DNA of 64,000 bases, taken from positions 7,173 through 71,172 of the forward strand of contig CAQWMM010000003.1 of assembly GCA_948907985.1 (NCBI GenBank). Reading direction: 5' to 3'. The notes beneath the pieces were generated by a model. The model worked only from the letters and a program-made list of their open reading frames with translations, had not been told where the DNA came from and did no database searches. A program made the translations under genes and the position numbers. The stretch is from an uncultured Bacillota bacterium (GTDB taxonomy: Bacteria; Bacillota; Dehalobacteriia; UBA4068; UBA4997). This document shows positions 1-64,000 of this stretch, piece by piece (position 1 is the first letter of the stretch; every line of letters begins with the position of its first letter).

Positions 1-2403
1 GATATTAGCGTTATTGAGGCCCCCTTGGCTAAAGAAATGGTTTACTATCCAGGCCAGACCGTTACCTTTAAGTTGCCCAACAGCATTATGGCTAATTATA
101 ACGGGCAACTGCAATGGTCGATTGATAACGCCGGTGAGCTGGCGCTGTTTGGAATCACACTGACGCTTAGCGATCCTAAAGCGCCAATGCCTACGCTTAC
201 AATCCCCACCAACTTCCCTGTTGATAAAATCGATGAGATAAAGGTACGGGTGCATAACAGCGCGGTTGACGATCTGGATAAAACTACCGATAAAGTTCAG
301 AAAATCAGGGTGGAAAAATTTATCCCGGTCAGCAGCTTTACCGGTGAGCTGCCAAAGACAGTATATTTATCCCCGGAAAACGGCACCGCCGAGATTGATT
401 TGAGCGTTATTAAGATTAAAAACGCTGACGCCGCTACCTGCAAAACGATTGAATGGTATAACGGCGAAGATAAAATAGAGGGCGATAAGTTTTATGCCGA
501 GAAAGTCGGCCCGCTTACCTTAACCGCCAAAGTTGTTAACGGCACGCAGGCCTATGGCGACGCAAAAGACGCAGACTTTAGTCAATCCTTTAATATTGAG
601 GTTAAACCGGCGCAAACCGGGCCGATTGAAATTGTATCAGGCACCGAGCCTTTGGCAGGAGATAAGACCTATTATGCCGGACAAACAGCCGGTTTCAAAA
701 TGTCTGACGCGATAATGAATTTGTATGGCGGAACATTGGTATGGACTACCGACAATACCAAAGTAACAGGCGAAAAAGATACAAACAATAATTATGTTAT
801 TGATATTCCTGCCGATTTTTCCGGCAAGCTGAAGATAACCGCCACCAACCCCTCCACCGAGGAAAATATACCGCGGGAATATGAAATAACCGTATTGCCG
901 TTTACTTCATTTGATAACACAACATTTACAATTTCCAATCCAACGCATAAAGATAACACCCCTGATGTTAAAATAGGCGGTACGTTACCGCTTAAATATG
1001 ATGTAACCGGCGATGATTGGAACAAAGACCTGCAAACAATCACCTGGGGCTTTGCCAAAGGGGATAGACACGAGAGCGAAAAAACCACAATTGACGACAA
1101 AGGCGTCCTTACTATTGGTGCTGATGAAACTGCCGACACAATCAAGGTGGTTGCCACAATGGCAAACGGTCGGTTGGTTGACAACAAGCTGGAAGAGTTG
1201 CCTTCTAATACTTTAGATATTTCGGTTGATCGTCTGAATGTCAGCAATATCTTCTGGCAGCGTGATACCAAGGATGATCCGACACTCATTGGCGAAAATG
1301 ATATTCCGGAGTTTTACGCCGGTGAAAATATTACATTCTCAGCTGACGCATTGTCTACTTCGGTAGGTGGGCGCGATATTGAATGGAATATCACCAATTT
1401 AGATGCTATTATGAAACTATACCCAACTGCTAAAATTGATATTGACGGCGGCAAACTAATCGGCACTGATGTTATTAAGGCAGACACAACACTAAATATT
1501 ACCGCTCAAACTGTCGGCGCGGCCAAAGAGGTATCTGTATTGATTAAACCTTTCACTTCGGTAAGTAAATTGGAAATTGCCGCTAATGGTTCTACAACCG
1601 TAGAAACTGGCCAAACCTTACAGTTTACGTCAACTGTTACGCCTGTTGACGCGACCAAGGCAAGCGATATTGAGTGGAGCATAATAACCACTCATAAAGA
1701 GGGAACAAAAATAGAGAATGGTTTATTAACTATTGCTAATGACGAAGATGCAAAAACGATTACAGTTCAGGCTGCTATTAGAAACGGCAAAATAGCTAGC
1801 AATAAATTGCAAGATGTAACCAGCAGTGCAAAGGTTACGCCGTTTACATCCGTATCCGATATTACTATTGACTACCAAAAAGAGGGAAATAATATACGGT
1901 TCTCGGCTACTGTAAATCCGACAACTGCAAGCGTTAAAACTGTTAAATGGACTATAAGCGGCAACAAATCAGGTACATCCATAAACGCAACAACTGGTCT
2001 GTTAACTATTGCCGCTGATGATGATAGCCTAATCACAGTTACGGCAACCATTGAAAAATGTAAATTAAACAATGGTACTTATGGAAATGTAACCGCGACG
2101 GCAACAGTTCAAAATGGTAGTGTAACTGTCCAGAGCGCCAGTGCAAATTCGCGCGCCAAGGTTGCCGCACAGCCGGCTACTTCCTCCGTACCCGCTACCA
2201 TAGAACCGGAAAAGAAAGTTGAGGAAGAAAAACAGACCAGCAGCAAGGACAATACTATCAAGAAGTCGGCTGCTGAAATCCGCGCCGAACAGGCCGCTGC
2301 CGAGCGCGAACAGATCGAGGCGGAAAAACGCGCCCAGAGGGCCCGTCAGTCTTCAATCGCCAAAGGCTCTGGCGTCAGCAAAACCCAGGTTTCTGCGGAT
2401 TAA
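1..2403 (+). CDS. Large cell-surface protein with at least 6-7 tandem bacterial Ig-like (Big_2-type) repeats. The 5' end is truncated by the window edge, since the reading frame is open to position 1.
   Basis: An 801-codon open frame runs from position 1. It has recurring ~80-aa modules (…TVQA.I.NGK…S.KV…PFTSVS…). The C-terminal ~90 aa are K/E/A-rich and low complexity, with no LPXTG or SLH motif. An intrinsic terminator follows. Confidence 0.5.
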   Translation, partial: DISVIEAPLAKEMVYYPGQTVTFKLPNSIMANYNGQLQWSIDNAGELALFGITLTLSDPKAPMPTLTIPTNFPVDKIDEIKVRVHNSAVDDLDKTTDKVQKIRVEKFIPVSSFTGELPKTVYLSPENGTAEIDLSVIKIKNADAATCKTIEWYNGEDKIEGDKFYAEKVGPLTLTAKVVNGTQAYGDAKDADFSQSFNIEVKPAQTGPIEIVSGTEPLAGDKTYYAGQTAGFKMSDAIMNLYGGTLVWTTDNTKVTGEKDTNNNYVIDIPADFSGKLKITATNPSTEENIPREYEITVLPFTSFDNTTFTISNPTHKDNTPDVKIGGTLPLKYDVTGDDWNKDLQTITWGFAKGDRHESEKTTIDDKGVLTIGADETADTIKVVATMANGRLVDNKLEELPSNTLDISVDRLNVSNIFWQRDTKDDPTLIGENDIPEFYAGENITFSADALSTSVGGRDIEWNITNLDAIMKLYPTAKIDIDGGKLIGTDVIKADTTLNITAQTVGAAKEVSVLIKPFTSVSKLEIAANGSTTVETGQTLQFTSTVTPVDATKASDIEWSIITTHKEGTKIENGLLTIANDEDAKTITVQAAIRNGKIASNKLQDVTSSAKVTPFTSVSDITIDYQKEGNNIRFSATVNPTTASVKTVKWTISGNKSGTSINATTGLLTIAADDDSLITVTATIEKCKLNNGTYGNVTATATVQNGSVTVQSASANSRAKVAAQPATSSVPATIEPEKKVEEEKQTSSKDNTIKKSAAEIRAEQAAAEREQIEAEKRAQRARQSSIAKGSGVSKTQVSAD

Positions 2404-2447
2404 CCTGAAAATTGGCGACAGGCCAGAATCAGTTTAAGTATAGTAAA

Positions 2448-2486
2448 ATAGCCGAACCTTTTTCTTGAGGGTTCGGCTATTTTTTC
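2448..2486. terminator. Bidirectional rho-independent terminator between the Ig-repeat gene (+) and the CotF-like gene (-).
   Basis: An 11 bp perfect stem (atagccgaacc / ggttcggctat) is followed by TTTTT on the plus strand. Confidence 0.65.
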
Positions 2487-2514
2487 TTTTGGCTAAAAGC
2501 TTTCGCGTGCAGCC

Positions 2515-2781
2515 CTAGTTAGCGCCCTGGCTGCAACAGAATTTTTGTTTGACAGAGTTGATTTTGTTCTGCTCTGCCTGGTCCGGGGAATACCAGCCTT
2601 TGGCGGACATTTTGTTGTAGATATTGTCTTGAATGGCCAGCGAATTGTTAAGGGCGCTGTTGAAAGTTTGATGCACGTTGGCGGTGGAGGATTCGATAGC
2701 GCCGTGCATATAGAGATCGCAGACGCCTTTTTCCAGCAGCAGCATATTTTCCATCAGGTTTTTATCGTTATTGTTGTTCAT
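2515..2781 (-). CDS. Spore coat protein F (Coat_F domain) family protein, 88 aa.
   Basis: The protein carries Coat_F-like motifs (LLLEKGVCDLYMHGAIESST…MSAKGWYSPDQAEQNKINSVKQKF). An RBS (AAGGAGG) sits upstream of the ATG. Confidence 0.5.
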   Translation of the reverse strand: MNNNNDKNLMENMLLLEKGVCDLYMHGAIESSTANVHQTFNSALNNSLAIQDNIYNKMSAKGWYSPDQAEQNKINSVKQKFCCSQGAN

Positions 2782-2793
2782 GGGGGGCCTCCT

Positions 2794-2967
2794 TTACAGC
2801 AGACTGAAAAAGCTTTGATAAATTTGTTGGTTCTTTTGCGCCATTTGCTGAACGCAGGTTTTTAATTCGGCGTCTTGCAGCTGGCCGAGGGTTTCTTGGC
2901 ATTTGCTTTGAAAATACTGCGCATGGCCGAGAGCGTCTTCAATATACAGCAGTTCTTTGCTCGTCAT
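2794..2967 (-). CDS. Small hypothetical protein (57 aa) directly upstream of, and co-oriented with, the CotF-like gene.
   Basis: ATG with an AGGAGGT RBS at 6 nt spacing, giving MTSKELLYIEDALGHAQYFQ…SFFSLL. It lies 12 nt before the cotF-like start. It is shorter than the 60 aa cutoff of the ORF track. Confidence 0.35.
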   Translation of the reverse strand: MTSKELLYIEDALGHAQYFQSKCQETLGQLQDAELKTCVQQMAQKNQQIYQSFFSLL

Positions 2968-3059
2968 GGTTTGTACCTCCTGAGTAATCGTTTTGTTGTC
3001 TGTGTATAGATAGTTTGCCCGGGGCGGCGGGTTTTATTCATTTTTTTGCTTTGCCGCAT

Positions 3060-3100
3060 GATGGCATGGAATGTCCGATTGAGATGTGTTAAAATGCTAG
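3060..3100 (+). promoter_or_regulatory. Copy A of a 40 bp direct repeat that carries an extended -10 promoter (TGtTAAAAT), upstream of the small terminase gene.
   Basis: gatggcatggaatgtccgattgagatgtgttaaaatg matches 4780-4819 at 37 of 40 positions. The TGn plus -10 sits at the same offset in both copies. Confidence 0.45.
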
Positions 3101-3135
3101 TATAAAAAAATATGAAAAATTTTAGGGGGGATTAT

Positions 3136-3363
3136 ATGGTGGAAAAAGCCAGGCGGGCAGTGGCCTGCAAAACGGAGATTATGCAGTTTTTGACGGAGGT
3201 GATGCGCGGCGAGCTGGACGCGCCCAAGGTGAGCGAGCGAACCAAGGCGGCGGAACTGTTGGGGCGCAGCAAGCATATTTTTTCTGATAAGGCGGAGAAA
3301 AATAAAGAGGCCGAGCGGGCGTTGGAGGTGAGAATTTGGGGCGAGGATGATTTGGCGGATTGA
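3136..3363 (+). CDS. Phage small terminase subunit, PBSX XtmA-like, truncated. Only the C-terminal region is present and the N-terminal HTH DNA-binding domain is absent.
   Basis: EIMQFLTEVMRGEL…PKVSERTKAAELLGRS resembles the C-terminal half of XtmA/Terminase_2. An in-frame stop at 3103-3105 prevents any N-terminal extension. RBS AGGGGGG precedes the ATG at 3136. Confidence 0.55.
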   Translation: MVEKARRAVACKTEIMQFLTEVMRGELDAPKVSERTKAAELLGRSKHIFSDKAEKNKEAERALEVRIWGEDDLAD

Positions 3364-4628
3364 GATTGGCCGTGGGGCGGAAAGGCGGTGAGGGTGTGCA
3401 GGAAATATATCTGCCGGATTTGGTGGGCGGAGGTTATCGGGATTTTTGGCATTTTACCGGCCGCTACCGCGTGGTGAAAGGCAGCCGGGCCAGCAAGAAA
3501 TCCAAAACGACGGCGCTTAATTTGATTTGGCGGCTGCTACGCCTGCCGCAGACCAATTTGTTGGTGGTGCGCAAAACTTACCGCTCTTTGCGAGATTCGT
3601 GCTATGCGGAACTTTGCTGGGCAATCCGGCGGCTGGGCGTGGAAGCGGCCTGGCAGCGCCGGGAGGAGCCTTTGGAACTGACCTATTTGCCGACGGGGCA
3701 GAAGATCTTTTTTCGGGGGTTGGATGACCCGCAAAAAATAACTTCGATTGCCGCGCGGCAGGGACAGCTCTGTTTTTTATGGCTGGAGGAGGCCTATGAG
3801 GTTAGCCGGGAGGAAGATTTTGCTATTTTGGATGAGAGTATTCGGGGCGAGGCCCCTTTTAAGCAGCTGACGCTGACTTTTAACCCGTGGAATGAAAACC
3901 ACTGGTTAAAGCGGCGTTTTTTTGACTGCCCGGCTAGCCCGGATATTTTGGCCAAGACGGTGGATTATCGCTGCAATGAGTTTTTGGACGAGGCCGACCG
4001 GCGCGTTTTTGCCAATATGGCCATTCAGAACCCGCGGCGTTACCGGGTGGCCGGTTTGGGAGAATGGGGCGTGGCCGAGGGGCTGGTTTATGAAAACTGG
4101 CGCGAGGCGGACTTTGACTGGCGGGAGGCAGCCGCGGGGGCGCAGGCGCGCAGTATCTTTGGGCTGGATTTTGGTTATGTGAATGATGAGACAGCTCTGT
4201 TTTGTGGCCTGGTTGATTTGACGGCGCGGCGTATTTGGGTTTTTGATGAGATATACCGGCGGGGGTTGAGCAATGAGCAGCTTTATGCCGAGATTGTGGC
4301 TAAGGGTTATGCTAAGGAGAAAATTTGCGCGGACAGCGCCGAGCCGAAGAGCATTGACCGCCTGCGGGAACTGGGCTTGAGCCGGATTAAGCCTGCGCGC
4401 AAGGGAGCGGACAGCGTGCGGCACGGAATTGACTTTTTGCAGGGTTTTGAAATTTTGGTATCGCCGCGCTGCCCCAATTTTTTGGCCGAGATCAGCGCGT
4501 ATAGCTGGCAGACAGACAAAAATGGCCGGCTGCTGAATGTGCCGGAGGACGGGCATAATCATTTGATGGACGCGATGCGTTATGCGGCGGAGGATTTGCT
4601 GCGGGGAGCCAGTTTTAGTTTTGCCTAA
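3360..4628 (+). CDS. Phage large terminase subunit, PBSX/Terminase_3 family.
   Basis: A Walker-A-like YRVVKGSRASKKSKT motif and family-typical N- and C-terminal nuclease regions. It overlaps the terS stop. The start codon is uncertain (TTG at 3360 or a downstream GTG). Confidence 0.85.
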   Translation: MRLAVGRKGGEGVQEIYLPDLVGGGYRDFWHFTGRYRVVKGSRASKKSKTTALNLIWRLLRLPQTNLLVVRKTYRSLRDSCYAELCWAIRRLGVEAAWQRREEPLELTYLPTGQKIFFRGLDDPQKITSIAARQGQLCFLWLEEAYEVSREEDFAILDESIRGEAPFKQLTLTFNPWNENHWLKRRFFDCPASPDILAKTVDYRCNEFLDEADRRVFANMAIQNPRRYRVAGLGEWGVAEGLVYENWREADFDWREAAAGAQARSIFGLDFGYVNDETALFCGLVDLTARRIWVFDEIYRRGLSNEQLYAEIVAKGYAKEKICADSAEPKSIDRLRELGLSRIKPARKGADSVRHGIDFLQGFEILVSPRCPNFLAEISAYSWQTDKNGRLLNVPEDGHNHLMDAMRYAAEDLLRGASFSFA

Positions 4629-4631
4629 AAA

Positions 4632-4750
4632 AGTTCACTAGTACTCCATCTGCTTTGTCATTAGGCTGTTTGGCTTCGTCAACGTACTATTAGTACGCCT
4701 CCTCGCCGCACAGTCTAATTCCTCGCATTTGGGGCACTATTGAACTTTTT
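4632..4750 (+). other. Structured intergenic element between terL and portal. A long-range stem (agttcactagtac…ggcactattgaact) is followed by TTTTT. It encloses a 29 nt palindrome-containing motif.
   Basis: The outer complementary arms match at 11 of 13 positions. A U-run lies at 4746-4750. The internal perfect palindrome is CGTACTATTAGTACG. Confidence 0.35.
4676..4704 (+). repeat. 29 nt motif tcgtcaacgtactattagtacgcctcctc (7-1-7 palindrome plus a CCTCCTC tail), copy 1.
   Basis: Its reverse complement recurs at 29205-29233 with one mismatch. Confidence 0.6.
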
Positions 4751-4779
4751 AGTTTAGTAAAATATCCTTAGGAAAAAAA

Positions 4780-4819
4780 GATGGCATGGAATGTCCGATT
4801 GTGATGTGTTAGAATGGTA
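4780..4819 (+). promoter_or_regulatory. Copy B of the 40 bp repeat with an extended -10 (TGtTAGAAT), upstream of the portal gene.
   Basis: It matches 3060-3100. A strong RBS (GAGGAGGG) lies downstream. Confidence 0.45.
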
Positions 4820-4875
4820 TCATCAGGAAAGAATGAGAGCAACAGAAAAAGATTGAGGAGGGATGAAAAATTATA

Positions 4876-6366
4876 ATGCAAAAAATTGCCGATGCGTGCC
4901 GCAGGCTGAGTTCAGCCGGCGGTTTTTTGTACGCCGGAAAAGGCGGGCAGCCCGAGGAGCTGGAGGTGTTGGCCTGGGAACTGGAACGCTGGCTGACCTC
5001 GGAGCGGCGGCGTTGGATGGTGTTGGGCGAAGAATATTTTGCCGGCCGGCAGGATATTCTGCGGGAGCAGCGCCTGGTGATTGGGCGCGGCGGCCAGTTG
5101 GAGCCGGCCCAAAATCTGCCGAATAACCGGCTGGTGAATAATCAGTATGCCAAGTTGGTGAACCAGAAAACCAACTATATGTTGGGGCAACCGATTAGCT
5201 GGGAGGCGGAATGCCCAAAATTTGCCGACGCGTTGAGCCGGGTTTTTGACCGGACGTTTATGCGGCTGTTAAAAAGGCTGGGCAAGGATTGTTATAATCA
5301 GGGGATTGCCTGGCTTTATCCGTATATTGATTTGAGCGGGCGGCTGGCCTTTGCCCGCTTTGGCGGCCGGGAGATTTTGCCCTTTTGGGCGGACGCGGAA
5401 CATAATATTTTAACGGGCGCTTTGCGTTTGTTTGGCCGGGAGGTTTGGCGGCGGGGGCGGCTGCAAACCGTTTGGGGCGTGGAAGTGTATGATAGCGGCG
5501 GGGTGCGCCGGTTTGGCTGGGAGCCGGGGGCCGGCAGGCTGACGGCCTGGCAGTGGGACGCGCCGGGCGAGCGAGCGGACAATTCGGCGGCGGGCCGGCG
5601 GCTGGCTTATTTGCGGCATCGGACGGCGGCTGGTGGCTGGGAGGAATTTAATTGGCAGCGCGTGCCGTTGATTCCTTTTAAGCTGAATGAAAGGGAACAG
5701 CCTTTGATCTGCCGGGTGAAATCCTTGCAGGACGCGCTGAATACCATGTTATCTGGTTTTGAAAACGTTATGCAGGAAGACAGCCGCAACACAATTTTGG
5801 TGATTAAAAATTATGACGGTACGGATTTGGCGGAGTTTCGACATAATTTGGCGGCGTTTGGGGCGGTTAAGGTGAAAACGATCGACGGCGCGGAGGGCGG
5901 TATTGACAGCCTGGCCGTTGAAGTGGACGCCGGCAATTATCAGGCTATTCTGGAACTTTTGCAGCGGGCGATTATTGAAAACGGTTTGGGGTTTGATTCT
6001 AAGCTGGACCGGGCTTATCGGGCGGCCAATGAGTTGAATATTAAATCAATGTATAGCGACATATGCCTGGACGCTAACGATTTGGAAACTGAATGGCAGG
6101 CCAGTTTTACCGACTTGCTGTGGTTTGTGAAACGCTATCTGGCGATGAGCGGACAGGGCGATTTTCTGGATTGTGGCTGGCGGCTGATTTTTAACCGGGA
6201 CATTATGATTGACGAAAGCGAGGTTATTGACAACTGTTTGAAATCCCGCGGGCTGCTTTCGGATAAATCAATTATTGCCCAGCACCCCTGGGTGAACGAC
6301 GTGGAGGGCGAGCTGCGCCGTTTGCAGGCGCAGGCCAAACAGGAAAATGACGAGGCGCAGTTATGA
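4876..6366 (+). CDS. Phage portal protein, SPP1 gp6-like.
   Basis: NNRLVNNQYAKLVNQKTNYMLGQP is portal-family motif text. The protein is 496 aa and sits immediately after terL. The exact start is ambiguous, because the RBS is 15 nt from the ATG. Confidence 0.8.
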   Translation: MQKIADACRRLSSAGGFLYAGKGGQPEELEVLAWELERWLTSERRRWMVLGEEYFAGRQDILREQRLVIGRGGQLEPAQNLPNNRLVNNQYAKLVNQKTNYMLGQPISWEAECPKFADALSRVFDRTFMRLLKRLGKDCYNQGIAWLYPYIDLSGRLAFARFGGREILPFWADAEHNILTGALRLFGREVWRRGRLQTVWGVEVYDSGGVRRFGWEPGAGRLTAWQWDAPGERADNSAAGRRLAYLRHRTAAGGWEEFNWQRVPLIPFKLNEREQPLICRVKSLQDALNTMLSGFENVMQEDSRNTILVIKNYDGTDLAEFRHNLAAFGAVKVKTIDGAEGGIDSLAVEVDAGNYQAILELLQRAIIENGLGFDSKLDRAYRAANELNIKSMYSDICLDANDLETEWQASFTDLLWFVKRYLAMSGQGDFLDCGWRLIFNRDIMIDESEVIDNCLKSRGLLSDKSIIAQHPWVNDVEGELRRLQAQAKQENDEAQL

Positions 6367-7316
6367 AACAGTTTGATTTGTTGATTGGCAACGGCGAAGA
6401 CTGGCTGAGGCCGCAGGTTTTAAGCGGCCTGCGCTTGCAGCGGGGGGCTAACGCGGCGGCGGTGTTGGATTTTGCGGTGCTTAAAAACGGTATGCTTAAC
6501 TTTTTGGAGGGCGCGCCGGTGCGGCTGTTGGTTGACGGGCAGGTGATTTTTGCCGGGCGGGTGTTTGCCAAAAAGCGCAGTCAGCCGGAAATTATTCAGG
6601 TTCGGGCTTATGACCAGCTGCGTTATTTGCAAAACCGGGACTGCTGCGTTATGCAGGATTTTTCGCCGGGGGATTTGCTGCGGCGGATTTGCAGCGAGAA
6701 TAATTTGCAGATTGGAACGGTGGCGGATTGTGGGGTGCGCCTGTCGGCGCATAGCTTTGACAACCGGCGCTATCTGGATATGCTGGGGGAGGTGTTGAAT
6801 GAGGTTTGGCAGGCCAAGGGCAGCCGCTATTTTGTTTATGACGAGGCCGGCAAAATCTGCCTGCGGAGCTGCTGGGATTTGCGGGTGAATATTCTGTTGG
6901 CGGAGAACTGCATTGGCGGCTATGAATATGCTACCTCGGTGGACGGACAAACCTTTAACCGGGTTAAGGTGATTTATGAGGATAAGCGCAAGGGCCTGCG
7001 CAAGGAGTTTGTGGCGGAGAACCGGGAGCGAATTGACGATTGGGGGCCATTGCAGCTGGTGAGCAAGAGCGCCGACGCTAGGCAGCAGACTTATAGCCGG
7101 GCCAGAGAACTTTTGCAGGCTTATCAGCGGCGGCAGGAAAGCCTGGTGGTGCGGGACGCGCCAGGGGATTGGCGGGTACGCGGCGGCGGCATGGTTGGCC
7201 TGCGTTTGAATTTGGGCGAGCAGCTGGTGGACTGTTGGGCGTTGGTGAAAAGAGCGGAGCACAGAATTGTGGCGGGAAATTGTTTGATGAATTTAAACCT
7301 GGAGTGTATATATTAA
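6363..7316 (+). CDS. XkdQ/YqbQ-family phage tail protein (late-control-D/hub-like).
   Basis: Recalled similarity to B. subtilis XkdQ: GAPVRLLVDGQVIFAGRVF…IQVRAYDQLRYLQN…ESLVVRDAPGD parallels GDGIKFYWKGKLLFLGAVY…LVAYDDIWYLANN…ESLSVTTIG. Confidence 0.6.
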   Translation: MKQFDLLIGNGEDWLRPQVLSGLRLQRGANAAAVLDFAVLKNGMLNFLEGAPVRLLVDGQVIFAGRVFAKKRSQPEIIQVRAYDQLRYLQNRDCCVMQDFSPGDLLRRICSENNLQIGTVADCGVRLSAHSFDNRRYLDMLGEVLNEVWQAKGSRYFVYDEAGKICLRSCWDLRVNILLAENCIGGYEYATSVDGQTFNRVKVIYEDKRKGLRKEFVAENRERIDDWGPLQLVSKSADARQQTYSRARELLQAYQRRQESLVVRDAPGDWRVRGGGMVGLRLNLGEQLVDCWALVKRAEHRIVAGNCLMNLNLECIY

Positions 7317-7359
7317 GCTGACATATTAAATATATATGAATTTTGGGGAGGGGTGAGAA

Positions 7360-7806
7360 ATGTATCATTATTTTATTGGCGATGTGGAGCTGCCGCTGGC
7401 GCCGGAAAAATACAGCCTGAAGATTTGCCAGAATAATCAGCTGGTGCAGCTGGCCGACGGCGGCGAAATGAACCTTTTGCGGCCGGCGGGGCTTAGGGAA
7501 ATCAGCTTTGAATTGCTGCTGCCCTATTTTGAGGATTCGCCGCTGCTGCGCAACGGGGTTAAGGTTTTTAAGCCAATTTATTATTTGAACCGTCTGGCGG
7601 AATGGGCAGCGGCGGGGGAGCCTAGACGGCTGATTATTTATCGCTCGCTGCCGAACGGCGAGGAAATTTTTAATACCAGTATACTGGTGAGTTTGGAGGA
7701 TTATCAGGTTTTGGAGGCGGCTGATTTGGGCTTTGACGTGCGGGTGGCTCTGCGGCTGCGCGAATATCAGGAAAAGGTTTGCCAGAAATATGTGGGCGGC
7801 TTATAG
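7360..7806 (+). CDS. Hypothetical phage protein (tail/baseplate module), 148 aa.
   Basis: It lies between the XkdQ-like gene and a DUF2577-like ORF, has coding-like codon usage, and follows an RBS-like GGGGAGGGGTGAG. Confidence 0.4.
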   Translation: MYHYFIGDVELPLAPEKYSLKICQNNQLVQLADGGEMNLLRPAGLREISFELLLPYFEDSPLLRNGVKVFKPIYYLNRLAEWAAAGEPRRLIIYRSLPNGEEIFNTSILVSLEDYQVLEAADLGFDVRVALRLREYQEKVCQKYVGGL

Positions 7807-7847
7807 GCGAATTTTGGCAGTTTGGCGGGAATTAAGGAGGTGAGCGT

Positions 7848-8192
7848 TTGCAGACGGCGATTTTGGCAGAAACGCTGGCGGGGCTGGCCCAACGGGCGGC
7901 GGACAGTCAGTTGGCGGTGAACTTTGCCTTTGGCCGGGTGGTGGGGGAAAGCCCTTTGCAGATTTTGGTGGAGCAGCGGCTTTTGGTTCCGGAGGAACAG
8001 CTGATTTTGACCGACCCGGTGATTGGCAGTGTGGAGCGGCGGCTGGACGACGAGCGTTATTTACATGATAAGATTTATACCGTTTATCATAATTTGACGC
8101 TTGACGATCGGGTTTTGCTGGCCTGCGTACAGGGCGGGCAGGCTTATGTGATCGTCAGCCGTTATTATGCTACGGAACTGGACGAGGCCTGA
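7848..8192 (+). CDS. Hypothetical phage protein (possibly XkdR/DUF2577-like), 114 aa.
   Basis: TTG start preceded by AGGAGG at 7 nt. Context is the tail-hub block. Confidence 0.35.
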   Translation: MQTAILAETLAGLAQRAADSQLAVNFAFGRVVGESPLQILVEQRLLVPEEQLILTDPVIGSVERRLDDERYLHDKIYTVYHNLTLDDRVLLACVQGGQAYVIVSRYYATELDEA

Positions 8193-8227
8193 AAAACAGG
8201 TTTTGATAATGAAAAGGGGGTGAAAAG

Positions 8228-9190
8228 ATGGAACTTTGGGAAGATGCACTGCGCGCAGGCCTGAATTGGCTGCGGCAGGGGCGCGTTTGGCAACAACGAG
8301 CGGTTGACCGGCAAAGTCTGGGCGGCGGGCGGCCGCTGGTGAGCGAGGGCTCGACGGTGGGGAGGCCGAGCGAACAGGAGTTGGCCCTGTTGTTGGGCGT
8401 GGTTGGCAGGCCGGAAAACCCCGGCAAAAAAATTCGGCAGGGGTTGAGTAATCTGAACCGGCCCGGAGGCGGCGGCAGGCCGCAGAAGCGGGCGGCCTTG
8501 CCCGCACTGCCGAACCTGCCTGCACCGCCGGACTTGGTTACGTTGCCAGGCTCGCCCGCGTTGTCAGGCTCGTTGGTTGCGGCGGCTGGGAAAAAAAATG
8601 TACGGGGGCGGCCGCCAGTTGATTTGGCCGTTCGGCTGCCGGCGTTTACAGCGCGGCCGAATACTGGCCAACCGCCGGAAACCGCCGCCGAAGCGGAAAC
8701 GGACGGACAGTCGCCAATTCTGGCAGATTGGGCGGTTGACGTGCGGGCGGGAATGGAAGTGCGAAATTCTCCGGCGCGGGAAATGGCCGGCGAGGCGCAA
8801 AGCGCTGCGGGGCTGGCGGCTATCTTGGCTGAAAGCGAGGAGGTGATTTCGCGGCAGAGCGGCGAGGCGGCGGTGGCTGGGCCTGCTGATATAATAGCGG
8901 AAGCGAGCGGGCCGCCGGATAAAATACCGGAGCTGAACAGCGGGGAGCGGGTGGCTGCAATACCGGTGGCGAACAGGCCGGAGCCGGCGGACGATAATCA
9001 AAGGCTGGCGGCGGCAATTAATCTGACCGAAAAGGCGGCGCGCGAAACCCAGTTAGCGGTGGAGAGCCGGGCCGGCGATAGCGATTTTTTGACGGCATCG
9101 GCTGTGGATTTGGACGGTTTGGCCGATTTGGTAGCCGAAAGGCTGTGCGATGATATTGAGGCGATATTGAACAGTTCATCCTTGGTGTGA
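8228..9190 (+). CDS. Pro/Ala/Gly-rich low-complexity phage protein (320 aa), with a structured N-terminus and an acidic C-terminus.
   Basis: Good RBS (GGGGGTGAAAAG-ATG). It sits where a tape-measure gene would be expected, next to the tail chaperone. There is no helical or tape-measure signature. Confidence 0.45.
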   Translation: MELWEDALRAGLNWLRQGRVWQQRAVDRQSLGGGRPLVSEGSTVGRPSEQELALLLGVVGRPENPGKKIRQGLSNLNRPGGGGRPQKRAALPALPNLPAPPDLVTLPGSPALSGSLVAAAGKKNVRGRPPVDLAVRLPAFTARPNTGQPPETAAEAETDGQSPILADWAVDVRAGMEVRNSPAREMAGEAQSAAGLAAILAESEEVISRQSGEAAVAGPADIIAEASGPPDKIPELNSGERVAAIPVANRPEPADDNQRLAAAINLTEKAARETQLAVESRAGDSDFLTASAVDLDGLADLVAERLCDDIEAILNSSSLV

Positions 9191-9204
9191 GGGGAGGTGA
9201 AATG

Positions 9205-9600
9205 ATGAGCCAGAGTTTGACGGCTTTTTTGCAGGCTAATGCCCGGCGGGAGAATGTGCGCGTGGCGGTATCCGACCGGTTTGTGGACGAGGCGGGCCGG
9301 GCGCAGGAATGGGAATTGCAGCCTTTAACCGCGGCGGATTGGCAGGAGCTTTTGCTGGCGGCGGGCGGCGCCGGGCAGCCGCATTATAACGACATCTTTT
9401 TGGCGCTTTTGGCAAAATCTGTGGTGTGGCCGGATTTGAACAGCGCCGAATTGCAGGACAGTTATGGAGTGTTGGGGGCGGAAAAGCTGCTGTTGGCGAT
9501 GCTCTCGCCGGGCGAATATCAGGTTTTGCAGAGCGCTTTTGAGCAGCTTAATTTGCAGAGCCAGGCGGCGGGCGCGCAGTTGGCGGCGGCAAAAAACTGA
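9205..9600 (+). CDS. XkdN-like phage tail assembly chaperone (G-like product).
   Basis: MSQSLTAFLQANA…VAVSDRFVDEAG…VVWPDLNSAELQDSYGVLGAEKLL…LSPGEY closely parallels B. subtilis XkdN (MSKLQAFLQQNA…VVVSERFKDEEG…YPDLTNAELQKSYGVMGADELV…LPGEF). Confidence 0.7.
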   Translation: MSQSLTAFLQANARRENVRVAVSDRFVDEAGRAQEWELQPLTAADWQELLLAAGGAGQPHYNDIFLALLAKSVVWPDLNSAELQDSYGVLGAEKLLLAMLSPGEYQVLQSAFEQLNLQSQAAGAQLAAAKN

Positions 9601-9755
9601 TTGAGGCCGGCGATTGGGAGGTGAGCGCGGCGTTGGCGGCAATGCTGCGCTGGGGCTGGCGGCCAACGGATTTTATCCATATGAGCGCTGCCGAGCGGGC
9701 CTTTGTAATTGCCGGCCTGCAAAAGGAGTTGGCGGTTGGGCAGCGGTGCGTTTGA
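9205..9755 (+). CDS. Predicted G-T-like frameshift fusion of the tail assembly chaperone. It shifts -1 at 9591-9597 and continues in frame 0 to the stop at 9753-9755.
   Basis: The extension reads LIEAGDWEVSAALAAMLRWGWRPTDFIHMSAAERAFVIAGLQKELAVGQRCV. It looks protein-like rather than frame junk. Confidence 0.45.
9591..9597 (+). other. Canonical -1 programmed ribosomal frameshift heptamer A_AAA_AAC at the end of the chaperone gene.
   Basis: The X_XXY_YYZ heptamer is in the zero frame, 1 codon before the stop. The -1 frame is open for 52 more codons, and GC-rich structure follows. Confidence 0.5.
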
Positions 9756-9778
9756 ATATGAAAGGAGGTGAGCGGTAT

Positions 9779-10048
9779 ATGCTGGAGGAATTGCGGGCCT
9801 TATTTGGCGAGGCGGTTAATGAGGAAAATTTGGCCGAGTTTGAACGCAAATTTGTTAGCCGGACAAGCTATGAGGAATTGCAGCGGCAGTTTAGCCCGGA
9901 ATGGTTGGGGCTGGCCCCGGCGGCGGGCTGCGATGTGGAAGATATTGGCGGCGCAGACGGCGGTTGGAGCCTGCGTTTGGCCCAGGCCGAGGGCGTGGCG
10001 GCGATTAAGCTTAAGCAGGAGGCGGCGGCCAGGGGGATTATCGTGTGA
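9779..10048 (+). CDS. Hypothetical phage protein, 89 aa.
   Basis: ATG with an AAAGGAGGTGAG RBS. It lies between the chaperone and the capsid gene. Confidence 0.4.
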   Translation: MLEELRALFGEAVNEENLAEFERKFVSRTSYEELQRQFSPEWLGLAPAAGCDVEDIGGADGGWSLRLAQAEGVAAIKLKQEAAARGIIV

Positions 10049-10153
10049 GCGGCGGAGTGAAATTGTTGGGGAAATTTATAAAATATCTTAAAGAACGTTT
10101 GTTAAAGGTTTATTTAATAAAAATTATACTTAAATAGAAAGGATTGATTAATA

Positions 10154-11146
10154 ATGACACAGGTAAGTAATATTGGTACGGTTTGGAATTTGCCTAATTA
10201 TGCCGGTGAACTGTTTTGCGCCGACGCGATGCAAACCCCGCTTTTGGCGATGATTGGCGGGCTTTCCGGCGGGAGAATGACCACTAATTTTGAATTCCCT
10301 ACGGCAGCGCTGTTTGATTATCCGGAGGCCGTTCAGCCGGCGATTTCGGAAGAGGCGGCGGCGGTGGCCCCGGAGGCGCAGATGGCGGTACGCGAGCAGC
10401 AAACCAACGTGGTGCAGATTCATCAGGAGGTTATCAATTTGACTTATGCCAAGCAAAGCAACTGCGGGCGTATGCAGGGATTGAATACTGCCGGTGAGGA
10501 GGGCAACCCGTTAGCTGACGAGAGGGCTTTTCAGGTTCAGCATAAGCTGATTAAAATTGCCCGAGATGTGGAACACAGCTTTATTAACGGCAAGTTTCAG
10601 CGGGCGGACAGCAGCAGCAAGGCTAATAAGACGCGCGGCTTGTTGGAACTTTGCAGCGGCGGCACGACTATTGACGCTAAGGGCGCGGCGTTGAGCAAGA
10701 CGCTTTTGCAGCAGGTTTTCCGTGCGATGGCCGATAATGGCGCGTACTTCAGTAATATGGTGATGTTTTTGCCGGCTTTTCAGAAACAGGCGCTTTCGGA
10801 ACTTTATTCCTCGCAGTTTGCGGGCACTGCTGTTTATACGCCCAGTCAACGCCAGGTGGGCGGTGTGAATATTACGGAACTGGAAACCGATTTTTGCCGT
10901 TTGGGCGTTTGTTGGGACCGTTTTATGCCGGCGGATAGCATTTTGATTGCCGATGTGGCACATTTGGCCCCGGTGTTCCAGGCTGTGCCGGGAAAGGGCG
11001 TGCTGTTTGAGGAGGAACTGGCCAAAACCGGCGCGGCGGATAAAATCCAGATTTATGGTCAAATTGGTTTGGCGCACGGCCCGGCCTTTTTGCATGCCTC
11101 GATTACCGGACTGGCGGCGGGAACGACCGCCGGCAGCGGTGAGTAA
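10154..11146 (+). CDS. Phage major capsid protein (candidate).
   Basis: A 330 aa protein at the capsid position of the head module. Its composition resembles XkdG-type capsid proteins. Confidence 0.5.
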   Translation: MTQVSNIGTVWNLPNYAGELFCADAMQTPLLAMIGGLSGGRMTTNFEFPTAALFDYPEAVQPAISEEAAAVAPEAQMAVREQQTNVVQIHQEVINLTYAKQSNCGRMQGLNTAGEEGNPLADERAFQVQHKLIKIARDVEHSFINGKFQRADSSSKANKTRGLLELCSGGTTIDAKGAALSKTLLQQVFRAMADNGAYFSNMVMFLPAFQKQALSELYSSQFAGTAVYTPSQRQVGGVNITELETDFCRLGVCWDRFMPADSILIADVAHLAPVFQAVPGKGVLFEEELAKTGAADKIQIYGQIGLAHGPAFLHASITGLAAGTTAGSGE

Positions 11147-11148
11147 TT

Positions 11149-11613
11149 ATGTTGGCGAAGTTGACTATTCAGCCGGAGGAACTGCGCGAACGGCTGTTGG
11201 CTTTGGGCTATGAGTTTGCGGAAACTGGCCCGGATTCGGAGCCGGACGAGGCTGATTTGTGTTTGGCGGGACGGCGGGCGGCGGCGTTCGCTGTGCGCTT
11301 TTGTAACCGGATTGACTGGGCCAGGTTGGAGTTGGCGGAGCAGGAGGGGCAGGCGTGCGAACTGCCCCCGGCCCTGCGCGAGGCCTTGCTGGACCTGGCG
11401 GCGGGCTATTTTTTGCAGGCCAAAATGGCCCTGGCCCCGGAAAGTTTGGCGGTGATGCCAACGCTGACCTCTTTGCGTTTGGGGGACGCCACCTGGGGTT
11501 TTGGCGGCGGTACGCAGAAAAGCGGCGTCGACTCTTTGAGCCGGGCGGAACTTTTGGCCGCCGGCCTGCTGCGGGAGGCCCGGGCGGCGCTGTGCGCCTG
11601 GCGTTCTCTTTGA
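11149..11613 (+). CDS. Phage head-tail connector/gp6-like protein (candidate).
   Basis: The N-terminus (LTIQPEELRERLLALGYEF…) is typical of head-tail connector proteins. It sits between the capsid and the sheath genes. Confidence 0.4.
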   Translation: MLAKLTIQPEELRERLLALGYEFAETGPDSEPDEADLCLAGRRAAAFAVRFCNRIDWARLELAEQEGQACELPPALREALLDLAAGYFLQAKMALAPESLAVMPTLTSLRLGDATWGFGGGTQKSGVDSLSRAELLAAGLLREARAALCAWRSL

Positions 11614-11655
11614 TTTGGCCGGTTGGCCGGAAATTGACAGCTTGGGGGTGATTGT

Positions 11656-12069
11656 TTGTATGCGCAGAAAATGACCGCGCTTTATGCCCGGGCGGGCCGG
11701 ATGATGCAGCAGTTTTTGGACGGTATTTGCACGGTCTATGCTTTGCAGCCATTGGCGCAGGACGGTGTTTTATGCGGCGGGTTTGCTGATTTTGCCGGTT
11801 GGCAGCCGGTGGAGGGGCAGGAAAGCCTGCCCTGCCATTTGGCCGTGCAGCAGAATGGGCCGGCGGCGGCGGACGAGGACGGCAGCCGGGTGGCAGCGCA
11901 CTGCCGCTTGTTTTTAAGCCGGGCGGAGCAGAGCGGCGCGCCGCCTGCCGGCAGCCGGATGCGGGTGGAGCAGCAGGGGCAGGTTTTTTGGCTGGCTTGC
12001 AGCGGGCTGGCGGCCAGTTATCCCACGCATTGGGAAATGGAGGTTAAATTGTTGGATGAGCGGGCCTGA
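11656..12069 (+). CDS. Phage head-tail adaptor/head-closure protein (candidate).
   Basis: Assigned by position. The C-terminal THWEMEVKLLDE motif fits that family. Confidence 0.35.
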   Translation: MYAQKMTALYARAGRMMQQFLDGICTVYALQPLAQDGVLCGGFADFAGWQPVEGQESLPCHLAVQQNGPAAADEDGSRVAAHCRLFLSRAEQSGAPPAGSRMRVEQQGQVFWLACSGLAASYPTHWEMEVKLLDERA

Positions 12070-12090
12070 GCGAAAGGAGGCGGAGAACTT

Positions 12091-12627
12091 TTGCAGGATT
12101 TTTTATGGGCGGTGGCGGACAGGCTGCGCCGGCTTTTCCCGGAGGGAGCGCCGGTTTATTTTGGCCGGCTTTTGCAGGGTGAAAGAACGCCCTGTTTTTA
12201 TTTGCCGCCGCCGGCGCTGCGCCGTCAGCTTTGGCCCTGCGGCCGGGTGCGCCGGGAAATTGAATTGGAACTGTGTTATTATCCCCGGCAGCGCCGATTT
12301 TCGGCGGAAACGGCGGCTAATTCGTCCGCGGCGCAAAATTTAAGCGGTTTGAGCGAACAGGAGCGCATCGGCGAGGGGTTGGTGCGCGGGATGGGCGAGT
12401 TGACGGGACGCCGGCGCGGTTATCGAGGCCGGGAACTTAGCTGGCAGGCTGGCAATGAATGTCTGCGCTTTAAGGCCAGGTATGTTTATTATACCACTTT
12501 GGAGCTGGAGGCGGCGGACGGCTGGAGCGAGCCGCCGGCAGGCGCGGATTTGATGGAGTTCTGGTTATTGGCGGACAGCGAAGATAATAACGACAATATT
12601 GTAAATGATGATCATACAGAAAAATAA
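12091..12627 (+). CDS. Phage tail-completion/HK97 gp10-like protein (candidate).
   Basis: Assigned by position (third small gene before the sheath). TTG start with a GGAGG RBS. Confidence 0.3.
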   Translation: MQDFLWAVADRLRRLFPEGAPVYFGRLLQGERTPCFYLPPPALRRQLWPCGRVRREIELELCYYPRQRRFSAETAANSSAAQNLSGLSEQERIGEGLVRGMGELTGRRRGYRGRELSWQAGNECLRFKARYVYYTTLELEAADGWSEPPAGADLMEFWLLADSEDNNDNIVNDDHTEK

Positions 12628-12650
12628 ATTTTATAATGGAGGGAAGAAGT

Positions 12651-13958
12651 ATGGCGTTTGGTGGCGGAAGTTTTGTAACGCAAAATAAAATTTTGCCCGG
12701 GGTTTATGTGAATGTTAATCAGCAGAGCCGGGCTGGTTCTAACGTGTCTGAGCGGGGCGTGGCTGCTTTAGGCCTGGAGCTGGACTGGGGGCCGGAGGGC
12801 GAGCCCTTTTTTGTGGAGGCCGGCGAGTTTAGGAGCAAGGCGCAAAAGCTGTTTGGTTATGCTTATGGTGATGAAAAGCTGAAAGGGCTGCGGGATTTGT
12901 TTCTGCACGCGGGGGGTTGTTATTTTTATCGTTTGAATGGCGGCGCTAAGGCGGGCTGCGCTTTGAGCACGGCCAAATACAGCGGCGAGCGGGGCAACGC
13001 GCTGACGGTGAAGGTGGAGGCTGGGCCGGAACCGGGCGGCGGTTTTGAGGTTATAACTTTTTTGGCCGGCCAGGAGATTGACCGCCAGCAGGTGAGCAGC
13101 GCCGCCGCTTTGCGGGATAATGATTTTGTTTGTTGGAAAAAAGACGCGGAACTGACGGCTGACAGTTATGTTCAGCTGACCGGAGGCAGCAGCAAGGCTA
13201 AGGCGGCCGCGGAGGATTATCAAACGATGCTTGAGGCGTTGACGGAATGTGATTTTAACGTTTTGGGCTGTTTGAGCACGGAGCAGGCCGTGAAAACTTT
13301 GCTGGCCAAGTATACCAGAGAACAGCGCGAGGATAACGGGCGCAAGTTCCAGACGGTGCTTTATGATTATGGGGCTAATTATGAGGGCGTGATTTCAGTG
13401 GGCTGCCCGGCGGCGGAAACTGATTGGCCGGCCAGCGCGTTGGTTTATTGGGTGTTGGGCGCGGAAGCCGGCTGCGCGGTGAACGCTACGCTGACCAATG
13501 CCGTTTACGACGGGGAGATTAAGGCGCAGGCGGTAAGCGGGCAGCGGAATTTGCAGCAGGCCCTGTTGGACGGGAAACTGGTTTTGCACCGTTTGAACGG
13601 CGAACTTCGGGTTTTGGAGGACGTGAACTCTCTGGTGGGCTGGCAGGAGAGCGGCCAGGAAGACCGGCGCTTTAATCAGACGATCAGAGTGCTGGACCAG
13701 ATTGTGCTGGATTTGGCCGGCCTGTTTTATCAGCGTTATTTGGGAATTGTGCCTAATGACAACGCCGGGCGCATTAGCCTGTGGAGCGATGTGGTGGCTT
13801 ACTTCCGCAAGCTGGAGGGGCTGCGCGCTATCGAGGGCTTTTCTACCGACGACGTGGCGGTGGAGCAGGGCGAAAATAAAAAAGCGGTGGTGGTTTCGGT
13901 CCGTCTGAACGTAACCAACGCGATGTCGCAGTTATACCTGACGGTTACTTTTAACTAA
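12651..13958 (+). CDS. Phage tail sheath protein (XkdK-like).
   Basis: A ~435 aa protein with a sheath-family N-terminus (MAFGGGSFVTQNKILPGVYVNVN). GGAGGG RBS. Confidence 0.85.
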   Translation: MAFGGGSFVTQNKILPGVYVNVNQQSRAGSNVSERGVAALGLELDWGPEGEPFFVEAGEFRSKAQKLFGYAYGDEKLKGLRDLFLHAGGCYFYRLNGGAKAGCALSTAKYSGERGNALTVKVEAGPEPGGGFEVITFLAGQEIDRQQVSSAAALRDNDFVCWKKDAELTADSYVQLTGGSSKAKAAAEDYQTMLEALTECDFNVLGCLSTEQAVKTLLAKYTREQREDNGRKFQTVLYDYGANYEGVISVGCPAAETDWPASALVYWVLGAEAGCAVNATLTNAVYDGEIKAQAVSGQRNLQQALLDGKLVLHRLNGELRVLEDVNSLVGWQESGQEDRRFNQTIRVLDQIVLDLAGLFYQRYLGIVPNDNAGRISLWSDVVAYFRKLEGLRAIEGFSTDDVAVEQGENKKAVVVSVRLNVTNAMSQLYLTVTFN

Positions 13959-13988
13959 AAATTAATAATATAGAAAGAGGGGAAAAAT

Positions 13989-14456
13989 ATGGCAACAACC
14001 ATGAACGCCTGGGACGCTTTAAGCGCCGGATTGGCGGAATGTTATGTTACAATCGACGGACGGCGTTATAAATTTATGCAGGCCATTAATCTGGAGGCCA
14101 GCATTGAAAAGAAAAAAATGCAGGTGCCGGTTTTGGGACGCGTTGGCCGGGGCAATAAAGGCGTTAGCTGGAGCGGTTCCGGCAAGGCGACCTTTCATTA
14201 TAACAGCTCGGTGTTTCGGGAACTGTTGTATCGCTTTAAGGAAAGCGGCGAGGATATGTATTTTGATATTCAGATTACTAACGAGGACCCGGTGAGCAGC
14301 GTTGGCCGGCAAACGGTGATTTTGAAAGACTGCAACCTGGACGGCGGCGTTTTGGCCAAGTTCAGCGCGGAGGATGAATATTTGGAGGAGGAACTGCGCT
14401 TTACCTTTGAAGACTTTGAGATCCCGGAGAAATTCAGTAATCTGGCCGGGATGTAG
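13989..14456 (+). CDS. Phage tail tube/core protein (XkdM-like).
   Basis: A 155 aa protein directly after the sheath gene, with tube-family composition. Confidence 0.75.
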   Translation: MATTMNAWDALSAGLAECYVTIDGRRYKFMQAINLEASIEKKKMQVPVLGRVGRGNKGVSWSGSGKATFHYNSSVFRELLYRFKESGEDMYFDIQITNEDPVSSVGRQTVILKDCNLDGGVLAKFSAEDEYLEEELRFTFEDFEIPEKFSNLAGM

Positions 14457-14474
14457 GCGGGGGAGGCCGAACTG

Positions 14475-14840
14475 ATGACGGAGGAGAGCAGAACCTATGC
14501 AATGAGCGAGCTTTCCGGCCAGGGCTGTGTGCTGCGGGGTATGACGGAGGGAGCGGCGGCGCTGCGCCAGACGGTGTTTATGCTTTTGCAGACTGAAGCC
14601 GGGCAGTGGCCGGTTTATCCTGACGGTTTTGGCGTGGAGCTGGCCGACCTGTTCGGCCAGCCCCTGGTTTATGTGATACCGGAGGTGGAAAGGCGGCTGC
14701 GGGAGGCGCTGCTGCGGGACGAGCGGATTTTGAACGTGGAAAATTTCAGCTTTAAGCAGCAGAGCAGCCGCCTGCTGGTTGAGTTCACGGTGAAAAGCGT
14801 TTACGGCGAAATGACGCTGGCCGCGGAAATTGCGCTTTAG
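14475..14840 (+). CDS. XkdS-like (DUF2634) baseplate protein.
   Basis: A 121 aa protein immediately before baseplate J. Confidence 0.5.
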   Translation: MTEESRTYAMSELSGQGCVLRGMTEGAAALRQTVFMLLQTEAGQWPVYPDGFGVELADLFGQPLVYVIPEVERRLREALLRDERILNVENFSFKQQSSRLLVEFTVKSVYGEMTLAAEIAL

Positions 14841-14865
14841 GCGGACAGGCGGGGAGGTGAAAGAA

Positions 14866-15936
14866 ATGTTTGAAAATATGACCTATGAAAAAATTATGAA
14901 CGATATGTTGGCGCAGGTGAATAACCCTGTGGATAAGCGCGAGGGTTCGCTGATTTGGGATGCGCTGGCCCCGGCGGCCTGGGAACTGGCCAGACTTTAT
15001 GCCGCTATGGACCAGGTTTTGTTGGAGGGGTTTGCCGATACGGCCTCGCGCCAGTATTTAATTCTGCGGGCCAGCGAACGGGGATTGACGCCGCGGCAGG
15101 CCAGCGCCGCCAGAGCCCTGGGCGAGATTGAACTGGCGGCGGGGGCTAAAGCGCCGCTGGGCGCGCGTTTTTGCTGCGACCGTTTTAACTGGCGTATTGT
15201 GGCTGATTTAGGCGATAAACTTTATGAACTGGAATGTGAGGAGCTGGGCAGCAAGCCCAACGCTTATATTGGCAATATGGTGCCGCTGGAATATATGAAC
15301 GGTTTGAATAAGGCGGAACTGCTCAGGATTCTGGTCCCTGGCGAGGACGTGGAGAGTACGGAAAACTTCCGGGCGCGCTATTTGAAAGATTTGGTGGAAC
15401 AGAGTTTTGGCGGCAATGCGGCAGATTATGTTAATAAGGCGGAAAGTATCGCCGGGGTGGGCGCGGCTAAGGTGCAGGCGGCCTGGAAGGGCGGCGGCAC
15501 TGTGAAACTGCTTTTGTTGAACGAAAAAATGGGTGTGCCGGACAATGCGTTGGTGCAGCGCGTGCAGATGACTTTTGATCCACCGCCGGGGCAGGGTGCC
15601 GGTTTGGGATTGGCCCCGATTGGCCATGTGGTTACGGCGGCGGCAGCCAGAGCCAGAAGCGTGGCGGTGAGTTTGAACGTTACGCTGCGCGAGGGCTGGC
15701 AGCTTGCCGATGTGCAGAAAGCGGCGGCGGGCTGTGTGGACAAATATTTTGCGGATTTGTGCGCCGGATGGGGTGCGGCGGAGCGGCTGATTGTGCGCGT
15801 CAGCCAGTTGGAGGCCCGGATTTTGCAGCTTGACGGCATTTTGGATGTGGGCAGTTTGCAGCTGAACGGCCAGAGCGCAAACCTGACTTTGGCGGCGGAT
15901 GAAATCCCGGTGCGGGGGCAGGTGAGCGTTCATTAA
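14866..15936 (+). CDS. Baseplate J-like protein (XkdT-like).
   Basis: Baseplate_J-like N-terminal region (MTYEKIMNDMLAQVNNPVDKREGSLIWDALAPAAWELARLYAAMDQ). Confidence 0.8.
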   Translation: MFENMTYEKIMNDMLAQVNNPVDKREGSLIWDALAPAAWELARLYAAMDQVLLEGFADTASRQYLILRASERGLTPRQASAARALGEIELAAGAKAPLGARFCCDRFNWRIVADLGDKLYELECEELGSKPNAYIGNMVPLEYMNGLNKAELLRILVPGEDVESTENFRARYLKDLVEQSFGGNAADYVNKAESIAGVGAAKVQAAWKGGGTVKLLLLNEKMGVPDNALVQRVQMTFDPPPGQGAGLGLAPIGHVVTAAAARARSVAVSLNVTLREGWQLADVQKAAAGCVDKYFADLCAGWGAAERLIVRVSQLEARILQLDGILDVGSLQLNGQSANLTLAADEIPVRGQVSVH

Positions 15937-15985
15937 TAATACGGATTATAAAACGGCGGCGAGCTTTGAGGCGCAGGCGGGGCAG

Positions 15986-16516
15986 CTGGCGGAATATCTG
16001 CCGCCGGTGGCTTTGCAGATTCGGAATGTTGAGCAGGTTTTGGACGTGGAACAACCTTTTTTTGCCACGGCCTGGCGACGGCTGGCTGGGGTTTTGTCGG
16101 AGGAGATGATTATGCAGGCCGGCAGCTATGGCATTGGCCGCTGGGAGGAGCTTTTGCAAATTGCCGGGCGGGACAGCCTGAGCCTGGAAGAGCGGCGCAG
16201 ATTGGTTCTGCTGCGCCTGAACGAACAGCTGCCTTTTACGATCAGCCGCCTGCGGGAACTGTTGGCTGCCAATGTGCCGGCGGGCGAATATGTTTTGACG
16301 CTGGACCATGCTGCTTATACGCTGCACGTCTTTTTGGAACTTAGCTCTAAGGGCTGTGCCCCGGCTCTGCGGGAGCTGCTGCGGCGGGTGCTGCCCGCCA
16401 ATTTGCAGTTTGATTTGCAGCTTTTGTATAACACCTATGGCCGCCTGGGCCAATATAAACACGCGGAACTGGCGGGGCTGCGCCATTGGGAAATTCGTGA
16501 GGAGGTGCTTGATTGA
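15986..16516 (+). CDS. XkdU/YmfQ-like (DUF2313) tail protein. The start codon is non-canonical or uncertain.
   Basis: The conserved N-terminal YLP motif (LAEYLPPV) lies upstream of the first GTG (16007). There is no ATG, GTG or TTG between the upstream stop (15923-15925) and the motif. A CTG at 15986 after GGCGGGG would give M-AEYLPP. Confidence 0.5.
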   Translation: MAEYLPPVALQIRNVEQVLDVEQPFFATAWRRLAGVLSEEMIMQAGSYGIGRWEELLQIAGRDSLSLEERRRLVLLRLNEQLPFTISRLRELLAANVPAGEYVLTLDHAAYTLHVFLELSSKGCAPALRELLRRVLPANLQFDLQLLYNTYGRLGQYKHAELAGLRHWEIREEVLD

Positions 16517-17574
16517 TGGCTACTTATACCATAAATTATAATTTGAAAAAACCTGCGCCGTCGGAATATTATAATATTCAGGATTTCAATAATAACGCCG
16601 ATACCATCGACGCTAAGCTTAAGCTGGGCGATGAGGCCAAAACTCTGGCTGACGCGTTGAATACTAAAATGACGGCGGCTAATAAAAATATTGAAAATCT
16701 GCTGAAAAGAAGTTTGATTGCCGTTGAAATTTGGGCTCCGCCTAATACGCAGGTTACGCTGGAGCAGGGGCAGCTTTCGTTTTCCGGCACGGTGAGCAGC
16801 AGCATGACGCTGCTGGCTCCGGTATCGGCTCTGGGGCTTTGGGAGATGACCTATATCTATGCCGGCAAAACCTATTTTCGGGACGTCTGGGTTGATCGGA
16901 TTGGCTATACGCGGGCGGTGGCCGCACCGTCGCTGGCGGCTTCGCCCTGGGCTTTTATCGCTAAGGTTTCGGAGGCCGGGCTGGCCCGAGAGGCCTATGT
17001 TCTGGGCAGCACCAAGAGCGTTGCCAGCAGTTTGGGCACTTATGATATGCAGATTATCGGCTTTGATCATGACTGTTTGACCACGCCGCGGCCGGGGCGG
17101 GAAAGGGCCGGCCTGACCTTTCAAATGCGCTCGTCTACGCCGGCGAATTATTCTATTGATCCGGATATTTATTTTGCGGACAGCTGGCTGGAATGTAATA
17201 TGCGGACCGAGCAGCTGCCGGCTATTCTGGAATCTATGCCGGCCGATTTGCAGAGTGTGATTAAACTGGTGAACAAGTATACCGCCAGCGTTAATTCTAT
17301 GGAGGGACTAAGCAGCAGCGAAGAGTTGTTTTTGTTCTCTGATTATGAACTTTGCGGACACAGCGGGCTGATTACGCCGTATTCTTACAGCCGGCAGTAT
17401 GAATATTACTGCTGCGGCCATACGCCGCAAAAGAATGTTTCTTACTGGCTGCGCAATAATACGTCCGGCCCAAATGGTCTGGAAAATTTCTTATTGCTGG
17501 ACAGTGCAAATAAATCTCCGAAGTTTAGCCGCTGCGAAAATAAGCAAGGGCTTTGTTTGGGATTTTGTGTGTGA
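16516..17574 (+). CDS. Phage tail fibre/receptor-binding protein.
   Basis: The N-terminus (ATYTINYNLKKPAPSEYYNIQDFNNNADTIDAKL) is the conserved tail-fibre N-terminal motif. The C-terminus is Cys-rich. Confidence 0.55.
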   Translation: MATYTINYNLKKPAPSEYYNIQDFNNNADTIDAKLKLGDEAKTLADALNTKMTAANKNIENLLKRSLIAVEIWAPPNTQVTLEQGQLSFSGTVSSSMTLLAPVSALGLWEMTYIYAGKTYFRDVWVDRIGYTRAVAAPSLAASPWAFIAKVSEAGLAREAYVLGSTKSVASSLGTYDMQIIGFDHDCLTTPRPGRERAGLTFQMRSSTPANYSIDPDIYFADSWLECNMRTEQLPAILESMPADLQSVIKLVNKYTASVNSMEGLSSSEELFLFSDYELCGHSGLITPYSYSRQYEYYCCGHTPQKNVSYWLRNNTSGPNGLENFLLLDSANKSPKFSRCENKQGLCLGFCV

Positions 17575-17630
17575 TTTTTGATTTGCCTTGCGTAAAAAAA
17601 CTGAATACAATATGAAGGAGGGGTTGCGTT

Positions 17631-17852
17631 TTGACAATTTTGCAAAGACTGGCCAGACTGTTGGATGTTAAAAGTCTGGTTACGCTGGCGCTGGTTTTGG
17701 TTCTGTGTATCATGACCTTGAGCGGCCGGGAGGTGAGCGAACTTTTTAGCAGTGCGGTAATGCTGGTGTTGGGTTTCTTTTTTGGCAAGAATGTACCGGC
17801 GGCTGGCGGCCAGCAGGAAAATAACGGCAGGGAGAACCAGAAAGGAGTGTAG
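17631..17852 (+). CDS. Holin (candidate), 73 aa with two transmembrane segments.
   Basis: A small hydrophobic protein immediately upstream of the lysin gene. Confidence 0.5.
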   Translation: MTILQRLARLLDVKSLVTLALVLVLCIMTLSGREVSELFSSAVMLVLGFFFGKNVPAAGGQQENNGRENQKGV

Positions 17853-17858
17853 GGTGGT

Positions 17859-18491
17859 ATGCGTTATCCTTTTGATAAGTATCGTCTGGGTACGGGCTAT
17901 GGCGCTAAAGGCGGCCTGTGGCGGGCCGGCTGGCACAGCGGGCAGGATTTTATCTCGGTGAGCTTTGGCGGCGACGGTTTGGTATATCCGCTTTATGAGG
18001 GGCGGGTGCTGCGGGTTAGCCGGGGCGGCAGCTACGGCAACTGTGTGCAGGTGCGCCATGCCGACGGTTATCTTACGCTTTATGCGCATTTGCGTACAGT
18101 TTATGTGCGCGCCGGGCAAAAAGTGGGCGAGAATACGGTTTTGGGCATTGAGGGGGCGACCGGCAACGTTACCGGCCGGCATTTGCATTTGGAGGTACAT
18201 AAAGGGGAATATCATTATCCCTCGCTGGTTAATCCGCTGCAATTTATCGCCCAAAGAATGATGAACGGCGGCTTGACAGAAAATTCAGAAAAGGAGGCGG
18301 ACGGCGAATTGGAAAAACTGCTGAAAATTCGCCTGAACGGCACGGAGAAAGTTGTACAGGCGATTGAAAAAAGCGGCCATAATTATGTGCGCCTACAGGA
18401 TCTGCGCGATGGATTGATTGCGGTGGAATATGACGAGGCGGCGCATATTCCGGTGGTGCAGGTGCATAATAAAAAATATATTAATATGTAA
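17859..18491 (+). CDS. M23-family peptidase endolysin.
   Basis: LytM-type motifs HSGQD…GNCVQVRH…TLYAHL…GATGNVTGRHLHLEV. The C-terminal ~70 aa domain is of unknown type. Confidence 0.75.
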   Translation: MRYPFDKYRLGTGYGAKGGLWRAGWHSGQDFISVSFGGDGLVYPLYEGRVLRVSRGGSYGNCVQVRHADGYLTLYAHLRTVYVRAGQKVGENTVLGIEGATGNVTGRHLHLEVHKGEYHYPSLVNPLQFIAQRMMNGGLTENSEKEADGELEKLLKIRLNGTEKVVQAIEKSGHNYVRLQDLRDGLIAVEYDEAAHIPVVQVHNKKYINM

Positions 18492-18521
18492 GGCAATTTG
18501 CACAAGGCTTTTGAAAAATGA

Positions 18522-18550
18522 TTGAACTTTGCGTAGCTATATGATATAAT
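18522..18550 (+). promoter_or_regulatory. SigA-type promoter (TTGAAC, 17 bp spacer, TGaTATAAT) at the junction of the phage element and the chromosome.
   Basis: A near-consensus -35, a 17 bp spacer and an extended -10. Confidence 0.5.
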
Positions 18551-18634
18551 GTGAGTATCGGCGATTGTCAAGTCTGAAAGACGCAGGCAGAGCCGCTTAC
18601 GAACAAATACCATAGTGCAATTTGTTGGTATTAG

Positions 18635-18663
18635 GTAAAATGATCTTGTCCCTATGGTATAAT
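18635..18663 (+). promoter_or_regulatory. Extended -10 promoter (TGgTATAAT) upstream of the small membrane protein and lspA. It is overlapped by the inverted repeat TACCATAG…CTATGGTA.
   Basis: A perfect extended -10. The inverted 8-mers lie at 18607-18614 and 18651-18658. Confidence 0.45.
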
Positions 18664-18679
18664 ACAGAAATAAAACGAT

Positions 18680-18919
18680 ATGCTGAAAAAATTTTGGGAA
18701 AAATTTGCCTTAAAAAAACGGCTGCGGTTTTTTCTGCGCCATTTTTTGGCGGGGGTGTTTCGGGGTATGGGCTTTGCGTTGGGTTTCTTCCTGTTAAGCG
18801 CGCTGGCCTTATATCTGCTGAATATGCTGGTGGATTTAGGAATTCCGGTGATCGGCGATTTTATTGCCCAGCTGTTATTTTATATTGAGAGCGTGCAGCG
18901 CGCTAAAGGTTTGGTTTAG
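18680..18919 (+). CDS. Small membrane protein (79 aa) upstream of lspA.
   Basis: Hydrophobic, coding-like and co-oriented with lspA. Confidence 0.4.
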   Translation: MLKKFWEKFALKKRLRFFLRHFLAGVFRGMGFALGFFLLSALALYLLNMLVDLGIPVIGDFIAQLLFYIESVQRAKGLV

Positions 18920-18946
18920 ACAAATTGCATATAAGAGGTTTGGTGA

Positions 18947-19402
18947 ATGATTTTTATTCTGATAATTTTGTTGGGGTTGGCTGCCGATCAGTTAAGCAAA
19001 TGGCTGGTGGCGGGCAGCCTGCCCCTGGGGGGCAGCGTTGAACTTTTGGGGCCGCTGCTGCGCCTGCATTATGTGCAGAACACCGGCGCGGCCTGGAGCC
19101 TGTTTAAGAACAGCACTTTGGCTTTGGCTGTGTTTTCGGTTTTGCTGCTGGCCTTGCTGGCGGTGTGGTTCAGCCTGACGCCGGCGGCCAAAAGGGGACA
19201 GCGTTTGGCCTTGAGCGTGATTATGAGCGGCGCTTTGGGCAATATGCTGGACCGCTTTCGGCTGGGCTATGTGGTGGATTTTTTGGAGCTGCCGCATTGG
19301 CCGGTTTTTAATGTGGCGGATATGCTGCTTTGCTGCGGCGTGGCGGCGTTGGCGCTGTTGATTCTGCTGGAGGAAAAACGGGAAAAAACCGAGGTTAAGT
19401 GA
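18947..19402 (+). CDS. lspA: Lipoprotein signal peptidase II.
   Basis: NTGAAWS…VVDFLEL…FNVADM motifs. Four transmembrane segments. Confidence 0.9.
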   Translation: MIFILIILLGLAADQLSKWLVAGSLPLGGSVELLGPLLRLHYVQNTGAAWSLFKNSTLALAVFSVLLLALLAVWFSLTPAAKRGQRLALSVIMSGALGNMLDRFRLGYVVDFLELPHWPVFNVADMLLCCGVAALALLILLEEKREKTEVK

Positions 19403-19407
19403 AACAT

Positions 19408-20361
19408 ATGGGTTGGGATAAGCAGGAAATCAATATTGTGTTGCCGGCGGCGAGTAGCGGACAGCGTTTAGACCGCTTTTTGACGGAGTCGGCCATTGCC
19501 GGCGGGGAAAAATCCCGCTCTTTCTGGCAAAAGCTGCTGAAACAGGGCGCGGTGCGTCTGCGGCCAGCCAAGCTTGCGCAGGAAATTGTTCCCAAGGCTA
19601 ATTATCTGTTGAGTGAGGGGGACGAAATTTGCCTGGCTTTGCCAGAGCCGGAAGTTTTGCAGGCGGCGGCTGAAAATATTCCCCTGGATATTCTGTTTGA
19701 GGACGCCGACTTGTTGGTGGTTAATAAACCGCGGGGTATGGTTGTGCACCCGGCGGCCGGCAACTGGCAGGGTACGCTGGTTAACGCGCTGCTGGCGCAT
19801 TGCCGGGATTTATCCGGAATTAACGGGGTTTTGCGGCCGGGCATTGTGCACCGTCTGGATAAGGACACCACGGGGCTGATTATTGTGGCTAAAAGTGATT
19901 TGGCGCATCAACGCCTGGCCGAGGGTTGGCACAAGGGCGCGGTTAACCGTTGGTATCTGGCGCTGCTGCATGGCAGTATGGCGGAGCCGGGAGGCACGAT
20001 TGACGCGCCGCTGGGGCGCAGCCCGAAAGACCGCAAGAAGATGGCGGTGATACCGGAGGGCCGCCGGGCCGTAACCCATTATCAGGTGTTGGAGCGGCTG
20101 GGACAGTTTACTTATGTCTGCTGCAAGCTGGAAACCGGGCGGACGCACCAGATCCGCGTACATATGAAGTATCTTGGTTATCCGCTGGTTGGCGATAAGC
20201 TTTATGGGCCGCGCAATACGCCCGACGTGGGCATGCTGTTACATTCGGCGCGGCTGAAGTTTACTCACCCGATTAGCGGGGAATTGATTGAGCTGGAGGC
20301 CCCTTTGCCGGCGGATTTTGCTGATTTTTTGGCGGAACAGCGCAAAAATGTTAAAAAATGA
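19408..20361 (+). CDS. rluD: 23S rRNA pseudouridine synthase, RluD/RluA family (S4 plus catalytic domain).
   Basis: VVNKPRGMVVHP…HRLDKDTTGLIIVAK motifs. Confidence 0.85.
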   Translation: MGWDKQEINIVLPAASSGQRLDRFLTESAIAGGEKSRSFWQKLLKQGAVRLRPAKLAQEIVPKANYLLSEGDEICLALPEPEVLQAAAENIPLDILFEDADLLVVNKPRGMVVHPAAGNWQGTLVNALLAHCRDLSGINGVLRPGIVHRLDKDTTGLIIVAKSDLAHQRLAEGWHKGAVNRWYLALLHGSMAEPGGTIDAPLGRSPKDRKKMAVIPEGRRAVTHYQVLERLGQFTYVCCKLETGRTHQIRVHMKYLGYPLVGDKLYGPRNTPDVGMLLHSARLKFTHPISGELIELEAPLPADFADFLAEQRKNVKK

Positions 20362-20382
20362 GCATATAAAAAGGAGGAATGT

Positions 20383-21723
20383 TTGGTGAATCAGCCTAAT
20401 TTGTTCAGCGCGCAGGCGGACGAGAACCGGCGGCGGGCCGCCCCGCTGGCGGCCAGAATGAGGCCGCGCAGTTTGGCGGAATATGCCGGACAGGAGCAGA
20501 TTTTGGCGCCGGGGCGTTTGCTGCGCCGGGCGATTGAGGCCGATCAGCTTTCTTCTCTGATTTTTTATGGGCCGCCGGGCGTGGGTAAAACCTCTTTGGC
20601 GCGGGTGATTGCCAACAGCACCAGCAGCGATTTTAAGCAGCTTTCGGCGGTGGGTACCGGCGTGGGCGATATCCGGGCGGTTTTGCAGGCGGCCAAGGAA
20701 AATCTGGAGCTTTACAATATGCGCACCGTTTTGTTTATTGACGAAATTCATCGCTTTAATAAGGGCCAGCAGGACGCCCTTTTGCCGGCGGTGGAGGAGG
20801 GAACGGTGATTCTGATTGGCGCGACAACGGAAAATCCCTATTTTGAGGTGAACGGCGCGCTGCTTTCGCGCTCGCGTATTTTTCGGCTAACCCCATTGCA
20901 GCCCCGGCATATCCGGGCCTTACTTTTACAGGCTTTGCAGGATAAGGAGCGGGGGCTGGGCAATTATCGCGTGGAGTTGCAGGAGGCGGCGCTTAAACAT
21001 ATTGCCGAATCCGCCGCGGGGGACGCCCGCAACGCTTATAACGCGCTGGAGTTGGCGGTTTTGACAACCCCGCCGGCTGAAGACGGTATCAGGCATATTA
21101 CTTTGGAAGTGGCGGCGGAGAGTATTCAGCAAAAGGCTTTGCACTACGACAAAAAGGGCGATAATCATTATGATGTGATTTCGGCTTTTATTAAGAGTAT
21201 GCGCGGCTCGGACCCGGACGCGGCGCTGCATTATCTGGCGCGGATGATCAGGGCCGGCGAACAGCCGGAATTTATTTGCCGGCGTATTATTATTTGCGCG
21301 GCGGAGGATGTGGGGCTGGCTGACCCCCGGGCTTTGCAGGTGGCGACGGCCTGCATGGACGCGGTGCATTTTGTCGGCTGGCCGGAGGCGCGGATTCCGC
21401 TGGCTTTGGCGGCGGTTTATGTGGCCCGCGCCCCCAAGAGCAACAGCGCTTATTTGGGGATTGACGCGGCGCTGGCCGATGTGGATAAACTGGGCGATTT
21501 TGCGGTGCCGCGCCATTTGCGGGATTCCAGCTATCCTGGGGCCAAGGAGTTTGGCCATGGCCTGGGTTATAAATATGCTCATGATTTTGGCGGCTATGTG
21601 CGGCAGCAATATCTGCCTGACGAACTGAAAAACAGGAAATATTTGCAGCCCACCGGCAACGGGGACGATTTGCGGGAGCCGTGGTTTGCTGCAAAAGCTG
21701 AAAATACACAGGGGGATGATTAA
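20383..21723 (+). CDS. rarA: Replication-associated recombination protein A (AAA+ ATPase).
   Basis: Walker A (GPPGVGKTSLA), Walker B (LFIDEIHRF) and MgsA C-terminal domains. Confidence 0.85.
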   Translation: MVNQPNLFSAQADENRRRAAPLAARMRPRSLAEYAGQEQILAPGRLLRRAIEADQLSSLIFYGPPGVGKTSLARVIANSTSSDFKQLSAVGTGVGDIRAVLQAAKENLELYNMRTVLFIDEIHRFNKGQQDALLPAVEEGTVILIGATTENPYFEVNGALLSRSRIFRLTPLQPRHIRALLLQALQDKERGLGNYRVELQEAALKHIAESAAGDARNAYNALELAVLTTPPAEDGIRHITLEVAAESIQQKALHYDKKGDNHYDVISAFIKSMRGSDPDAALHYLARMIRAGEQPEFICRRIIICAAEDVGLADPRALQVATACMDAVHFVGWPEARIPLALAAVYVARAPKSNSAYLGIDAALADVDKLGDFAVPRHLRDSSYPGAKEFGHGLGYKYAHDFGGYVRQQYLPDELKNRKYLQPTGNGDDLREPWFAAKAENTQGDD

Positions 21724-22944
21724 ATGAAATATGTTGTGATTCTGGCTGACGGCATGGCGGATTGGCCCTGCCCGGAACTGGATGGTCAAACGCCCATGAG
21801 CGCGGCGCATAAGCCGCATATGAACGCAATGGCGGCGGGCGGTATAACCGGCCTTTGCCAGACGGTGCCGCCGCAGTTTTTGCCCGGCTCGGACGTGGCT
21901 AATTTATCTATTTTAGGTTATCCGCCGGCGGAGTTTTATAAAGGGCGTTCTTCTCTGGAGGCGGTTTCGGCTGGGGTGCCGCTGGGCGAGGGGGATTTAA
22001 CCCTGCGCGTTAATCTGGTGCAGTTATCCGACGAACCGAATTATGCAGACAAACATATGCTGGATTATTCCGGCGGTGAAATTGCCACCCCGGACGCGGT
22101 GGAGCTTATCAAAACGCTGGCGGCCCAGCTGGACGATGAGCAGCGGCAGCTTTTCCCGGGGGTTTCTTACCGGCATTTGCTTTTGTGCCATGGCGCGAAG
22201 GATGATACCACCTATACGCCGCCGCATGATATACTGGGAGAGCGGATTGGCGACCATTTGCCGCAGGGCGCGGGCGCGGCGGCTATGCTGGAATATATGC
22301 AGCGGGCCGGCGAGATTTTAGCCGGGCAGCCCTATAACTTGCAGAAAGCGGCTAAGGGCGAGGGCTATGCCAACGCGATCTGGCTTTGGGGGCCGGGGGT
22401 TAAGCCGCAGCTGCCCAAATTTGCGGAGCGCTGGCGGCTGAAAGGCGGTATTATCAGCGCGGTGGATTTGCTGCGCGGTATTGGCCTTTCTGCCGGAATG
22501 GACGTTTTGTATCTGTCATCGGCGACGGGCAGCGTGGATACTGATTTCAGGGGCAAGGGCGAATTAGCGGCGGCTTATCTTAAAGGCGGCGGGGATTTCG
22601 TCTATGTTCATGTTGAGGCCCCGGACGAAAGCGGCCATCAGGGTTTGCTGGCCAAGAAAATCAGCGCGATTGAGCATATTGATGCGGAAACTATCCCTCC
22701 GATTTTGGACGCTATGCAGGATATGGGTGAGGATTATCGGATTTTGGTGCTGCCCGACCATTTTACGCCTTTGCAAATCCGCACGCATGCCCGGGACGCA
22801 GTGCCATTTTTGCTGTTTGACAGCCGCCACCATAAGTTGGACGGTTCGGTTGTTTTTAGCGAGGCGCAGGCGGCGGAACAAAATTTGCTGCTGCCGGACG
22901 GGATCAGCTTGCTGCAAAAATTATTCGACATAAATTTTTTATAA
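21724..22944 (+). CDS. apgM: Cofactor-independent phosphoglycerate mutase, archaeal type.
   Basis: MKYVVILADGMADWP… metalloenzyme and phosphopentomutase-like architecture. Confidence 0.8.
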   Translation: MKYVVILADGMADWPCPELDGQTPMSAAHKPHMNAMAAGGITGLCQTVPPQFLPGSDVANLSILGYPPAEFYKGRSSLEAVSAGVPLGEGDLTLRVNLVQLSDEPNYADKHMLDYSGGEIATPDAVELIKTLAAQLDDEQRQLFPGVSYRHLLLCHGAKDDTTYTPPHDILGERIGDHLPQGAGAAAMLEYMQRAGEILAGQPYNLQKAAKGEGYANAIWLWGPGVKPQLPKFAERWRLKGGIISAVDLLRGIGLSAGMDVLYLSSATGSVDTDFRGKGELAAAYLKGGGDFVYVHVEAPDESGHQGLLAKKISAIEHIDAETIPPILDAMQDMGEDYRILVLPDHFTPLQIRTHARDAVPFLLFDSRHHKLDGSVVFSEAQAAEQNLLLPDGISLLQKLFDINFL

Positions 22945-23003
22945 TTTTGACAAACTATATAATTTATAAAGATTGGATTGCTTGTTAGCATTGTTTTTTT
23001 AAG

Positions 23004-23714
23004 ATGATTAGTATGGATTTTAAAAGGGGGCTGCACGACGGCGTGCCAATCGGTTTGGGCTATTTCTCGGTGGCCTTTACCTTTGGGCTGGCCGCGGTGG
23101 CGGCTGGTTTGCCGATTTGGGCCCCGGTGTTGATTTCGATGAGCAATACAACCTCTGCCGGGCAGTTTGCCGGCTTGCAGGTGATTGCGGCCTGTGGCTC
23201 GCTGTTGGAGATTGCGGTTTCGCAGTTGGTTATTAATCTGCGCTATGCGCTGATGAGCCTTTCGCTCTCCCAAAAGCTGGACCATACGGTGCGGCTTAGG
23301 GATCGTTTTTTGATTGCTTTTGTGAACACTGACGAAGTTTTTGCCGTGGCGGCCGGACGGCCGGGCGAGGTGGGCCGGGCTTATATGTTTGGCCTGATTT
23401 GCGCTCCGTACTTTGGCTGGGCGGCTGGCACGCTGTTGGGGGCTGTTGCGGGGGATTTTTTGCCAGACTCTTTGGCCTCGGCTTTGGGTGTGGCTATTTA
23501 TGGTATGTTTCTGGCAATTATTATCCCGCCGGCGAAAAAAAACCGGGCGATTGTGGCGGTGATTGCGCTGGCGGTGGCTTTAAGCTGTCTGCTGCAATGG
23601 CTGCCGGTTTTTGCCGGTTTAGGCAGCGGTTTTGTGATTATTATTTGTACGCTGCTGGCGGCGGCTTTTGCGGCCTGGCGCTTTCCGCTGAAGGAGGCTG
23701 AGCCGGATGTCTGA
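23004..23714 (+). CDS. azlC: AzlC-family branched-chain amino acid transporter.
   Basis: A polytopic membrane protein with an AzlC signature N-terminus. Confidence 0.75.
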   Translation: MISMDFKRGLHDGVPIGLGYFSVAFTFGLAAVAAGLPIWAPVLISMSNTTSAGQFAGLQVIAACGSLLEIAVSQLVINLRYALMSLSLSQKLDHTVRLRDRFLIAFVNTDEVFAVAAGRPGEVGRAYMFGLICAPYFGWAAGTLLGAVAGDFLPDSLASALGVAIYGMFLAIIIPPAKKNRAIVAVIALAVALSCLLQWLPVFAGLGSGFVIIICTLLAAAFAAWRFPLKEAEPDV

Positions 23715-24036
23715 ATTGAGCAACGCCGCCCTTTTGGCGTATATTGGTACTATGGCGCTGGTAACTTATTTGATTCGCCTTTTGCCGCTGGTTTTGTTTC
23801 ATAAAAAAATTACTAATATTTTTGTGCGCTCCTTTTTATATTATGTGCCGTATGCTGTTTTGGGAGCGATGACGGTTCCGGCCATTTTTACGGCTACCGC
23901 CTGCGTGCCCTCGGCGATTGTTGGCGGGCTTACCGCCGTATTTTTTGCCTATCGGGAAAAGAGCCTGCTGTTTGTGGCCGTGGCGGCCAGCGCGGCGGTG
24001 TTTATCGCGGAGCGGCTAATTGACATTTTGTTGTGA
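23707..24036 (+). CDS. azlD: AzlD-family small membrane partner.
   Basis: 109 aa, hydrophobic, overlapping azlC. Confidence 0.7.
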   Translation: MSELSNAALLAYIGTMALVTYLIRLLPLVLFHKKITNIFVRSFLYYVPYAVLGAMTVPAIFTATACVPSAIVGGLTAVFFAYREKSLLFVAVAASAAVFIAERLIDILL

Positions 24037-24069
24037 TAAGATATATGTGATACAGAAAGAGGGAAATTT

Positions 24070-24969
24070 ATGGGCGGAGATTTTAAACAAGCTATGCTGC
24101 AAATGTTTGCGCAGATGCAAAGAAACGCAATTTATCTGACTTATCAGACGGCGGCGGAACCTCTTGCGGTTGGTATAAGCCGTTTCGGCGGCCAGCCGGA
24201 TGTGCCGGCGGATTTTGTCTGGCCGCGTTATACCGGTGAAGATTACCAGGGGGTTGTGGCCGAGCGGCCGCTAAGTTTTATGGCGCAGATTAACCTGGCC
24301 GAAGCGGCGGCCTTTGATAAGGATGGGCTGCTGCCTAAAAGCGGTTTGTTGAGCTTTTTTTATGAAATGACGACCGAGAAATGGGGCTTTGACCCGACGG
24401 ATAAGGGCTGCGCCCGGGTATATTACTTTGCAGATATGGCTGCTTTAACGCCCAGCCCTTTCCCGGATGATTTGGACGGGGAATTTCGGCTACCGGAGTT
24501 TGCGCTGGAGATGCGCGCGGCAGCAGCTTTACCGGAATGTTATGATTTTATGAAGTCGCCGCTTACGCAGGCTATTCCGGAGCAGTTCCCGGAGGCGGCG
24601 GATTTTGATTGGGACGCTTATGAAGAACTGCGGGCGGAATATGGCTGCGCGCCGCCGGAAGACGGCTGGAGCGAAACCAGCAAGTTGCTGGGTTGGCCAA
24701 ACACTATCCAGGGGCCGATGGAATATGAGTGCGAGGCGGTGAGCCGGGGCGTATACAGCGGCGTGCCCCAGGAAATAGCCGATGAGCTGCGGGCGGAAAT
24801 TGAACAGGCCAGCCTGGACTGGATTTTGCTTTTCCAGATGGGTACTGTTGAGCATGGGGATTTTGAACTGATGTTTGGCGATGTGGGGCATATCTATTAC
24901 TGGATTAAAAAACAGGATTTGGCGGCCGGCAATTTTGACAAGGTTTGGCTGATCCTGCAATGCTCCTGA
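24070..24969 (+). CDS. DUF1963 (YwqG-family) protein.
   Basis: SRFGGQPDVP…LLGWPNTIQ…GDVGHIYYWI motifs. Confidence 0.65.
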   Translation: MGGDFKQAMLQMFAQMQRNAIYLTYQTAAEPLAVGISRFGGQPDVPADFVWPRYTGEDYQGVVAERPLSFMAQINLAEAAAFDKDGLLPKSGLLSFFYEMTTEKWGFDPTDKGCARVYYFADMAALTPSPFPDDLDGEFRLPEFALEMRAAAALPECYDFMKSPLTQAIPEQFPEAADFDWDAYEELRAEYGCAPPEDGWSETSKLLGWPNTIQGPMEYECEAVSRGVYSGVPQEIADELRAEIEQASLDWILLFQMGTVEHGDFELMFGDVGHIYYWIKKQDLAAGNFDKVWLILQCS

Positions 24970-24996
24970 ACAATAGCGCACTGTTGTTGCACTTAA

Positions 24997-25034
24997 AAGA
25001 GGCATACCGTTTTTGGCGGTATGCCTCTTTTGGT
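24997..25034. terminator. Bidirectional intrinsic terminator between convergent genes.
   Basis: A 13 bp perfect stem (aagaggcataccg / cggtatgcctctt) with T-runs. Confidence 0.75.
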
Positions 25035-25048
25035 GTTTTAAATGTTGC

Positions 25049-25969
25049 CTAGGCGTTGACGTTGAGCGTCGGCTGGCTGACTGTCGGGCTGGCAGTTTGC
25101 GCGGCGGTGTAGGCGGCGCGGGCGGCTTGCCTGCGGGCGCGGCGCACTTTGCGCAATTCGGGCGAATCAACCTTGTGCTCTGATGATTGTGTCGTTTGAT
25201 CTGTGTTAGCCTGAACCTTAACTGCCGGTTTGGCCGGGGTGGGCGCGGACTGCGTGTTTTCAGTTGGCGTACTTTCCGGGTTTTTGACGCCTGGCTGTTC
25301 GGGCGTTTGCTCTGTTTTGGTTGAAACGTCCGGCTGTTCCGGTTGTTCGGGTTTTTGTGGCTTTTGCGGTTTGGTCTGCTGCTGTTTTTCTTCCTTGCGG
25401 GCCTTGGCCTCTTCAGCTTCGGTAGGCAGACGGTCGTATTCGCCGCTTTGAACAAAGGCGCTGGTGCTTTGTTCTATTTTGTCCATGCGCATTTTTTCCT
25501 GCATACAGATTTCCAGTTTTTTGCTCTCGGGTATGTGGGAATTGTTGCGCACTGACCCGATAACCGAAAGAGAAGAGGCAATCTGGTTCATCTTCAGCCG
25601 CTGAACCTCTTCCTTGGTTTTGCACTGGCGCAGCTTTTTTTCATAGGCCTTTTGCTCCTGTTCAATGGAGCGTAGTTTTTCATAGGCCTGGGGATTTTTG
25701 GCTTTGAGATATTCTTTTTCTTTGCTGGTAAGCTTGGCGCCGGCATAAATTTTCTGCATGATGTTGTTAAGCTTTTTTTTGCCCTCCTCATCATCCGGAT
25801 TGTTGCCGGTTAGGCCTCGCTTCAAAGCCTGTTGGCTGGTATCCAGCCATTCTTCCAGCGATTTTTTATGGCTGTTGTAATCGCCGGATTTTTGTTTAAG
25901 ATTCCATTGTGTCTGCAATTTCAGGGTTTTGGTGTAGGAATTGACCGAACCCATGATGGAGATACTCAT
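25049..25969 (-). CDS. Hypothetical protein (306 aa) with a coiled-coil, K/E-rich middle and a P/Q/T-rich low-complexity C-terminus.
   Basis: AGGAGG RBS and a consensus promoter. GC content is lower than its neighbours. Confidence 0.5.
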   Translation of the reverse strand: MSISIMGSVNSYTKTLKLQTQWNLKQKSGDYNSHKKSLEEWLDTSQQALKRGLTGNNPDDEEGKKKLNNIMQKIYAGAKLTSKEKEYLKAKNPQAYEKLRSIEQEQKAYEKKLRQCKTKEEVQRLKMNQIASSLSVIGSVRNNSHIPESKKLEICMQEKMRMDKIEQSTSAFVQSGEYDRLPTEAEEAKARKEEKQQQTKPQKPQKPEQPEQPDVSTKTEQTPEQPGVKNPESTPTENTQSAPTPAKPAVKVQANTDQTTQSSEHKVDSPELRKVRRARRQAARAAYTAAQTASPTVSQPTLNVNA

Positions 25970-26016
25970 AAAATCAACCTCCTTTTCAGACGGAAAAATT
26001 TTGCGTATTCAATAAT

Positions 26017-26046
26017 ATTATATCTGCACGGGGGGCGGTTTGTCAA
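26017..26046 (-). promoter_or_regulatory. Consensus SigA promoter (TTGACA, 17-18 bp spacer, TATAAT) for the 25049-25969 gene.
   Basis: tgtcaa and attata read on the plus strand at the correct spacing. Confidence 0.6.
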
Positions 26047-26059
26047 TGGAAATAGAGAA

Positions 26060-26109
26060 TGTTAAATAAAAATAGAAGAGCGGTTTCTTGCTGAAACAGC
26101 CCTTCTATT
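26060..26109 (-). terminator. Intrinsic terminator downstream of the Lrp gene.
   Basis: A long imperfect hairpin (aatagaagagcggtttc…gaaacagcccttctatt) followed by a T-run on the minus strand. Confidence 0.6.
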
Positions 26110-26186
26110 AATTTGTTTAAATTAGCCCAGAGTTTCATCCTAAAGACATATCCAATTTGTAAAGTAAGTAAGTTTTATTGCCCCGG

Positions 26187-26651
26187 TTAAAATTCGTCGT
26201 CAGCTCCGGTTGGGGAAACTTCGTAAATATTTTTAACCTCTTTCAGCACATAATGTGTGATTGTGCCGGAAACACCGGGGATTTCTTTAACGAAACGGTG
26301 TAGATCCTCCAACTCTTCTGAGGAGCGGCAGCAGATTTTTAAATTGAAATCAAAATCTCCTGTAAGATAGTAGCAATCCACAATGTTGGGGTTGCTTTGC
26401 ACCGCCTCCACAAAGCTGTCATAAAAGCGCGGATGCTCTAGGCGCACCTCCATAACAGCCAGCACATCATAGCCCAATTTGCGGGAATCCAGCAAAACTG
26501 TATATTTTTTTACCACGCCGTTCTCTTCCAGTTTATGGATTCTGTCCAATACGGCTGAAACGGAAAGATGTATGCGCTTGCTGATGCTAGAAGCCGTTTC
26601 GCGGCCATTATCCTGTAAAATTTTTAATATGACCAAATCAATGTTATCCAT
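26187..26651 (-). CDS. Lrp/AsnC-family transcriptional regulator.
   Basis: An HTH_AsnC N-terminus plus a RAM domain. A promoter (TTTACA, 17 bp spacer, TAAAAT) lies at 26721-26749. Confidence 0.8.
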   Translation of the reverse strand: MDNIDLVILKILQDNGRETASSISKRIHLSVSAVLDRIHKLEENGVVKKYTVLLDSRKLGYDVLAVMEVRLEHPRFYDSFVEAVQSNPNIVDCYYLTGDFDFNLKICCRSSEELEDLHRFVKEIPGVSGTITHYVLKEVKNIYEVSPTGADDEF

Positions 26652-26795
26652 ATAGTCTATTCACCCTTTTGTAATCTAAAAAATCTCCCTCTTTCGATAA
26701 AAACTCGGACTGTTTCCTATATTTTAGCATAGTTAGGGTATAATGTAAATAATTTTTTGAGAAAAAGCTGATGATTCCTTAAAAAAATTATCAGG

Positions 26796-27725
26796 TTATT
26801 TTAAAAAACCGCTTATAATCTGTTGTTCGGCTTCGGCCTCGGTCAGCCCCAAGGTTTGCAGTTTGAGGATTTGCTCCCCGGCAATTTTGCCGATGGCGGC
26901 CTCGTGAATCAGGCTGGCGTCCAGGTGATTAGCCACAATCTCCGGGATGGCGGATATTTTGGCCTCGTCCATAATGATAGCGTCGCATTCGGAATGGCCG
27001 CTGCAAGGAGCGTTGCCCACGATATTGGAGCAGAAAACCTGTTTGCTCCGCCCGGCTGCAACCGAGCGCGAAGATACGCTGCACGATGCGCCCGCGCCGT
27101 TCATCTCTACATTAAAATGGGTTTCGGCCAGCTGTTGGCCGTGCGTCATAATTTTTTCTTTAACTACTAGGGTGGCGCCGGCCTGTAAAATGGCGTCGGT
27201 GCGGCGGACGGTGGAATCCACGCCTTTGATCTGGACGGTTTCCATTTCCAGATAAGCGCCGGCGGCCAGCTCGGCCACCGTGTGAGGGTTCATAATGCGC
27301 TCGCCGCTGCCTTCGCCCTCGCCGTAATGCTTTTCAATATAGCGCACGCGCGCGCCCTCTTCCAGAAAGAAGCGGTGCAGTCCGTCGTGCTCGGCTTTGG
27401 CGGAGCCGGCGTTGTGGATGCCGCAGCCAGCTACGATTATCACATCGGCCCCGGCTCCCACATAAAAATCATTGTAAACCGTTTCGGTCAGCCCGCTTTC
27501 GCTTAACACCACCGGGATATGGACGCTTTCGTTAACCGTGCCGGGCTTGATATGAATATCAATACCGGGCTTGTCCTCTTTGCTGGTGATTTGAATGTTT
27601 GCTGTGCTGCGCCGGCCGCCGGACTGCCCGTTCAGCCGCAGGTTATAAGCGCCGGCGGGGGTATCGTGCAGGTCGGCTACGGCGGAGAGCAGGTTTTTAG
27701 TGATACTGTCCAGTTGCTTAGTCAT
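26796..27725 (-). CDS. sufD: SufB/SufD-family Fe-S assembly protein (short SufD-like).
   Basis: SufBD beta-helix-like sequence. It starts 2 nt after sufC with an AAGGAGG RBS. Confidence 0.65.
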   Translation of the reverse strand: MTKQLDSITKNLLSAVADLHDTPAGAYNLRLNGQSGGRRSTANIQITSKEDKPGIDIHIKPGTVNESVHIPVVLSESGLTETVYNDFYVGAGADVIIVAGCGIHNAGSAKAEHDGLHRFFLEEGARVRYIEKHYGEGEGSGERIMNPHTVAELAAGAYLEMETVQIKGVDSTVRRTDAILQAGATLVVKEKIMTHGQQLAETHFNVEMNGAGASCSVSSRSVAAGRSKQVFCSNIVGNAPCSGHSECDAIIMDEAKISAIPEIVANHLDASLIHEAAIGKIAGEQILKLQTLGLTEAEAEQQIISGFLK

Positions 27726-28449
27726 TGCGTTGGCCTCCTTTGCAGCTGTATTTGTAATCAATATTGATTAACTGCGGCAAAATTTCCGTACGCGTGCCTT
27801 GGCTGGCAATTTGGCCGCCGGAGAGCAGCACCAGTTCGTCGGCAATAGATAAAATCCGCTCCTGATGAGAGATTACCACAATAGCGGCGGCGCTGTTTTG
27901 CCGCAGATTGTTGAATACGTCAATCAGATTGTTAAAGCTCCAAAGGTCGATACCGGCTTCTGGTTCGTCAAAGATAGCCAGTTTGGTTTGCTCGCTGCGC
28001 GCCAACAGGCCGGCAATCTCGATGCGTTTAAGTTCGCCGCCGGAGAGTTTGCCGTCCACCTCGCGGTTGACGTAATCCCGGGCGCAGAGACCCACCTCGG
28101 ATAGATATTCGCAAACCTGGGCGGTGGTAAGTTTTTTATCAGTTCCGGCGGCCAGTGATATAATATCTGTTACCGTCAGCCCTTTGAAACGCACCGGCTG
28201 CTGAAAGGCAAAGCTAAGCCCCAGCCGGGCGCGCTCGGTGATATTCAGGCCGGTTATGTCCTTGCCGTTTAAGATGATCTGGCCGCTGCTGGGGCGTTCA
28301 ATGCCCATAATCAGCCTGGCAAGCGTGGTTTTGCCGCTGCCGTTGGGGCCGGTGATCACCACAAAACGACCGTCGTTGATGGTCAGACTGATATTGTTCA
28401 AAATATTGCGGTCGGAAGCTTGAAAATAGATATTTTTTAATTCCAGCAT
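27718..28449 (-). CDS. sufC: SufC-like ABC ATPase.
   Basis: Walker A (GPNGSGKTTLA), ABC signature (LSGGELKR) and Walker B (AIFDEPE). Confidence 0.8.
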   Translation of the reverse strand: MLELKNIYFQASDRNILNNISLTINDGRFVVITGPNGSGKTTLARLIMGIERPSSGQIILNGKDITGLNITERARLGLSFAFQQPVRFKGLTVTDIISLAAGTDKKLTTAQVCEYLSEVGLCARDYVNREVDGKLSGGELKRIEIAGLLARSEQTKLAIFDEPEAGIDLWSFNNLIDVFNNLRQNSAAAIVVISHQERILSIADELVLLSGGQIASQGTRTEILPQLINIDYKYSCKGGQRND

Positions 28450-28450
28450 T

Positions 28451-29107
28451 TTAGGCTCCTTTATTCAACCTGTCCCTAAGCAGACGGCAGCCGGGCAGCA
28501 GCAAGCCGCCCAGGGCGTTGCCCAGAGTCATAATCAGCAGCCAAAGCCAGGTGTGGGTTGACCAGCAGCCGGCCATGGCAAAATAAAACATATTGGCGAC
28601 GCAATGTTCAAAACCGCAGAGGATAAACACCGAAACGCCGAAAAACAGCCCCAGATATTTGCCCAGCTCGTGCCCATTGGTGCGGAAACCGTCTACGGCT
28701 ATGTACATCAAAATGTTGCAGAAGACAGCCAGAATAAAAACGCTAAGCGCGGAATCCGCCAGTTTGATTTGGGCCAGAGCGGCGGCTTTTTCGGCAAAAG
28801 CCGGGGCCAGACGCGTCAGCCGCAGCAGCGCGGCGACGGCGCAGGTTCCGGCCAGGTTGCCCAGCCAAACGGTCAGCAGAAAGGGCAGATAAGCGGCGGG
28901 GGGATTTTCCAGCGCATAGCCTACCTTGCCGGTGAAGAGGTTGAAGCCGTTGACGCAGACGGTGAACAGGCCGACGGTGAAGAACAACGCGCCGATGATT
29001 TTGTTATCCAGCGCCAAAAAAACCGCGCCGCCCAGGGCAATCGCCAGGCCGGCCAAAACGGCGTAAATGAAATCGGCCAAAAGGCTGGGGAAATTTTTTT
29101 CTTTCAT
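28451..29107 (-). CDS. Formate/nitrite transporter (FNT) family channel.
   Basis: A six-transmembrane FNT topology with a GFEHCVANMF motif. Its stop lies 2 nt before the sufC start. Confidence 0.8.
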   Translation of the reverse strand: MKEKNFPSLLADFIYAVLAGLAIALGGAVFLALDNKIIGALFFTVGLFTVCVNGFNLFTGKVGYALENPPAAYLPFLLTVWLGNLAGTCAVAALLRLTRLAPAFAEKAAALAQIKLADSALSVFILAVFCNILMYIAVDGFRTNGHELGKYLGLFFGVSVFILCGFEHCVANMFYFAMAGCWSTHTWLWLLIMTLGNALGGLLLPGCRLLRDRLNKGA

Positions 29108-29204
29108 ATTTATATTATCCTTAATATGTTAAGATTATTTAAGATGTAAAATGGATATAAGGCTGTTGAGAAATGTTCAGATTCAAATGAATCGCAAGCG
29201 AGAT

Positions 29205-29233
29205 GAGGAGGCGTACTAATAGTACGTCGACGA
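29205..29233 (-). repeat. Copy 2 (reverse orientation) of the 29 nt palindromic motif, in the FNT-sufCD promoter/leader region.
   Basis: It matches the reverse complement of 4676-4704 at 28 of 29 positions. Local hairpins are nearby (cgacga-ttcgag-tcgtcg; gattca-aa-tgaatc). Confidence 0.6.
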
Positions 29234-29284
29234 TTCGAGTCGTCGCGATGAATTTGAAGATGGGCGTTTATCAACAGTCTTTAT

Positions 29285-29767
29285 TTATTGCCAGTTTTTG
29301 CAGACATTAACCCATTTGAGGCTGCCGCTTAGCTTTTCCAACTCCGCCAGATTAAGGCGCACCGCGCTGTTGCTGCTGCCCGCCGCGGGATAAACGATCT
29401 CAAAGCGGCGCAGCGATTCGTCCAGATAGACGTCAACCCCAGGGTTGACGGCAAAGGGGCATACGCCGCCCACCGCGTGGCCGATCAACTCTTCGGCCTG
29501 GTCGGCGGGAACCATTTTGGCTTTAAAGCCAAATTCCTGTTTGAAACGGGAGTTGTCCACTTTGGCGTCGCCGGCGGCCACCACCAGCAGACAGGCGGCC
29601 TCTGGCCCGGGCTGTAAAAAGGCCAGGCTTTTGGCAATATGGGCCGGCTGGCAGCCTACTGCCTGCGCGGCCAGTTCAACCGTAGCGCTGGCGCCGGGTT
29701 CGCTAAATTCCATAATCCGCTCCGCCATACCCTGGGCCGCCAGATATTGTTTAACTTTTTCCAGCAT
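29285..29767 (-). CDS. ybaK: YbaK/ProX-type aminoacyl-tRNA deacylase.
   Basis: A YbaK editing-domain sequence, 160 aa. Confidence 0.75.
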   Translation of the reverse strand: MLEKVKQYLAAQGMAERIMEFSEPGASATVELAAQAVGCQPAHIAKSLAFLQPGPEAACLLVVAAGDAKVDNSRFKQEFGFKAKMVPADQAEELIGHAVGGVCPFAVNPGVDVYLDESLRRFEIVYPAAGSSNSAVRLNLAELEKLSGSLKWVNVCKNWQ

Positions 29768-29971
29768 AAAAAAGATACCTCCGATCTATTGCCTAGTTTC
29801 TTTATAGGCTAATAATTAATTTTATACATAATTAGATAGTTTGTCAAGCTTTTATTGCTGTTTCCTGATAATTATCTGTTGGAGTGGCGGATATAAATGG
29901 GCCATTTATCAATGTTAAGATAATGTATAAAAAAATTTGTGTCTTTTTGCCATTTATTTAACAAAAAATTG

Positions 29972-30000
29972 TTGTAGCCGCCAGCAAACTGTGATATAAT
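29972..30000 (+). promoter_or_regulatory. glg operon promoter (TTGTAG, 17 bp spacer, TGaTATAAT).
   Basis: An extended -10 with a reasonable -35, ~100 nt upstream of glgB. Confidence 0.55.
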
Positions 30001-30101
30001 GAACTTAGAAAAAATTGTATATTGTGGGCAAGCCCAGGGTGTTGCCGGCCGCGCTTAGATTTGGTTGGCGTGGCTTTAGTTTTATAAGGAGGGGGAGTCT
30101 A

Positions 30102-32009
30102 ATGACTGATCACAGACTAATCTCAGAATCCGAGGCTTTTTTGTATAATCAGGGGACGTATTACCATGCGTATAATACCCTGGGCGCGCATATTATGGAG
30201 GTGGACGGCCAACAGGGCGTAGGCTTTGTGGTGTGGGCCCCCCATGCCTGCCGCGTTAGTTTGGTTGGTGAATTTAACGGCTGGCAGGGCGACGGCTTTG
30301 AGATGAAGCCGCTGACCGGCGGTTTTTGGCAAATCTTTACCACTCGCGCCAAGGCGGGGGATTTGTATAAATACCGCCTGGAAACCGGACAGGGACGGAT
30401 TATTTATAAGGCTGATCCCTTTGCTTTTATGGCCGAGAAAAGGCCGGGGACGGCCTCGCGCGTGGCCGCTTTGAACTATGAATGGCATGACGGAGAATGG
30501 CTGCGCCAGCGGGCCAAAGGCAGCCATTTTGAAAAGCCGCTGAATATTTATGAACTGCATTTGGGCAGCTGGCGGCGCAAGGAGGGCAGCCCGGATAATC
30601 CGGAGGGCTTTTATTCATATCGCGAGCTGGCGGCGGAACTGCCGGCTTATCTCCAGGAGATGGGTTATACACATGTGGAGCTGATGCCGGTTATGGAGCA
30701 CCCCTTTGACGGCTCCTGGGGCTATCAGACGACTGGCTATTTTGCTCCCACCAGCCGTTACGGCAGCCCGCAGGATTTTATGTTTTTGATGGACAGCCTG
30801 CACCAGGCCGGTTTGGGCGTAATTCTGGACTGGGTGCCCGGGCATTTCTGCCGGGATGAGCACGGTTTGGTGCAGTTCGACGGTACCAATCTTTATGAGG
30901 AAGAGGAACATATTGAATGGGGTACCTATAAATTTAATTTCCGCCGCACCGAGGTACGCAGTTTTTTAATCAGCAGCGCCATGTTCTGGCTGGCGATGTA
31001 TCATGCCGACGGCCTGCGCTGCGACGGCGTGAGCAGTATGCTTTATATGAATTACGGTATTGACAATCCGGCGCTTAAACGCTTTAACGAGCAGGGCGGC
31101 GAAGAGAACCTGCCGGCGGTGGCTTTTTTGCAGCAGCTGAACCAGACCATTGGCAGCTATTTCCCGGATGTGTTTACGGTGGCGGAGGAAAGCACCGCCT
31201 GGCCGCTTGTTACCTATCCGCCGGCGGCGGGCGGCCTGGGGTTTCACTACAAATGGGATATGGGCTGGATGAACGACACTCTTAAATATATGTCGATTGA
31301 TTTTCCGGGACGATTTTATAATCACCGGCTGCTGACCTTTTCCATGATGTATGCTTTTAATGAAAATTTTGTGCTGCCGCTCTCGCATGACGAGGTTGTG
31401 CACGGCAAGAAATCGCTTATCGGCCGGATGCCTGGCGATTATTGGCGGCAGTTTGCCAATCTGCGCCTGCTTTATCTGTATCAGATGATGCACAGCGGCG
31501 CTAAGCTGAACTTTATGGGCAATGAGATGGCCCAGTTTATTGAATGGCGTTTCGCCGAGCAGTTGGAGTGGTTTTTGCTGGATTATGAAAAACACGAGCA
31601 ATATCAGCGTTTTGTGGCGAAATTGAATAAGCTTTATTTGCAGGAAACAGCCCTTTGGCGGCAAAATTATAGTTGGGACGGTTTTCAGTGGTTGGAGGCG
31701 GATAATGCCGAGCAGTCGGTGCTGCTGTTCTTGCGCAGCACCAAGCCGATGGAGCGGGCGCGGCGCAGCGACTTTGTTTTGGTGGCCTTGAACTTTCTGC
31801 CGGAAAGTTATCAGGAGTATCAGGTGGGGGTGCCTTTTGCCGGCGATTATCTGGAAATTTTTAACAGCGACGCGCCGGAATTTGGCGGCAGCGGCAAGTT
31901 GAATACAGGCCGGCTGACAGCGGAAAAACAACGGATGCACGGCCAGCCTTATGCTTTGACTTTGCGGGTGCCGCCGCTGGGCGGATTGATTATCAAACCG
32001 GTTAAATAG
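30102..32009 (+). CDS. glgB: 1,4-alpha-glucan branching enzyme (GH13_9).
   Basis: A CBM48 N-terminus plus a GH13 catalytic core. AAGGAGGGGG RBS. Confidence 0.9.
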   Translation: MTDHRLISESEAFLYNQGTYYHAYNTLGAHIMEVDGQQGVGFVVWAPHACRVSLVGEFNGWQGDGFEMKPLTGGFWQIFTTRAKAGDLYKYRLETGQGRIIYKADPFAFMAEKRPGTASRVAALNYEWHDGEWLRQRAKGSHFEKPLNIYELHLGSWRRKEGSPDNPEGFYSYRELAAELPAYLQEMGYTHVELMPVMEHPFDGSWGYQTTGYFAPTSRYGSPQDFMFLMDSLHQAGLGVILDWVPGHFCRDEHGLVQFDGTNLYEEEEHIEWGTYKFNFRRTEVRSFLISSAMFWLAMYHADGLRCDGVSSMLYMNYGIDNPALKRFNEQGGEENLPAVAFLQQLNQTIGSYFPDVFTVAEESTAWPLVTYPPAAGGLGFHYKWDMGWMNDTLKYMSIDFPGRFYNHRLLTFSMMYAFNENFVLPLSHDEVVHGKKSLIGRMPGDYWRQFANLRLLYLYQMMHSGAKLNFMGNEMAQFIEWRFAEQLEWFLLDYEKHEQYQRFVAKLNKLYLQETALWRQNYSWDGFQWLEADNAEQSVLLFLRSTKPMERARRSDFVLVALNFLPESYQEYQVGVPFAGDYLEIFNSDAPEFGGSGKLNTGRLTAEKQRMHGQPYALTLRVPPLGGLIIKPVK

Positions 32010-32048
32010 GTATAATATAAAAGAACTTACAGGGGGGTAATATAGAAA

Positions 32049-34460
32049 ATGTTTAAGAACACAGAGGAATTTATTAAAGAATACCGCAGCGAATTTTTGC
32101 GCTCGGTGGGCGAGTCGTTCGAGGATTGCGACAGTTGGCAGAAGTATTCGGCTTTGGCTAAGCTGATCTGCAACAAGGCGGCGCATCAGTCGGTTTTGAC
32201 ACAGCAGCGTCAGCTTGCCAATAATTCTAAACGGGTTTACTATTTTTCTATGGAGTTTTTAATTGGCCGCCTGCTGAAAAACTATTTGATTAATTTGGGT
32301 ATTGAGGATTTGGTGCGGGAGGGCCTGGCCGAGATGGGCGAGGACCTGGATTATATTTGTGATCAGTGTGTGGCGCCGGGCCTGGGCAACGGCGGCCTGG
32401 GGCGTTTGGCCGCCTGCTTTATGGATTCTCTGGCCAGCCTGGGTTATGCCGGCTATGGCATGGGCCTGCGTTATGACTATGGCCTGTTTAAACAAAAAAT
32501 TGTGGACGGCCGCCAGGTGGAACTGCCGGACGCCTGGTTGGATAAACCTTATCCCTGGGAGATGCGCAACGAAGACGATATGATTGAAGTGCGCCTGGGC
32601 GGCGTGGTGGAACGCCACTATCAGGACGGCAATCTAACCTTTACGCATCACGGCTATAAGGCGGTGGCGGCGATTCCTTATGACCTGCCGATTGTGGGCT
32701 GGGGCGGCAAAACGGTTAACAAACTGCGCCTGTGGCGCGCCAAACCGCTGGTGGAACAATTTGATTTGGAGGCCTTTAACCGGGGCGATTACAGCGCCGC
32801 CATGCGCGACCGCAACGAAATCAGCGCTCTCACCGCCGTGCTTTATCCGGAAGACAGTACCGAGGCCGGCAAGGCCCTGCGTCTGAACCAGGAATATTTC
32901 CTTTCGGCGGCGGGCGTTGGCTCTATTATCCGCCGTTATCGTGAACGCTATGGCAATGAAGCCTGGCAGGATATGCCCAAACGGGTGGCGATTCATATTA
33001 ACGATACGCACCCGGCCCTTTGCGTGCCTGAGATGATGCGGATTCTGATGGACGATATCGGCCTGGGCTGGGACGAGGCCTGGGAGATTACCACCCATAC
33101 TATTTCTTATACCAATCATACGGTGCTGCCGGAGGCCCTGGAAACCTGGCCGATTCCGCTGATGCGGCGCTTGCTGCCCAGAATTTATATGATCGTGGAA
33201 GAGATTGACCGCCGTTTCCGCGAGAGCCTGCAATGGCCAGGCTGGCAGGAACATTTGCGTTCCACCGCTATTCTGTGGGATGAGCGGGTGCGTATGGCTA
33301 ATCTTTCGGTGATTGGCAGCTATTCGGTGAACGGTGTGGCGGCCCTGCACACCGAAATTTTGAAAAACGACGTGATGAAAGACTTCTATAAGCTTTATCC
33401 GGAGCGTTTTAATAATAAAACTAATGGCGTAAGCCACCGCCGTTTTTTGATGGAGGCTAACCCACTGCTGACTAAGCTGATTGACGAGGCTATCGGCGAT
33501 GAATGGCGGGTTACGCCCAGTCTGCTGCAAAACCTGCTGCGTTACGAAAAGGACGAGGCTTTTCTGGAGCGTCTGGCCGGGGTTAAGCTGGCCAACAAGC
33601 AGCGCTTGGCCGATTTTATCAAGCAGGAGAACGGGATTGAGGTTGATCCGCAGTCGGTTTTCGATGTTCACGTCAAACGTATTCATGCCTATAAGCGGCA
33701 GCTGCTGAACGTGTTCAAGATTATGGATTTGTATAATCAGCTGCATGATAACCCCAATCTGGACATTCTGCCGCATACGTTTATTTTTTCCGGCAAGGCG
33801 GCGGCCGGTTATGCTTTCGCCAAAGAGGTTATCCGCCTGATTTGCAGCGTGGCTCAGTTGGTGAACAATGATCCCGTCTGCAAGGATAAAATTAAGGTGG
33901 TGTTTATTGAAAACTTCACCGTTTATAAGGCCCAGCTGATTTATCCTGCCGCCGACATCAGCGAGCAGATTTCTACCGCTGGCAAGGAAGCCAGCGGCAC
34001 GGGCAATATGAAGTTTATGTTTAACGGCGCGGTTACGCTGGGCACTTTGGACGGCGCTAATATTGAGATTCTGGAACAGGTGGGCCGGGAGAATATTTGT
34101 ATTTTCGGCCTGACGGCGGAACAGGTAATGAACTATTATCTGGACGGCAGTTATCTGGCCTTTACCCAGTGCAAGAACGATCTGCGCCTGCAAAGAATCA
34201 CCGAACAGCTGACCAACGGTCATTTTGCCGGCGTGGGCGGCGACTTCTGGGGAGTTTATGATCCTCTGCTGCGCAACAACGACGAATATTTTGTTTTGCG
34301 GGATTTCGATTCTTATGTGGCGGCCTGGAACCGTCTGGGCGAGCTGTATCGCGACGAGCAGCAGTGGCGTCGGGTATCCTTGCGCAACATCGCCAAGGCC
34401 GGCTATTTTAGCAGCGATCGGACGATTGCCGAATACGTTAAGGATATTTGGCATCTTTAA
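32049..34460 (+). CDS. glgP: Glycogen/maltodextrin phosphorylase (GT35).
   Basis: EASGTGNMKFM PLP-site motif. 803 aa. Confidence 0.9.
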   Translation: MFKNTEEFIKEYRSEFLRSVGESFEDCDSWQKYSALAKLICNKAAHQSVLTQQRQLANNSKRVYYFSMEFLIGRLLKNYLINLGIEDLVREGLAEMGEDLDYICDQCVAPGLGNGGLGRLAACFMDSLASLGYAGYGMGLRYDYGLFKQKIVDGRQVELPDAWLDKPYPWEMRNEDDMIEVRLGGVVERHYQDGNLTFTHHGYKAVAAIPYDLPIVGWGGKTVNKLRLWRAKPLVEQFDLEAFNRGDYSAAMRDRNEISALTAVLYPEDSTEAGKALRLNQEYFLSAAGVGSIIRRYRERYGNEAWQDMPKRVAIHINDTHPALCVPEMMRILMDDIGLGWDEAWEITTHTISYTNHTVLPEALETWPIPLMRRLLPRIYMIVEEIDRRFRESLQWPGWQEHLRSTAILWDERVRMANLSVIGSYSVNGVAALHTEILKNDVMKDFYKLYPERFNNKTNGVSHRRFLMEANPLLTKLIDEAIGDEWRVTPSLLQNLLRYEKDEAFLERLAGVKLANKQRLADFIKQENGIEVDPQSVFDVHVKRIHAYKRQLLNVFKIMDLYNQLHDNPNLDILPHTFIFSGKAAAGYAFAKEVIRLICSVAQLVNNDPVCKDKIKVVFIENFTVYKAQLIYPAADISEQISTAGKEASGTGNMKFMFNGAVTLGTLDGANIEILEQVGRENICIFGLTAEQVMNYYLDGSYLAFTQCKNDLRLQRITEQLTNGHFAGVGGDFWGVYDPLLRNNDEYFVLRDFDSYVAAWNRLGELYRDEQQWRRVSLRNIAKAGYFSSDRTIAEYVKDIWHL

Positions 34461-34526
34461 GATAAATATAAAATCCAGGATTAAAGCACGACCAAACACG
34501 ACAAAGCAAGGGTGGAGGTTATAAGT

Positions 34527-35687
34527 ATGCAGAAAAAGGAATGTATCGCTATGCTGCTGGCCGGCGGGCAGGGCAGCCGGCTGGGGGCGCTTACCAGCAA
34601 AATTGCCAAGCCGGCTGTGGCCTTTGGCGGTAAATACCGCATTATTGATTTTAGTTTGAGTAACTGCGTTAATTCTAAGATTGATACGGTGGGGGTGTTG
34701 ATTCAGTACCGGCCGTTGATGTTAAATTCTTATCTGGGCACCGGCGCGCCCTGGGATCTGGATGAGCAGGAGGGCGGTGTTTTCGTTCTGCCGCCTTACG
34801 CCACCCAGGCCGGCGGCGAATGGTACAGCGGCACCGCCGATTCGGTGCTGAAGAATATTGATTTTATCGACAGCTATAACCCGGAGTATGTTTTGATTAT
34901 TTCGGGCGATCATCTCTACACTATGGATTATAACCGGATGTTGGAGTTTCACAAAAAGAATCAGGCGGAGCTTACGGTTTCGGTTATTGAGGTGCCGATT
35001 GAGGAGGCCAGCCGTTTTGGCATTATCACTGCCGGTGAGGACGGGCGGATTGTGAAGTTCTCTGAGAAGCCGGCCCACCCGGACAGCACTTTGGCTTCGA
35101 TGGGAATTTACATATTTGATTGGCCGGTGTTGCGGGCGGCTTTGCAGGCAGACGCTTTGAACCCGGAATCAGAACACGACTTTGGTAAAAATGTAATTCC
35201 CATGCTGCTGGAGGAGCGCCGCCGCCTGTTTGCATATGCCTTTAGCGGCTACTGGCGCGATGTCGGCACGATTGAAAGCTATTATGAGGCGAATATGGCC
35301 CTGCTGGCTGATGACTGCGAGTTTGATATTTTCTCGGAGAACGCCAATATTTACAGCAACGCTAATATCTTTCCGCCGCATTATGTGGGCGAAAAGGGCG
35401 TGGTGCAGAACTCGCTTATCTGCAACGGTTGTATCGTGGAGGGCGAGGTGCGCAATTCGATATTGAGCACCGAGGCTTATGTCGGCCCCGGCGCGAAGGT
35501 GGAAGATTCTATTTTGCTGCCGGGAGCGCGCGTGGAAAGCGGCGCCCGGGTTATGCGGGCGATTGTGGGCGAGCGCGCGGTGATTGAGGTTAACGCTTAC
35601 TTTGGCAGCCTGGACCAAAGCCAGCCTATCGCGGTGATCGGCGATAATGAACATGTTGCAGACGATTTGTGGTCGGGGAGGTATTAA
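34527..35687 (+). CDS. glgC: Glucose-1-phosphate adenylyltransferase.
   Basis: [10 protein letters not shown] nucleotide-binding motif and an LbH C-terminus. Confidence 0.9.
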
Positions 35688-35689
35688 GC

Positions 35690-36793
35690 ATGGCGGGCAG
35701 AATTTTTGGTATAATTTCCTGTAATTATAATGATGATAGTTTTGGTCAGCTAACTGCGGTGCGTTCGGTGGCCTCGCTGCCCTTTGGCGGCCGCTATCGT
35801 CTGCTGGATTTTGCAATTTCCAATATGGTAAACTCTGGTATCCGCACCATTGGATTGGTAACTCCTTATCAGTACCGCTCTATTTTGGATCATGTCGGCG
35901 CGGGCAAGGAATGGTCTTTGGACCGCAAGCACGGCGGTTTGTTTCTGCTGCCCGGCTCTATTTATGGCCCTAAGGGGGCGCATTGCAGCTTTATGCTGCG
36001 GGATATTATCAAAAACCAGCCCTATTTGGACCGCGCCAAGGCGGATACGGTTTTAATCTGCGGCAGTTCTAAGGTGTTTAATATGGATTTTCGGCCAATG
36101 TTTGCCGCCCATGAGGCGGCAGGCGGCGGCATCACCATGCTTTATAAAAAGGTCAGTGATTCGGCAGCCCGGGACGCTCTTTATCTGGATTTGGAGGGCG
36201 ATATGGTTAAGAATATGACGCGCGAAACCATCGGCGCGGCCAACTGCTTTATGGACTGCTTTTTGATTGATAAAAAGCTATTGCTCAACTTTGTTGAGTG
36301 GTATCAGAACTTCAGCCATATTGATATGACGGAGATTATGAATGATAATCTGGAAACCCTGCCGATCCATGCTTATCCCTTTGAGGGCTATTTGGGGCAG
36401 GTGAACAGCATTAACGATTATATGCGCTGCTCGCAGGACCTGCTGCGGGCCGAGATCCGGCAGGAATTGTTTGGCGGCCCTGCTAAAATCCGCACTAAAA
36501 TTGAGGATAACCCACCGGCCAAATACAGCGCCGAAGCGGAGGTGCGCAACTCTTTGGTGCCGACTGGCTGCCAGATTGACGGCCTGGTGGAGAACAGTAT
36601 TTTGTTTAGGGGCGTTAAGGTTAAAAAGGGCGCGCAGGTGCGCAACTGCGTAATTATGTCTAAGTGCGTGATTGAAGAGGGCGCTCTGCTGGAGAACGTG
36701 ATTTGTGATAAATTTGTTACAATCAGCAGCGGCAACAAGCTTTCCGGTACGGAGGCCAAACCGTTGGTGATTGGCAAAAACAGCAACATCTAA
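35690..36793 (+). CDS. glgD: GlgD, the regulatory subunit of ADP-glucose pyrophosphorylase.
   Basis: Paralogous to GlgC but lacking the canonical GGxGxR. The gene order glgC-glgD is the Firmicutes pattern. Confidence 0.8.
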   Translation: MAGRIFGIISCNYNDDSFGQLTAVRSVASLPFGGRYRLLDFAISNMVNSGIRTIGLVTPYQYRSILDHVGAGKEWSLDRKHGGLFLLPGSIYGPKGAHCSFMLRDIIKNQPYLDRAKADTVLICGSSKVFNMDFRPMFAAHEAAGGGITMLYKKVSDSAARDALYLDLEGDMVKNMTRETIGAANCFMDCFLIDKKLLLNFVEWYQNFSHIDMTEIMNDNLETLPIHAYPFEGYLGQVNSINDYMRCSQDLLRAEIRQELFGGPAKIRTKIEDNPPAKYSAEAEVRNSLVPTGCQIDGLVENSILFRGVKVKKGAQVRNCVIMSKCVIEEGALLENVICDKFVTISSGNKLSGTEAKPLVIGKNSNI

Positions 36794-36822
36794 ATTTAAT
36801 GTCAAGAAAGGTCAGTTATAAA

Positions 36823-38280
36823 ATGGTAAAGAAAAAAATTCAGGTTTTGTTTGCCGCCTTTGAGGCCGCGCCGTTTTTTAAGACCGGCGGCCTGGGCGAG
36901 GTGGCCGGCAGTCTGCCGGCCGCGCTTAAAAAGGAGGGCGCGGAGGTTCGTTTGGTTCTGCCCAAGGCTGCGGCGCTGCCGGAGCAATTCGCCGCTAAAC
37001 TGCGTCATGTGGCCGATTTTAAAGTACCGGTGGGCTGGCGTTGGCAGTATTGCGGTATTGAGGAGCTTAAGTATAAATATATAACCTACTATTTTTTGGA
37101 TAACGAATATTATTTTAAACGCGACGGCCTTTACGGCTATGGCGACGAGGCCGAACGCATGGCCTTTTTCGCCAAGGCCCTGCTTGAGAGTATCCAGTAT
37201 CTGCCGGACTTTCAGCCGGATATTATTCACTGCAATGACTGGCATACGGCGTTAGCGCCGGTGTTCCTGCGCGAGCAGTATATGAGTTCGCCGGAGTATG
37301 CCAAAATCAAGACGGTTTTCAGCGTGCATAATTTGAAATATCAGGGGCGGTTCGGCGGCTATCTGCTGGGGGATCTGCTGGGGCTTAACAGTGGCGCGGC
37401 GCTCTCGCAGCTGATTCATGACGACGATCTGAACTTTATGTGCGGCGCTCTGTGTTACAGCGATCGTTTGTTGACGGTCAGCCCCAGCTATGCGGACGAG
37501 ATTTGCACTCCCTCCTTTGGCGAGGGGCTGGACGCGGTGTTTCGCCGCCGCCGCGACCGCCTGCGCGGCATTTTGAACGGCATTGACTATAAGGTGTATA
37601 ACCCGGAAAAGGATAAAAACCTGCCGGCGGCTTTCAGCGCCGCTGATTTGAGCGGCAAAGCGGTCTGCAAGGCGGATTTGCAGCGGCGTCTTGGCCTGCC
37701 GGAGAATCCGGACGCGCCGCTGTTGGTGTTGATCAGCCGCCTGACCGAGCAGAAAGGCCTTGATTTGCTGCTTCATATTTTGCAGGAGCTTTTGCAAACC
37801 CAGCCGGATGTGCAGCTGGCGGCGCTTGGTTTGGGCGACGAGCGTTATGAGCATGATTTTGGCTGGTTCTCTAACAACTTCCCGCAGCAGGTGGCCTACC
37901 GGCGGGAATTTGACGATAATCTGGCGCATAATTATTATGCCGCCGGCGATCTGCTGCTGATGCCCTCGCGCTTTGAACCTTGCGGTCTGGCGCAGATGAT
38001 TGCCATGCGTTACGGCACCCTGCCGCTGGTTCGGGAGTGCGGCGGCCTGAAAGACAGCGTTTCGCCCTATAATCGTTTCACCGGCGAGGGTACAGGCTTT
38101 AGCTTTGCCAATTATAACGCCCATGAACTGCTGTTTACCTTGCAGAACGCCCTGGAACTTTATCGCGGCCAGCCCAAGGCCTGGCGCAAGCTGATGCTCC
38201 AGGCTATGCAGCAGGATTTCAGCTGGCAGCGTTCCGCCAAGGAATACGCCGCTGTTTATAAAGAACTGTTGGCCGAATAA
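36823..38280 (+). CDS. glgA: Glycogen synthase (GT5).
   Basis: The FEAAPFFKTGGLGEV N-terminal motif. Confidence 0.85.
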   Translation: MVKKKIQVLFAAFEAAPFFKTGGLGEVAGSLPAALKKEGAEVRLVLPKAAALPEQFAAKLRHVADFKVPVGWRWQYCGIEELKYKYITYYFLDNEYYFKRDGLYGYGDEAERMAFFAKALLESIQYLPDFQPDIIHCNDWHTALAPVFLREQYMSSPEYAKIKTVFSVHNLKYQGRFGGYLLGDLLGLNSGAALSQLIHDDDLNFMCGALCYSDRLLTVSPSYADEICTPSFGEGLDAVFRRRRDRLRGILNGIDYKVYNPEKDKNLPAAFSAADLSGKAVCKADLQRRLGLPENPDAPLLVLISRLTEQKGLDLLLHILQELLQTQPDVQLAALGLGDERYEHDFGWFSNNFPQQVAYRREFDDNLAHNYYAAGDLLLMPSRFEPCGLAQMIAMRYGTLPLVRECGGLKDSVSPYNRFTGEGTGFSFANYNAHELLFTLQNALELYRGQPKAWRKLMLQAMQQDFSWQRSAKEYAAVYKELLAE

Positions 38281-38289
38281 TGCGTATAA

Positions 38290-38350
38290 GCGCCCTCTCT
38301 GTCCAGCGTCGCCTACGCTCTGCTGGACAGCTCTCCCAAAGGGAGAGCCA
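38290..38350 (+). repeat. REP-like intergenic element copy A (GCGCCCTCTC, variable hairpin, AGCTCTCCC-AAA-GGGAGAGCC).
   Basis: It shares the flanking GCGCCCTCTC and the CTCTCCC/GGGAGAG hairpin with 57622-57680. Confidence 0.5.
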
Positions 38351-38429
38351 GGACGTTTAAGCAAAAAGTTATTGATAATAAATTGTCATATTATAAGAAC
38401 ATGTCGTGTAAGAGGAAATATAAAATATT

Positions 38430-41400
38430 ATGGAAGTTTTGCATAATTCTCATCTGGCGGTTTATCGCCAGCCTTTTGGCGCGGTGCCGGTGGGCGGCGC
38501 GGTTACTCTGGCGCTGGACATTTTGGGCGAGGACACCGAGCCCTGGAGCGGCGAGTGGGTGGCCGAGGCCATGGTGCGGCTTTGGCGGGACGGCTTTGGC
38601 GAAGAACTTGTGCCGATGCAGCCCCTGCCGTTGCCAGCGGGCGGGCGGCGTTTTGCCGCTAAAATTAACCTGCCGGAGGAGGGCGGCCTGGTTTGGTATT
38701 ATTTTTTGCTGCGTCTGGGCGACGGCGGCCTGTTGTTTTATGGCAACAATCCGCGGCAGCAGGGCGGCGTTGGCTGCTTGAGCCAGGAACAGCCGCCGTC
38801 TTATCAGATCACGGTTTGGCAGCCGCCGGCGCAGGAAAACTGGCCGGTTTGGTTCAGCAACAACATTTGCTACCAGATCTTTCCGGATCGGTTTTGCCGC
38901 GGCGCAAACTGGCAGGCCTGCCAGAACGCCGCCAGTCAGCCGGACGAATGGCTGGGGCCGAAACGTTTTGTGCAGCAAAACTGGTATGATAAACCGTTTT
39001 ATACCTGCAACAGCCGTGGTGATGTTACCCGCTGGGGCTTTTTTGGCGGCAATCTGGAGGGTATTCGCAGTAAACTGCTGTATCTGAAAAGCCTGGGGGT
39101 GGGTTCTCTGTATCTTAATCCAATTTTTTTGGCTGCCTCCAATCATAAATACGATACGGCGGATTATCTGCGCATTGACCCCTCCTTTGGCGATGAGGCG
39201 GATTTTGCGCGCCTGGCGGCGGAGGCCGAACAACTGGGCGTCAGCCTGATTTTGGACGGCGTTTTCAGCCATACCGGCGCAGACAGCCGTTATTTCAACA
39301 AGCATGGCAATTATGCCGACGTGGGCGCGTACCAAAGCGAGGATTCGCCCTATGCCGCCTGGTATAAATTCCAAAGTTTTCCGGAGGAGTACACCGGCTG
39401 GTGGGGTAATAAATCCCTGCCGGAGGTGGACGAGAGCAACCCGGCTTATCAGCAGTTGATTTATGCCGCCAAAAACAGCGTGGTGCGCAAATGGCTGCGG
39501 CTGGGCGCGCGCGGTTGGCGGCTGGACGTGGCCGACGAGCTGCCGGACAGCTTTATTGCCGGCCTGCGAGCGGCGGCCAAGGCGGAAAAGCCGGACGCCC
39601 TGGTGTTGGGCGAGGTTTGGGAAGACGCCAGCAACAAACAAAGCTATGGCGAGAAACGCCGCTATCTTTTTGGCGACGAACTGGACGGCGTGATGAATTA
39701 TCCTTTTCGGGAAGCCGCGCTGGCCTTTATGCTGGGCGAAATCAGCGCGGAAGAAATGGCGGCGCGTTTTATCAGCCAGCTGGAGAATTACCCCGCTCTG
39801 GCGCTGGCCAACAACCTTAATCTGATTGGCACGCACGATACGGCCCGGATTTTGACGGTTCTGGGCGGCGAATTGCCGCCGCTGGACCGGGGAGAGCCGG
39901 CGGGGCGTCAGGCGGCGGAGGAATATGAACTGCCGCCGGAGCGTCTGCAACTGGCCCGGGAGCGGCTAAAACTGCTATCGCTGCTGCAATTTACCATGCT
40001 GGGCGTGCCCTGCGTTTATTATGGCGACGAGGCCGGATGTCAGGGTTTGCCGGACCCTTTTAACCGGGGGACTTACCCCTGGGGGCGGGAAGACGAAGAT
40101 TTGCTTTACTGGTACCGGCGGTTAGCCAACCTTCGTCAGGAGTATCATCTGCTAAGCCAGGGCGAATTTTGGCCGCTGGCGCTGGCGGAAGACGTTTATG
40201 CCTGCCGCCGTTTTTGGCCGAAAAAAGCCCAGCTGTCCAGCGCCGCCGATCACAAATTGGATGAAATTTTGGTGGTCTGCAACCGTAGCCCGGAAAAGAC
40301 GGTCAATCTGGAACTGCCCCTGCCGGAGCATGGCGGCTGCGTCTGGGCTATGGAGTTGCTTTCCGGCCGCGAGGTTGGCGGTTTGGGCGCACAAAAAAGC
40401 CTGCTGCAAAGCCTGCCGCCGCTGTCGTGTCAGGTCTGGCTGCTGCGCAGTCAGGAGCCGGCGCGCTGGCGGCCCGAGCGGGCGGCGGGCGTGCTGTGCC
40501 CGATAAGTGCCCTGCCGCCCACCGAAGGGGGCTGGCTGGCGGCGGCCAAACGTTTTGTTGATTATCTGGCTATGGCTGGCCAAACGCTTTGGCAGCTTTT
40601 GCCGCTGAACCCGGTGGGCGACAGCGGCTCGCCCTATACGCCGTTTTCGGTATTTGCTGGGCAGGAACAGCTGGCGGCGGAGCTGCTGGAGCAGGCGGAA
40701 GGCCGGGTGCCGCCTAAGGATATGGCGCTTTATCAGCAATTCTGCAATGATAATGCGGACTGGCTGGAGGATTACGCGCTGTTTGCCGCTATCAGCGAGG
40801 CCTATCCGGACTGCGCCTGGCAGGATTGGCCGCAGGCGGAGCGCGAGCGGGAGGATTTGCCCGCTTTGCGTAAAATCTATGCCGAGAGCATGGAGCAGTG
40901 CCGTTGCCGCCAGTTTATGTTTTGGCAGGCCTGGGGCAAGCTTAAGGAATACGCCAACCGGCACGGCGTTCGTCTGATTGGCGATATTCCCATTTACGCC
41001 GGAGCAGCCAGCGCCGACGTTTGGGCCGGGCGGGAACTTTTCCTGCTGCGCGGGGACGGCTGGCCGTTGGCCGGGGCCGGCGTGCCGCCAGACTACTTCT
41101 CAGCCGAGGGGCAAAACTGGGGGCACCCGCTTTATAACTGGCCGCGAATGCGCGCTGACGGTTTTGCCTGGTGGAAGCGCCGTCTGCGCCGGGCGTTGCA
41201 GGCCTATGATTATATCCGGCTGGATCACTTCCGCAGTTTCTCTGCCTTTTTTGCGGTGCCGGCGGGCGGTACGCCCAAGGACGGCAGTTGGCTGAAAGGC
41301 CCCGGCTATGAATTTTTTGCCGAGGTGGAGCGCGAACTTGGCCGGCTGCCGGTTATTGCCGAGGATTTGGGGCTGCTGGATCAGGAGGTGCACAATCTGT

Positions 41401-41816
41401 TGCGGCTTTGCGGCTATCCCGGCATGTTGGTTTATCAGTTTGCGCCGGACAGGCTGCCGGAGCTGACTGCTGAGGATTCGCCGGAGCCGGTGGAGCCGGA
41501 CGAGGATCTGGCCGGGCGGGCGCTTTACAGCGGCACGCACGATAATCAGACGCTTTGCGGCTGGCTGAACGGCCAGGATGAGCCGGAGCCGCAGAGCCGT
41601 GCCAAAAAAATTATTCAGCTATTATACAGCAGCCCGGCGCCGCTGGTGATCATTCCCTTGCAGGATCTTTTTGGCCTGGGGGACGAGGCGCGGCTGAATA
41701 TCCCCGGCCAGGCCCAGGGCAACTGGCGTTGGCAGGCGGATTGGCAGCAGTTCAAAATTACTTTGGCGGCGGAGCTTTCCGCCTTAACAAAACTGACGAA
41801 GAGGGGTACGGTGTGA
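38430..41816 (+). CDS. Bifunctional GH13 alpha-amylase-family (neopullulanase/debranching-like) plus GH77 4-alpha-glucanotransferase (MalQ-like) fusion protein, 1128 aa.
   Basis: The N-terminal ~690 aa carry GH13 motifs (LYLNPIF…DTADY, LILDGVFSHTG, GWRLDVADEL). The C-terminal ~430 aa are MalQ-like (GVLCPISALP…GDIPIYA…IAEDLG). There is one uninterrupted ORF. Confidence 0.8.
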   Translation: MEVLHNSHLAVYRQPFGAVPVGGAVTLALDILGEDTEPWSGEWVAEAMVRLWRDGFGEELVPMQPLPLPAGGRRFAAKINLPEEGGLVWYYFLLRLGDGGLLFYGNNPRQQGGVGCLSQEQPPSYQITVWQPPAQENWPVWFSNNICYQIFPDRFCRGANWQACQNAASQPDEWLGPKRFVQQNWYDKPFYTCNSRGDVTRWGFFGGNLEGIRSKLLYLKSLGVGSLYLNPIFLAASNHKYDTADYLRIDPSFGDEADFARLAAEAEQLGVSLILDGVFSHTGADSRYFNKHGNYADVGAYQSEDSPYAAWYKFQSFPEEYTGWWGNKSLPEVDESNPAYQQLIYAAKNSVVRKWLRLGARGWRLDVADELPDSFIAGLRAAAKAEKPDALVLGEVWEDASNKQSYGEKRRYLFGDELDGVMNYPFREAALAFMLGEISAEEMAARFISQLENYPALALANNLNLIGTHDTARILTVLGGELPPLDRGEPAGRQAAEEYELPPERLQLARERLKLLSLLQFTMLGVPCVYYGDEAGCQGLPDPFNRGTYPWGREDEDLLYWYRRLANLRQEYHLLSQGEFWPLALAEDVYACRRFWPKKAQLSSAADHKLDEILVVCNRSPEKTVNLELPLPEHGGCVWAMELLSGREVGGLGAQKSLLQSLPPLSCQVWLLRSQEPARWRPERAAGVLCPISALPPTEGGWLAAAKRFVDYLAMAGQTLWQLLPLNPVGDSGSPYTPFSVFAGQEQLAAELLEQAEGRVPPKDMALYQQFCNDNADWLEDYALFAAISEAYPDCAWQDWPQAEREREDLPALRKIYAESMEQCRCRQFMFWQAWGKLKEYANRHGVRLIGDIPIYAGAASADVWAGRELFLLRGDGWPLAGAGVPPDYFSAEGQNWGHPLYNWPRMRADGFAWWKRRLRRALQAYDYIRLDHFRSFSAFFAVPAGGTPKDGSWLKGPGYEFFAEVERELGRLPVIAEDLGLLDQEVHNLLRLCGYPGMLVYQFAPDRLPELTAEDSPEPVEPDEDLAGRALYSGTHDNQTLCGWLNGQDEPEPQSRAKKIIQLLYSSPAPLVIIPLQDLFGLGDEARLNIPGQAQGNWRWQADWQQFKITLAAELSALTKLTKRGTV

Positions 41817-43402
41817 TGTATAAAAAGAATATCTTTTTTGATGATAACACAGGCCTGAGCCTGGACTTTAATGGTCTGCAAAAATCCCTGGCGGAACAGA
41901 TTGCCGCGCAGGAAAAGATGCTGCAAAAAGCGCGGGCGGATATGGCGGCCCTGGAGGGGGGCGCTGTGGCCAACCCGGATGAGCAGCGGATGGTGGGGCA
42001 CTATTGGCTGCGCAATCCCAAGCTGGCGCCCAAGCCTGCCATTCAGCAGGAGATTGAAACGGTGCAGCACGATATTTGGCAGTTCGCCGCCCAGGTACAC
42101 AGCGGCGAGATTGTCGGCTGCGATGATAAGCCTTTTAAAAATGCGCTGGTGATTGGTATTGGCGGCAGCAGCCTGGGGCCGGTTTTTGTATCGGAGGCTT
42201 TGCGCCTGCCCAAGAATAAGCTGGAGTTGTTTTTTATTGATAACACCGATCCGGACGGGATGGATATGGTGCTGCATAAAATCCAGCGCGCACTGGGGCA
42301 AACGCTGGTGATCGTGATCAGCAAAAGCGGCGGCACTGTGGAAACCCAAAACGGCCTGGTTGAGGTTAAGGGCGCTTTTGCCGCTAAGGGGCTTGATTTT
42401 TACGCTAACGCCGTGCGCATAACCCAGCGGGGCAGCGCCTTTGATACCGCGCCGGACGCGCATAAATGGCTGGCCTCTTTCCCGATGTGGGATTGGGTTG
42501 GCGGCCGGACTTCGGTGCTTTCGGCGGTGGGGCTGCTGCCGTTGGCCTTGCAGGGCGTGGACTGCGCGGGCCTGTTGGCGGGCGCCGCGGCCTGCGACGC
42601 GCTTAGCCGCGAGGCGGACGCGCCGGAGAACGATCCCGCGCTGTTGCTGGCGCTGGCCTGGTATACGCAAACCGGCGGCCAGGGCGGTACGTCGATGGCG
42701 GTGCTGCCTTATAAGGATCGTTTGCAGCTTTTTGCTAAATATTTGCAGCAGTTGATTATGGAATCGCTGGGTAAAGAATATGATTTGGCCGGCCAGGAGG
42801 TACATCAGGGGTTGGCAGTTTTTGGCAACAAAGGCTCTTCGGATCAACATTCTTATGTGCAGCAGCTGGTGGCGGGGCCGGATAATGTGTTTGTGGCCTT
42901 TATCGAGGCTCTGCGCGACCGGGTTAAGGCGGAAAGCTCCCCGCTGGTGCGGGACGGCAGCACGTCCGGCGATTATTTGCAGGCCTTTATGCTGGGCACC
43001 TCCAAGGCGCTGCGGGATCATGGCAAAAGCAGCCTGATTATTACGGTGCCGGACGTCAACGCTTTTACGGTGGGTATGCTGATTGCCCTGTTTGAGCGCG
43101 CGGTTGGCTATTACGCCTCTTTTGTCGGCATTAACGCCTATCATCAGCCGGCGGTGGAGTTCGGCAAAAAAGCGGCCGGTGAAATTATCGAACTGAAGAA
43201 CAACTTGCAGCAATATCTGGCGGCCAATCGCAGAAAATATTTCACCGCCGGAGAACTGGCGGCGGAATTTGGCGCGGACGAGGTGCAGGTTTGGCATTTG
43301 CTGCGTCATCTGACGGCTAACGATATTTATCGGATGCGCTGTGAGCGCAACGAGGCGGGCGAGCTGACTTTTGCCTTTATCAAAAAAAAGACCGACGCTT
43401 GA
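41816..43402 (+). CDS. pgi: Glucose-6-phosphate isomerase.
   Basis: PGI-family SIS domains. The start overlaps the upstream stop (TGATG). Confidence 0.85.
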   Translation: MYKKNIFFDDNTGLSLDFNGLQKSLAEQIAAQEKMLQKARADMAALEGGAVANPDEQRMVGHYWLRNPKLAPKPAIQQEIETVQHDIWQFAAQVHSGEIVGCDDKPFKNALVIGIGGSSLGPVFVSEALRLPKNKLELFFIDNTDPDGMDMVLHKIQRALGQTLVIVISKSGGTVETQNGLVEVKGAFAAKGLDFYANAVRITQRGSAFDTAPDAHKWLASFPMWDWVGGRTSVLSAVGLLPLALQGVDCAGLLAGAAACDALSREADAPENDPALLLALAWYTQTGGQGGTSMAVLPYKDRLQLFAKYLQQLIMESLGKEYDLAGQEVHQGLAVFGNKGSSDQHSYVQQLVAGPDNVFVAFIEALRDRVKAESSPLVRDGSTSGDYLQAFMLGTSKALRDHGKSSLIITVPDVNAFTVGMLIALFERAVGYYASFVGINAYHQPAVEFGKKAAGEIIELKNNLQQYLAANRRKYFTAGELAAEFGADEVQVWHLLRHLTANDIYRMRCERNEAGELTFAFIKKKTDA

Positions 43403-43447
43403 AGTCGGACTGAAATAAACTCAGAAAAGTTTGGGAGAGCGGATTTT

Positions 43448-44488
43448 ATGGAGAAGCAAAATTTTGCCCAGGCGGATTGGCCGCAGAAAATGCAGTATTT
43501 GAATGATTATGACAATTTCGCCCGGCTGTATGGTATGAGGCTGGTGGAATACAGTCTGGGCTATGCCTGCCTGGAGATGCCCATGCGTCCGGATTTCTTA
43601 AATTCTCAGCTGCGGCTGCACGGCAGCTGGCAGGCGGCGCTGATTATGATTTGCGCCGGTAAGGCGGCGCGCAGTCAGGGAAGAGAGGTTCGCCCCTGCA
43701 AGCTGAATATGAATTATCATCACGGGGTGCGCGAGGGGCTGCTGCGGGTGATTGCCCGGCAAAAATTTGCCTCTGATAATTGGCTGACCTGTGATGTGGA
43801 AATTCATTGCCAGGGGGATCATTCGGTGAATGGCGACCACGCGGTCAGCCAGCAAGCCGCCGCTGATATTTTGGTAGCCTCGGGGCGGGTGGATTTTTTG
43901 CTGCTGGATTATGAATTGGAATTTCCGGCAGAGCCAAATCCAAAATTCTTCCCGGCTGAACGACGGATAGCCCGACCGCGACCGGTTTATCCGGAAAGCC
44001 GCGCCGGCCTCTATGACGACGTGCCGGGACTGCGTCCTTGCTTTAAGCAGGCAGATTGGCCAACCAAAATGGCCTATATGAACGAAAACGAAAATATGTA
44101 TTATAGCGAGGATCTGCGCATGACGGAATACGGCCCTGGTTATGGCCGCGCCGAGCTGGATATTTGGCCGCAGCACGTTGACGCCTGGGGGCTGCTTGAT
44201 CCGGCCTGGCTGGTTATTGTGTTAGATCCGCTGATTGGCAAACCCTCACTGCATACCGGGAATTTTTGTGTAACGGCGCAGAGTTCAATCACCTTTTTTG
44301 AACCGCGGGCGGCGTTGGGCGGGCGGCTGCACGGCCAGGCGGAAAAAGTGAGCCAGGAAGGGCATTTTGCGGTTTACGCCGGCAGCGTTTATGATGAACA
44401 GGGCCGGGAACTGGCCTGTGGGGTTTGCACAATGTATCTGCGGGATACGGAGATTAATTTTCGCCGGGAACTGCCGCTGAATTTATAA
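43448..44488 (+). CDS. Tandem-duplicated hotdog-fold (PaaI-like) thioesterase.
   Basis: Two homologous halves (QADWPQKMQYLNDYDNF… and QADWPTKMAYMNENENM…). Confidence 0.55.
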   Translation: MEKQNFAQADWPQKMQYLNDYDNFARLYGMRLVEYSLGYACLEMPMRPDFLNSQLRLHGSWQAALIMICAGKAARSQGREVRPCKLNMNYHHGVREGLLRVIARQKFASDNWLTCDVEIHCQGDHSVNGDHAVSQQAAADILVASGRVDFLLLDYELEFPAEPNPKFFPAERRIARPRPVYPESRAGLYDDVPGLRPCFKQADWPTKMAYMNENENMYYSEDLRMTEYGPGYGRAELDIWPQHVDAWGLLDPAWLVIVLDPLIGKPSLHTGNFCVTAQSSITFFEPRAALGGRLHGQAEKVSQEGHFAVYAGSVYDEQGRELACGVCTMYLRDTEINFRRELPLNL

Positions 44489-44527
44489 TAGCTAAATATA
44501 AAGTAATTTTTATTAAACGAGCTTCCG

Positions 44528-44947
44528 TCAGGAGGCTCGTTTGGCGTTATCTGGGGGAAACAGACGCGCCAGGGTTTGCTTTTGCCGGCGGTTTAGCTGG
44601 CGCACGCTGTAGCCCAAACGCTCGGCGGTTTTTTCCCAGGTCAGACCCTCGATATAATAAAGCCGCAGCAGGCGGCGTTCTTCTGGCTGCAAATTGGCAA
44701 TAAATTCTTCAATTTCCTGCCGCAGGGCGATTAGCTGGTTCAGGCGCTGGGCCAAAAGCTGGCTTAGCTGCCAAAGCCGGGCGGCGGTATCGGATACGGC
44801 GTCTTTCACCAGCCCCTTGCGCCGGCTGCCGTTGCCGAGCGGCCAGCTGGCGGGCAGGCTGCCCTGCGCCAAAGCCTCTTTTTCGTCCTCCAGTTCTCTG
44901 ATTTCATAGCATAACTGCCGGTACTGCATAAGCGATTGTTTGTCCAT
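44528..44947 (-). CDS. Sigma-70 region-4-like small transcriptional regulator (ArpU/RinA/DUF1492-like phage late activator type), 139 aa.
   Basis: A C-terminal ERRLLRLYYIEGLTWEKTAERLGYSVRQLNRRQKQTLARL motif, which is a region-4 HTH. The N-terminus is a coiled coil. A consensus promoter (TTGACA, 17 bp spacer, TATATT) lies at 45018-45046 on the minus strand. Confidence 0.5.
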   Translation of the reverse strand: MDKQSLMQYRQLCYEIRELEDEKEALAQGSLPASWPLGNGSRRKGLVKDAVSDTAARLWQLSQLLAQRLNQLIALRQEIEEFIANLQPEERRLLRLYYIEGLTWEKTAERLGYSVRQLNRRQKQTLARLFPPDNAKRAS

Positions 44948-45079
44948 ATCATACTACCCTCCGTAATGTTAAGTATTTCAAACGCTTGGCGTTTGTTGAG
45001 TTGCTTTTTACGTTACAAATATAACACTAAATGAGTTGCTTGTCAAGTACTTTTTTCTGCAAAAAGTTTGCAAAAACTG

Positions 45080-45108
45080 TTGCATTTTACGGAACAATGT
45101 GGTATAAT
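45080..45108 (+). promoter_or_regulatory. Promoter of the S24 repressor gene (TTGCAT, 17 bp spacer, TGgTATAAT), flanked by palindromes.
   Basis: An extended -10. The palindromes are TGCAAAaagTTTGCA (45058-45072) and CAAACGCttgGCGTTTG (44979-44995), both in the divergent intergenic region. Confidence 0.5.
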
Positions 45109-45129
45109 GCCGGGCAAGAGGTGATTTAT

Positions 45130-45744
45130 ATGACGACTGGCAGTAAGCTTAAGGCCAGGCGCAAACAGCTTGGCCTGACATTGGAGGAGCTGGCCGGCCA
45201 CATTGGCGTAACCAGACAAACGTTGAGCCGCTATGAAAACGGGGTGATCGCCAACATCCCTATGGAGCGGATTGAGCGTTTGGCCGCGGCCATGCAAACC
45301 ACGCCGGGCGAACTTTTGGGTTGGCAGGACAATGATTTTTTAGAGTATCAGCCCAACCGGCGGGTGCCGATTTTGGGGCGGATTTCCGCCGGGCTGCCGC
45401 TTTATGCGGAAGAGCAGGTGGAGGGCGCAATTTGGGTGGAGGTCGGCGGCGCCGGCGAATACTTTGCCCTGCGCGTTAAGGGCGACAGCATGAACGCCGC
45501 CCACATTTTTGAGGGCAATCTGCTGATTGTGCGCAAGCAGGATATTGTGGAAAACGGCGAGATCGCCGTGGTGATGATTGACGACAACGACGCCACCGTT
45601 AAACGTTTTCATCGCCAGGGCCACATTGTAACCCTGCTGCCGCAGTCTACCAATCCGGAGCACCTGCCCCAGATTTATGATACGCGCAAAACAGCGGTGC
45701 GGGTGATTGGCAAGGTGATTAAAAACGAAATTATTTTTGAGTAA
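45130..45744 (+). CDS. XRE-HTH plus S24 peptidase autocleavable repressor (LexA/CI/HdiR-like).
   Basis: An HTH_XRE (LKARRKQLGLTLEELAGHIGVTRQTLSRYENG), an Ala-Gly site (ISAGLP), a Ser nucleophile (GDSM) and a Lys (TVKRF). It is not the canonical winged-HTH LexA. Confidence 0.7.
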   Translation: MTTGSKLKARRKQLGLTLEELAGHIGVTRQTLSRYENGVIANIPMERIERLAAAMQTTPGELLGWQDNDFLEYQPNRRVPILGRISAGLPLYAEEQVEGAIWVEVGGAGEYFALRVKGDSMNAAHIFEGNLLIVRKQDIVENGEIAVVMIDDNDATVKRFHRQGHIVTLLPQSTNPEHLPQIYDTRKTAVRVIGKVIKNEIIFE

Positions 45745-46573
45745 ATTATGGCAAAGGTATGGTCTGGCCGTTGGCCTGTGGCTTTTGTTTGAAGGCGTGG
45801 CTGTCGGCCTTTGGCTGGCGCTGGATAACAGTTTTTATTTGTTTAATTTTTCCTATATCGGCACGGCGCTGGCGTTTGGCGTGGCGCTGTTCAGTCAAAA
45901 GCGGCCATATGCGCGCAATGTGGTGCAGTTTGCCATTGGCTTGTATATGCTGGTTTATATTGGCCTGCTTGGCCGGGAGAATATGCAGATTGAGGGCTTT
46001 TGGTATTATTTGTTTTTGGGTGTGTTTGAAGCCGCCACCATTCATTATGCCGTTGCCAAAATCTTTGGGCCGCTGGTTTTTGGCCGGGGCTGGTGCGGCT
46101 ATGCCTGCTGGACGGCGATGGTCTTAGATTTGCTGCCTTTTAAAACGCCGCAGTTGCCGCGTAAGAGCTGGGGCTGGGTGCGGTATCTGGTTTTTGTTGC
46201 CTCGCTGCTTTTTGTAGCTACGCTTTTTTGGTTGCGGGTTGACAATCTGGTGGAGATTATGTGGTGGAGCTTTATTATCGGCAATCTGCTTTATTATCTG
46301 GTGGGGATCGCGCTGGCCTATCTTTGCCGGGATAACCGGGCTTTTTGCAAATACATCTGTCCGATTACTGTATTTTTGAAACCGATGAGTTATTTTGCGC
46401 TGCTGCGGGTTAAACTGGATGAAGAAAAGTGCGTTGCCTGCGGCAAATGCCGGCGGCTTTGCCCGATGAACGTTGATGTGCCGAACAACTCCCGGCGCAG
46501 GCTAAACGCCACCGAATGTATTTTGTGTATGCGCTGTGTCGATAGCTGCCCGCAAAAAGCTTTAAAATTATAA
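45737..46573 (+). CDS. Polytopic membrane protein with a C-terminal 2x[4Fe-4S] ferredoxin domain (NapH/MauN-like).
   Basis: CVACGKCRRLCP and CILCMRCVDSCP motifs after multiple transmembrane segments. Confidence 0.6.
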   Translation: MSKLWQRYGLAVGLWLLFEGVAVGLWLALDNSFYLFNFSYIGTALAFGVALFSQKRPYARNVVQFAIGLYMLVYIGLLGRENMQIEGFWYYLFLGVFEAATIHYAVAKIFGPLVFGRGWCGYACWTAMVLDLLPFKTPQLPRKSWGWVRYLVFVASLLFVATLFWLRVDNLVEIMWWSFIIGNLLYYLVGIALAYLCRDNRAFCKYICPITVFLKPMSYFALLRVKLDEEKCVACGKCRRLCPMNVDVPNNSRRRLNATECILCMRCVDSCPQKALKL

Positions 46574-46602
46574 AAAGACGCCGAAAGTGGCGTCTTTTTA
46601 TA
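46571..46602. terminator. Bidirectional intrinsic terminator.
   Basis: aaagacgcc-gaaagt-ggcgtcttt with flanking A- and T-runs. Confidence 0.7.
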
Positions 46603-46615
46603 ATGGGCGTATTGT

Positions 46616-47953
46616 TTAGGGTAAGCGGCGTTGCAGACGATGCAGGCAGAACAGCGAGAAAATCAGCGTCAGCCCCTCGGCGGCGGGGATAGCCAGCCAA
46701 ACGCCGGTTTGCTGCCAAATCTGCGGCAAGATGAGAATGGCCGGAGTTAAAAAGCCAAAGGTACGCAGAAAAGAGAGCAGGGCGGAGGTTTGGCCGTCGG
46801 ATAGGGCGGTGAACAGGGCCGAGCTGAAAATGTTAAGCCCGCCAAACAAAAAACTGACAGCGAAGATTTGGAAACCGCCGGCGGCCAGCTGAAAAACCTC
46901 GCCCTGCGGCCCGGCGAAGATCCGCACCAAAATTTGTCCACCGCCAAAGGCCAACAGAAAGTTCGCCAGCGAGGCGGCGGCGATAAACTCAAGACAGCAG
47001 CCGATAATCCGGCGCAGGCGGCCAAAATTGCGGCTGCCATAATTATAGCCGATGATGGGCGCAACGCCCATGCCAAAGCCAATATAAAGAGTATTGAACA
47101 AAAACTGGGCGTAGTTCATAATGGTGATGGCGGCCACGCCGTCATCACCGGCCAGGCGCTGCATGGTGTGATTAAAAAGCAGTACGCTGACGGCGGTAGC
47201 CAGCTGGCCAACCATTTCTGAACAGCCGTTCAGACAGCTTTCAGCAATAACGGCGGGCTGCCAGGCGCAGCGGCAGAGGTGGAGATTTTCCTGCCGGCGC
47301 AGGCCGAAAAAGAGCAGACCGGCCAGCGAGGGCAGCAGATAGCCGCAGCCGGTGCCCCAGGCGGCCCCGGCAACGCCCATTTGCATTTTGACGATAAAGA
47401 TGTAATCAAGCGCGATATTTAAAAGACCGGAGGCAACGGCCAACAGCGAACCAAGCCCCGGGTGGCCGGCGGTTACAAAAAGGTTAGCGAAAATGGTTTG
47501 CAGCAGATAGGCGGGGAAGAAGAGCAGCAAAATGCGCAGATATGGCCGGGCGTAGCGGGCAATGCCGGCGCTGGCTCCCAGAAATTGCAGCAGCGGCTCC
47601 AGATAAAGCGAACCGAGCAGCGCCAAAATCAGGCCGAGCAGCGCGCCGGTGAAGATAATCAGGCTGAAGCTGTGGCAGGCCTGCCTGGGCCGTCCCTCGC
47701 CCAGTTGGCGCGAAATAACGGCGTTGCCGCCGGTGGCCAGCATGGTTCCCAGCCCCACCACCAGACTGATTAGCGGCGTAACGATGTTAACGGCTGCCAG
47801 AGCGTCGGTGTTGACAAAGTGGGCCACAAAAAGGGTGTCTACAACGGTGTATAAGCCCAAAAACAGCATCATCAGCAGGGTGGGCAGGGCAAAAAGCAAA
47901 AGCTGGCGGCGGTTAAAATCCTGCCCAAGAATAGTTTCCGAGTTTTCAGGCAT
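46616..47953 (-). CDS. MATE-family efflux transporter.
   Basis: A 12-transmembrane MATE topology, 445 aa. Confidence 0.8.
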   Translation of the reverse strand: MPENSETILGQDFNRRQLLLFALPTLLMMLFLGLYTVVDTLFVAHFVNTDALAAVNIVTPLISLVVGLGTMLATGGNAVISRQLGEGRPRQACHSFSLIIFTGALLGLILALLGSLYLEPLLQFLGASAGIARYARPYLRILLLFFPAYLLQTIFANLFVTAGHPGLGSLLAVASGLLNIALDYIFIVKMQMGVAGAAWGTGCGYLLPSLAGLLFFGLRRQENLHLCRCAWQPAVIAESCLNGCSEMVGQLATAVSVLLFNHTMQRLAGDDGVAAITIMNYAQFLFNTLYIGFGMGVAPIIGYNYGSRNFGRLRRIIGCCLEFIAAASLANFLLAFGGGQILVRIFAGPQGEVFQLAAGGFQIFAVSFLFGGLNIFSSALFTALSDGQTSALLSFLRTFGFLTPAILILPQIWQQTGVWLAIPAAEGLTLIFSLFCLHRLQRRLP

Positions 47954-48833
47954 GGCTGATCACCCGCCTTGGATTGGGCAGCACAAAACGCTGGGTGGGG
48001 TAGCCAAATTCATACAGCAGATCGGCAGGCTGAAAGCCCAGACGTTGCAGAACCTCTCGCTGTCCGCTGTCCGCCGGATCACCGGCGCGGAAAGTGGTGG
48101 TATAAACAGGCCGTCCGGGCAGCAAATCCCTCTGCAGGCAGTGCAGCATTTGTTTGGCCGCTCCACGGCGGCGGCGCTGCGGGCAAACCGCCAGAAAGTC
48201 CAGCGCGCCAGATTCGGCGGAAAAGGCCAGCGCGCCGGTCAGACCGTTATTACCGGCTAAAATGCAGGCCTGTCCCCGGGCAATGTGTCGCTGTAAATGG
48301 CGGCAGTATGCAGCCTGCCGCCAGTGCGGGTAACCGGCTACCGATTGGCGCGCCAGTTGCAGCCAGGCGGCAATGTTTTGCGGCCCGGCCGGGCGGATTA
48401 GCATACGGGCGGTTGGTTCTTCGGTTGGCTGCTGGATAGCCAGCGGCAGCTGTAGGGGATAAAATTGCCGCCTGGCGCGGAATTTGGCTGGCGGCAATTT
48501 GTACATAGCTTTAAATGCCTGGCTGAAAGCCTGTTGGCTGGTATAGCCGCTATTCAGGGCAATCTCGGCCAGCGGCAGCGGGCTGAAGACTAAACGCCGG
48601 GCGGCTTCGGTAAGCTGGCGGCGGCGTATGTAGCTGTGCAGCGGTTGGGCGGCGATTTGGCTGAATATGCGGTGCAGATGAAACGGCGAATAGCCCAGCG
48701 TGTTGGCCAGCGCGTTCAGGTTTAGGAGTTCCGCGTCCGCGCCGTCTGCAATCAGTCTTTCAATATGGTTAACGGTTTGGGCGGTAAGCCTGGCTGCCTG
48801 ATTAGACATTGATTCAAGCATTAGTTCAAACAT
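47946..48833 (-). CDS. AraC-family regulator with an N-terminal HTH and a C-terminal GNAT-like domain.
   Basis: A double HTH_AraC (LGYSPFHLHRIF…SQQAFSQAFK) followed by an acetyltransferase-fold motif (LAVCPQRRRRGAAKQML). Confidence 0.65.
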   Translation of the reverse strand: MFELMLESMSNQAARLTAQTVNHIERLIADGADAELLNLNALANTLGYSPFHLHRIFSQIAAQPLHSYIRRRQLTEAARRLVFSPLPLAEIALNSGYTSQQAFSQAFKAMYKLPPAKFRARRQFYPLQLPLAIQQPTEEPTARMLIRPAGPQNIAAWLQLARQSVAGYPHWRQAAYCRHLQRHIARGQACILAGNNGLTGALAFSAESGALDFLAVCPQRRRRGAAKQMLHCLQRDLLPGRPVYTTTFRAGDPADSGQREVLQRLGFQPADLLYEFGYPTQRFVLPNPRRVISHA

Positions 48834-48897
48834 TGGTTAAACCTCCTTTTGTCTAATTATAGCAGGCGGTCAGGGTAATGTCTTAATAATTCTTGCT

Positions 48898-49785
48898 TTA
48901 TTCAGTCAGTTTCTTTATTTCATCGGCCAGGCGGGCAAAATCATTCAGCGTAAGGGTTTCGGCGCGGCGGCTCGGTTCGATTTGGGCGGCGGCCAGGGCG
49001 GCCATAATCCGCGGTTTATCTAAAAAGGCGGCGCTTAGAGAATTAGCCAGCGTTTTGCGCCGTTGATTAAAGCCGGCGCGAATCAGCTTGAAAAACAATT
49101 CTTCATCCTGCGGCTGCACCGGCGGAGCCTCCAGACGCTCCAGCACGATTACGGCGCTGGCCACCTTGGGGCGGGGCACAAAAACGCTGGGCGGTACGCT
49201 GAAAGCCAGCCGCGCCTGCGCCCGATACTGCACCGCCAGCGAGAGCGCGCCATAATCCTTGCTGCCGGGGGCGGCCTGCATGCGCTCGGCCAACTCTTTT
49301 TGCACCATAAACACCAGCCGCCGCCAGGGGAGCGCGGGTTGTTCCAAAAAGCGCAGCAGCAGCGGCGTAGTGATGTAGTAGGGCAGGTTGGCGACGGCCA
49401 AAAAGCCGGGGCGCAGATTGCCGGCGCGGTGTTCGGCTAAAAGCTGCTGTAAATCTGTTTGCAGCGCGTCGGCATGCAGCAGCAGCAGATTGGGGCAATC
49501 GGCCAGACTTTGCCGCAGGGCCGGCAGCAGGCTTTGGTCAATCTCCAGTGCGATAACCTGCCCGGCAGCGGCGCAGAGCGCCTGCGTCAGGCTGCCCAGC
49601 CCCGGGCCGATTTCCAGCACCAGATCCTGCGCGTCGCAGCCGGCGGCGGCCACGATATTGGCGATGACCTGCGGTTCAATAATAAAATTCTGGCCCAAAC
49701 TTTTCTTGGCGCTGATCTGGTGGGCTTGCATAAGCGAACGGGTAACGCTGGGGGTGGCAATTTTTTTTGACGTATTATTTGACAT
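48898..49785 (-). CDS. rsmA: 16S rRNA (adenine1518/1519-N6)-dimethyltransferase.
   Basis: LGQNFI…LEIGPGLGSLT SAM-binding motifs. Confidence 0.85.
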   Translation of the reverse strand: MSNNTSKKIATPSVTRSLMQAHQISAKKSLGQNFIIEPQVIANIVAAAGCDAQDLVLEIGPGLGSLTQALCAAAGQVIALEIDQSLLPALRQSLADCPNLLLLHADALQTDLQQLLAEHRAGNLRPGFLAVANLPYYITTPLLLRFLEQPALPWRRLVFMVQKELAERMQAAPGSKDYGALSLAVQYRAQARLAFSVPPSVFVPRPKVASAVIVLERLEAPPVQPQDEELFFKLIRAGFNQRRKTLANSLSAAFLDKPRIMAALAAAQIEPSRRAETLTLNDFARLADEIKKLTE

Positions 49786-49790
49786 AATGA

Positions 49791-50759
49791 TTAAACGGTT
49801 TGCGTGCCGCAGTCCGGGCAGAATTTGGAGGACACCATTTTCCGGCAATGCGGGCAAAAGCGGTCGCCGGCCGGCGCTGCCGCCGGTTGTTGCTGGGGCT
49901 GGGGATTGTTGTTAAAGGCGTTGTTCATTTGCTGGGCCATTTGCGCGCCCACCGCAAATTGTGCGGCCAGTCCGGCCACATTGCCGCCTTGGCTGTTGGC
50001 CATGCCGTCGGCCGCGTTAATCGCCGCATAACGGCCAACGTCACCCACAAAGGCCTGCGCGGCCACGCGCTCGGCCATGCGCTGAACCTCCGGCGGATAA
50101 TTAATGCCGACGATGTTAAAATCGCGTACGCCAAAACCAATATCCAGCAGTTCTTTGTCTAACTCCTGCTGAATACGCCGGGCTAGCGAGCGGTTGTTTT
50201 GTTGCAGGCTGAACAGCACGTTCACGCCCACCTGGGTTTGGCCGTTCAGGATGGACTCGGTCAAAACCGGGTTCAGCTCGCCCATAATCCGGTCGGATAT
50301 ATCGCCCAGCGAATAGGTTTGTTTAACGCCGGCAATCCGTTCAATAAATTTCAGATAGTCCTTAAATTCGATAACCAGAGTGCCGTTCATGCCCACCGGC
50401 ACGCCGCCGGGAGCCGCGTCGGTGGGGATCATAATCCGCTGGCGCGTGCCCCACTTCAACAGCAGTTCTTTGGCGTTGACGAAATATACTTCGGCGCGCA
50501 GGCCGGTATCACTGCGTAGCTGCAAAATTCCTTGCAGACTGGATAAAAAAGGCACAATCTCGCTGTATATGTCATAAGTTCCCGGCTCTTCAAAAACACC
50601 CTCCACGCGGCCATTAGCGTAAAAGACGGCCTTTTGGCCGGGGCGGATAATCAGCTTGGAGCCTTTTTTCAGTTCGTTTTCTTTCCATTTATAAAATAAT
50701 AAATCCGGGCGGGTTTCCTGCCACTCGACGGTGGAGCGGCCCTGTCCAAAAAATCCCAT
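49791..50759 (-). CDS. SPFH/band-7-like protein with a C-terminal zinc ribbon (YdjI-like).
   Basis: A C-terminal CPHCRKMVSSKFCPDCG motif. Operon position matches B. subtilis pspA-ydjGHI. Confidence 0.6.
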   Translation of the reverse strand: MGFFGQGRSTVEWQETRPDLLFYKWKENELKKGSKLIIRPGQKAVFYANGRVEGVFEEPGTYDIYSEIVPFLSSLQGILQLRSDTGLRAEVYFVNAKELLLKWGTRQRIMIPTDAAPGGVPVGMNGTLVIEFKDYLKFIERIAGVKQTYSLGDISDRIMGELNPVLTESILNGQTQVGVNVLFSLQQNNRSLARRIQQELDKELLDIGFGVRDFNIVGINYPPEVQRMAERVAAQAFVGDVGRYAAINAADGMANSQGGNVAGLAAQFAVGAQMAQQMNNAFNNNPQPQQQPAAAPAGDRFCPHCRKMVSSKFCPDCGTQTV

Positions 50760-50777
50760 TGAGAGCGCCTCCTGTTA

Positions 50778-51959
50778 TTATGTTTGGATTAGATACTTGG
50801 TTGCTTCGATAAGCGGTGCGGCGGTATCAGCCGGGCCGAGCAGGCCGGCTGTTTGGTTGAGCGCGGCCGGGAGTTCGGCGGCGTAGCTTTCGCCACTGAA
50901 GAGCAGAATAATCAGGGCGCAGATCAACAGCGCCAGCAACACCGCCGCGCCAATTTTGACGGCGGAATAGGGGCGTTCGCCGCTGACCTTGCCGGTTTCG
51001 CCGTTGATGGCATAATGCCAGCTTTTGCCGCCCTGGGTGAACGCGGCCAGCCAAACCGGCAGCAGCACCTGTTTGTAAGTAACGTTGGCGTAGCTGGGGT
51101 TCAAGCGGGTAATTGAGGCCTGTTGAAAGCCGCGCCCCAGAATTTGGCTGGTGGCGGCGGCGTGCAGTTCGGCCTCCATTTGCTGTTGCGCCTGGCGGTA
51201 GCCGTCATCTAAGGGCAGAGCGTAATGTTCGGCCTGCGCGCCGGCCAGATAGGCCACGTCGTAAGGCTTGCAGCCGCGGCTGGTGCCAAAGGGCTGGATT
51301 TCGCCGGCCAGCTGCCGCTGGCTGTTGGCCGAGGCGCAGATTTGAATATCGTCAAAGCTTTGCCGCACCGTGCCGCTGACGGGATACCAGTCAATGGTGG
51401 TGCGGGTTTGCTTACCCTGGCGGATATGGCGTACCCGGCCGCCGCGCCCCTGATAATTGGCCTGCGCCTGGGCGTCGAAAGTCCAGTAGGGCAGATAGAC
51501 CGGCGTCAACTTGCCCTCCTGATAGGATTTCTTCAAACTGTTGGGGGCGAACCAGCGGCTGCGTACCCACTTGCGGAAAGCCTCCTGCGCCTGATACTGG
51601 TCCACCTTAAAAGGAATAATGCCGTCCGGGGGTATGCCCTCGGCCTGGCGGGCGGCGTTGATGTGCGCCGAGCCGCACATTGGGCAGCAGGTGGCGGTTT
51701 GGTGGGCGCTGAACATCACCTGCGCGCCGCAGTTCTGGCAGGATATTTCCATAGTTTCGGCCTGGGCAACCCGATGGCTGGCGTTTACGGCCTGGGCGGC
51801 GTAGGGGTGTTCTGTGGGGGGCGTGCTGTTCAGCGGAAAGGGCGCGGGGGTTCCGCAGCTTGCGCAAACCAGCTGCTGCCTGCTTATATCATAGCGTATG
51901 CCGCCGCCGCAGTTGGCGCAGATATAACTGCGGGGCGGTTGATTGGCGTTTTCCGGCAT
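50778..51959 (-). CDS. Multi-zinc-ribbon membrane protein (YdjG/YdjH-like).
   Basis: CANCGG…CASCG, CQNCG…CPMCG and a C-terminal transmembrane segment. It starts 2 nt after the pspA stop. Confidence 0.5.
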   Translation of the reverse strand: MPENANQPPRSYICANCGGGIRYDISRQQLVCASCGTPAPFPLNSTPPTEHPYAAQAVNASHRVAQAETMEISCQNCGAQVMFSAHQTATCCPMCGSAHINAARQAEGIPPDGIIPFKVDQYQAQEAFRKWVRSRWFAPNSLKKSYQEGKLTPVYLPYWTFDAQAQANYQGRGGRVRHIRQGKQTRTTIDWYPVSGTVRQSFDDIQICASANSQRQLAGEIQPFGTSRGCKPYDVAYLAGAQAEHYALPLDDGYRQAQQQMEAELHAAATSQILGRGFQQASITRLNPSYANVTYKQVLLPVWLAAFTQGGKSWHYAINGETGKVSGERPYSAVKIGAAVLLALLICALIILLFSGESYAAELPAALNQTAGLLGPADTAAPLIEATKYLIQT

Positions 51960-51961
51960 GG

Positions 51962-52663
51962 CTAGTTATTCATCATGGCTTTCAGCTTGGCCAATTCGTC
52001 GTCAACCGAGTTGGCGCCGCCCGCGCCGCCGCCGGCATATTTGCGTTCCAGCTCGCGACGTTCCGCCTCCGGGTCCAGATCCTGATTAAGCTGGGCCTGT
52101 GCGTCGATGGTGTCGATTCGCTTCTGCACCGCGTCAAAAAGGCCGTCCATATTGTTCAGGCTGCTGCCGGCCCCGCCAAGGCGCTGGTTAAGCTGCTGCA
52201 TTTTTTCCTGGCTTTGCGCCATACTCATTTTGGCTTTCAGTTCGGCCATTTTGCTGCCGGCGGCGTTAATTTCCTCGGTCAGTTTTTGGCTCATCAGGCG
52301 CATTTTCTCCGAGTTCTCCTTGGCGGCGGCATAGCTGGCCTGCAAATTCGCCAATTTGGCGGTTTCCTGCTGTTTATAGGTCAAAAATTTGCGGGCGTCG
52401 TCGTCGTTGCCGGCGCGCACTGCGGCCTCGGCATATTGGCCGTATTTGGCTATATCCGCCTCGCAGTCGGCCAGCTTGCGCCCCTGGGCCATTTCTTCGG
52501 CGATTACCGCCGCGGTTTCGCTTTTCAGCTGCTCCAAATCGCGTCTGGCGTCGGCGATGTATTTTTCCAGCAGTTTATCAGCGTTTTTGGCCTCGGCCTT
52601 GCTGAGTACAGAATTGATGTTGGCCGACATAATATCGGCAAAACGGGTAATGATATTTGCCAT
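51962..52663 (-). CDS. pspA: Phage-shock protein A / IM30 (ESCRT-III-like).
   Basis: A PspA_IM30 coiled-coil sequence. A promoter (TTGTAA, 17 bp spacer, TATAAT) lies at 52698-52726 on the minus strand. Confidence 0.8.
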   Translation of the reverse strand: MANIITRFADIMSANINSVLSKAEAKNADKLLEKYIADARRDLEQLKSETAAVIAEEMAQGRKLADCEADIAKYGQYAEAAVRAGNDDDARKFLTYKQQETAKLANLQASYAAAKENSEKMRLMSQKLTEEINAAGSKMAELKAKMSMAQSQEKMQQLNQRLGGAGSSLNNMDGLFDAVQKRIDTIDAQAQLNQDLDPEAERRELERKYAGGGAGGANSVDDELAKLKAMMNN

Positions 52664-52746
52664 AGTTTGGTTCCTCCATATTTATAATATATTTATAATT
52701 ATAAAATATTTTGCCAGTGATTACAATATTTTTTAGCAAAATTGGT

Positions 52747-52775
52747 TTGCTAATTAACGATAAATCTGTTATAAT
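52747..52775 (+). promoter_or_regulatory. yfbR promoter (TTGCTA, 17 bp spacer, TATAAT).
   Basis: A consensus -10 with a good -35 in the AT-rich divergent region. Confidence 0.5.
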
Positions 52776-52814
52776 AAAGGGCATAAAAAATTTTTTCAGA
52801 TTTATGGAGCGGCT

Positions 52815-53393
52815 ATGTTTCATTTTTTTGCTTATATCAGCAGATTGCGCCTGATTAAACGCTGGGGGTTGATGCGCAACACCTACGAGGAGAACACCCA
52901 GGAACACAGCTGGCAGGTGGCGGTGGTGGCGCACGCCCTGGCGGTGATCAAAAACCGGCTTTTCGGCGGCCAGCTGGACGAGGGGCGGGTGGCTTTGCTG
53001 GCGCTTTATCATGACGTGAGCGAAACGGTTACCGGTGATCTGCCCACGCCGGTTAAGTATGCCAACGGCGAGATTGAACGGGTGTTCCATGCGCTGGAGG
53101 AGGCGGCGGTTGACGAACTGGCCCGCAAGCTGCCGGCAGAGCTGCAAGGGGACTTTCGGCAGGTTTTGCTGCCCCAGCCCTCGCCGGAAGAGGAGTTGGT
53201 GCATATTGCCGATAAGCTTTGCGCCTATTTGAAATGCGCGGAAGAGCTTAATTGCGGTAACCGCGAGTTTGAGGTGGCCTATACGGCGACGGCGGAGAAA
53301 ATGAAAAAATACGCCGACCTTCCGGAGGTGGCGTATTTTATGGAAAATTTTGTGCCTTCGTTTTCGCTGACTTTGGATGAACTGAAAAAATAA
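52815..53393 (+). CDS. yfbR: HD-domain 5'-deoxynucleotidase (YfbR-like).
   Basis: H…HD…D HD motif (ALYHDVSETVTGD). Confidence 0.75.
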   Translation: MFHFFAYISRLRLIKRWGLMRNTYEENTQEHSWQVAVVAHALAVIKNRLFGGQLDEGRVALLALYHDVSETVTGDLPTPVKYANGEIERVFHALEEAAVDELARKLPAELQGDFRQVLLPQPSPEEELVHIADKLCAYLKCAEELNCGNREFEVAYTATAEKMKKYADLPEVAYFMENFVPSFSLTLDELKK

Positions 53394-53395
53394 GC

Positions 53396-53866
53396 CTAAG
53401 CCACCTGTTCCTGCTCCAAATCCTCCAGGAAGTTGATCAGCCGGTCAATATTGGTGGCGTAGATTGAGCGCAGCCCCAGAGAATAGCGGTCCAGATAAGC
53501 CTGGGCCTGGGCGATAATCTGTTTTTCGTTCTTTTGAATAATTTTGTCCGCCCTTTGCAGGCCGGGGTTGTTATCTATGTAAAATTTTTGGATATATTTT
53601 TTGCGAATGGGGAACATTTTGCAGTAATGCAGGCCGTGGCGGTGCCTTGGCCGGGTGGTGTGGCGGGGCGGCAAAGCGAAGTAATTGTCTTTTTGCTCGG
53701 CTGGCGGGATGTTGGAGCGAAACGGCACCGCAAAATCCTGCCGGCGGCCGTTATAGCGCAGCCTTAAAACCAGCAGACAAGGACGCCCCTGTTTATTCAT
53801 CAGCATTTCCGGATCAATCTGGCACATGGTATCGGCCAGGTTTTTGTCAATGGAAATTATCCTCAT
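53396..53866 (-). CDS. Hypothetical protein with ToxN/AbiQ-like (type III toxin) features, 156 aa. Low confidence.
   Basis: Weak motif resemblance (…DFAVPFRSNIP…GLHYCKMFPI…). AAGGAGA RBS. It is preceded by a leader hairpin plus U-run and a consensus promoter. Confidence 0.3.
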   Translation of the reverse strand: MRIISIDKNLADTMCQIDPEMLMNKQGRPCLLVLRLRYNGRRQDFAVPFRSNIPPAEQKDNYFALPPRHTTRPRHRHGLHYCKMFPIRKKYIQKFYIDNNPGLQRADKIIQKNEKQIIAQAQAYLDRYSLGLRSIYATNIDRLINFLEDLEQEQVA

Positions 53867-53910
53867 CGCGGTTTCTCCTTGCCAATCGAGCCTAAAATAG
53901 TGTAACCATT

Positions 53911-53952
53911 GAAAAACCCTCCCAGGCAATCGAAGATAATCGAGCCAGGAGG
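53911..53952 (-). terminator. Leader terminator/attenuator hairpin (ccctcc…ggaggg plus UUUUU), ~45 nt upstream of the ToxN-like ORF.
   Basis: A 6 bp GC stem with a 25 nt loop followed by TTTTT on the minus strand, located between the promoter and the RBS. Confidence 0.4.
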
Positions 53953-54084
53953 GATCCATCATACACATGAACGATATTCTACATTTTTACTACCCCGTCG
54001 TTCTCGGAGGTAAAACATACATGCAAAGCCTTGTGTGGCCTTATTGTATGCAGAAATTCTTAACTTTATCCCTGCACCATAATT

Positions 54085-54113
54085 ATTATAAGCAAAAAAG
54101 CGCTGTTTGTCAA
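54085..54113 (-). promoter_or_regulatory. Perfect-consensus SigA promoter (TTGACA, 17 bp spacer, TATAAT) driving the leader plus ToxN-like ORF.
   Basis: tgtcaa and attata on the plus strand with a 17 bp spacer. Confidence 0.6.
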
Positions 54114-54160
54114 GTCTTTTTACCAATAAAATTTCTTTAATTTGCTGTTAATTTTTGTCA

Positions 54161-54742
54161 TCAACTTTGCGGCGCCGGTGCGGCTTCCTCCGGCCCAATC
54201 AGGTTGGCGCGGCCACTTTCGTCAAGTTTAAGGCTAAGGCCGAAAGCGGCGGTGAAAAAATCCTCCGGCAGGTATAATTCGTCCTGATAAAAACGGCCAG
54301 GCGCGGAGAGGCTAAGCAGTTGGCCGACATTTTCCGCCACCAGCCAAACGCCCAGACTGGCCGGCTGCTGCTCCTGCCCGTACCAGCAGATCACCGCGGC
54401 CTGGGGCGTTTGGGCGGCGGTCTGGTTTAACAGCAGCATGGAGCCGCAGGCGGCTGGCGCGGTTTGTTTTTTGTCTTCGTCTTTGAGCTGTGTTTGCTGG
54501 CAGAGCCAACCGTTTTGCTGGGCGATGGCGCGCACCGGCAGCAACACCTGGCCGTCTTCGCTGATGATGGCGGCGGGTTGGATTTCCTGCCCGTTTTGAT
54601 AAATGGGCAGCAGAAAAGAAAGGTCGCTTTGCTGCCGGCTGTTCAGCCAGTGCCAGCCGGCGGCCAGCAGCAGCGCCAGGCAAAGCAGGGTTATAATCTG
54701 CTTAAATAGGTTTTGTCTTTTAAAGTTTGTATTAAAGTTCAT
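54161..54742 (-). CDS. Hypothetical membrane-anchored/secreted protein, 193 aa.
   Basis: An N-terminal transmembrane/signal segment. Q/A-rich. Confidence 0.4.
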   Translation of the reverse strand: MNFNTNFKRQNLFKQIITLLCLALLLAAGWHWLNSRQQSDLSFLLPIYQNGQEIQPAAIISEDGQVLLPVRAIAQQNGWLCQQTQLKDEDKKQTAPAACGSMLLLNQTAAQTPQAAVICWYGQEQQPASLGVWLVAENVGQLLSLSAPGRFYQDELYLPEDFFTAAFGLSLKLDESGRANLIGPEEAAPAPQS

Positions 54743-54859
54743 TTCGGCTCCTTTCTGCGGCTTGCGTTCTGTGATTTTATATGCTATAATAATATAAATA
54801 TAAAGTTAAAAAACTATATGCGGCCTTCAGACCGTTTATTATCTGCAAGAGGATGTTTT

Positions 54860-55834
54860 ATGAAAATTTTTGCCAAAAACAGGCCCCTGCTTTGGGGGCT
54901 GATAATGCTGGGGGTTTTGCTGCTGGCCGGCTGCCAGCCGAAGCCGTCGGATAATCCCGGCCGCGGCGAGCTTACGCCGGATTTGATTTCGCAGCAGCCG
55001 CAGTCTTCGGTTACGGCCTTCTTTAAGGCCCAGGGCTGTGATGTTTTGGTGCCGTTGGTTTATGGTATCAATTCCAGCCGCGATACAATCTGGATTGCGC
55101 TGGAAAAGCTGCTGGCCGGCCCGCCGGATTCTTTTGTGGAACCGGTAATCCCGCAGGGCGTTAAAATGAAAGATTTATATTTTTCAGACGGTACGGTGAA
55201 TATTCACCTGACTGGCGATGTGTCTCTGGCGCTGGAGGACGTGAACTTGCAGGCCTTTTGGAGCACCGTTAATATGGAGCTTTTAGAGCAGGACGGTACG
55301 ACGGCGGCGGTGCGGCTTTATTATAACGATCAGCCTTTGCTGGAAGATGCTTATCAGGCGCAGGCGGTGAACGATTTTGGCGGCGGCGCGGACGGCTCGT
55401 ATGTCTATTTTGTGGACGGTCAGGCAATGTATCTGGTGCCGCTGGCCCTGCCGCTGACGGCTATGGATAAAGGACAGGCCGGGGAAGAGTTCTTCACGGC
55501 GCTGTTGAGCGCCTGGGCGGGTGTGCCGCCGGAGGGCAGCGGCGTATATTCTGCGCTGGCGCTGGTGGATGATTTGCAGTTGTTGGGTATCAGCTTGCAG
55601 GACGGCGTGCTGACGCTTAACTTCAGCGCCGGGCTGCAAAGACTGTCCAGCAGTACGCAGGAAAAATTGCTGCTGGACAGTCTGCTGGCCACGCTTGCGC
55701 CGTACCGCCAGATTGACAGCGTGCAGCTTTTGGCGGAGGGCGAACCGCTTAATTATCTGCCCAGCGGGCTGGAGGTGGATCAACCTCTGAAAGTTGAACA
55801 CTCGCTGGACGCCTTTAACCGGGTGGGGCAGTAA
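54860..55834 (+). CDS. GerM-like lipoprotein (two GerMN domains).
   Basis: Lipobox LLLAGC. GerMN-type sequence in both halves. Confidence 0.6.
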   Translation: MKIFAKNRPLLWGLIMLGVLLLAGCQPKPSDNPGRGELTPDLISQQPQSSVTAFFKAQGCDVLVPLVYGINSSRDTIWIALEKLLAGPPDSFVEPVIPQGVKMKDLYFSDGTVNIHLTGDVSLALEDVNLQAFWSTVNMELLEQDGTTAAVRLYYNDQPLLEDAYQAQAVNDFGGGADGSYVYFVDGQAMYLVPLALPLTAMDKGQAGEEFFTALLSAWAGVPPEGSGVYSALALVDDLQLLGISLQDGVLTLNFSAGLQRLSSSTQEKLLLDSLLATLAPYRQIDSVQLLAEGEPLNYLPSGLEVDQPLKVEHSLDAFNRVGQ

Positions 55835-55882
55835 ACAGATTGATAACAAATAAGCTATTGGGGCGGGAGGTAAACTGTTAAG

Positions 55883-56707
55883 ATGAATAAAACTCTGGCA
55901 TTTTTAGGCAGCGGCAATATGGCCTCGGCGATTGGCCGTGGGCTGGCCGCCCGCGGCAGCAGTTTGCAGCTGTGTTTTTATGATGTAACGCCGGCTAAGG
56001 CGCAGGCTTTGGCCGGAGAGGTCGGCGGGGCTGCCGCTGCCAGCCTGGCGGAGGCGGCCCGGGCGGATGTTCTGCTGCTGGCCGTTAAGCCGCAGAACAT
56101 GGCCGGGCTTTTGGCTGATTTGGCTCCTTTGCTGGAAAACACCAACGGCAAACTGATTTTAACCATTGCCGCGGGGCTGCCTTTGGCCTGGTATGAACAG
56201 CGTCTGCCGGCTGGGTTGGCGCTGGTGCGCGCCATGCCCAACACCTCGGCGGCGGTGGGGGCGGCGATTTCCGGACTGATGGCTGGCCGCTTGGCAACAG
56301 CCGGGGACAAAAGCCTGGCGGAACAGGTTTTTGCGGCGGTGGGCCGCTTTATCTGGCTGGATGAGCGGGATATTCACGCGCTGACCGCCGTTTCCGGCAG
56401 CGGCCCGGCTTATTATTATTATTTCACCGAGGCTTTGGCGGCGGCGGGGGCAAAGCTGGGGCTTGCCCCACAGGTGGCCGAGCTTTTGGCGCGCCAGACG
56501 GCGATCGGCGTTGGCCGTCTGCTGGAGAACCAGCCGGACGTGCCTCTGGCTGAACTGCGCCGGCAGGTTACCTCCAAAGGGGGTACAACGGCGGCGGCGC
56601 TGGCGGCTTTTGCGGCGGAGGACGCGGGCGGCGGCCTGCCCGGCCTGGTGGAAGAAGCCTGCCGGGCCTGTGCCCGGCGCAGTGAGGAAATGGCTGAAGA
56701 ACTTTAA
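55883..56707 (+). CDS. proC: Pyrroline-5-carboxylate reductase.
   Basis: An NADP Rossmann N-terminus (LAFLGSGNMASAI) and a P5CR C-terminal domain. Confidence 0.85.
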   Translation: MNKTLAFLGSGNMASAIGRGLAARGSSLQLCFYDVTPAKAQALAGEVGGAAAASLAEAARADVLLLAVKPQNMAGLLADLAPLLENTNGKLILTIAAGLPLAWYEQRLPAGLALVRAMPNTSAAVGAAISGLMAGRLATAGDKSLAEQVFAAVGRFIWLDERDIHALTAVSGSGPAYYYYFTEALAAAGAKLGLAPQVAELLARQTAIGVGRLLENQPDVPLAELRRQVTSKGGTTAAALAAFAAEDAGGGLPGLVEEACRACARRSEEMAEEL

Positions 56708-56741
56708 GAGGAGCTTAAAACGGGAGGGGTAAACAAGCCTG

Positions 56742-57587
56742 ATGATAAAAATTATTGCTGATAGTGCCTGTGATTTACCGGCAGAGTTGGTTGAAGAGTA
56801 CGGAATTTTGATTATGCCAATGCACATAAGTTTTGGCGAGTCCACCTATGACGATCAGGAAGAATTGAGTACAGACGACTTTTATCAGCGGCTGACGGCT
56901 GGCCGGGAGTTCCCCACCACCTCGTATCCGGCGATTGGCCGCTATCAGAATGCGGTGGACGCGGAACTGGCCGCCGGTAATCAGGTGTTGATTATTACTA
57001 TTGCCGAGCCTCTTTCCGGCTGTTATGACAGTTTGCGCCTGTTGTTTGCCGATTATCCGCAGGATCGGGTGGCGGTGGTGGACTCTAAAAGCGCCACCCT
57101 GGGCGAGGGCGCGGTTGTGCTGGCGGCGGCCCGGCTGGCGGCCGGCGGTTGCAGCTTTGGCGAACTGCTGGCGGCGATGCCCGGGTTGGTGGCCCGCTCG
57201 CAGGGTTATGGGGCGATTAATAACCTGACCTATCTGGCTAGGGGCGGCCGTATCAGCGGCACAGCCGCCACGGTGGCTACGGCGTTGAATATTAAGCCGG
57301 TAATTAATATTTGCCCGGACGGCTCTTTGGAGGTCGCCCAGAAAGTGCGCGGTATGGCCAAGGCGCTGGCCTGGCTGGCGGCCCGGGTTAAACAGGACGG
57401 GTTGGATTTTCGGCAGACGACGCTGTTTGTCAGCTATATTGTGCAGGAAGACAGCGCTCGGCGGCTGTTGGAGCAGCTGCGGCAGGAACTGGAACTGGGC
57501 GAGGTCGTCTTTTCGCAAATCGGGCCTACTGTGGGTACGCATCTGGGGCCGGGGTGTGTGGCGCTGTTTTACCTGCGGCCAGAGTAG
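56742..57587 (+). CDS. DegV-family fatty-acid-binding protein.
   Basis: A DegV N-terminus (MIKIIADSACDLP) and family length. Confidence 0.8.
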   Translation: MIKIIADSACDLPAELVEEYGILIMPMHISFGESTYDDQEELSTDDFYQRLTAGREFPTTSYPAIGRYQNAVDAELAAGNQVLIITIAEPLSGCYDSLRLLFADYPQDRVAVVDSKSATLGEGAVVLAAARLAAGGCSFGELLAAMPGLVARSQGYGAINNLTYLARGGRISGTAATVATALNIKPVINICPDGSLEVAQKVRGMAKALAWLAARVKQDGLDFRQTTLFVSYIVQEDSARRLLEQLRQELELGEVVFSQIGPTVGTHLGPGCVALFYLRPE

Positions 57588-57621
57588 GGAACATTGATAA
57601 AAAAATTGTTATAGCAAGTTC

Positions 57622-57680
57622 GCGCCCTCTCAGTCTATTTGCTAACACAAATAGCCAGCTCTCCCAAGGGGAGAGCCAAG
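57622..57680 (+). repeat. REP-like element copy B (GCGCCCTCTC, hairpin, AGCTCTCCC-AAGG-GGAGAGCC), followed by two more hairpins to 57754.
   Basis: It matches 38290-38350. Additional hairpins are cctctccc-tgt-gggagagg and gtcaaccg-gcataa-gtcggttgac. Confidence 0.5.
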
Positions 57681-57800
57681 GCTTACAGGCCGAAAAGACC
57701 TGCCTCTCCCTGTGGGAGAGGTGTCAACCGGCATAAGTCGGTTGACGGAGAGGGTAAAAACAAATAAATATAAATATAAAGACAGGAATTAGGTTTGATT

Positions 57801-58949
57801 ATGCAGGAAATTTATTTTGATAACGCCGCCACCACCCAGGTTTTGCCCGAGGTGGCGGAGATGGCGCGGAAGATGATGTGCGAGGAATACGGCAATCCCT
57901 CTGCTCTGTATGGGCGCGGCCTGGCGGCCGAGCGGGCGGTTAAACAGGCCCGGGAACAGGTGGCGGCGCTGATTGGCGCGCAGCCGCAGGAAATTATTTT
58001 CACCTCCGGCGCCACCGAGTCCAACAATATGGCGATGCGCGGCGCGATGAAAATTCGGACGCGGCGCGGCAAGCATATGGTGATTTCCGCTCTGGAGCAT
58101 CAATCGGTTATCCAGACGGTGCGCGCCATGCTGGAGCTGGGTTATGACTTCGACTTGATACCGGTGGAAACCAGCGGGAGGATTAATCCAGGCGTTGTGC
58201 AAAATATGATGCGGCCGGACACGGTTTTTGCCAGTATTATGTTGGTGAACAACGAGGTCGGCACCGTCCAGCCGATTGCCGATTTGCGCCGCGCTATTGA
58301 CGCCAAGCGCAGCCAGGTTTTGCTGCACGTCGACGCCTCGCAGGCCTTGGGCAAAATCCCGATCAATGTAAGCGAGCTGGGCGTTGACTTTCTGACGGGC
58401 AGCGGCCACAAGCTGCACGCGCCCAAAGGCGTGGGTTTTGTTTATGTTCGTCAGGGGCTTAGGATTCCGCCATTTATCAACGGCGGCGGGCAGGAGGGCG
58501 GTTTGCGCTCCGGCACCGAAAACACACCGGGCATTTGCGCTTTGGGTTTGGCGGCCAGGCTGGCCCAGACGCAAATGGAAGAACGCTATCAACAGGTGAA
58601 ACAGGTTCATGATACGTTTTTGCAGGGGCTAAAAGGTCTGGACGGCTGGCATATCAACGGCCGGGCCGCCGAGCGGCTGCCGCATATTCTGAGCATTGCC
58701 TTTGACGGCGTTAAAAGCGAAGTTTTGCTGCATATGCTGGAGGAGCAGGGAATTTATGTGTCGGCTGGGGCGGCCTGTTCCGCCCATAAAGATACTTTAA
58801 GCCACGTCCTGCGCGCTATGCGGATGCGGCGCAACCTGATTGAGGGCACGCTGCGCTTTAGCTTTTCCCATTTGAACACCACCCAGGAGGCAGAATTGGC
58901 GGCCCAGGCGGTTTGCCGTTCGGTGCAGGATTTGAGAGGTATAATATGA
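57801..58949 (+). CDS. nifS: Cysteine desulfurase (NifS/IscS-like).
   Basis: Class V aminotransferase with a PLP-Lys motif (SGHKLHAPKG). It overlaps thiI (ATGA). Confidence 0.85.
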   Translation: MQEIYFDNAATTQVLPEVAEMARKMMCEEYGNPSALYGRGLAAERAVKQAREQVAALIGAQPQEIIFTSGATESNNMAMRGAMKIRTRRGKHMVISALEHQSVIQTVRAMLELGYDFDLIPVETSGRINPGVVQNMMRPDTVFASIMLVNNEVGTVQPIADLRRAIDAKRSQVLLHVDASQALGKIPINVSELGVDFLTGSGHKLHAPKGVGFVYVRQGLRIPPFINGGGQEGGLRSGTENTPGICALGLAARLAQTQMEERYQQVKQVHDTFLQGLKGLDGWHINGRAAERLPHILSIAFDGVKSEVLLHMLEEQGIYVSAGAACSAHKDTLSHVLRAMRMRRNLIEGTLRFSFSHLNTTQEAELAAQAVCRSVQDLRGII

Positions 58950-60157
58950 TAAAGACAGGCCAGCCACAGCAGTTGTTGATGATTAAATACGGCGAACTGG
59001 GCTTGAAAGGTAAGAATAAAAATTTATTTATCCGTCAGCTGGTGCAGAATATTGAGCAGGCGATCTCTGACCTGCCCAGCCGCAAGGTGCGCAGTACCCG
59101 CGGGCGGATTATTGTGCCGCTGCTCTCGGCGGACGAGTTGTCGCCGCTGCGCGAACGTTTGAGCCGGGTTTTTGGTATTTATGCCATCTGCCCGGTGCAG
59201 TTTGCCACCAAAGAACTGCCGCAGATCCAGAAAACGGCCCTAAGGGTGTTGGAACAGGCTCTGCCGGCGGGCGGCGAGTTTAAGGTGGAAAGCCGCCGGG
59301 CGGATAAAAGTTTCCCGCTGATCTCGCCGGAAATCAGCCGCGAGGTGGGCAATTATATTTTTGAGCAGACCGGCGATAAATACACCGCTCAGATGAACCA
59401 CCCAAAAAACATTTTGCAGGTGGAGGTGCGCGACGAAGCCGCCTATGTTTACTGCGGCAGCTGGCCTGGCGCTAAGGGTATGCCGGTTGGCACCGGCGGC
59501 CGGGCGGTTGTAATGCTCTCCGGTGGTATCGACAGCCCGGTGGCAGCCTGGCTGGCGATGAAGCGCGGCGTTACGGTGCAGGCGGTTCACTTTGAAAGTT
59601 TTCCTTTTACCAGCGAGCGCGCGCAGGAAAAGGTGATGGATTTGGCGCGCAAACTTTCTTGCTGGCAAAACGGCGAGTTTAAGGTGCATTGCGTGCATTT
59701 TACAGAAATTCAAAAGGCGATCCACGCCGCCTGCCCGGAAGAATACGGCATTACCATAATGCGGCGTTTTATGTTTCGTCTGGCAGAAAAAATTGCCCGA
59801 AGCAACGCCGGTCTGGCAATTTATACCGGCGAGAGCGTCGGCCAGGTGGCCAGCCAAACCCTGGAGAGTATGTATGTGATTAACGAGGTTTGCCGGATGC
59901 CGGTAATGCGGCCGCTGGTGGGCTTTGATAAGGAAGAGATTATGGCCCGGGCCAAACAGATTGGCACTTACGACATTTCAATCCGCCCCTATGAAGATTG
60001 CTGTACGGTGTTTTTGCCGGCTCATCCCAAAATCAGGCCGCGCCTGGCCGAGGCGCAGGCCATGGAGGCCGGATTGCCGGTGGACGAACTTTTGGAACAG
60101 GCTTTGGCGGCTACCAAAACCTGGCTGGCTACACCGGAGGGGGTGAGTGTGTTATGA
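58946..60157 (+). CDS. thiI: tRNA 4-thiouridine synthase (short form without a rhodanese domain).
   Basis: THUMP plus a PP-loop (SGGIDSPVA). Confidence 0.85.
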   Translation: MIKTGQPQQLLMIKYGELGLKGKNKNLFIRQLVQNIEQAISDLPSRKVRSTRGRIIVPLLSADELSPLRERLSRVFGIYAICPVQFATKELPQIQKTALRVLEQALPAGGEFKVESRRADKSFPLISPEISREVGNYIFEQTGDKYTAQMNHPKNILQVEVRDEAAYVYCGSWPGAKGMPVGTGGRAVVMLSGGIDSPVAAWLAMKRGVTVQAVHFESFPFTSERAQEKVMDLARKLSCWQNGEFKVHCVHFTEIQKAIHAACPEEYGITIMRRFMFRLAEKIARSNAGLAIYTGESVGQVASQTLESMYVINEVCRMPVMRPLVGFDKEEIMARAKQIGTYDISIRPYEDCCTVFLPAHPKIRPRLAEAQAMEAGLPVDELLEQALAATKTWLATPEGVSVL

Positions 60158-62040
60158 GAAAACGTTCACAAAGCAAGAGCAGTTTAGAAAAGGCGGCTGG
60201 TCGGGTTGAGGCCAAAATTGCTAAGGAGCGGCGCCGTAAATCGGCCAGCCGGCAGACTGACAAAGAGCGCAAACGCGGCGGCCATGTTTTGCAGGGCTTT
60301 TTTATGGCGGCTGCCGCCGGTTACGGTTTTGTGCGCACGCATCGCCCCGGTTGGCCGGATATTTTCATTCCCCGGGATTTTGTCGGTGCGGCGCAGGGTT
60401 CGGATTGGGTGGAGGTTGCTGTTTTCGGCAGCCTGGACGAAAATAATATCACGCGTGAAAGTCGCATCGCCGGTCGGGTTCTGCGGGTTTTGCAGCGTGT
60501 TGATCCCCAAAAGCTGGTTGACGGCTCCGGCGAGGATATGCAGCTGATTATCCGCCAGTTTGGCGCGCCGGGTGATTTTCCGGAGGATGTTTTGCAGGAG
60601 GCCGCCGCCGCTCCCCAACAGGTGCGGCCGGAGGAGTTGGCAGGCCGCCGGGATTGCCGGGAGCTGCCGCTGGTTACGATTGACGGGGTGGACAGCCGGG
60701 ATTTTGACGACGCGGTTTATTGCCGCCGTCTGGAAAACGGCAATTATTTTTTGAGCGTGCAGATTGCCGATGTGGCCCATTATGTGCCTCTGCGTTCCGC
60801 TTTGGAGCAGGAAGCCTTTGCCCGCGCCACCAGTATCTATCTGCCGGATAGGGTGCTGCCGATGCTGCCCTGCGAACTTTCCAACGGTATTTGCAGCCTG
60901 AACGCTGGTCAGGACAGGCTGGCGCTGGCCTGTGATATGGAGTATACGCCGCGCGGCCGCCTGGTCAGCCATGATATTTATCAAAGCGTTATCAAAGTTG
61001 CCCAACGGCTGGATTATGACACCGTCAACGCCGCCCTGCTGGATAAAGATAAAGCGGCGCGGAACGAACTGGCGGCGCATTTGCCGATGTTGCAGGATTT
61101 GGCGGCCTTGCAGCGGATTTTGGCGCGCAAACGCCACCGCCGGGGCGCGCTGGATTTTGAATTTCCGGAACTGAAAGTTAAGCTGGACGAACAGGGACGG
61201 GTGGTTGACGTTGGCAGACGCAGCAGCCGTCTGGCCGAGAAAATGATTGAACAGGCTATGCTTTCGGCCAACGAAACAGTAGCCGAGCACTTTTGGCGTT
61301 TGCGTCTGCCGCTGGTTTATCGTGTGCACGAGGGGCCGACTGACGAGCGGCTGGAGATGCTGAACGAGGCGCTGGCGGCGCTCTCGCTGGAGCCGCTGCC
61401 CGCCGGGCCGGACTTGACGCCCAAGGCCGTACAGCAGTTGCTTAGCCAGGTAGAGGGCAGCGAAATGGCGGATTTTGTGCAGCTGACTGCCCTGCGCAGT
61501 ATGAGCCATGCCGCCTATGCCGCCAAGCAGGGGGAGCATTTTGGGCTGGCGGCCAAATATTACTGCCACTTTACTTCGCCAATTCGGCGCTATCCGGATT
61601 TGCTGGTTCACCGGGTGGTTAAGCAGTTTTTGAGCGGCCGGGAAAATCCGGCCCTGCTGCCGGCCAATCCGCAAAAGCAGCTGGCCTATGTGGAGGCCGC
61701 GGCCAGGCAGTCTTCAGAACGGGAACTGGCGGCGGAAGAAATTGAGCGCGCCGCTATCAAAATGAAGTGTTGCCTGTTTATGCAGAATAAAATTGGTGAA
61801 ATCTTTGCGGCGCGGGTTTCCGGGCTGACGGCCAAGGGGCTTTATGTGGCGCTGCCTAACGGTATTGAGGGCCACATTCCGCTGCTTAGTCTGCCAGCGG
61901 ACGAATATCAGTATATTGAGCCGATTATGCTGCTGAAAGGCCGCGAGCGCAGTTATACCCTGGGGGATGAGGTGCAGGTGCGCCTGACGGCGGTTGATTT
62001 GCTGGAGCGGCGGATTACCTTTGAGGAGGTGCAGGCATGA
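60154..62040 (+). CDS. rnr: Ribonuclease R (RNB family, S1 C-terminus).
   Basis: An RNB catalytic core (DDAV…, HFTSPIRRYPD) and a C-terminal S1 domain. Confidence 0.85.
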   Translation: MRKRSQSKSSLEKAAGRVEAKIAKERRRKSASRQTDKERKRGGHVLQGFFMAAAAGYGFVRTHRPGWPDIFIPRDFVGAAQGSDWVEVAVFGSLDENNITRESRIAGRVLRVLQRVDPQKLVDGSGEDMQLIIRQFGAPGDFPEDVLQEAAAAPQQVRPEELAGRRDCRELPLVTIDGVDSRDFDDAVYCRRLENGNYFLSVQIADVAHYVPLRSALEQEAFARATSIYLPDRVLPMLPCELSNGICSLNAGQDRLALACDMEYTPRGRLVSHDIYQSVIKVAQRLDYDTVNAALLDKDKAARNELAAHLPMLQDLAALQRILARKRHRRGALDFEFPELKVKLDEQGRVVDVGRRSSRLAEKMIEQAMLSANETVAEHFWRLRLPLVYRVHEGPTDERLEMLNEALAALSLEPLPAGPDLTPKAVQQLLSQVEGSEMADFVQLTALRSMSHAAYAAKQGEHFGLAAKYYCHFTSPIRRYPDLLVHRVVKQFLSGRENPALLPANPQKQLAYVEAAARQSSERELAAEEIERAAIKMKCCLFMQNKIGEIFAARVSGLTAKGLYVALPNGIEGHIPLLSLPADEYQYIEPIMLLKGRERSYTLGDEVQVRLTAVDLLERRITFEEVQA

Positions 62041-62504
62041 GCGCTAATTCCCGAACAATTATTGATAATCGCAAGGCGCGTCATGAATATAATTTTTTGG
62101 AAAAATACGAGGCGGGCATAGAGTTGCGCGGCACCGAGGTTAAATCACTGCGCGCCGGCAAGGGCAGTTTGCAGGACGCTTACGCCCGCATTGAAAATGG
62201 TCAGCTGTGGTTGTATAATCTGCATATCAGCGCCTATGCCTTTGGCAATATTAACAATCATGAAGAAAAACGCCCGCGCCGCCTGCTGCTGCATAAGTCG
62301 GAGATTGCCCGGCTTTATGCCGCTGTACGCGAAAAGGGCCTGACGCTGGTGCCGGTGCGGCTTTATTTCAGCCGGGCGCTGGTTAAGGTGGAACTGGCGC
62401 TGGCGCGGGGCAAAAAGCTTTACGATAAGCGCGACGCTATGGCCGAGCGCGACAGCAAGCGGCAGATTGAGCGCAGTCTGAAAGAGCGCAGCCGGGATTT
62501 TTAG
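62037..62504 (+). CDS. smpB: SsrA-binding protein.
   Basis: Canonical SmpB sequence (GTEVKSLRAG…). Confidence 0.9.
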   Translation: MSANSRTIIDNRKARHEYNFLEKYEAGIELRGTEVKSLRAGKGSLQDAYARIENGQLWLYNLHISAYAFGNINNHEEKRPRRLLLHKSEIARLYAAVREKGLTLVPVRLYFSRALVKVELALARGKKLYDKRDAMAERDSKRQIERSLKERSRDF

Positions 62505-62605
62505 GCCGATACTGTTTTAAAGTGTCGAAAAATTGGTGAGAAAATCTGCTTAAAAACCGGAGGATTTCGCCAATAATAATTGTAATTATATAAGAAATAA
62601 AATCC

Positions 62606-62963
62606 GGGGGTGTTTTCTGGATTCGACGTGGGAAGGATTGGTTGGATAAGCGAGCCGGGGACGTCATCAGCCCGTTAAACTATGGCAAAAGTCATTTTTA
62701 AATGGCAACAGAAACAATTTAGCTTTAGCAGCTTAATCGCTACCTCTGCCTGGGCCCAGCTTGCCGGCCGGGGCAAAGAGGTCATCCATGCAAGCTATTC
62801 TGGCGCCGCCTGCCCGGCGGCGCTGGCAGAAAAATTTTGGGCTGGCGGTTTTGAAGATTTGTTTGCTGCTCTTGAAACCGTAAGATTTGGCAACAAAATA
62901 CGCTCGTAGAAAGTCTGATGGGTTCTCTTGCGGACGCGGGTTCAACTCCCGCCACCTCCACCA
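62606..62963 (+). ncRNA. ssrA: tmRNA (transfer-messenger RNA).
   Basis: The 5' end GGGGGUGUUUUCUGGAUUCGACG pairs with the 3' end CACCUCC-A-CCA. A T-arm GGACGCGGGTTCAACTCCCGCC is present. The tag ORF ends …NLALAA-TAA. Confidence 0.85.
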
Positions 62964-63046
62964 GAGAAAAGCCTTGTGCAGGGCGCGTCGCAAGGGTTGG
63001 GCTTTTCAATAACCTGCTCTATAACACGTTCTGGATAAGGTAAATT

Positions 63047-63083
63047 AAAAGAGGTTACTGTTTGAATCAGTAACCTCTTTTTC
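63047..63083. terminator. Bidirectional intrinsic terminator.
   Basis: A 14 bp perfect stem (aaaagaggttactg / cagtaacctctttt) with a TTTTT run. Confidence 0.7.
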
Positions 63084-63136
63084 GTGAACACTTGAGCGGT
63101 CGGCGCACGCTAAAGTGATTAAAAACGGCGGCTTGT

Positions 63137-63985
63137 TCACTCGGTTGTAATGGGAAACTCCGGTGTTCCGGCCGCGCCGGCGGCAATCTCGTATTTGGCA
63201 AAGGTAACAACCGGTACGCCGTCTGGCCGGATATAAAAGGCGGTGTTTTCATCCACGCCTGCAAATCCGCCCTCTTCCGCCGGGAAAAAGTAAGAGAATC
63301 CCGTTTCGTCCACGCTGGCCGCGATGCCGCGCTGGATGGATTCATTACAAATCTGCACCCAGTCGTCGCCTAAAAGCATTTGCAGAGTAATTGGCTGGTT
63401 ATTCTGCAAATCTAAATTATAATAATAACTCTCCTCGTATGCCGCAACCCAACATTCGCCAAGATACACCGCAAAAGAAACCGTGGTGTCGGTTTGGCTT
63501 TTAATTTCATAATCCACTATCACATCCATTCTCCGTTCCGCCAGTTCAGCTTTCGTGCCGCCGGTTGCCAAAAAGGCCTCGGAATAATCGGCCCAATCCT
63601 GGCGGGCTTTGGCCAAATGCCTGTCCACCTCTTCCTGAATAGCGGCGTTAATCTGCGGGGCCAGCGGGCCAGAGGCTTGTATTTCCGGAACGCTCACCTG
63701 AAAGTCAATGCCGTCTTGTGTTTGCTGAAAATTTTGAATGGTTAAAATTTTGAACAGACCGCTTAAAATCGGCATATCCGCTGCTATTGCCGCCGCTGTG
63801 GGCGAAAGGTTAAGCGTGCCGAAAAGCACGGCGAAACAGGCGGCGGCGGTGGCGAGGCTGATTTTCAGATAACGCTGCCGGTAATTTTTCCTGCCCTGCC
63901 GGATTGAGGCGCGCACCAGAGCGTCCAATTCCTGCGGGATGGGGGTTGCCTCATAATCGTTTCTGGCGTTTTTTAATTCGTTCAT
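63137..63985 (-). CDS. RsiV-like anti-sigma factor (cytoplasmic anti-sigma domain, transmembrane segment, DUF4163/DUF3298 ectodomain).
   Basis: A short N-terminal region, a transmembrane segment (LATAAACFAVLFG) and a lysozyme-binding-type extracytoplasmic domain. The cognate ECF sigma gene would lie beyond the window. Confidence 0.5.
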   Translation of the reverse strand: MNELKNARNDYEATPIPQELDALVRASIRQGRKNYRQRYLKISLATAAACFAVLFGTLNLSPTAAAIAADMPILSGLFKILTIQNFQQTQDGIDFQVSVPEIQASGPLAPQINAAIQEEVDRHLAKARQDWADYSEAFLATGGTKAELAERRMDVIVDYEIKSQTDTTVSFAVYLGECWVAAYEESYYYNLDLQNNQPITLQMLLGDDWVQICNESIQRGIAASVDETGFSYFFPAEEGGFAGVDENTAFYIRPDGVPVVTFAKYEIAAGAAGTPEFPITTE

Positions 63986-64000
63986 TCAATCATCGCTCCT

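Follow-up and report, generated by a model that had tools for sequence, protein, structure and literature searches.

Introduction

REP, BIME and REPIN sequences are extragenic palindromes at the 3′ ends of genes, which form hairpins in mRNA or single-stranded DNA. They can stabilise the mRNA upstream, and their mobilisation depends on an HUH enzyme (RAYT) that works in trans on single strands. The attC sites of integrons are imperfect hairpins of 57–141 nt that sit right behind an ORF's stop codon, always in one orientation, and are recognised as folded single strands. Their sequence is free while the structure is kept, and the recombinogenic strand is antisense to the ORF. ERIC, a palindromic MITE, has a conserved central inverted repeat.

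As a class, bacterial MITEs are non-coding elements of less than 200 bp, often with TA ends and target duplications, whose transcripts form long stem-loops (PMC2229807). Their co-transcription has orientation-dependent effects in the case of ERIC and leads to RNase III processing in that of Correia (PMC2229807). ERIC sequences are ~127-bp non-coding, intergenic imperfect palindromes that are co-transcribed into long RNA stem-loops and occur at sites that may be filled or empty, with no transposase known (PMC2229807). The Correia/NEMIS repeats of Neisseria are hairpins of 100–155 bp beside genes, co-transcribed and cut as RNase III substrates, with an IHF site in the middle of the long form (PMC2229807).

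Herein we describe two related hairpins in a 64-kb stretch of bacterial DNA (the window), one between the prophage genes terL and portal and the other in front of an FNT transporter gene. They are probably copies of a previously undescribed family of small (~105–150 nt), non-coding, non-autonomous mobile hairpins, whose nearest described kind is the palindromic MITEs, ERIC and Correia. The likeness to ERIC lies in the non-coding imperfect palindrome, in the length (~127 bp in ERIC, 123 nt here) and in the existence of filled and empty sites. Sequence similarity between the two is absent, and ERIC is restricted to Enterobacteria and Vibrio, has TA ends with duplications and is conserved over its whole length, whereas here the tip and two internal loops are conserved, the arms covary, the range crosses phyla and takes in phages, and insertions keep to one orientation, ~10 nt or less from a stop codon. 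Correia elements are likewise hairpin repeats of similar size inserted next to genes, but they carry conserved terminal inverted repeats of 24–26 bp and a TA duplication, and reach hundreds of copies within a single genus; in the present family the termini are unconserved, a TA duplication is found in one subfamily only and copy numbers are low. Classical MITEs conserve their ends and leave the middle free, and the family described here does the reverse. REPs differ in being ~35 nt long and species-specific, with a conserved GTAG head, REPIN doublets with conserved ends and hundreds of copies; a GTAG-type head is absent from the element, and no RAYT gene was seen in the neighbourhoods examined.

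Two copies of one hairpin in the window

The original prediction had placed a structured element with a long-range stem and a run of UUUUU between terL and portal, and this fold is well borne out: copy A folds at -48.2 kcal/mol (z = -7.75), none of 200 shuffles folds as well, and UUUUU comes next. Copy B folds as the same rod at -34.1 kcal/mol (z = -5.16). The sequence features on which the prediction was built, a 7-1-7 palindrome followed by CCTCCTC and a reverse complement at the second site matching at 28 of 29 positions, are as described, with a single A/G difference in the apical module and a palindrome that is identical at both sites. In both copies the core lies 48 nt from the 5′ base of the hairpin. 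Outside the core the arms are only 50–54% identical, yet they pair in both copies. The tails that follow the two hairpins have ATATCC in common. All coordinates are given in Table 1.

Table 1. Features of the two hairpin copies and of the genes that flank them, in window coordinates.
Feature	Position	Strand	Remarks
terL	3360-4628	+	Pfam Terminase_3, Terminase_3C; stop codon abuts copy A
Copy A, alternative 9-bp repeat, TTTTAGTTT	4613-4621 and 4747-4755	+	
Copy A, candidate 7-bp target duplication, AAAAAAG	4627-4633, again 4774-4780	+	low-complexity; ambiguous against the 9-bp repeat, with no empty site near enough to discriminate
Copy A, 123-nt imperfect hairpin (rod)	4628-4750	+	starts at last base of the terL stop TAA (4626-4628); ends UUUUU
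Copy A, 5′ conserved internal-loop motif, CCAUCUGCUUUGUC	4646-4659	+	contains 3-bp helix P2 (UGC) and loop UUUGUC; family form CAUCU-GC-UUYGUY
Copy A, apical module, UCGUCAA - P4 hairpin CGUACUA-U-UAGUACG - CCUCCUC; core tcgtcaacgtactattagtacgcctcctc	4676-4704	+	invariant part of the family
Copy A, P4, 7-1-7 palindrome	4683-4697	+	
Copy A, 3′ conserved internal-loop motif, CCUCGCAUUUGG	4721-4732	+	partners the 5′ motif; family consensus YCCUC-GCA-UYUGG
Copy A, 23-nt tail after the hairpin, AGTTTAGTAAAATATCCTTAGGA	4751-4773	+	possibly part of the inserted unit; boundaries uncertain
Portal gene	4876-6366	+	Pfam SPP1_portal; 125 nt downstream of hairpin A
FNT transporter gene	28451-29107	-	Pfam Form_Nir_trans; downstream of copy B
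Copy B, 17-nt tail, ATATCCATTTTACATCT	29142-29158	-	within the inserted segment; missing from empty sites
Copy B, 123-nt imperfect hairpin	29159-29281	-	starts at last base of the duplicated TAAATAA that holds the ybaK stop
Copy B, apical module, UCGUCGA - CGUACUAUUAGUACG - CCUCCUC	29205-29233	-	reverse complement of the copy A core, one A/G difference
Copy B, P4, 7-1-7 palindrome	29212-29226	-	
TAAATAA, 7-bp direct repeats flanking the 139-nt insertion (copy B)	29281-29287 and 29141-29135	-	includes the ybaK stop TAA (29287-29285)
ybaK-like aminoacyl-tRNA editing gene	29285-29767	-	Pfam tRNA_edit; stop abuts copy B

Allowing up to three mismatches, the core 22-mer occurs exactly twice in the window, against 0.00 times in 100 dinucleotide-preserving shuffles, so the match between the copies is not due to chance. 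The covariance model built for the family (R1) scores copy A at 112 bits (E 5e-28) and copy B at 51.9 bits (E 2e-11), and its search of the 64-kb window returned these two copies only. On inspection of the sequence, both strands of the element lack a conserved ORF or start codon.

Copy B sits between ybaK and FNT on the strand of both genes, and SufC-like and SufBD-like genes come after FNT. The site had been read as the promoter region of an FNT-suf operon. FNT is indeed the gene downstream, but nothing shows a promoter there: copy B directly follows the ybaK stop codon, and promoter scans at both sites gave no signal above chance. Terminator scans at both sites also returned nothing above chance, and a simple scanner calls neither copy because stem and loop exceed its limits.

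Database searches did not connect either site with a described family. With Rfam 15, a scan that the original prediction had recommended for both sites, no family matched: at gathering thresholds the whole window gave the tmRNA gene only, positions 4560–4900 had no match at E ≤ 10, positions 29080–29340 had just two chance-level matches to eukaryotic/archaeal snoRNA models, and eight loci holding family members had none at E ≤ 0.1. No paper was found to contain the core sequence, whether spelled as DNA or as RNA, and concept searches led to general MITE literature only. Neither element had a BLAST match in plasmid or phage collections, and the exact core had 0 matches in IMG/VR.

A covarying hairpin family across phyla and phages

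Searches with the exact core and with the covariance model recovered more than 55 relatives, in Desulfobacterota, Bdellovibrionota, Saccharibacteria, Firmicutes and phage contigs. The exact core marks 43 loci in about 22 species-level genomes of several phyla, with 3–8 matches in each of five Desulfobacterota MAGs; model R1 adds divergent copies in those genomes and in the phage contigs L152, L176 and L194. Looser core patterns returned mostly coding-sequence coincidences, the same three phage contigs being the only real members among them, and a metagenome scan, run once with too narrow a pattern, gave 2 loci.

The unit of the family is one long imperfect hairpin of fixed geometry with a near-invariant tip, whose arms drift while pairing is kept. 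All members fold as rods of 105–150 nt and share the module GA-CGUAC-loop-GUACG-CCUCC (also RR-CGUAC-loop-GUACG-CCUCC) together with two pyrimidine-rich internal loops. The hairpin bases are unrelated between copies; the apex is the invariant part, with 20 nt of tip identity across phyla. In 42 sequences, 80.1% of cells are paired against 57.6% in shuffles, changes on both sides are found at 30 of 34 pairs, and the covariation score is 0.482, compared with 0.147 in shuffles (0 of 500) and 0.05–0.14 for slid registers, counts which are somewhat inflated, coming as they do from a model-fitted alignment of related sequences. Compensatory changes are also present in MAFFT alignments that are independent of the model, both among copy B (winB), L013 and L120, which are 76–81% identical and occupy different loci, and between the orthologous copies winA (copy A) and L126, where UAGU/ACUA is replaced by UAGC/GCUA. 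RNAalifold applied to a plain MAFFT alignment of 20 members gave P4 only, because the arms cannot be aligned by sequence, and a hand-set structure with the covariance model was therefore used.

The two halves of the palindrome also covary as a helix (CAUAC/GUAUG, CGUAG/CUACG and GCACU/AGUGC, with the sixth pair changing from U-A to C-G). Pairs 2, 5 and 6 of this helix show compensatory changes, as do the L194 variants, and the P4 loop that separates the halves varies from 2 to 6 nt across the family. These observations bear on the original interpretation of the palindrome as a duplex-DNA operator, at which a dimeric factor (e.g. of the GntR/YtrA type) would co-regulate the prophage late genes and FNT-suf. 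The palindrome is perfect and the same at both sites, and its pattern GT..TA.TA..AC presumably resembles GntR-family half-sites. However, a spacer of 2–6 nt is incompatible with the fixed half-site spacing of a dimer on duplex DNA, and the half-sites change together as base pairs. Moreover, the palindrome always stands at the tip of a covarying 110–150-nt hairpin, the sites follow the 3′ ends of genes that are unrelated and belong to four or more phyla, instead of marking the promoters of a coherent regulon, and both window sites are recent insertions. We give an operator next to no credence. The other possibility raised at the outset, a small mobile or structured motif, agrees with the covarying hairpin family and with its filled and empty sites.

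CCTCC, originally singled out as anti-SD-like, is kept in most members; divergent members have CCUUAC, CCUGCG or GCUCC in its place, so an anti-SD role is not family-wide. A related proposal is an independent sRNA gene or anti-SD sponge, in which a ~125-nt rod would pair through its CCUCC/CCUC loops with SDs in trans or with the downstream SD in cis. The CCUCCUC of copy A is complementary to the portal SD (GAGGAGG, 4855–4861), the loops are unpaired and pyrimidine-rich, and the copy A hairpin with its U-run could be the terminator of such an sRNA. Against this, a conserved promoter is absent on either side, and one for an antisense transcript was not found. The SD of FNT is no more than AAGGA, the gene that many copies face is convergent, CCUCC is replaced in divergent members and the copies are sporadic insertions, all of which make an sRNA or sponge very improbable.

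Several other candidates were considered and rejected. A SECIS or recoding signal is excluded as all three stop codons are used and a downstream extension is absent, and a small ORF behind the reverse-strand GGAGG as its start codon is not conserved. K-turn and loop-E motifs have unsuitable strand lengths here, and the cores of hairpin and hammerhead ribozymes are absent. The likeness to a boxA/boxB-like nut site is short and weak, and that of the palindrome to geminivirus- or pT181-like nick sites is partial, in a context that does not support it.

Insertion history and mobility

The element moves, or moved recently, and both window copies are recent insertions that close relatives lack. In relatives whose FNT is 92% and 84% identical, the ybaK-FNT junction measures 29–44 nt and holds a single TAAATAA; the junction in the window carries a 146-nt insertion, and the heptamer is duplicated. 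The alignment provides three empty sites for copy B (L113, L114/L115 and L116), each with one TAAATAA. Since copy B was inserted alone, with a 7-bp duplication, staggered cuts in duplex DNA are suggested.

The terL-portal gap is 247 nt in the window and 236 nt in L126 but 21 nt in L128, and among the related phage loci with an identifiable next long ORF it measures 2–91 nt. The copy A site is occupied in L126/L127, and L128 and those related terL loci that were examined have it empty; a search of 61 related terL loci met the element in none of them. Relatives at 79–92% protein identity lack the element at the same junction. The inserted units measure ~139–140 nt. A family-wide target duplication is absent, the longest flanking direct repeat having a mean of 5.5 nt against 5.0 nt in shuffled sequence, and it is only the delta-MAG subfamily that often has TA flanks.

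Copies of the delta-MAG subfamily are ~97% identical at unrelated loci within a genome, and some MAGs hold 5–8 or more near-identical copies. Related copies occupy non-homologous loci in different genomes, and the distribution is patchy over phyla, phages included. Phage contig L194 is also multi-copy; nearly identical copies bracket a block of genes there, possibly an assembly chimera at repeats.

Prophage and FNT-suf have the motif in common through two independent insertions of one element and not through shared regulation. The original prediction had named a generic repeat, absent from related strains, as the finding that would speak against its operator; essentially such a repeat was found, although the family is rare and does not reach the hundreds of copies per genome of a REP. 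No transposase, recombinase or reverse transcriptase partner was detected in any of the 4–15-kb neighbourhoods, and a search for a partner gene by all-vs-all BLASTP of the neighbourhood ORFs, Pfam and PHROGs returned only paralogous operon genes and phage structural genes. We suggest that the invariant tip may be the recognition site of a putative mobilising or binding protein, and that this partner would act on RNA or ssDNA folded as a single strand rather than on a DNA duplex.

Placement behind stop codons

The copies show a marked preference for the 3′ ends of genes. A sense ORF (≥100 codons) has its stop no more than 30 nt from the 5′ end of the element in 33 of 50 copies, compared with 8 of 50 by the mirrored antisense measure, with median distances of 13 nt and 94 nt, respectively. 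Typically, the element is placed within ~10 nt of the stop codon and in the orientation of the upstream gene. The upstream genes are complete and unrelated housekeeping genes in at least four phyla (e.g. greA, cbiC, gltD, ahcY, pfk and HU), and phage genes as well; the downstream gene is often convergent. In L014 two copies lie within 1 kb on opposite strands, each behind its own gene. Copies in phages are all in sense orientation inside structural operons, and the scaffold/major capsid junction carries the element in two unrelated phages, L152 and L194.

From this placement near the stop codon and in the same orientation, the element would be co-transcribed with the upstream gene as a 3′-UTR or intercistronic RNA hairpin, which could incidentally serve as a terminator or attenuator, as a stabiliser of the mRNA 3′ end or as an RNase III substrate. 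As copy A ends in U5, terL transcripts probably end in part near 4750. Copy A has a U-rich tract (UUUUUAGUUU) and copy B has none; across the family a U-tract (≥6 U in 8) follows the hairpin in only 10 of 33 members, and termination is therefore not a family property. With A-tract, hairpin and U-tract right after the stop codon, copy A and roughly one member in three resemble intrinsic terminators. What sets them apart is an interrupted stem of ~45 bp whose tip and loops are conserved. A U-tract is missing from most members, and strong termination would do harm at places where copies are found, within phage late operons and operons that are tightly coupled. L017 looks as if inserted into the loop of a pre-existing terminator, a pattern that is not general.

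These features could also be read the other way round, with function first and mobility secondary, so that the hairpin is a selected cis-acting mRNA module of benefit to host or phage: a terminator/attenuator, a 3′ stabiliser or an RNase III/RNase E site that sets the ratios of neighbouring genes, such as terL to portal or scaffold to capsid. Strict sense orientation next to stop codons, compensatory changes that keep the structure even between orthologous copies, the recurrent scaffold/major capsid placement and the A-tract, hairpin and U-tract arrangement of copy A and several others all fit such a module, for which ERIC and Correia transcripts provide precedents (PMC2229807). It does not fit the sporadic presence of the element, with the same junction empty in relatives at 79–92% protein identity, or its unrelated upstream and often convergent downstream genes. 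Nor does it fit the scarcity of U-tracts, the harm that a strong terminator would do in phage late operons or the weaker folding of the sense strand, and it leaves the 20-nt tip identity across phyla unexplained. We regard a selected mRNA module as possible, if on the whole unlikely, and retain the mobile hairpin as the preferred reading.

Folding of the complementary strand

The strand complementary to the upstream gene folds better than the transcribed one in 33 of 34 elements, by a mean of 12.6 kcal/mol, so an RNA role of the sense strand is not secured. Mismatches on the sense strand are pyrimidine-pyrimidine in excess (177 vs 42) and become purine-purine on the complement. A.C on the sense strand, read on the complement as G.U or G.T, outnumbers sense-strand G.U (134 vs 95), and the conserved A.C beside P4 corresponds to a G.U or G-C pair there.

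This asymmetry would fit a folded ssDNA site on the complementary strand, the substrate of a structure-specific recombinase or an HUH-type transposase comparable to those acting on attC bottom strands and IS200/IS605 ends, with the tip and internal loops as recognition features. As in attC, the size (100–150 nt), the imperfect pairing and the position after an ORF go together with a better-folding strand that is antisense to the ORF. The inconsistent target duplication and the gene block bracketed by near-identical copies in L194 are in line with such a site, though the latter could be an assembly chimera at repeats. In attC, however, the base of the hairpin (R″/R′ boxes, RYYYAAC...GTTRRRY) and extrahelical bases are conserved and the apex is variable, whereas here the apex is invariant and R boxes are absent. 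Furthermore, attC sites lie in cassette arrays beside an integrase, while the copies here are solitary and follow housekeeping genes, and copy B was inserted alone with a 7-bp duplication and no ORF as cargo. No integrase was found near the copies, the repeat-flanked gene block of L194 included, and no HUH gene in the neighbourhoods examined. The orientation of the element follows transcription and not replication: copies A and B are opposed on a single stretch of uniform GC skew, as are the pair in L014 within 1 kb. The G.U/A.C asymmetry is modest and reversed in some lineages. Taken together, an ssDNA recombination site seems to us rather improbable.

In a broader formulation the family would be more than a set of decaying MITEs, namely a structured module of nucleic acid that spreads horizontally and has a partner of its own. 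One version is a folded bottom strand serving, in anaerobes and their phages, as the substrate of a new structure-specific recombinase or transposase, attC- or HUH-like, which would target the first nucleotides after stop codons. In the other the module would be mobile RNA, and its invariant tip (the CGUAC helix with flanking G.U, together with purine- or pyrimidine-rich loops) would engage conserved machinery of the cell where translation or transcription ends. In either version it would explain why 20 nt are identical across phyla and why the geometry is fixed at 123 nt, as well as the single orientation next to stop codons and the repeat-flanked gene block of L194; we put it forward as a speculative idea with a low probability.

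Significance

If the mobile-hairpin reading holds, the motif that prophage and host operon have in common marks two insertions and should not be annotated as shared regulation. The finding would also supply a new hairpin-repeat family for anaerobic Firmicutes, Desulfobacterota, Bdellovibrionota, Saccharibacteria and their phages, groups for which, to our knowledge, almost no MITE- or REP-like elements have been described. Its unusual traits, namely a conserved middle with free ends, a near-identical tip across phyla, oriented insertion at stop codons and presence in phage structural operons, point to a recognition mechanism that acts on a folded single strand.

On the same reading, such elements would create terminator-like or processing hairpins in operons, and may be starting points for recombination between phage genomes or for chimeric assemblies of them, as in L194. 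As compact, portable hairpins of RNA or DNA, they would also allow any effect on the expression of neighbouring genes to be measured.

A hairpin occurs twice in the window

The original prediction of a 29-nt motif shared by the phage late operon and a host locus holds: the core tcgtcaacgtactattagtacgcctcctc lies between terL and the portal gene, and its reverse complement, differing at one A/G position, lies between the ybaK-like and FNT genes. With as many as three mismatches permitted, a 22-mer from the core matches the window exactly twice and none of 100 shuffles. The long-range stem that had been claimed is also present, each core capping a long imperfect hairpin (copies A and B). Both hairpins measure 123 nt, their cores lying 48 nt in from the 5′ base, and both start at the stop codon of the upstream gene, whose orientation they share. 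Outside the core the arms are only 50–54% identical, yet pairing is kept in each. A covariance model built from six diverse members and the fold of copy A (its E-values are rough) detected, with filters off, no window copies beyond these two, which score 112 and 52 bits.

The surrounding phage-like cluster comprises terL, portal, YqbQ-like minor head protein and tail sheath genes. No integrase was detected anywhere in the window; the cluster could accordingly be a PBSX-like element or a defective prophage, or have its other end outside the window.

Features of the window (coordinates are window positions)
Feature	Position	Strand	Basis or remark
Phage-like structural cluster	1-~19000
Tail sheath gene	12636-13958
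terL, upstream of copy A	stop 4626-4628	+	Pfam
Copy A	4628-4750	+	fold -48.2 kcal/mol, z = -7.75
Core of copy A	4676-4704
Candidate repeats AAAAAAG	4627-4633, 4774-4780
Candidate repeats TTTTAGTTT	4613-4621, 4747-4755
Copy A to portal start, ~95 nt	4781-4875
Extended -10-like TGTTAGAAT	4807-4815	+	conserved in L126
Strong portal SD GAGGAGGG	4855-4862	+	conserved in L126
SPP1-type portal gene, downstream of copy A	start 4876	+	Pfam
Host genes (RluD-like pseudouridine synthase, MgsA, iPGM, AzlC)	from 19399
FNT gene, downstream of copy B; then SufC- and SufBD-like genes	start 29107	-	Pfam
Weak promoter-like TTTACA-16-CATATT	29123-29150	-	chance level in scan
Copy B	29159-29281	-	fold -34.1 kcal/mol, z = -5.16
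Core of copy B	29205-29233
TAAATAA at each side of copy B	29287-29281, 29141-29135
ybaK-like tRNA-editing gene, upstream of copy B	stop 29287-29285	-	Pfam
tmRNA (ssrA), tag peptide GNRNNLALAA	62606-62963	+	Rfam (165.6 bits), ARAGORN

Family members and their hosts

When CGTACTANTAGTACGCCTCC was scanned against 185,579 species, each represented by one genome, it matched 43 loci in about 22 genomes, from Syntrophobacterales, Syntrophorhabdales, Desulfobacterales, Geobacter, Syntrophus, Bdellovibrionota, Saccharibacteria, Peptococcaceae, Christensenellaceae and other Bacillota. Core matches number 3–8 in each of five Desulfobacterota MAGs; copy numbers are lower bounds, counted in 8-kb windows around exact-core matches, and the model adds divergent copies lacking the exact core in the fetched loci. 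The relatives are mostly MAGs and metagenomic viral contigs, in which gene calls are ORF heuristics unless Pfam-checked. Neither the window copies nor eight further loci of the family matched Rfam 15, the plasmid and phage collections contained nothing similar to the elements, and the core was not found printed in the literature searched.

Phage copies are all sense-oriented and lie inside structural operons: between terL and portal in the window, before the major capsid gene in viral contig L152 (P22-type portal; two copies), and at the scaffold/major head junction in L194. A third viral contig, L176, carries one copy. The model found no hairpin in 61 phage loci encoding relatives of the window terL. 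Contig L194 (IMGVR_UViG_3300035520_001426; 2600-7540) has three full copies and one partial within 5 kb of a phage head module. Two near-identical ones (3351-3460 and 6215-6324) flank a PBSX-like tail-gene block (DUF2577, XkdN-like chaperone) that sits between minor-head and scaffold genes, a layout that may reflect recombination between the repeats or chimeric assembly.

Some Desulfobacterota copies carry a nested 18–21-nt mini-hairpin insertion (GTCCTTACAGGATGC...) at two different positions, in the 5′ arm (L004, L005, L019) or the 3′ arm (L011, L042), each flanked by short direct repeats. Others have alternative extra stems (GGGTACCC... hairpins), and the subfamilies bearing these additions have multiplied in turn. 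At locus L028 (4496-4735) a full element is followed 33 nt on by a partial copy (5′ arm and core) with an unrelated 3′ half, pointing to an insertion in tandem or into the element itself, or to a product of recombination.

The fold is conserved by covariation

All members found in the species scan are rods of 105–170 nt with the core at the tip. A second conserved feature is a 3-bp helix beside an asymmetric internal loop (5′ CAUCU-GC-UUYGUY / 3′ YCCUC-GC-AUYUGG). Among 42 members aligned to the model, standard pairs occupy 80.1% of cells, against 57.6% with partners shuffled, and in 30 of 34 pairs both partners vary. Covariation scores 0.482, compared with 0.147 shuffled (reached in 0/500 shuffles), and drops to 0.05–0.14 when the 3′ partners are slid by 1–3 columns.

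As that alignment is fitted to the model, plain alignments were inspected as well. The B subfamily (window B, L013/L018/L119 and L120; 76–81% identity at different loci) contains two compensatory sets: UUCAAAU/AUUUGAA, UUUGAA/UUCAAA and UUUGGG/CCCAAA; and AUCGC/GCGAU, UUCAC/GUGAA and GUCAC/GUGAC. In the orthologue of copy A in L126, a related prophage with a 90% identical portal, UAGU/ACUA becomes UAGC/GCUA. The hairpin structure is thus under selection.

One original suggestion for the palindrome in the core was a duplex operator for a dimeric regulator. Such a site would need fixed spacing and conserved half-sites, and neither is found. The half-sites covary (CAUAC/GUAUG in L014, CGUAG/CUACG in L152, GCACU/AGUGC and AUACU/AGUAU in L194), the sixth pair changes from U-A to C-G in several members, and the loop varies from 2 to 6 nt. 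The palindrome behaves as a single-strand stem-loop.

Both window sites are insertions

The window ybaK-FNT junction holds 146 extra nt with TAAATAA at each side, the inserted unit being the hairpin plus a 17-nt tail. Contigs whose FNT is 92% and 84% identical have empty sites, with a gap of 29–44 nt and just one TAAATAA, which supplies the ybaK stop codon TAA; the two genes overlap in a relative at 79% identity. For copy A, the site is occupied at the same place in the 90% relative and in every contig encoding an identical portal. The terL-portal gap is 21 nt in the L128 prophage (portal 79% identical) and 2–91 nt in the related phages examined where the next long ORF could be found. Two candidate repeat pairs surround copy A (see the table). 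Across the family, direct repeats at the flanks show no excess length over shuffled sequence (5.5 against 5.0 nt), and TA...TA flanks most copies of the Desulfobacterota subfamily.

In Desulfobacterota MAGs, copies at unrelated loci share about 97% identity, and window B is akin to copies behind cbiC in other Firmicutes; the whole hairpin is therefore the mobile unit. Copies A and B are best read as insertions of one element, with the shared motif as its footprint rather than a sign of common regulation of phage and host operons.

Orientation follows transcription

Both window copies, and 12 of the 13 diverse loci whose flanks were long enough, have a co-oriented ORF ending 41–67 nt before the core, at or inside the hairpin base. 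The ORFs with a Pfam match are complete, unrelated genes (GreA, Bax1-I, CbiC, HIT, AdoHcyase, PFK, HD, HU). Of 50 members, 33 have a sense ORF of 100 codons or more whose stop falls no further than 30 nt from the 5′ end of the model; the mirror-image count on the opposite strand is 8, and the median distances are 13 and 94 nt, respectively. The downstream gene is co-directional in some cases and convergent in others. The upstream ORF often extends a few codons into the 5′ arm (L013/L018/L119 after cbiC; L017, L027, L006), as in ...GAC TGC CAA TAA of L013, so the element can provide the last residues and stop codon of the preceding gene. Contig L014 carries two copies less than 1 kb apart on opposite strands, each behind its own gene, and A and B are opposed on a stretch of uniform GC skew; orientation thus tracks transcription, not replication.

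This bears on a serious rival, in which the substrate is bottom-strand single-stranded DNA, attC-like or HUH-like. In 33 of 34 members the reverse complement folds better as RNA (by 12.6 kcal/mol on average), an effect of the pyrimidine richness of the conserved loops in the sense strand, whose mismatches comprise 177 pyrimidine-pyrimidine and 42 purine-purine cases. Sense A.C mismatches, which are G.U on the complement, outnumber sense G.U (134 against 95), with heterogeneous lineages; neutral decay of copies after insertion would give similar near-parity. The positions flanking the palindrome helix are A.C (37/42), and G-C or A.C, becoming G.U or G-C on the complement. No conserved promoter for an antisense transcript was found, and antisense transcription is not expected in phage late operons. 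Against a single-stranded DNA substrate, attC boxes are missing, copy B brought in no cargo and is flanked by a 7-bp duplication, and orientation is independent of replication direction.

Once inserted, the sense strand would necessarily lie within the upstream gene's transcript. The copy A stem is preceded by A6 and followed by U5, and on this basis it is probably a transcriptional attenuator between terL and portal. A U-run is missing from copy B and present in just 10 of 33 members, so termination is not the common function of the family. The 90% relative (L126/L127) conserves the segment between copy A and the portal start, which the 79% relative (L128) lacks; the -10-like TGTTAGAAT and SD of this segment might restore portal expression past the hairpin. 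At copy B, the promoter-like sequence has its -35 in the tail and its -10 in native sequence upstream of FNT, and could be a hybrid promoter made by insertion.

A probable MITE-like element

Bacterial MITEs are non-coding elements of <200 bp with filled and empty sites, whose transcripts are long stem-loops and whose transposase is often not known; ERIC is co-transcribed with orientation-dependent effects, and Correia elements undergo RNase III processing (PMC2229807). The hairpin family has most, though not all, of the features expected of MITEs. Classical MITEs conserve their ends; this family conserves its centre. Its nearest kinds are ERIC and Correia, then REP/REPIN, then integron attC (in position and single-strand logic), and the flanks of copy A recall intrinsic terminators. 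Identities as attC, REP or operator were rejected, since the family lacks the defining properties of each.

Given this agreement, the family is most likely a new MITE-like element with both window sites as its insertions, which supports the original alternative of a mobile or structured motif. No transposase, recombinase or reverse transcriptase occurs in any neighbourhood examined. The invariant tip, constant geometry and conserved loops would most likely serve recognition by a putative mobilising or binding protein. Identity of a 20-nt tip in at least four phyla implies that it either spread horizontally in recent times, phages being plausible vectors, or has a partner under very tight constraint. 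The family should interest workers on mobile elements and structured RNAs; for the biology of the window its relevance is modest, namely a probable terL/portal attenuator and a 146-nt ybaK-FNT spacer.

Follow-up and report, generated by a model that had tools for sequence, protein, structure and literature searches.

A divergent S24 repressor and Ltr-type activator pair as a predicted SOS-responsive switch for a distant PBSX-like element in an uncultured Bacillota bacterium

The window, i.e. the whole 64-kb stretch of DNA analysed here, carries two small regulatory genes that are transcribed divergently. The genes and the features proposed for the region between them are listed below.

44528..44947, minus strand: gene of a probable Ltr-type activator of late genes (Sigma70_r4 class), 139 aa; Pfam, PHROGs and AF2 model
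44979..44995, minus strand: palindrome CAAACGCttgGCGTTTG (CAAACGC..GCGTTTG), in the 5' UTR of the activator mRNA
45000..45016, no strand: proposed operator O3, GTTRC-N7-GYAAC type, over the predicted transcription start of P_sig
45018..45046, minus strand: P_sig, activator promoter, TTGACA-17-TATATT with TG upstream, 11 of 12 matches in a consensus scan
45035..45051, no strand: proposed operator O2, a 17-bp inverted repeat of the GTTRC-N7-GYAAC type, centred on the -35 of P_sig
45058..45072: palindrome TGCAAAaagTTTGCA
45079..45095, no strand: proposed operator O1, GTTRC-N7-GYAAC type, over the -35 of P_rep
45080..45108, plus strand: P_rep, repressor promoter with an extended -10, TTGCAT-17-TGGTATAAT (TGnTATAAT), read from the sequence
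45130..45744, plus strand: gene of an XRE-HTH/S24 repressor, putatively self-cleaving, 204 aa; Pfam, LexA alignment and phrog_4

The pair is embedded in housekeeping genes, with a double hot-dog thioesterase, pgi and an amylase/4-alpha-glucanotransferase on one side and a NapH-like ferredoxin, MatE, AraC and ksgA on the other. The activator gene sits between the thioesterase gene and the repressor gene, ~41 kb from the terS gene of the phage-like element described below. No phage genes flank the pair, as the preliminary description of this DNA had already stated.

The real start of the repressor is almost certainly ATG 45130, since a ribosome-binding site is present, the orthologues all agree and a public gene caller chose the same start. 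It replaces the ORF-maximal start at 45031, from which the reading frame would run through the promoter region. Pfam models identify HTH_3 and Peptidase_S24 (PF00717, 91.2 bits) in the protein, and its best family match in PHROGs is the phage CI-type phrog_4 (E 5.7e-40). In an alignment with E. coli LexA, Ala87-Gly88 (45388-45393) is in register with A84-G85, Ser120 (45487-45489) with S119 and Lys158 (45601-45603) with K156. The hallmarks of a self-cleaving S24 repressor, an Ala-Gly site and a Ser/Lys dyad in the Peptidase_S24 domain, are all present. The gene has a dN/dS of 0.14-0.20 against its orthologues. It should be mentioned that S24 repressors can also be inactivated by routes other than RecA.

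The sole recognisable domain of the 139-aa activator is a C-terminal HTH of the sigma region-4 type, with matches at residues 76-129 to both PF04545 Sigma70_r4 (33.4 bits, cutoff 24.1) and PF08281 Sigma70_r4_2 (31.9 bits, cutoff 25.7). The Pfam search gave no match to Sigma70_r2, the model for region 2. Family phrog_36, annotated as 'transcriptional regulator', covers residues 3-126 (E 2.9e-22). In the AF2 model (pLDDT 79), the N-terminal half forms a helical hairpin and the C-terminus a three-helix HTH, of which about 50 residues superpose on region 4 of SigF, SigD and SigE at 2.1-2.4 Å. The whole model found no significant global match in a fold search of the PDB (best E 0.044); the C-terminal domain alone does match. 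The activator gene, like the repressor gene, is under purifying selection, with dN/dS values of 0.08-0.17 among orthologues. These results agree with the preliminary description, which had recognised an XRE-HTH S24 repressor with an A-G site and a Ser/Lys dyad and, divergent from it, a 139-aa regulator with region 4 only.

Because its region-4 HTH occurs without region 2, the protein is classed as an activator and not as a true sigma factor. An ECF sigma factor with an anti-sigma partner, the classification that the preliminary description had set against its own, is ruled out by the missing region 2, by a TIGR02937 (sigma-70 family) score of 40.9 against a cutoff of 42.9, with only model positions 99-161 covered, and by the match to a phage regulator family over the whole length. 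The protein is probably a late transcriptional regulator of the Ltr kind, Sigma70_r4 class (LtrA), with its activator role predicted from sequence. The earlier assignment to the late-gene activators stands in this form; RinA or ArpU specifically is not supported. The RinA family TIGR01636 scores 21.0 bits, below its cutoff of 31.9, and no ArpU model appears among the Pfam matches at E <= 0.1 or the best 25 of 32 NCBIfam matches. DUF1492 (LtrB class, PF07374) likewise stays below its gathering cutoff (14.4 against 21.5 bits).

P_sig is the best conserved intergenic block across all orthologues. In the P_rep region, the reverse-complement block ATGCAACA...ATTATA is kept in the orthologues. Both promoters had been described as strong, which fits P_sig with its near-consensus hexamers but not P_rep, whose -35 is weak and whose -10 is extended. 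Comparison of seven orthologous regions pointed to sites of the GTTRC-N7-GYAAC type, for which the chance expectation is 0.23 per region. O2 keeps the same offset, -5 from TTGAC, in six of the seven regions, being perfect in L013, L020 and L022 and carrying 2 mismatches in the window. O3 has a fixed offset of +30 in five of the seven, is perfect in L016 and L021, and has one mismatch in the window. O1 occurs at offsets between -47 and -57, also in 5/7 regions, with one mismatch in the window copy. The support for these operators comes from their clustering and positional conservation, because the consensus is not enriched over the 64 kb (6 matches versus 6.45 expected).

The preliminary description had proposed two palindromes as the operators. 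Both are present in the shared intergenic region, but neither was retained as an operator. TGCAAAaagTTTGCA is conserved in no orthologue. The stem of CAAACGCttgGCGTTTG is kept solely in the 91% identical relatives L007 and L008, is missing from L013, L019, L016, L021 and L022, and lies in the 5' UTR, where it could be a small RNA hairpin. The three GTTRC-N7-GYAAC sites fit better and are the likely repressor operators.

Related MAGs of uncultured Bacillota, one of which is labelled Peptococcaceae, keep the two genes together as a module. The pair is carried by GCA_949935695.1, JAETNY01, CANSKT01, JAETTP01 and JAFQHN01. The synteny is the same in L019, L020 and L021, and in L022 the pair is found in a different housekeeping context. 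Among 32 viral loci with an activator homologue, none has an adjoining S24 repressor, and the absence of this divergent pairing from these loci fits a rewired circuit kept by the host.

Elsewhere in the window lies a phage-like element with the following features.

3062..3095, plus strand: P_L1, late promoter before terS, TGGCA-N5-TGTCC-N13-TAAAAT with a TG-extended -10, predicted activator target
3136..18491, plus strand: domesticated PBSX-like head-and-contractile-tail element (PHROGs, Pfam), predicted regulon of the switch
4782..4815, plus strand: P_L2, late promoter before the portal gene, TGGCA-N5-TGTCC-N13-TAGAAT, predicted activator target
17631..17852, plus strand: holin-like gene, within the element
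17859..18491, plus strand: M23 peptidase gene (lysin), within the element

The element starts with terS (75 aa), terL, an SPP1-type portal, an XkdQ/YqbQ-like gene, DUF2577, an XkdN-like TAC chaperone, an SU10-type capsid and a terminator, which are followed by sheath, tube, sheath initiator, baseplate J, Mu gp48-like, fibre, holin-like and M23 peptidase genes. It is thus a phage structural and lysis module, and host genes abut both of its ends. As in a PBSX-like defective prophage, there are Xkd-type head, contractile-tail and lysis genes, without genes for integration or replication. The gene order is repeated in five other loci, where no integrase, repressor or replication genes were found in the stretch around each (up to 10 kb either side of the matched gene). 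The element was found in GCA_054291485.1 and in bins of ERZ27297566 and ERZ28614940. A late operon without a regulator of its own had been claimed earlier, and indeed no regulator was found within or beside 3.1-18.5 kb or in the orthologous elements. In L063, 5 kb of host genes separate terS from terL, and each fragment bears its own copy of the late promoter.

The two late promoters are repeats of one another, as the preliminary description had noted. Positions 3060-3110 and 4780-4830 are 84% identical over 51 nt, with the first 22 nt identical, and no such pair arose in 100 shuffles. The region-4-type recognition element that the preliminary description had suggested looking for in 40-bp repeats can be recognised as TGGCA-N5-TGTCC-N13-TAnAAT, a layout typical of the family. 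Within the 64-kb window, the layout (two 5-mers phased by 10 bp, N13 and a -10) occurs at P_L1 and P_L2 only. The copy before terS was also found in L027, L028, L029, L063, L065 and L066, and that near the portal gene in L028, L029, L030, L065 and L066. In the orthologous elements (61-90% portal identity), TGTCN-N5-TGTCC-N13/14-TAnnAT precedes each transcription unit.

The layout can be linked to the activator family through phages. In phage-type loci whose activator homologues are 25-46% identical to the window protein, X5-N5-X5-N13-(-10) lies within ~40 nt of the 3' end of the homologue, on the same strand, in 21 of 37 cases, against a background of 28 matches in total in the 767 kb of these loci. 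Most of the phage copies read TGTCC-N5-TGTCC. The same layout precedes the HNH-terS genes of the cultured Acetoanaerobium phage ANDSL2_ph1, and in several phages that carry it a TerL 50% identical to that of the window follows 0.7-1.1 kb further downstream. In the intergenic region of phiMMP02, repeats followed by a -10 could not be made out clearly. The recognition helix of the window activator, YSVRQLNRRQK, is unlike those of the phage homologues that stand beside TGTCC repeats, and comparison of recognition-helix residues with repeat sequences across homologues gave no clean code. In the L022 orthologue the helix reads YSQRHLSRKLK. The specificity of the activator for TGGCA/TGTCC is thus deduced from how the family behaves rather than from contact residues held in common. 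It is noted that late promoters of the TGTCC type are frequent in phages of gut Firmicutes, and the Ltr protein of another prophage, at some other place in the genome, could also, or instead, drive the element. The signature of two 5-mers 10 bp apart, N13 and an extended -10 is searchable and ties Ltr-type activators to their targets; metagenomes could be mined with it for the regulons of these activators.

Considering these observations together, we propose that these two genes form a minimal induction switch, taken over from a temperate phage by domestication, which would control the defective PBSX-like element ~26-41 kb away, and we regard this as the probable, though far from certain, reading of the locus. 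In the resting state, the repressor would bind the three 17-bp GTTRC-N7-GYAAC repeats suggested by phylogenetic footprinting. Two of these operators cover the -35 and the start site of P_sig and would keep the activator off, and the one over the -35 of P_rep would provide autoregulation. Upon DNA damage, activated RecA may stimulate self-cleavage of the repressor at Ala87-Gly88 via Ser120/Lys158, residues that are present as described above. With the repressor cleaved, the near-consensus P_sig would fire and the 139-aa Ltr-type activator would be made. The activator is predicted to bind TGGCA and TGTCC, which are phased by 10 bp, are centred near -38 and -28 and would take the place of a usable -35 at the two TG-extended -10 promoters before terS and the portal gene. 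There it may recruit or stabilise the housekeeping RNA polymerase. The packaging, head, tail, holin and M23 lysin genes would then be switched on, and a fraction of the damaged cells would make particles and lyse. Direct repression of the element by the repressor was considered and rejected, as no operator within one mismatch was found at the late promoters.

SOS-responsive control of the element in trans by the pair, which the preliminary description had put forward, is well supported by computation, in that the sequence-level predictions tested were all favourable. The pair and the element were seen together in this genome only; in related genomes and assemblies they were found separately, and the stretches compared, which reach 10 kb to either side of the matched gene, never contained both. 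A search for the pair next to the element, as an ancestral arrangement, covered 8 loci of the genome collection, 32 of the viral collection and 41 (best 40% identity) of the metagenome collection, and did not find it. Sample accessions of activator and portal homologues differed and were uninformative on co-occurrence.

It is conceivable, but in our judgement unlikely, that the late promoters are served by a different Ltr-type activator, such as that of a helper phage, be it resident or incoming, much as phage RinA and LtrC activate SaPI packaging genes, and that the pair controls only itself or another target outside the window. Cross-activation is plausible given how widespread TGTCC-N5-TGTCC late promoters are in gut Firmicute phages, the proteins of these phages have recognition helices unlike that of the window protein, and the visible part of the genome is 64 kb. 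However, many lineages conserve the element with no regulator of its own, and this speaks for an activator that is resident and vertically inherited; the pair is likewise conserved in the lineage under purifying selection. The protein search returned no further sequence-detectable homologue with the NCBI source label borne by the genome's own protein, and the window holds no alternative target promoter of the late type.

Somewhat less probable is that the S24 protein stands in for LexA, as an XRE-S24 (HdiR-like) protein that controls the SOS response of the cell in general, with a broad regulon of which the activator gene would be just one member. Its gene is chromosomal, syntenic and under purifying selection, and its C-terminal domain is LexA-like, with 101.2 bits against the LexA equivalog model TIGR00498, matched by the C-terminal part only. 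This score, however, is below the cutoff of 110.95, the N-terminus is HTH_3 (XRE) without the winged-helix domain of LexA, and the best family match is the phage CI-type phrog_4. The operator motif occurs upstream of other genes in the 64 kb no more than by chance, and the repressor travels paired with the activator even in the changed context of L022. It should be mentioned that a general SOS regulator would be compatible with the main model and would alter what the repressor is. That a decayed prophage left the pair behind as an inert lysogeny module without present function would fit its isolation and its phage-type families but is very improbable, because it is a conserved module in related MAGs with dN/dS of 0.08-0.20 and synonymous sites near saturation, no orthologue has a disrupted ORF in either gene, conservation extends to the promoters and operators, and the module has persisted in two different genomic contexts.

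Going beyond the two-gene switch itself, the element may tentatively be regarded as a particle system that is maintained by its host, a Peptococcaceae-related clade of uncultured gut Bacillota, and that would be either a Firmicute gene transfer agent (GTA) or a PBSX-type killer particle. It would be evolving into a dispersed regulon, which host genes can split as in L063 with each piece keeping an activator-dependent promoter, governed by an unlinked, long vertically inherited two-gene SOS switch; this extended reading is possible and distinctly less likely than the switch. If it holds, the dispersed regulon parallels the alphaproteobacterial GTAs, and packaging that is not sequence-specific would agree with the reduced size of TerS (75 aa). 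Domesticated phage particles such as PBSX, pyocins and GTAs matter for bacterial competition and gene exchange, and the handover of particle control from phage to host is known in a few model organisms only. The present case would show a very compact form of control, in which a self-cleaving repressor is wired straight to a phage late activator and, in an uncultured gut Firmicute lineage, the switch stands physically apart from a structural cluster that bears only the binding repeats of the activator.

The nearest parallels are the Ltr activators and PrtR/PrtN, both described below, and PBSX of Bacillus subtilis, a defective, SOS-inducible head-and-contractile-tail element with tail genes of the XkdN, XkdQ, XkdR, XkdS and XkdT type. 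Its Xpf is a small sigma-like late activator encoded downstream of the Xre repressor. The window also has a Firmicute defective element with Xkd-type tail genes, predicted to be SOS-inducible, and a small sigma-like activator that is predicted to be under a repressor. In PBSX, however, xre and xpf lie inside the element beside the late operon and Xre has no S24 domain, whereas here the regulators are detached, with none inside the orthologous elements either, the repressor is of the S24 type and predicted to cleave itself, and the element has its genes in a rearranged order.

An activator gene at a distance from its particle cluster is also found in gafA, which is located away from the GTA cluster. 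GafA is the direct activator of the gene transfer agent found in Rhodobacter capsulatus (PMC6363796, PMC9638019). As predicted for the window activator, it acts on a domesticated phage-like cluster, has tentative sigma-factor-like DNA-binding regions and is one regulator common to several dispersed loci. In contrast to it, GafA is larger, has a DnaA-like domain, works via the omega subunit of RNA polymerase and is controlled by CtrA and quorum sensing in place of an S24 repressor (PMC6363796, PMC9638019). No sequence relationship is detectable between the two proteins.

The circuit logic proposed here is the same as that of PrtR, PrtN and the P-box of the R- and F-type pyocins of P. aeruginosa (PMC8609362). 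PrtR is a RecA-cleavable S24 repressor of one activator gene, induction leads to lysis, and PrtN binds repeated boxes at domesticated phage-tail promoters and is able to act on unlinked loci (PMC8609362). In contrast to the window activator, PrtN belongs to an unrelated family that is not of the sigma region-4 kind; the Pseudomonas regulators are at the edge of the pyocin cluster, there are no heads or terminase, and the host is Gram-negative (PMC8609362).

For the Ltr superfamily, which includes LtrA (Sigma70_r4), RinA, ArpU, LtrB and LtrC, experiments have shown that proteins of this kind bind direct repeats immediately upstream of terS. Late transcription requires them and needs no more than them, and CI-type repressors control their expression (Quiles-Puchalt et al. 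2013, PMC3753634). The window activator resembles the LtrA proteins as a small protein with a C-terminal region-4 HTH, with repeats, its predicted targets, just upstream of the terS promoter and with predicted expression under a CI-type, SOS-sensitive repressor. Its distant homologues end a phage early module, directly before terS. The window activator itself does not have this placement, being located outside a phage, ~41 kb from its presumed target and with two target promoters, and it is back to back with an S24 repressor with no early or replication module between them. LlgA of the Listeria phage phi10403S is another activator of the Ltr superfamily, the expression of which alone switches on the late and lysis genes (PMC7397523). 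LlgA differs from the window activator in being encoded within an intact prophage, where its gene has the canonical place ahead of terS.

The two divergent genes considered here, and their promoters, are arranged as follows.

44528-44947, minus strand: activator ORF, 139 aa, divergent from the repressor ORF
45046-45018, minus strand: P_sig, the activator promoter, a near-consensus TTGACA-17-TATATT with TG upstream
45080-45108, plus strand: P_rep, the repressor promoter, TTGCAT-17-TGGTATAAT, read from sequence as an extended -10 with a weak -35
45130-45744, plus strand: repressor gene, XRE-HTH and Peptidase_S24, 204 aa

Sigma-70 region 4 is the only curated domain of the activator (residues 76-129; PF04545, 33.4 bits; PF08281, 31.9 bits), and curated models place no region 2 in its 139 residues. 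A general sigma-70 or ECF protein was rejected on this ground and on a TIGR02937 score of 40.9 against a cutoff of 42.9, in agreement with the region-4-only regulator of the preliminary description. The scores for RinA (21.0, cutoff 31.9) and DUF1492 (14.4, cutoff 21.5) also lie below cutoff; the phage family phrog_36, 'transcriptional regulator', covers the whole protein (E 2.9e-22). The AlphaFold2 model (pLDDT 79) has a helix at 3-27, a disordered loop at 28-43, a long helix at 44-84 and a three-helix HTH at 88-129. It gives no significant global fold match; its C-terminal ~50 residues superpose at 2.1-2.4 Å on the region-4 structures solved for SigF, SigD and SigE.

The repressor matches phrog_4 (E 5.7e-40). 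Its assignment as an S24 repressor stands; the start first taken for it, 45031, is the ORF-maximal one, and ATG 45130 is common to all orthologues and the public gene call. Ala87-Gly88, Ser120 and Lys158 align with A84-G85, S119 and K156 of E. coli LexA, so that the cleavage site and Ser/Lys dyad noted earlier are in register. The protein is not LexA proper: its score stays under the equivalog cutoff, and its DNA-binding domain is of the XRE type, not a winged helix.

The intergenic region was aligned across seven orthologous loci with activator identities of 55-91%. Of the two palindromes proposed in the preliminary description as operators, TGCAAAaagTTTGCA shows no conservation, and CAAACGCttgGCGTTTG is retained only in the closest relatives and sits in the activator 5' UTR; both were discarded. 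The alignment revealed instead that GTTRC-N7-GYAAC, an inverted repeat of 17 bp, is conserved at fixed places in the region, three in all: the P_sig -35, the P_sig start site and the P_rep -35. Shuffled regions yield 0.23 matches each. The motif is not enriched window-wide (6 found, 6.45 expected), and the support is therefore that of positional conservation and local clustering. The three sites are likely operators, in which case the repressor would control the activator gene from two sites and its own gene from one. In a 91% relative (Logan SRR15970553, ~620-740), the intergenic region holds a ~110-nt insertion flanked by duplicated CATTATACCA, repressor -10 box included, suggestive of either a duplication or a small mobile insertion.

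The window belongs to MAG GCA_949935695.1. Activator orthologues are few, 22 by protein search, and wherever the flank suffices the same repressor lies back to back with them. Synteny extends over the whole neighbourhood in MAGs that carry a Peptococcaceae or Bacillota label (L019, L020, L021): glgCDA, amylase, pgi, thioesterase, the pair, MatE, AraC, ksgA, band-7 and pspA. In a goat-caecum MAG the pair (55% and 70% identity) is bordered by fba, a VanW gene and purA, with no phage genes around it, as at the other pair loci. The dN/dS values of the activator (0.08-0.17) and the repressor (0.14-0.20), obtained where synonymous sites are close to saturated, rule out a decaying remnant. By these comparisons the pair qualifies as a conserved, selected, free-standing module.

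A NapH-like membrane ferredoxin gene (45737-46573) overlaps the repressor stop codon by 8 nt, an arrangement suggestive of co-transcription. The ferredoxin gene is missing from the corresponding position in L019 and L020 and is two separate ORFs in another locus, L068; it therefore lies outside the conserved module. Many short-read Logan contigs from different samples (L007-L017) stop inside the repressor gene or 40-90 nt beyond, suggesting strain-level variation or a repeat just past it and fitting variable presence of the ferredoxin gene.

The presumed target, a PBSX-like particle cluster ~41 kb away, comprises the following.

3136-18491: first TerS (75 aa), TerL, SPP1-type portal, XkdQ/YqbQ-like and DUF2577; then XkdN-like chaperone, SU10-type capsid, tail terminator, sheath and tube; distally sheath initiator, baseplate J, Mu gp48-like and fibre proteins
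17631-17852: holin-like ORF, 73 aa, two predicted membrane helices, directly before the M23 gene
17859-18491: M23 peptidase gene, last in the element

The 73-aa ORF probably encodes a holin and, with the M23 gene, would form a holin-lysin cassette at the end of the element. Spore-coat genes adjoin one end, and lspA, rluD and mgsA the other. The gene order recurs in five other loci (portal identity 61-90%), and in four of these the 5' (terS) end borders immediately on housekeeping genes; over the stretches available, none of the five contains an integrase, repressor, replication or activator gene. From this shared order, the host-gene borders and the missing genes, the element is read as vertically kept, defective and PBSX-like, and the earlier remark that it has no regulator of its own extends to its orthologues.

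The terS-position gene (3136-3363) encodes only 75 aa without a Pfam hit; counterparts in L028, L063 and L065 are Terminase_2 proteins of 145-159 aa. The short form may have lost its DNA-recognition part, fitting non-specific packaging. Between portal and capsid genes (6363-10048) lie, in an unusual order kept in all related elements, tail and baseplate genes: XkdQ/YqbQ-like, a 148-aa protein, DUF2577, a 320-aa unknown and the XkdN-like chaperone. The element has no long tape-measure ORF, the sole candidate being the 320-aa protein (8228-9190).

A 51-nt repeat stands before terS (3060-3110) and before the portal gene (4780-4830). It reads TGGCA-N5-TGTCC-N13-TAAAAT or TAGAAT, and a TG stands just before the -10. 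Where a good -35 would be expected it has two 5-mers spaced by one helical turn, a pattern restricted within the 64-kb window to these two late promoters. TGTCN-N5-TGTCC-N13/14-TAnnAT is kept before terS and portal in the orthologous elements. The 250-nt terL-portal spacer (4629-4875), which holds the second copy and inverted repeats such as GTACTATTAGTAC, is common to L029 and L030 and missing in L027 (22-nt gap), so the duplication is judged recent in the window's sublineage. L028, L065 and L066 have portal-proximal copies of their own. In some orthologous elements G/T- and G/A-rich short tandem repeats (units GAGTAGT, GGATAGTT, CAGATAAG; L063 2660-2770 and 9730-9990, L028 8470-8556) fill the leaders from the late promoters to the terS, terL and portal start codons; the window has none.

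In L063 (ENA ERZ27297566), ~5 kb of host genes (M23/G5 protein, bipA, EamA) part terS from terL. Each fragment has its own promoter, and a third copy lies further inside, before the tail-chaperone gene (2616-2650, 8204-8237, 14383-14417; TGTCA-N5-TGTCC-N13/14 before the -10). It looks as though this element is fragmenting into a regulon, a course that GTAs have also taken.

The promoter layout is tied to the activator family by 37 phage-type loci (767 kb) with homologues 25-46% identical. In 21 of them the degenerate phased-repeat pattern lies within ~40 nt of the homologue's 3' end on the same strand; the 767 kb contain 28 matches in total. The phased 5-mers are thus a candidate for the recognition element that the preliminary description proposed to look for in the late-promoter repeats. 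Most copies read TGTCC-N5-TGTCC; TGTTC, TGTCT, TGGCA, TTAGCAC, GTGAAC and GATAG occur in the same layout, and recognition-helix residues show no simple mapping onto the repeat sequence. A cultured Acetoanaerobium phage carries ATGATACAC twice at 10-bp spacing, then a -10 box and HNH-terS genes, and several homologue-bearing phages encode, within ~1 kb downstream, a TerL that shares 50% identity with that of the window. Experiments on the Ltr superfamily, one class of which is Sigma70_r4, established this arrangement: terS transcription that depends on the activator requires direct repeats lying just past the ltr gene, and these repeats suffice for it (PMC3753634).

The preliminary description had the pair act in trans as an SOS-responsive switch. 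At rest, the repressor would occupy the three candidate operators; its RecA-stimulated self-cleavage would allow the activator to be made, which would bind the phased repeats at about -38 and -28 of the two extended -10 promoters and turn on particle and lysis genes. We favor this whole chain, from repressor cleavage through activator to element expression, by a modest degree. The analysis establishes the domains, catalytic residues, conservation, selection and the promoter architecture with its specificity; occupation of the operators, dependence on RecA, binding of the activator to these particular repeats and the making of particles are predicted from them. Pair and element are documented together in one genome, and no locus with the two in an ancestral, linked order turned up in genome, viral and metagenome collections. 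Because gut Firmicute phages commonly carry TGTCC-type promoters, a different Ltr protein could cross-activate the element. That the pair and element form a Firmicute GTA-like dispersed regulon seems rather doubtful.

The window activator is distantly homologous to the Ltr late activators and would work alike. Its gene lacks the position typical of that family, and the protein scores below the curated RinA and DUF1492 models' cutoffs. Its unlinked gene recalls GafA of the Rhodobacter GTA, where gafA lies away from the GTA cluster. The proposed circuit follows the same logic as PrtR/PrtN/P-box control of pyocins (PMC8609362) and Xre/Xpf of PBSX. What differs here is the direct pairing of a self-cleaving repressor with a region-4 type activator, repressor and activator alike being unlinked from their presumed target.
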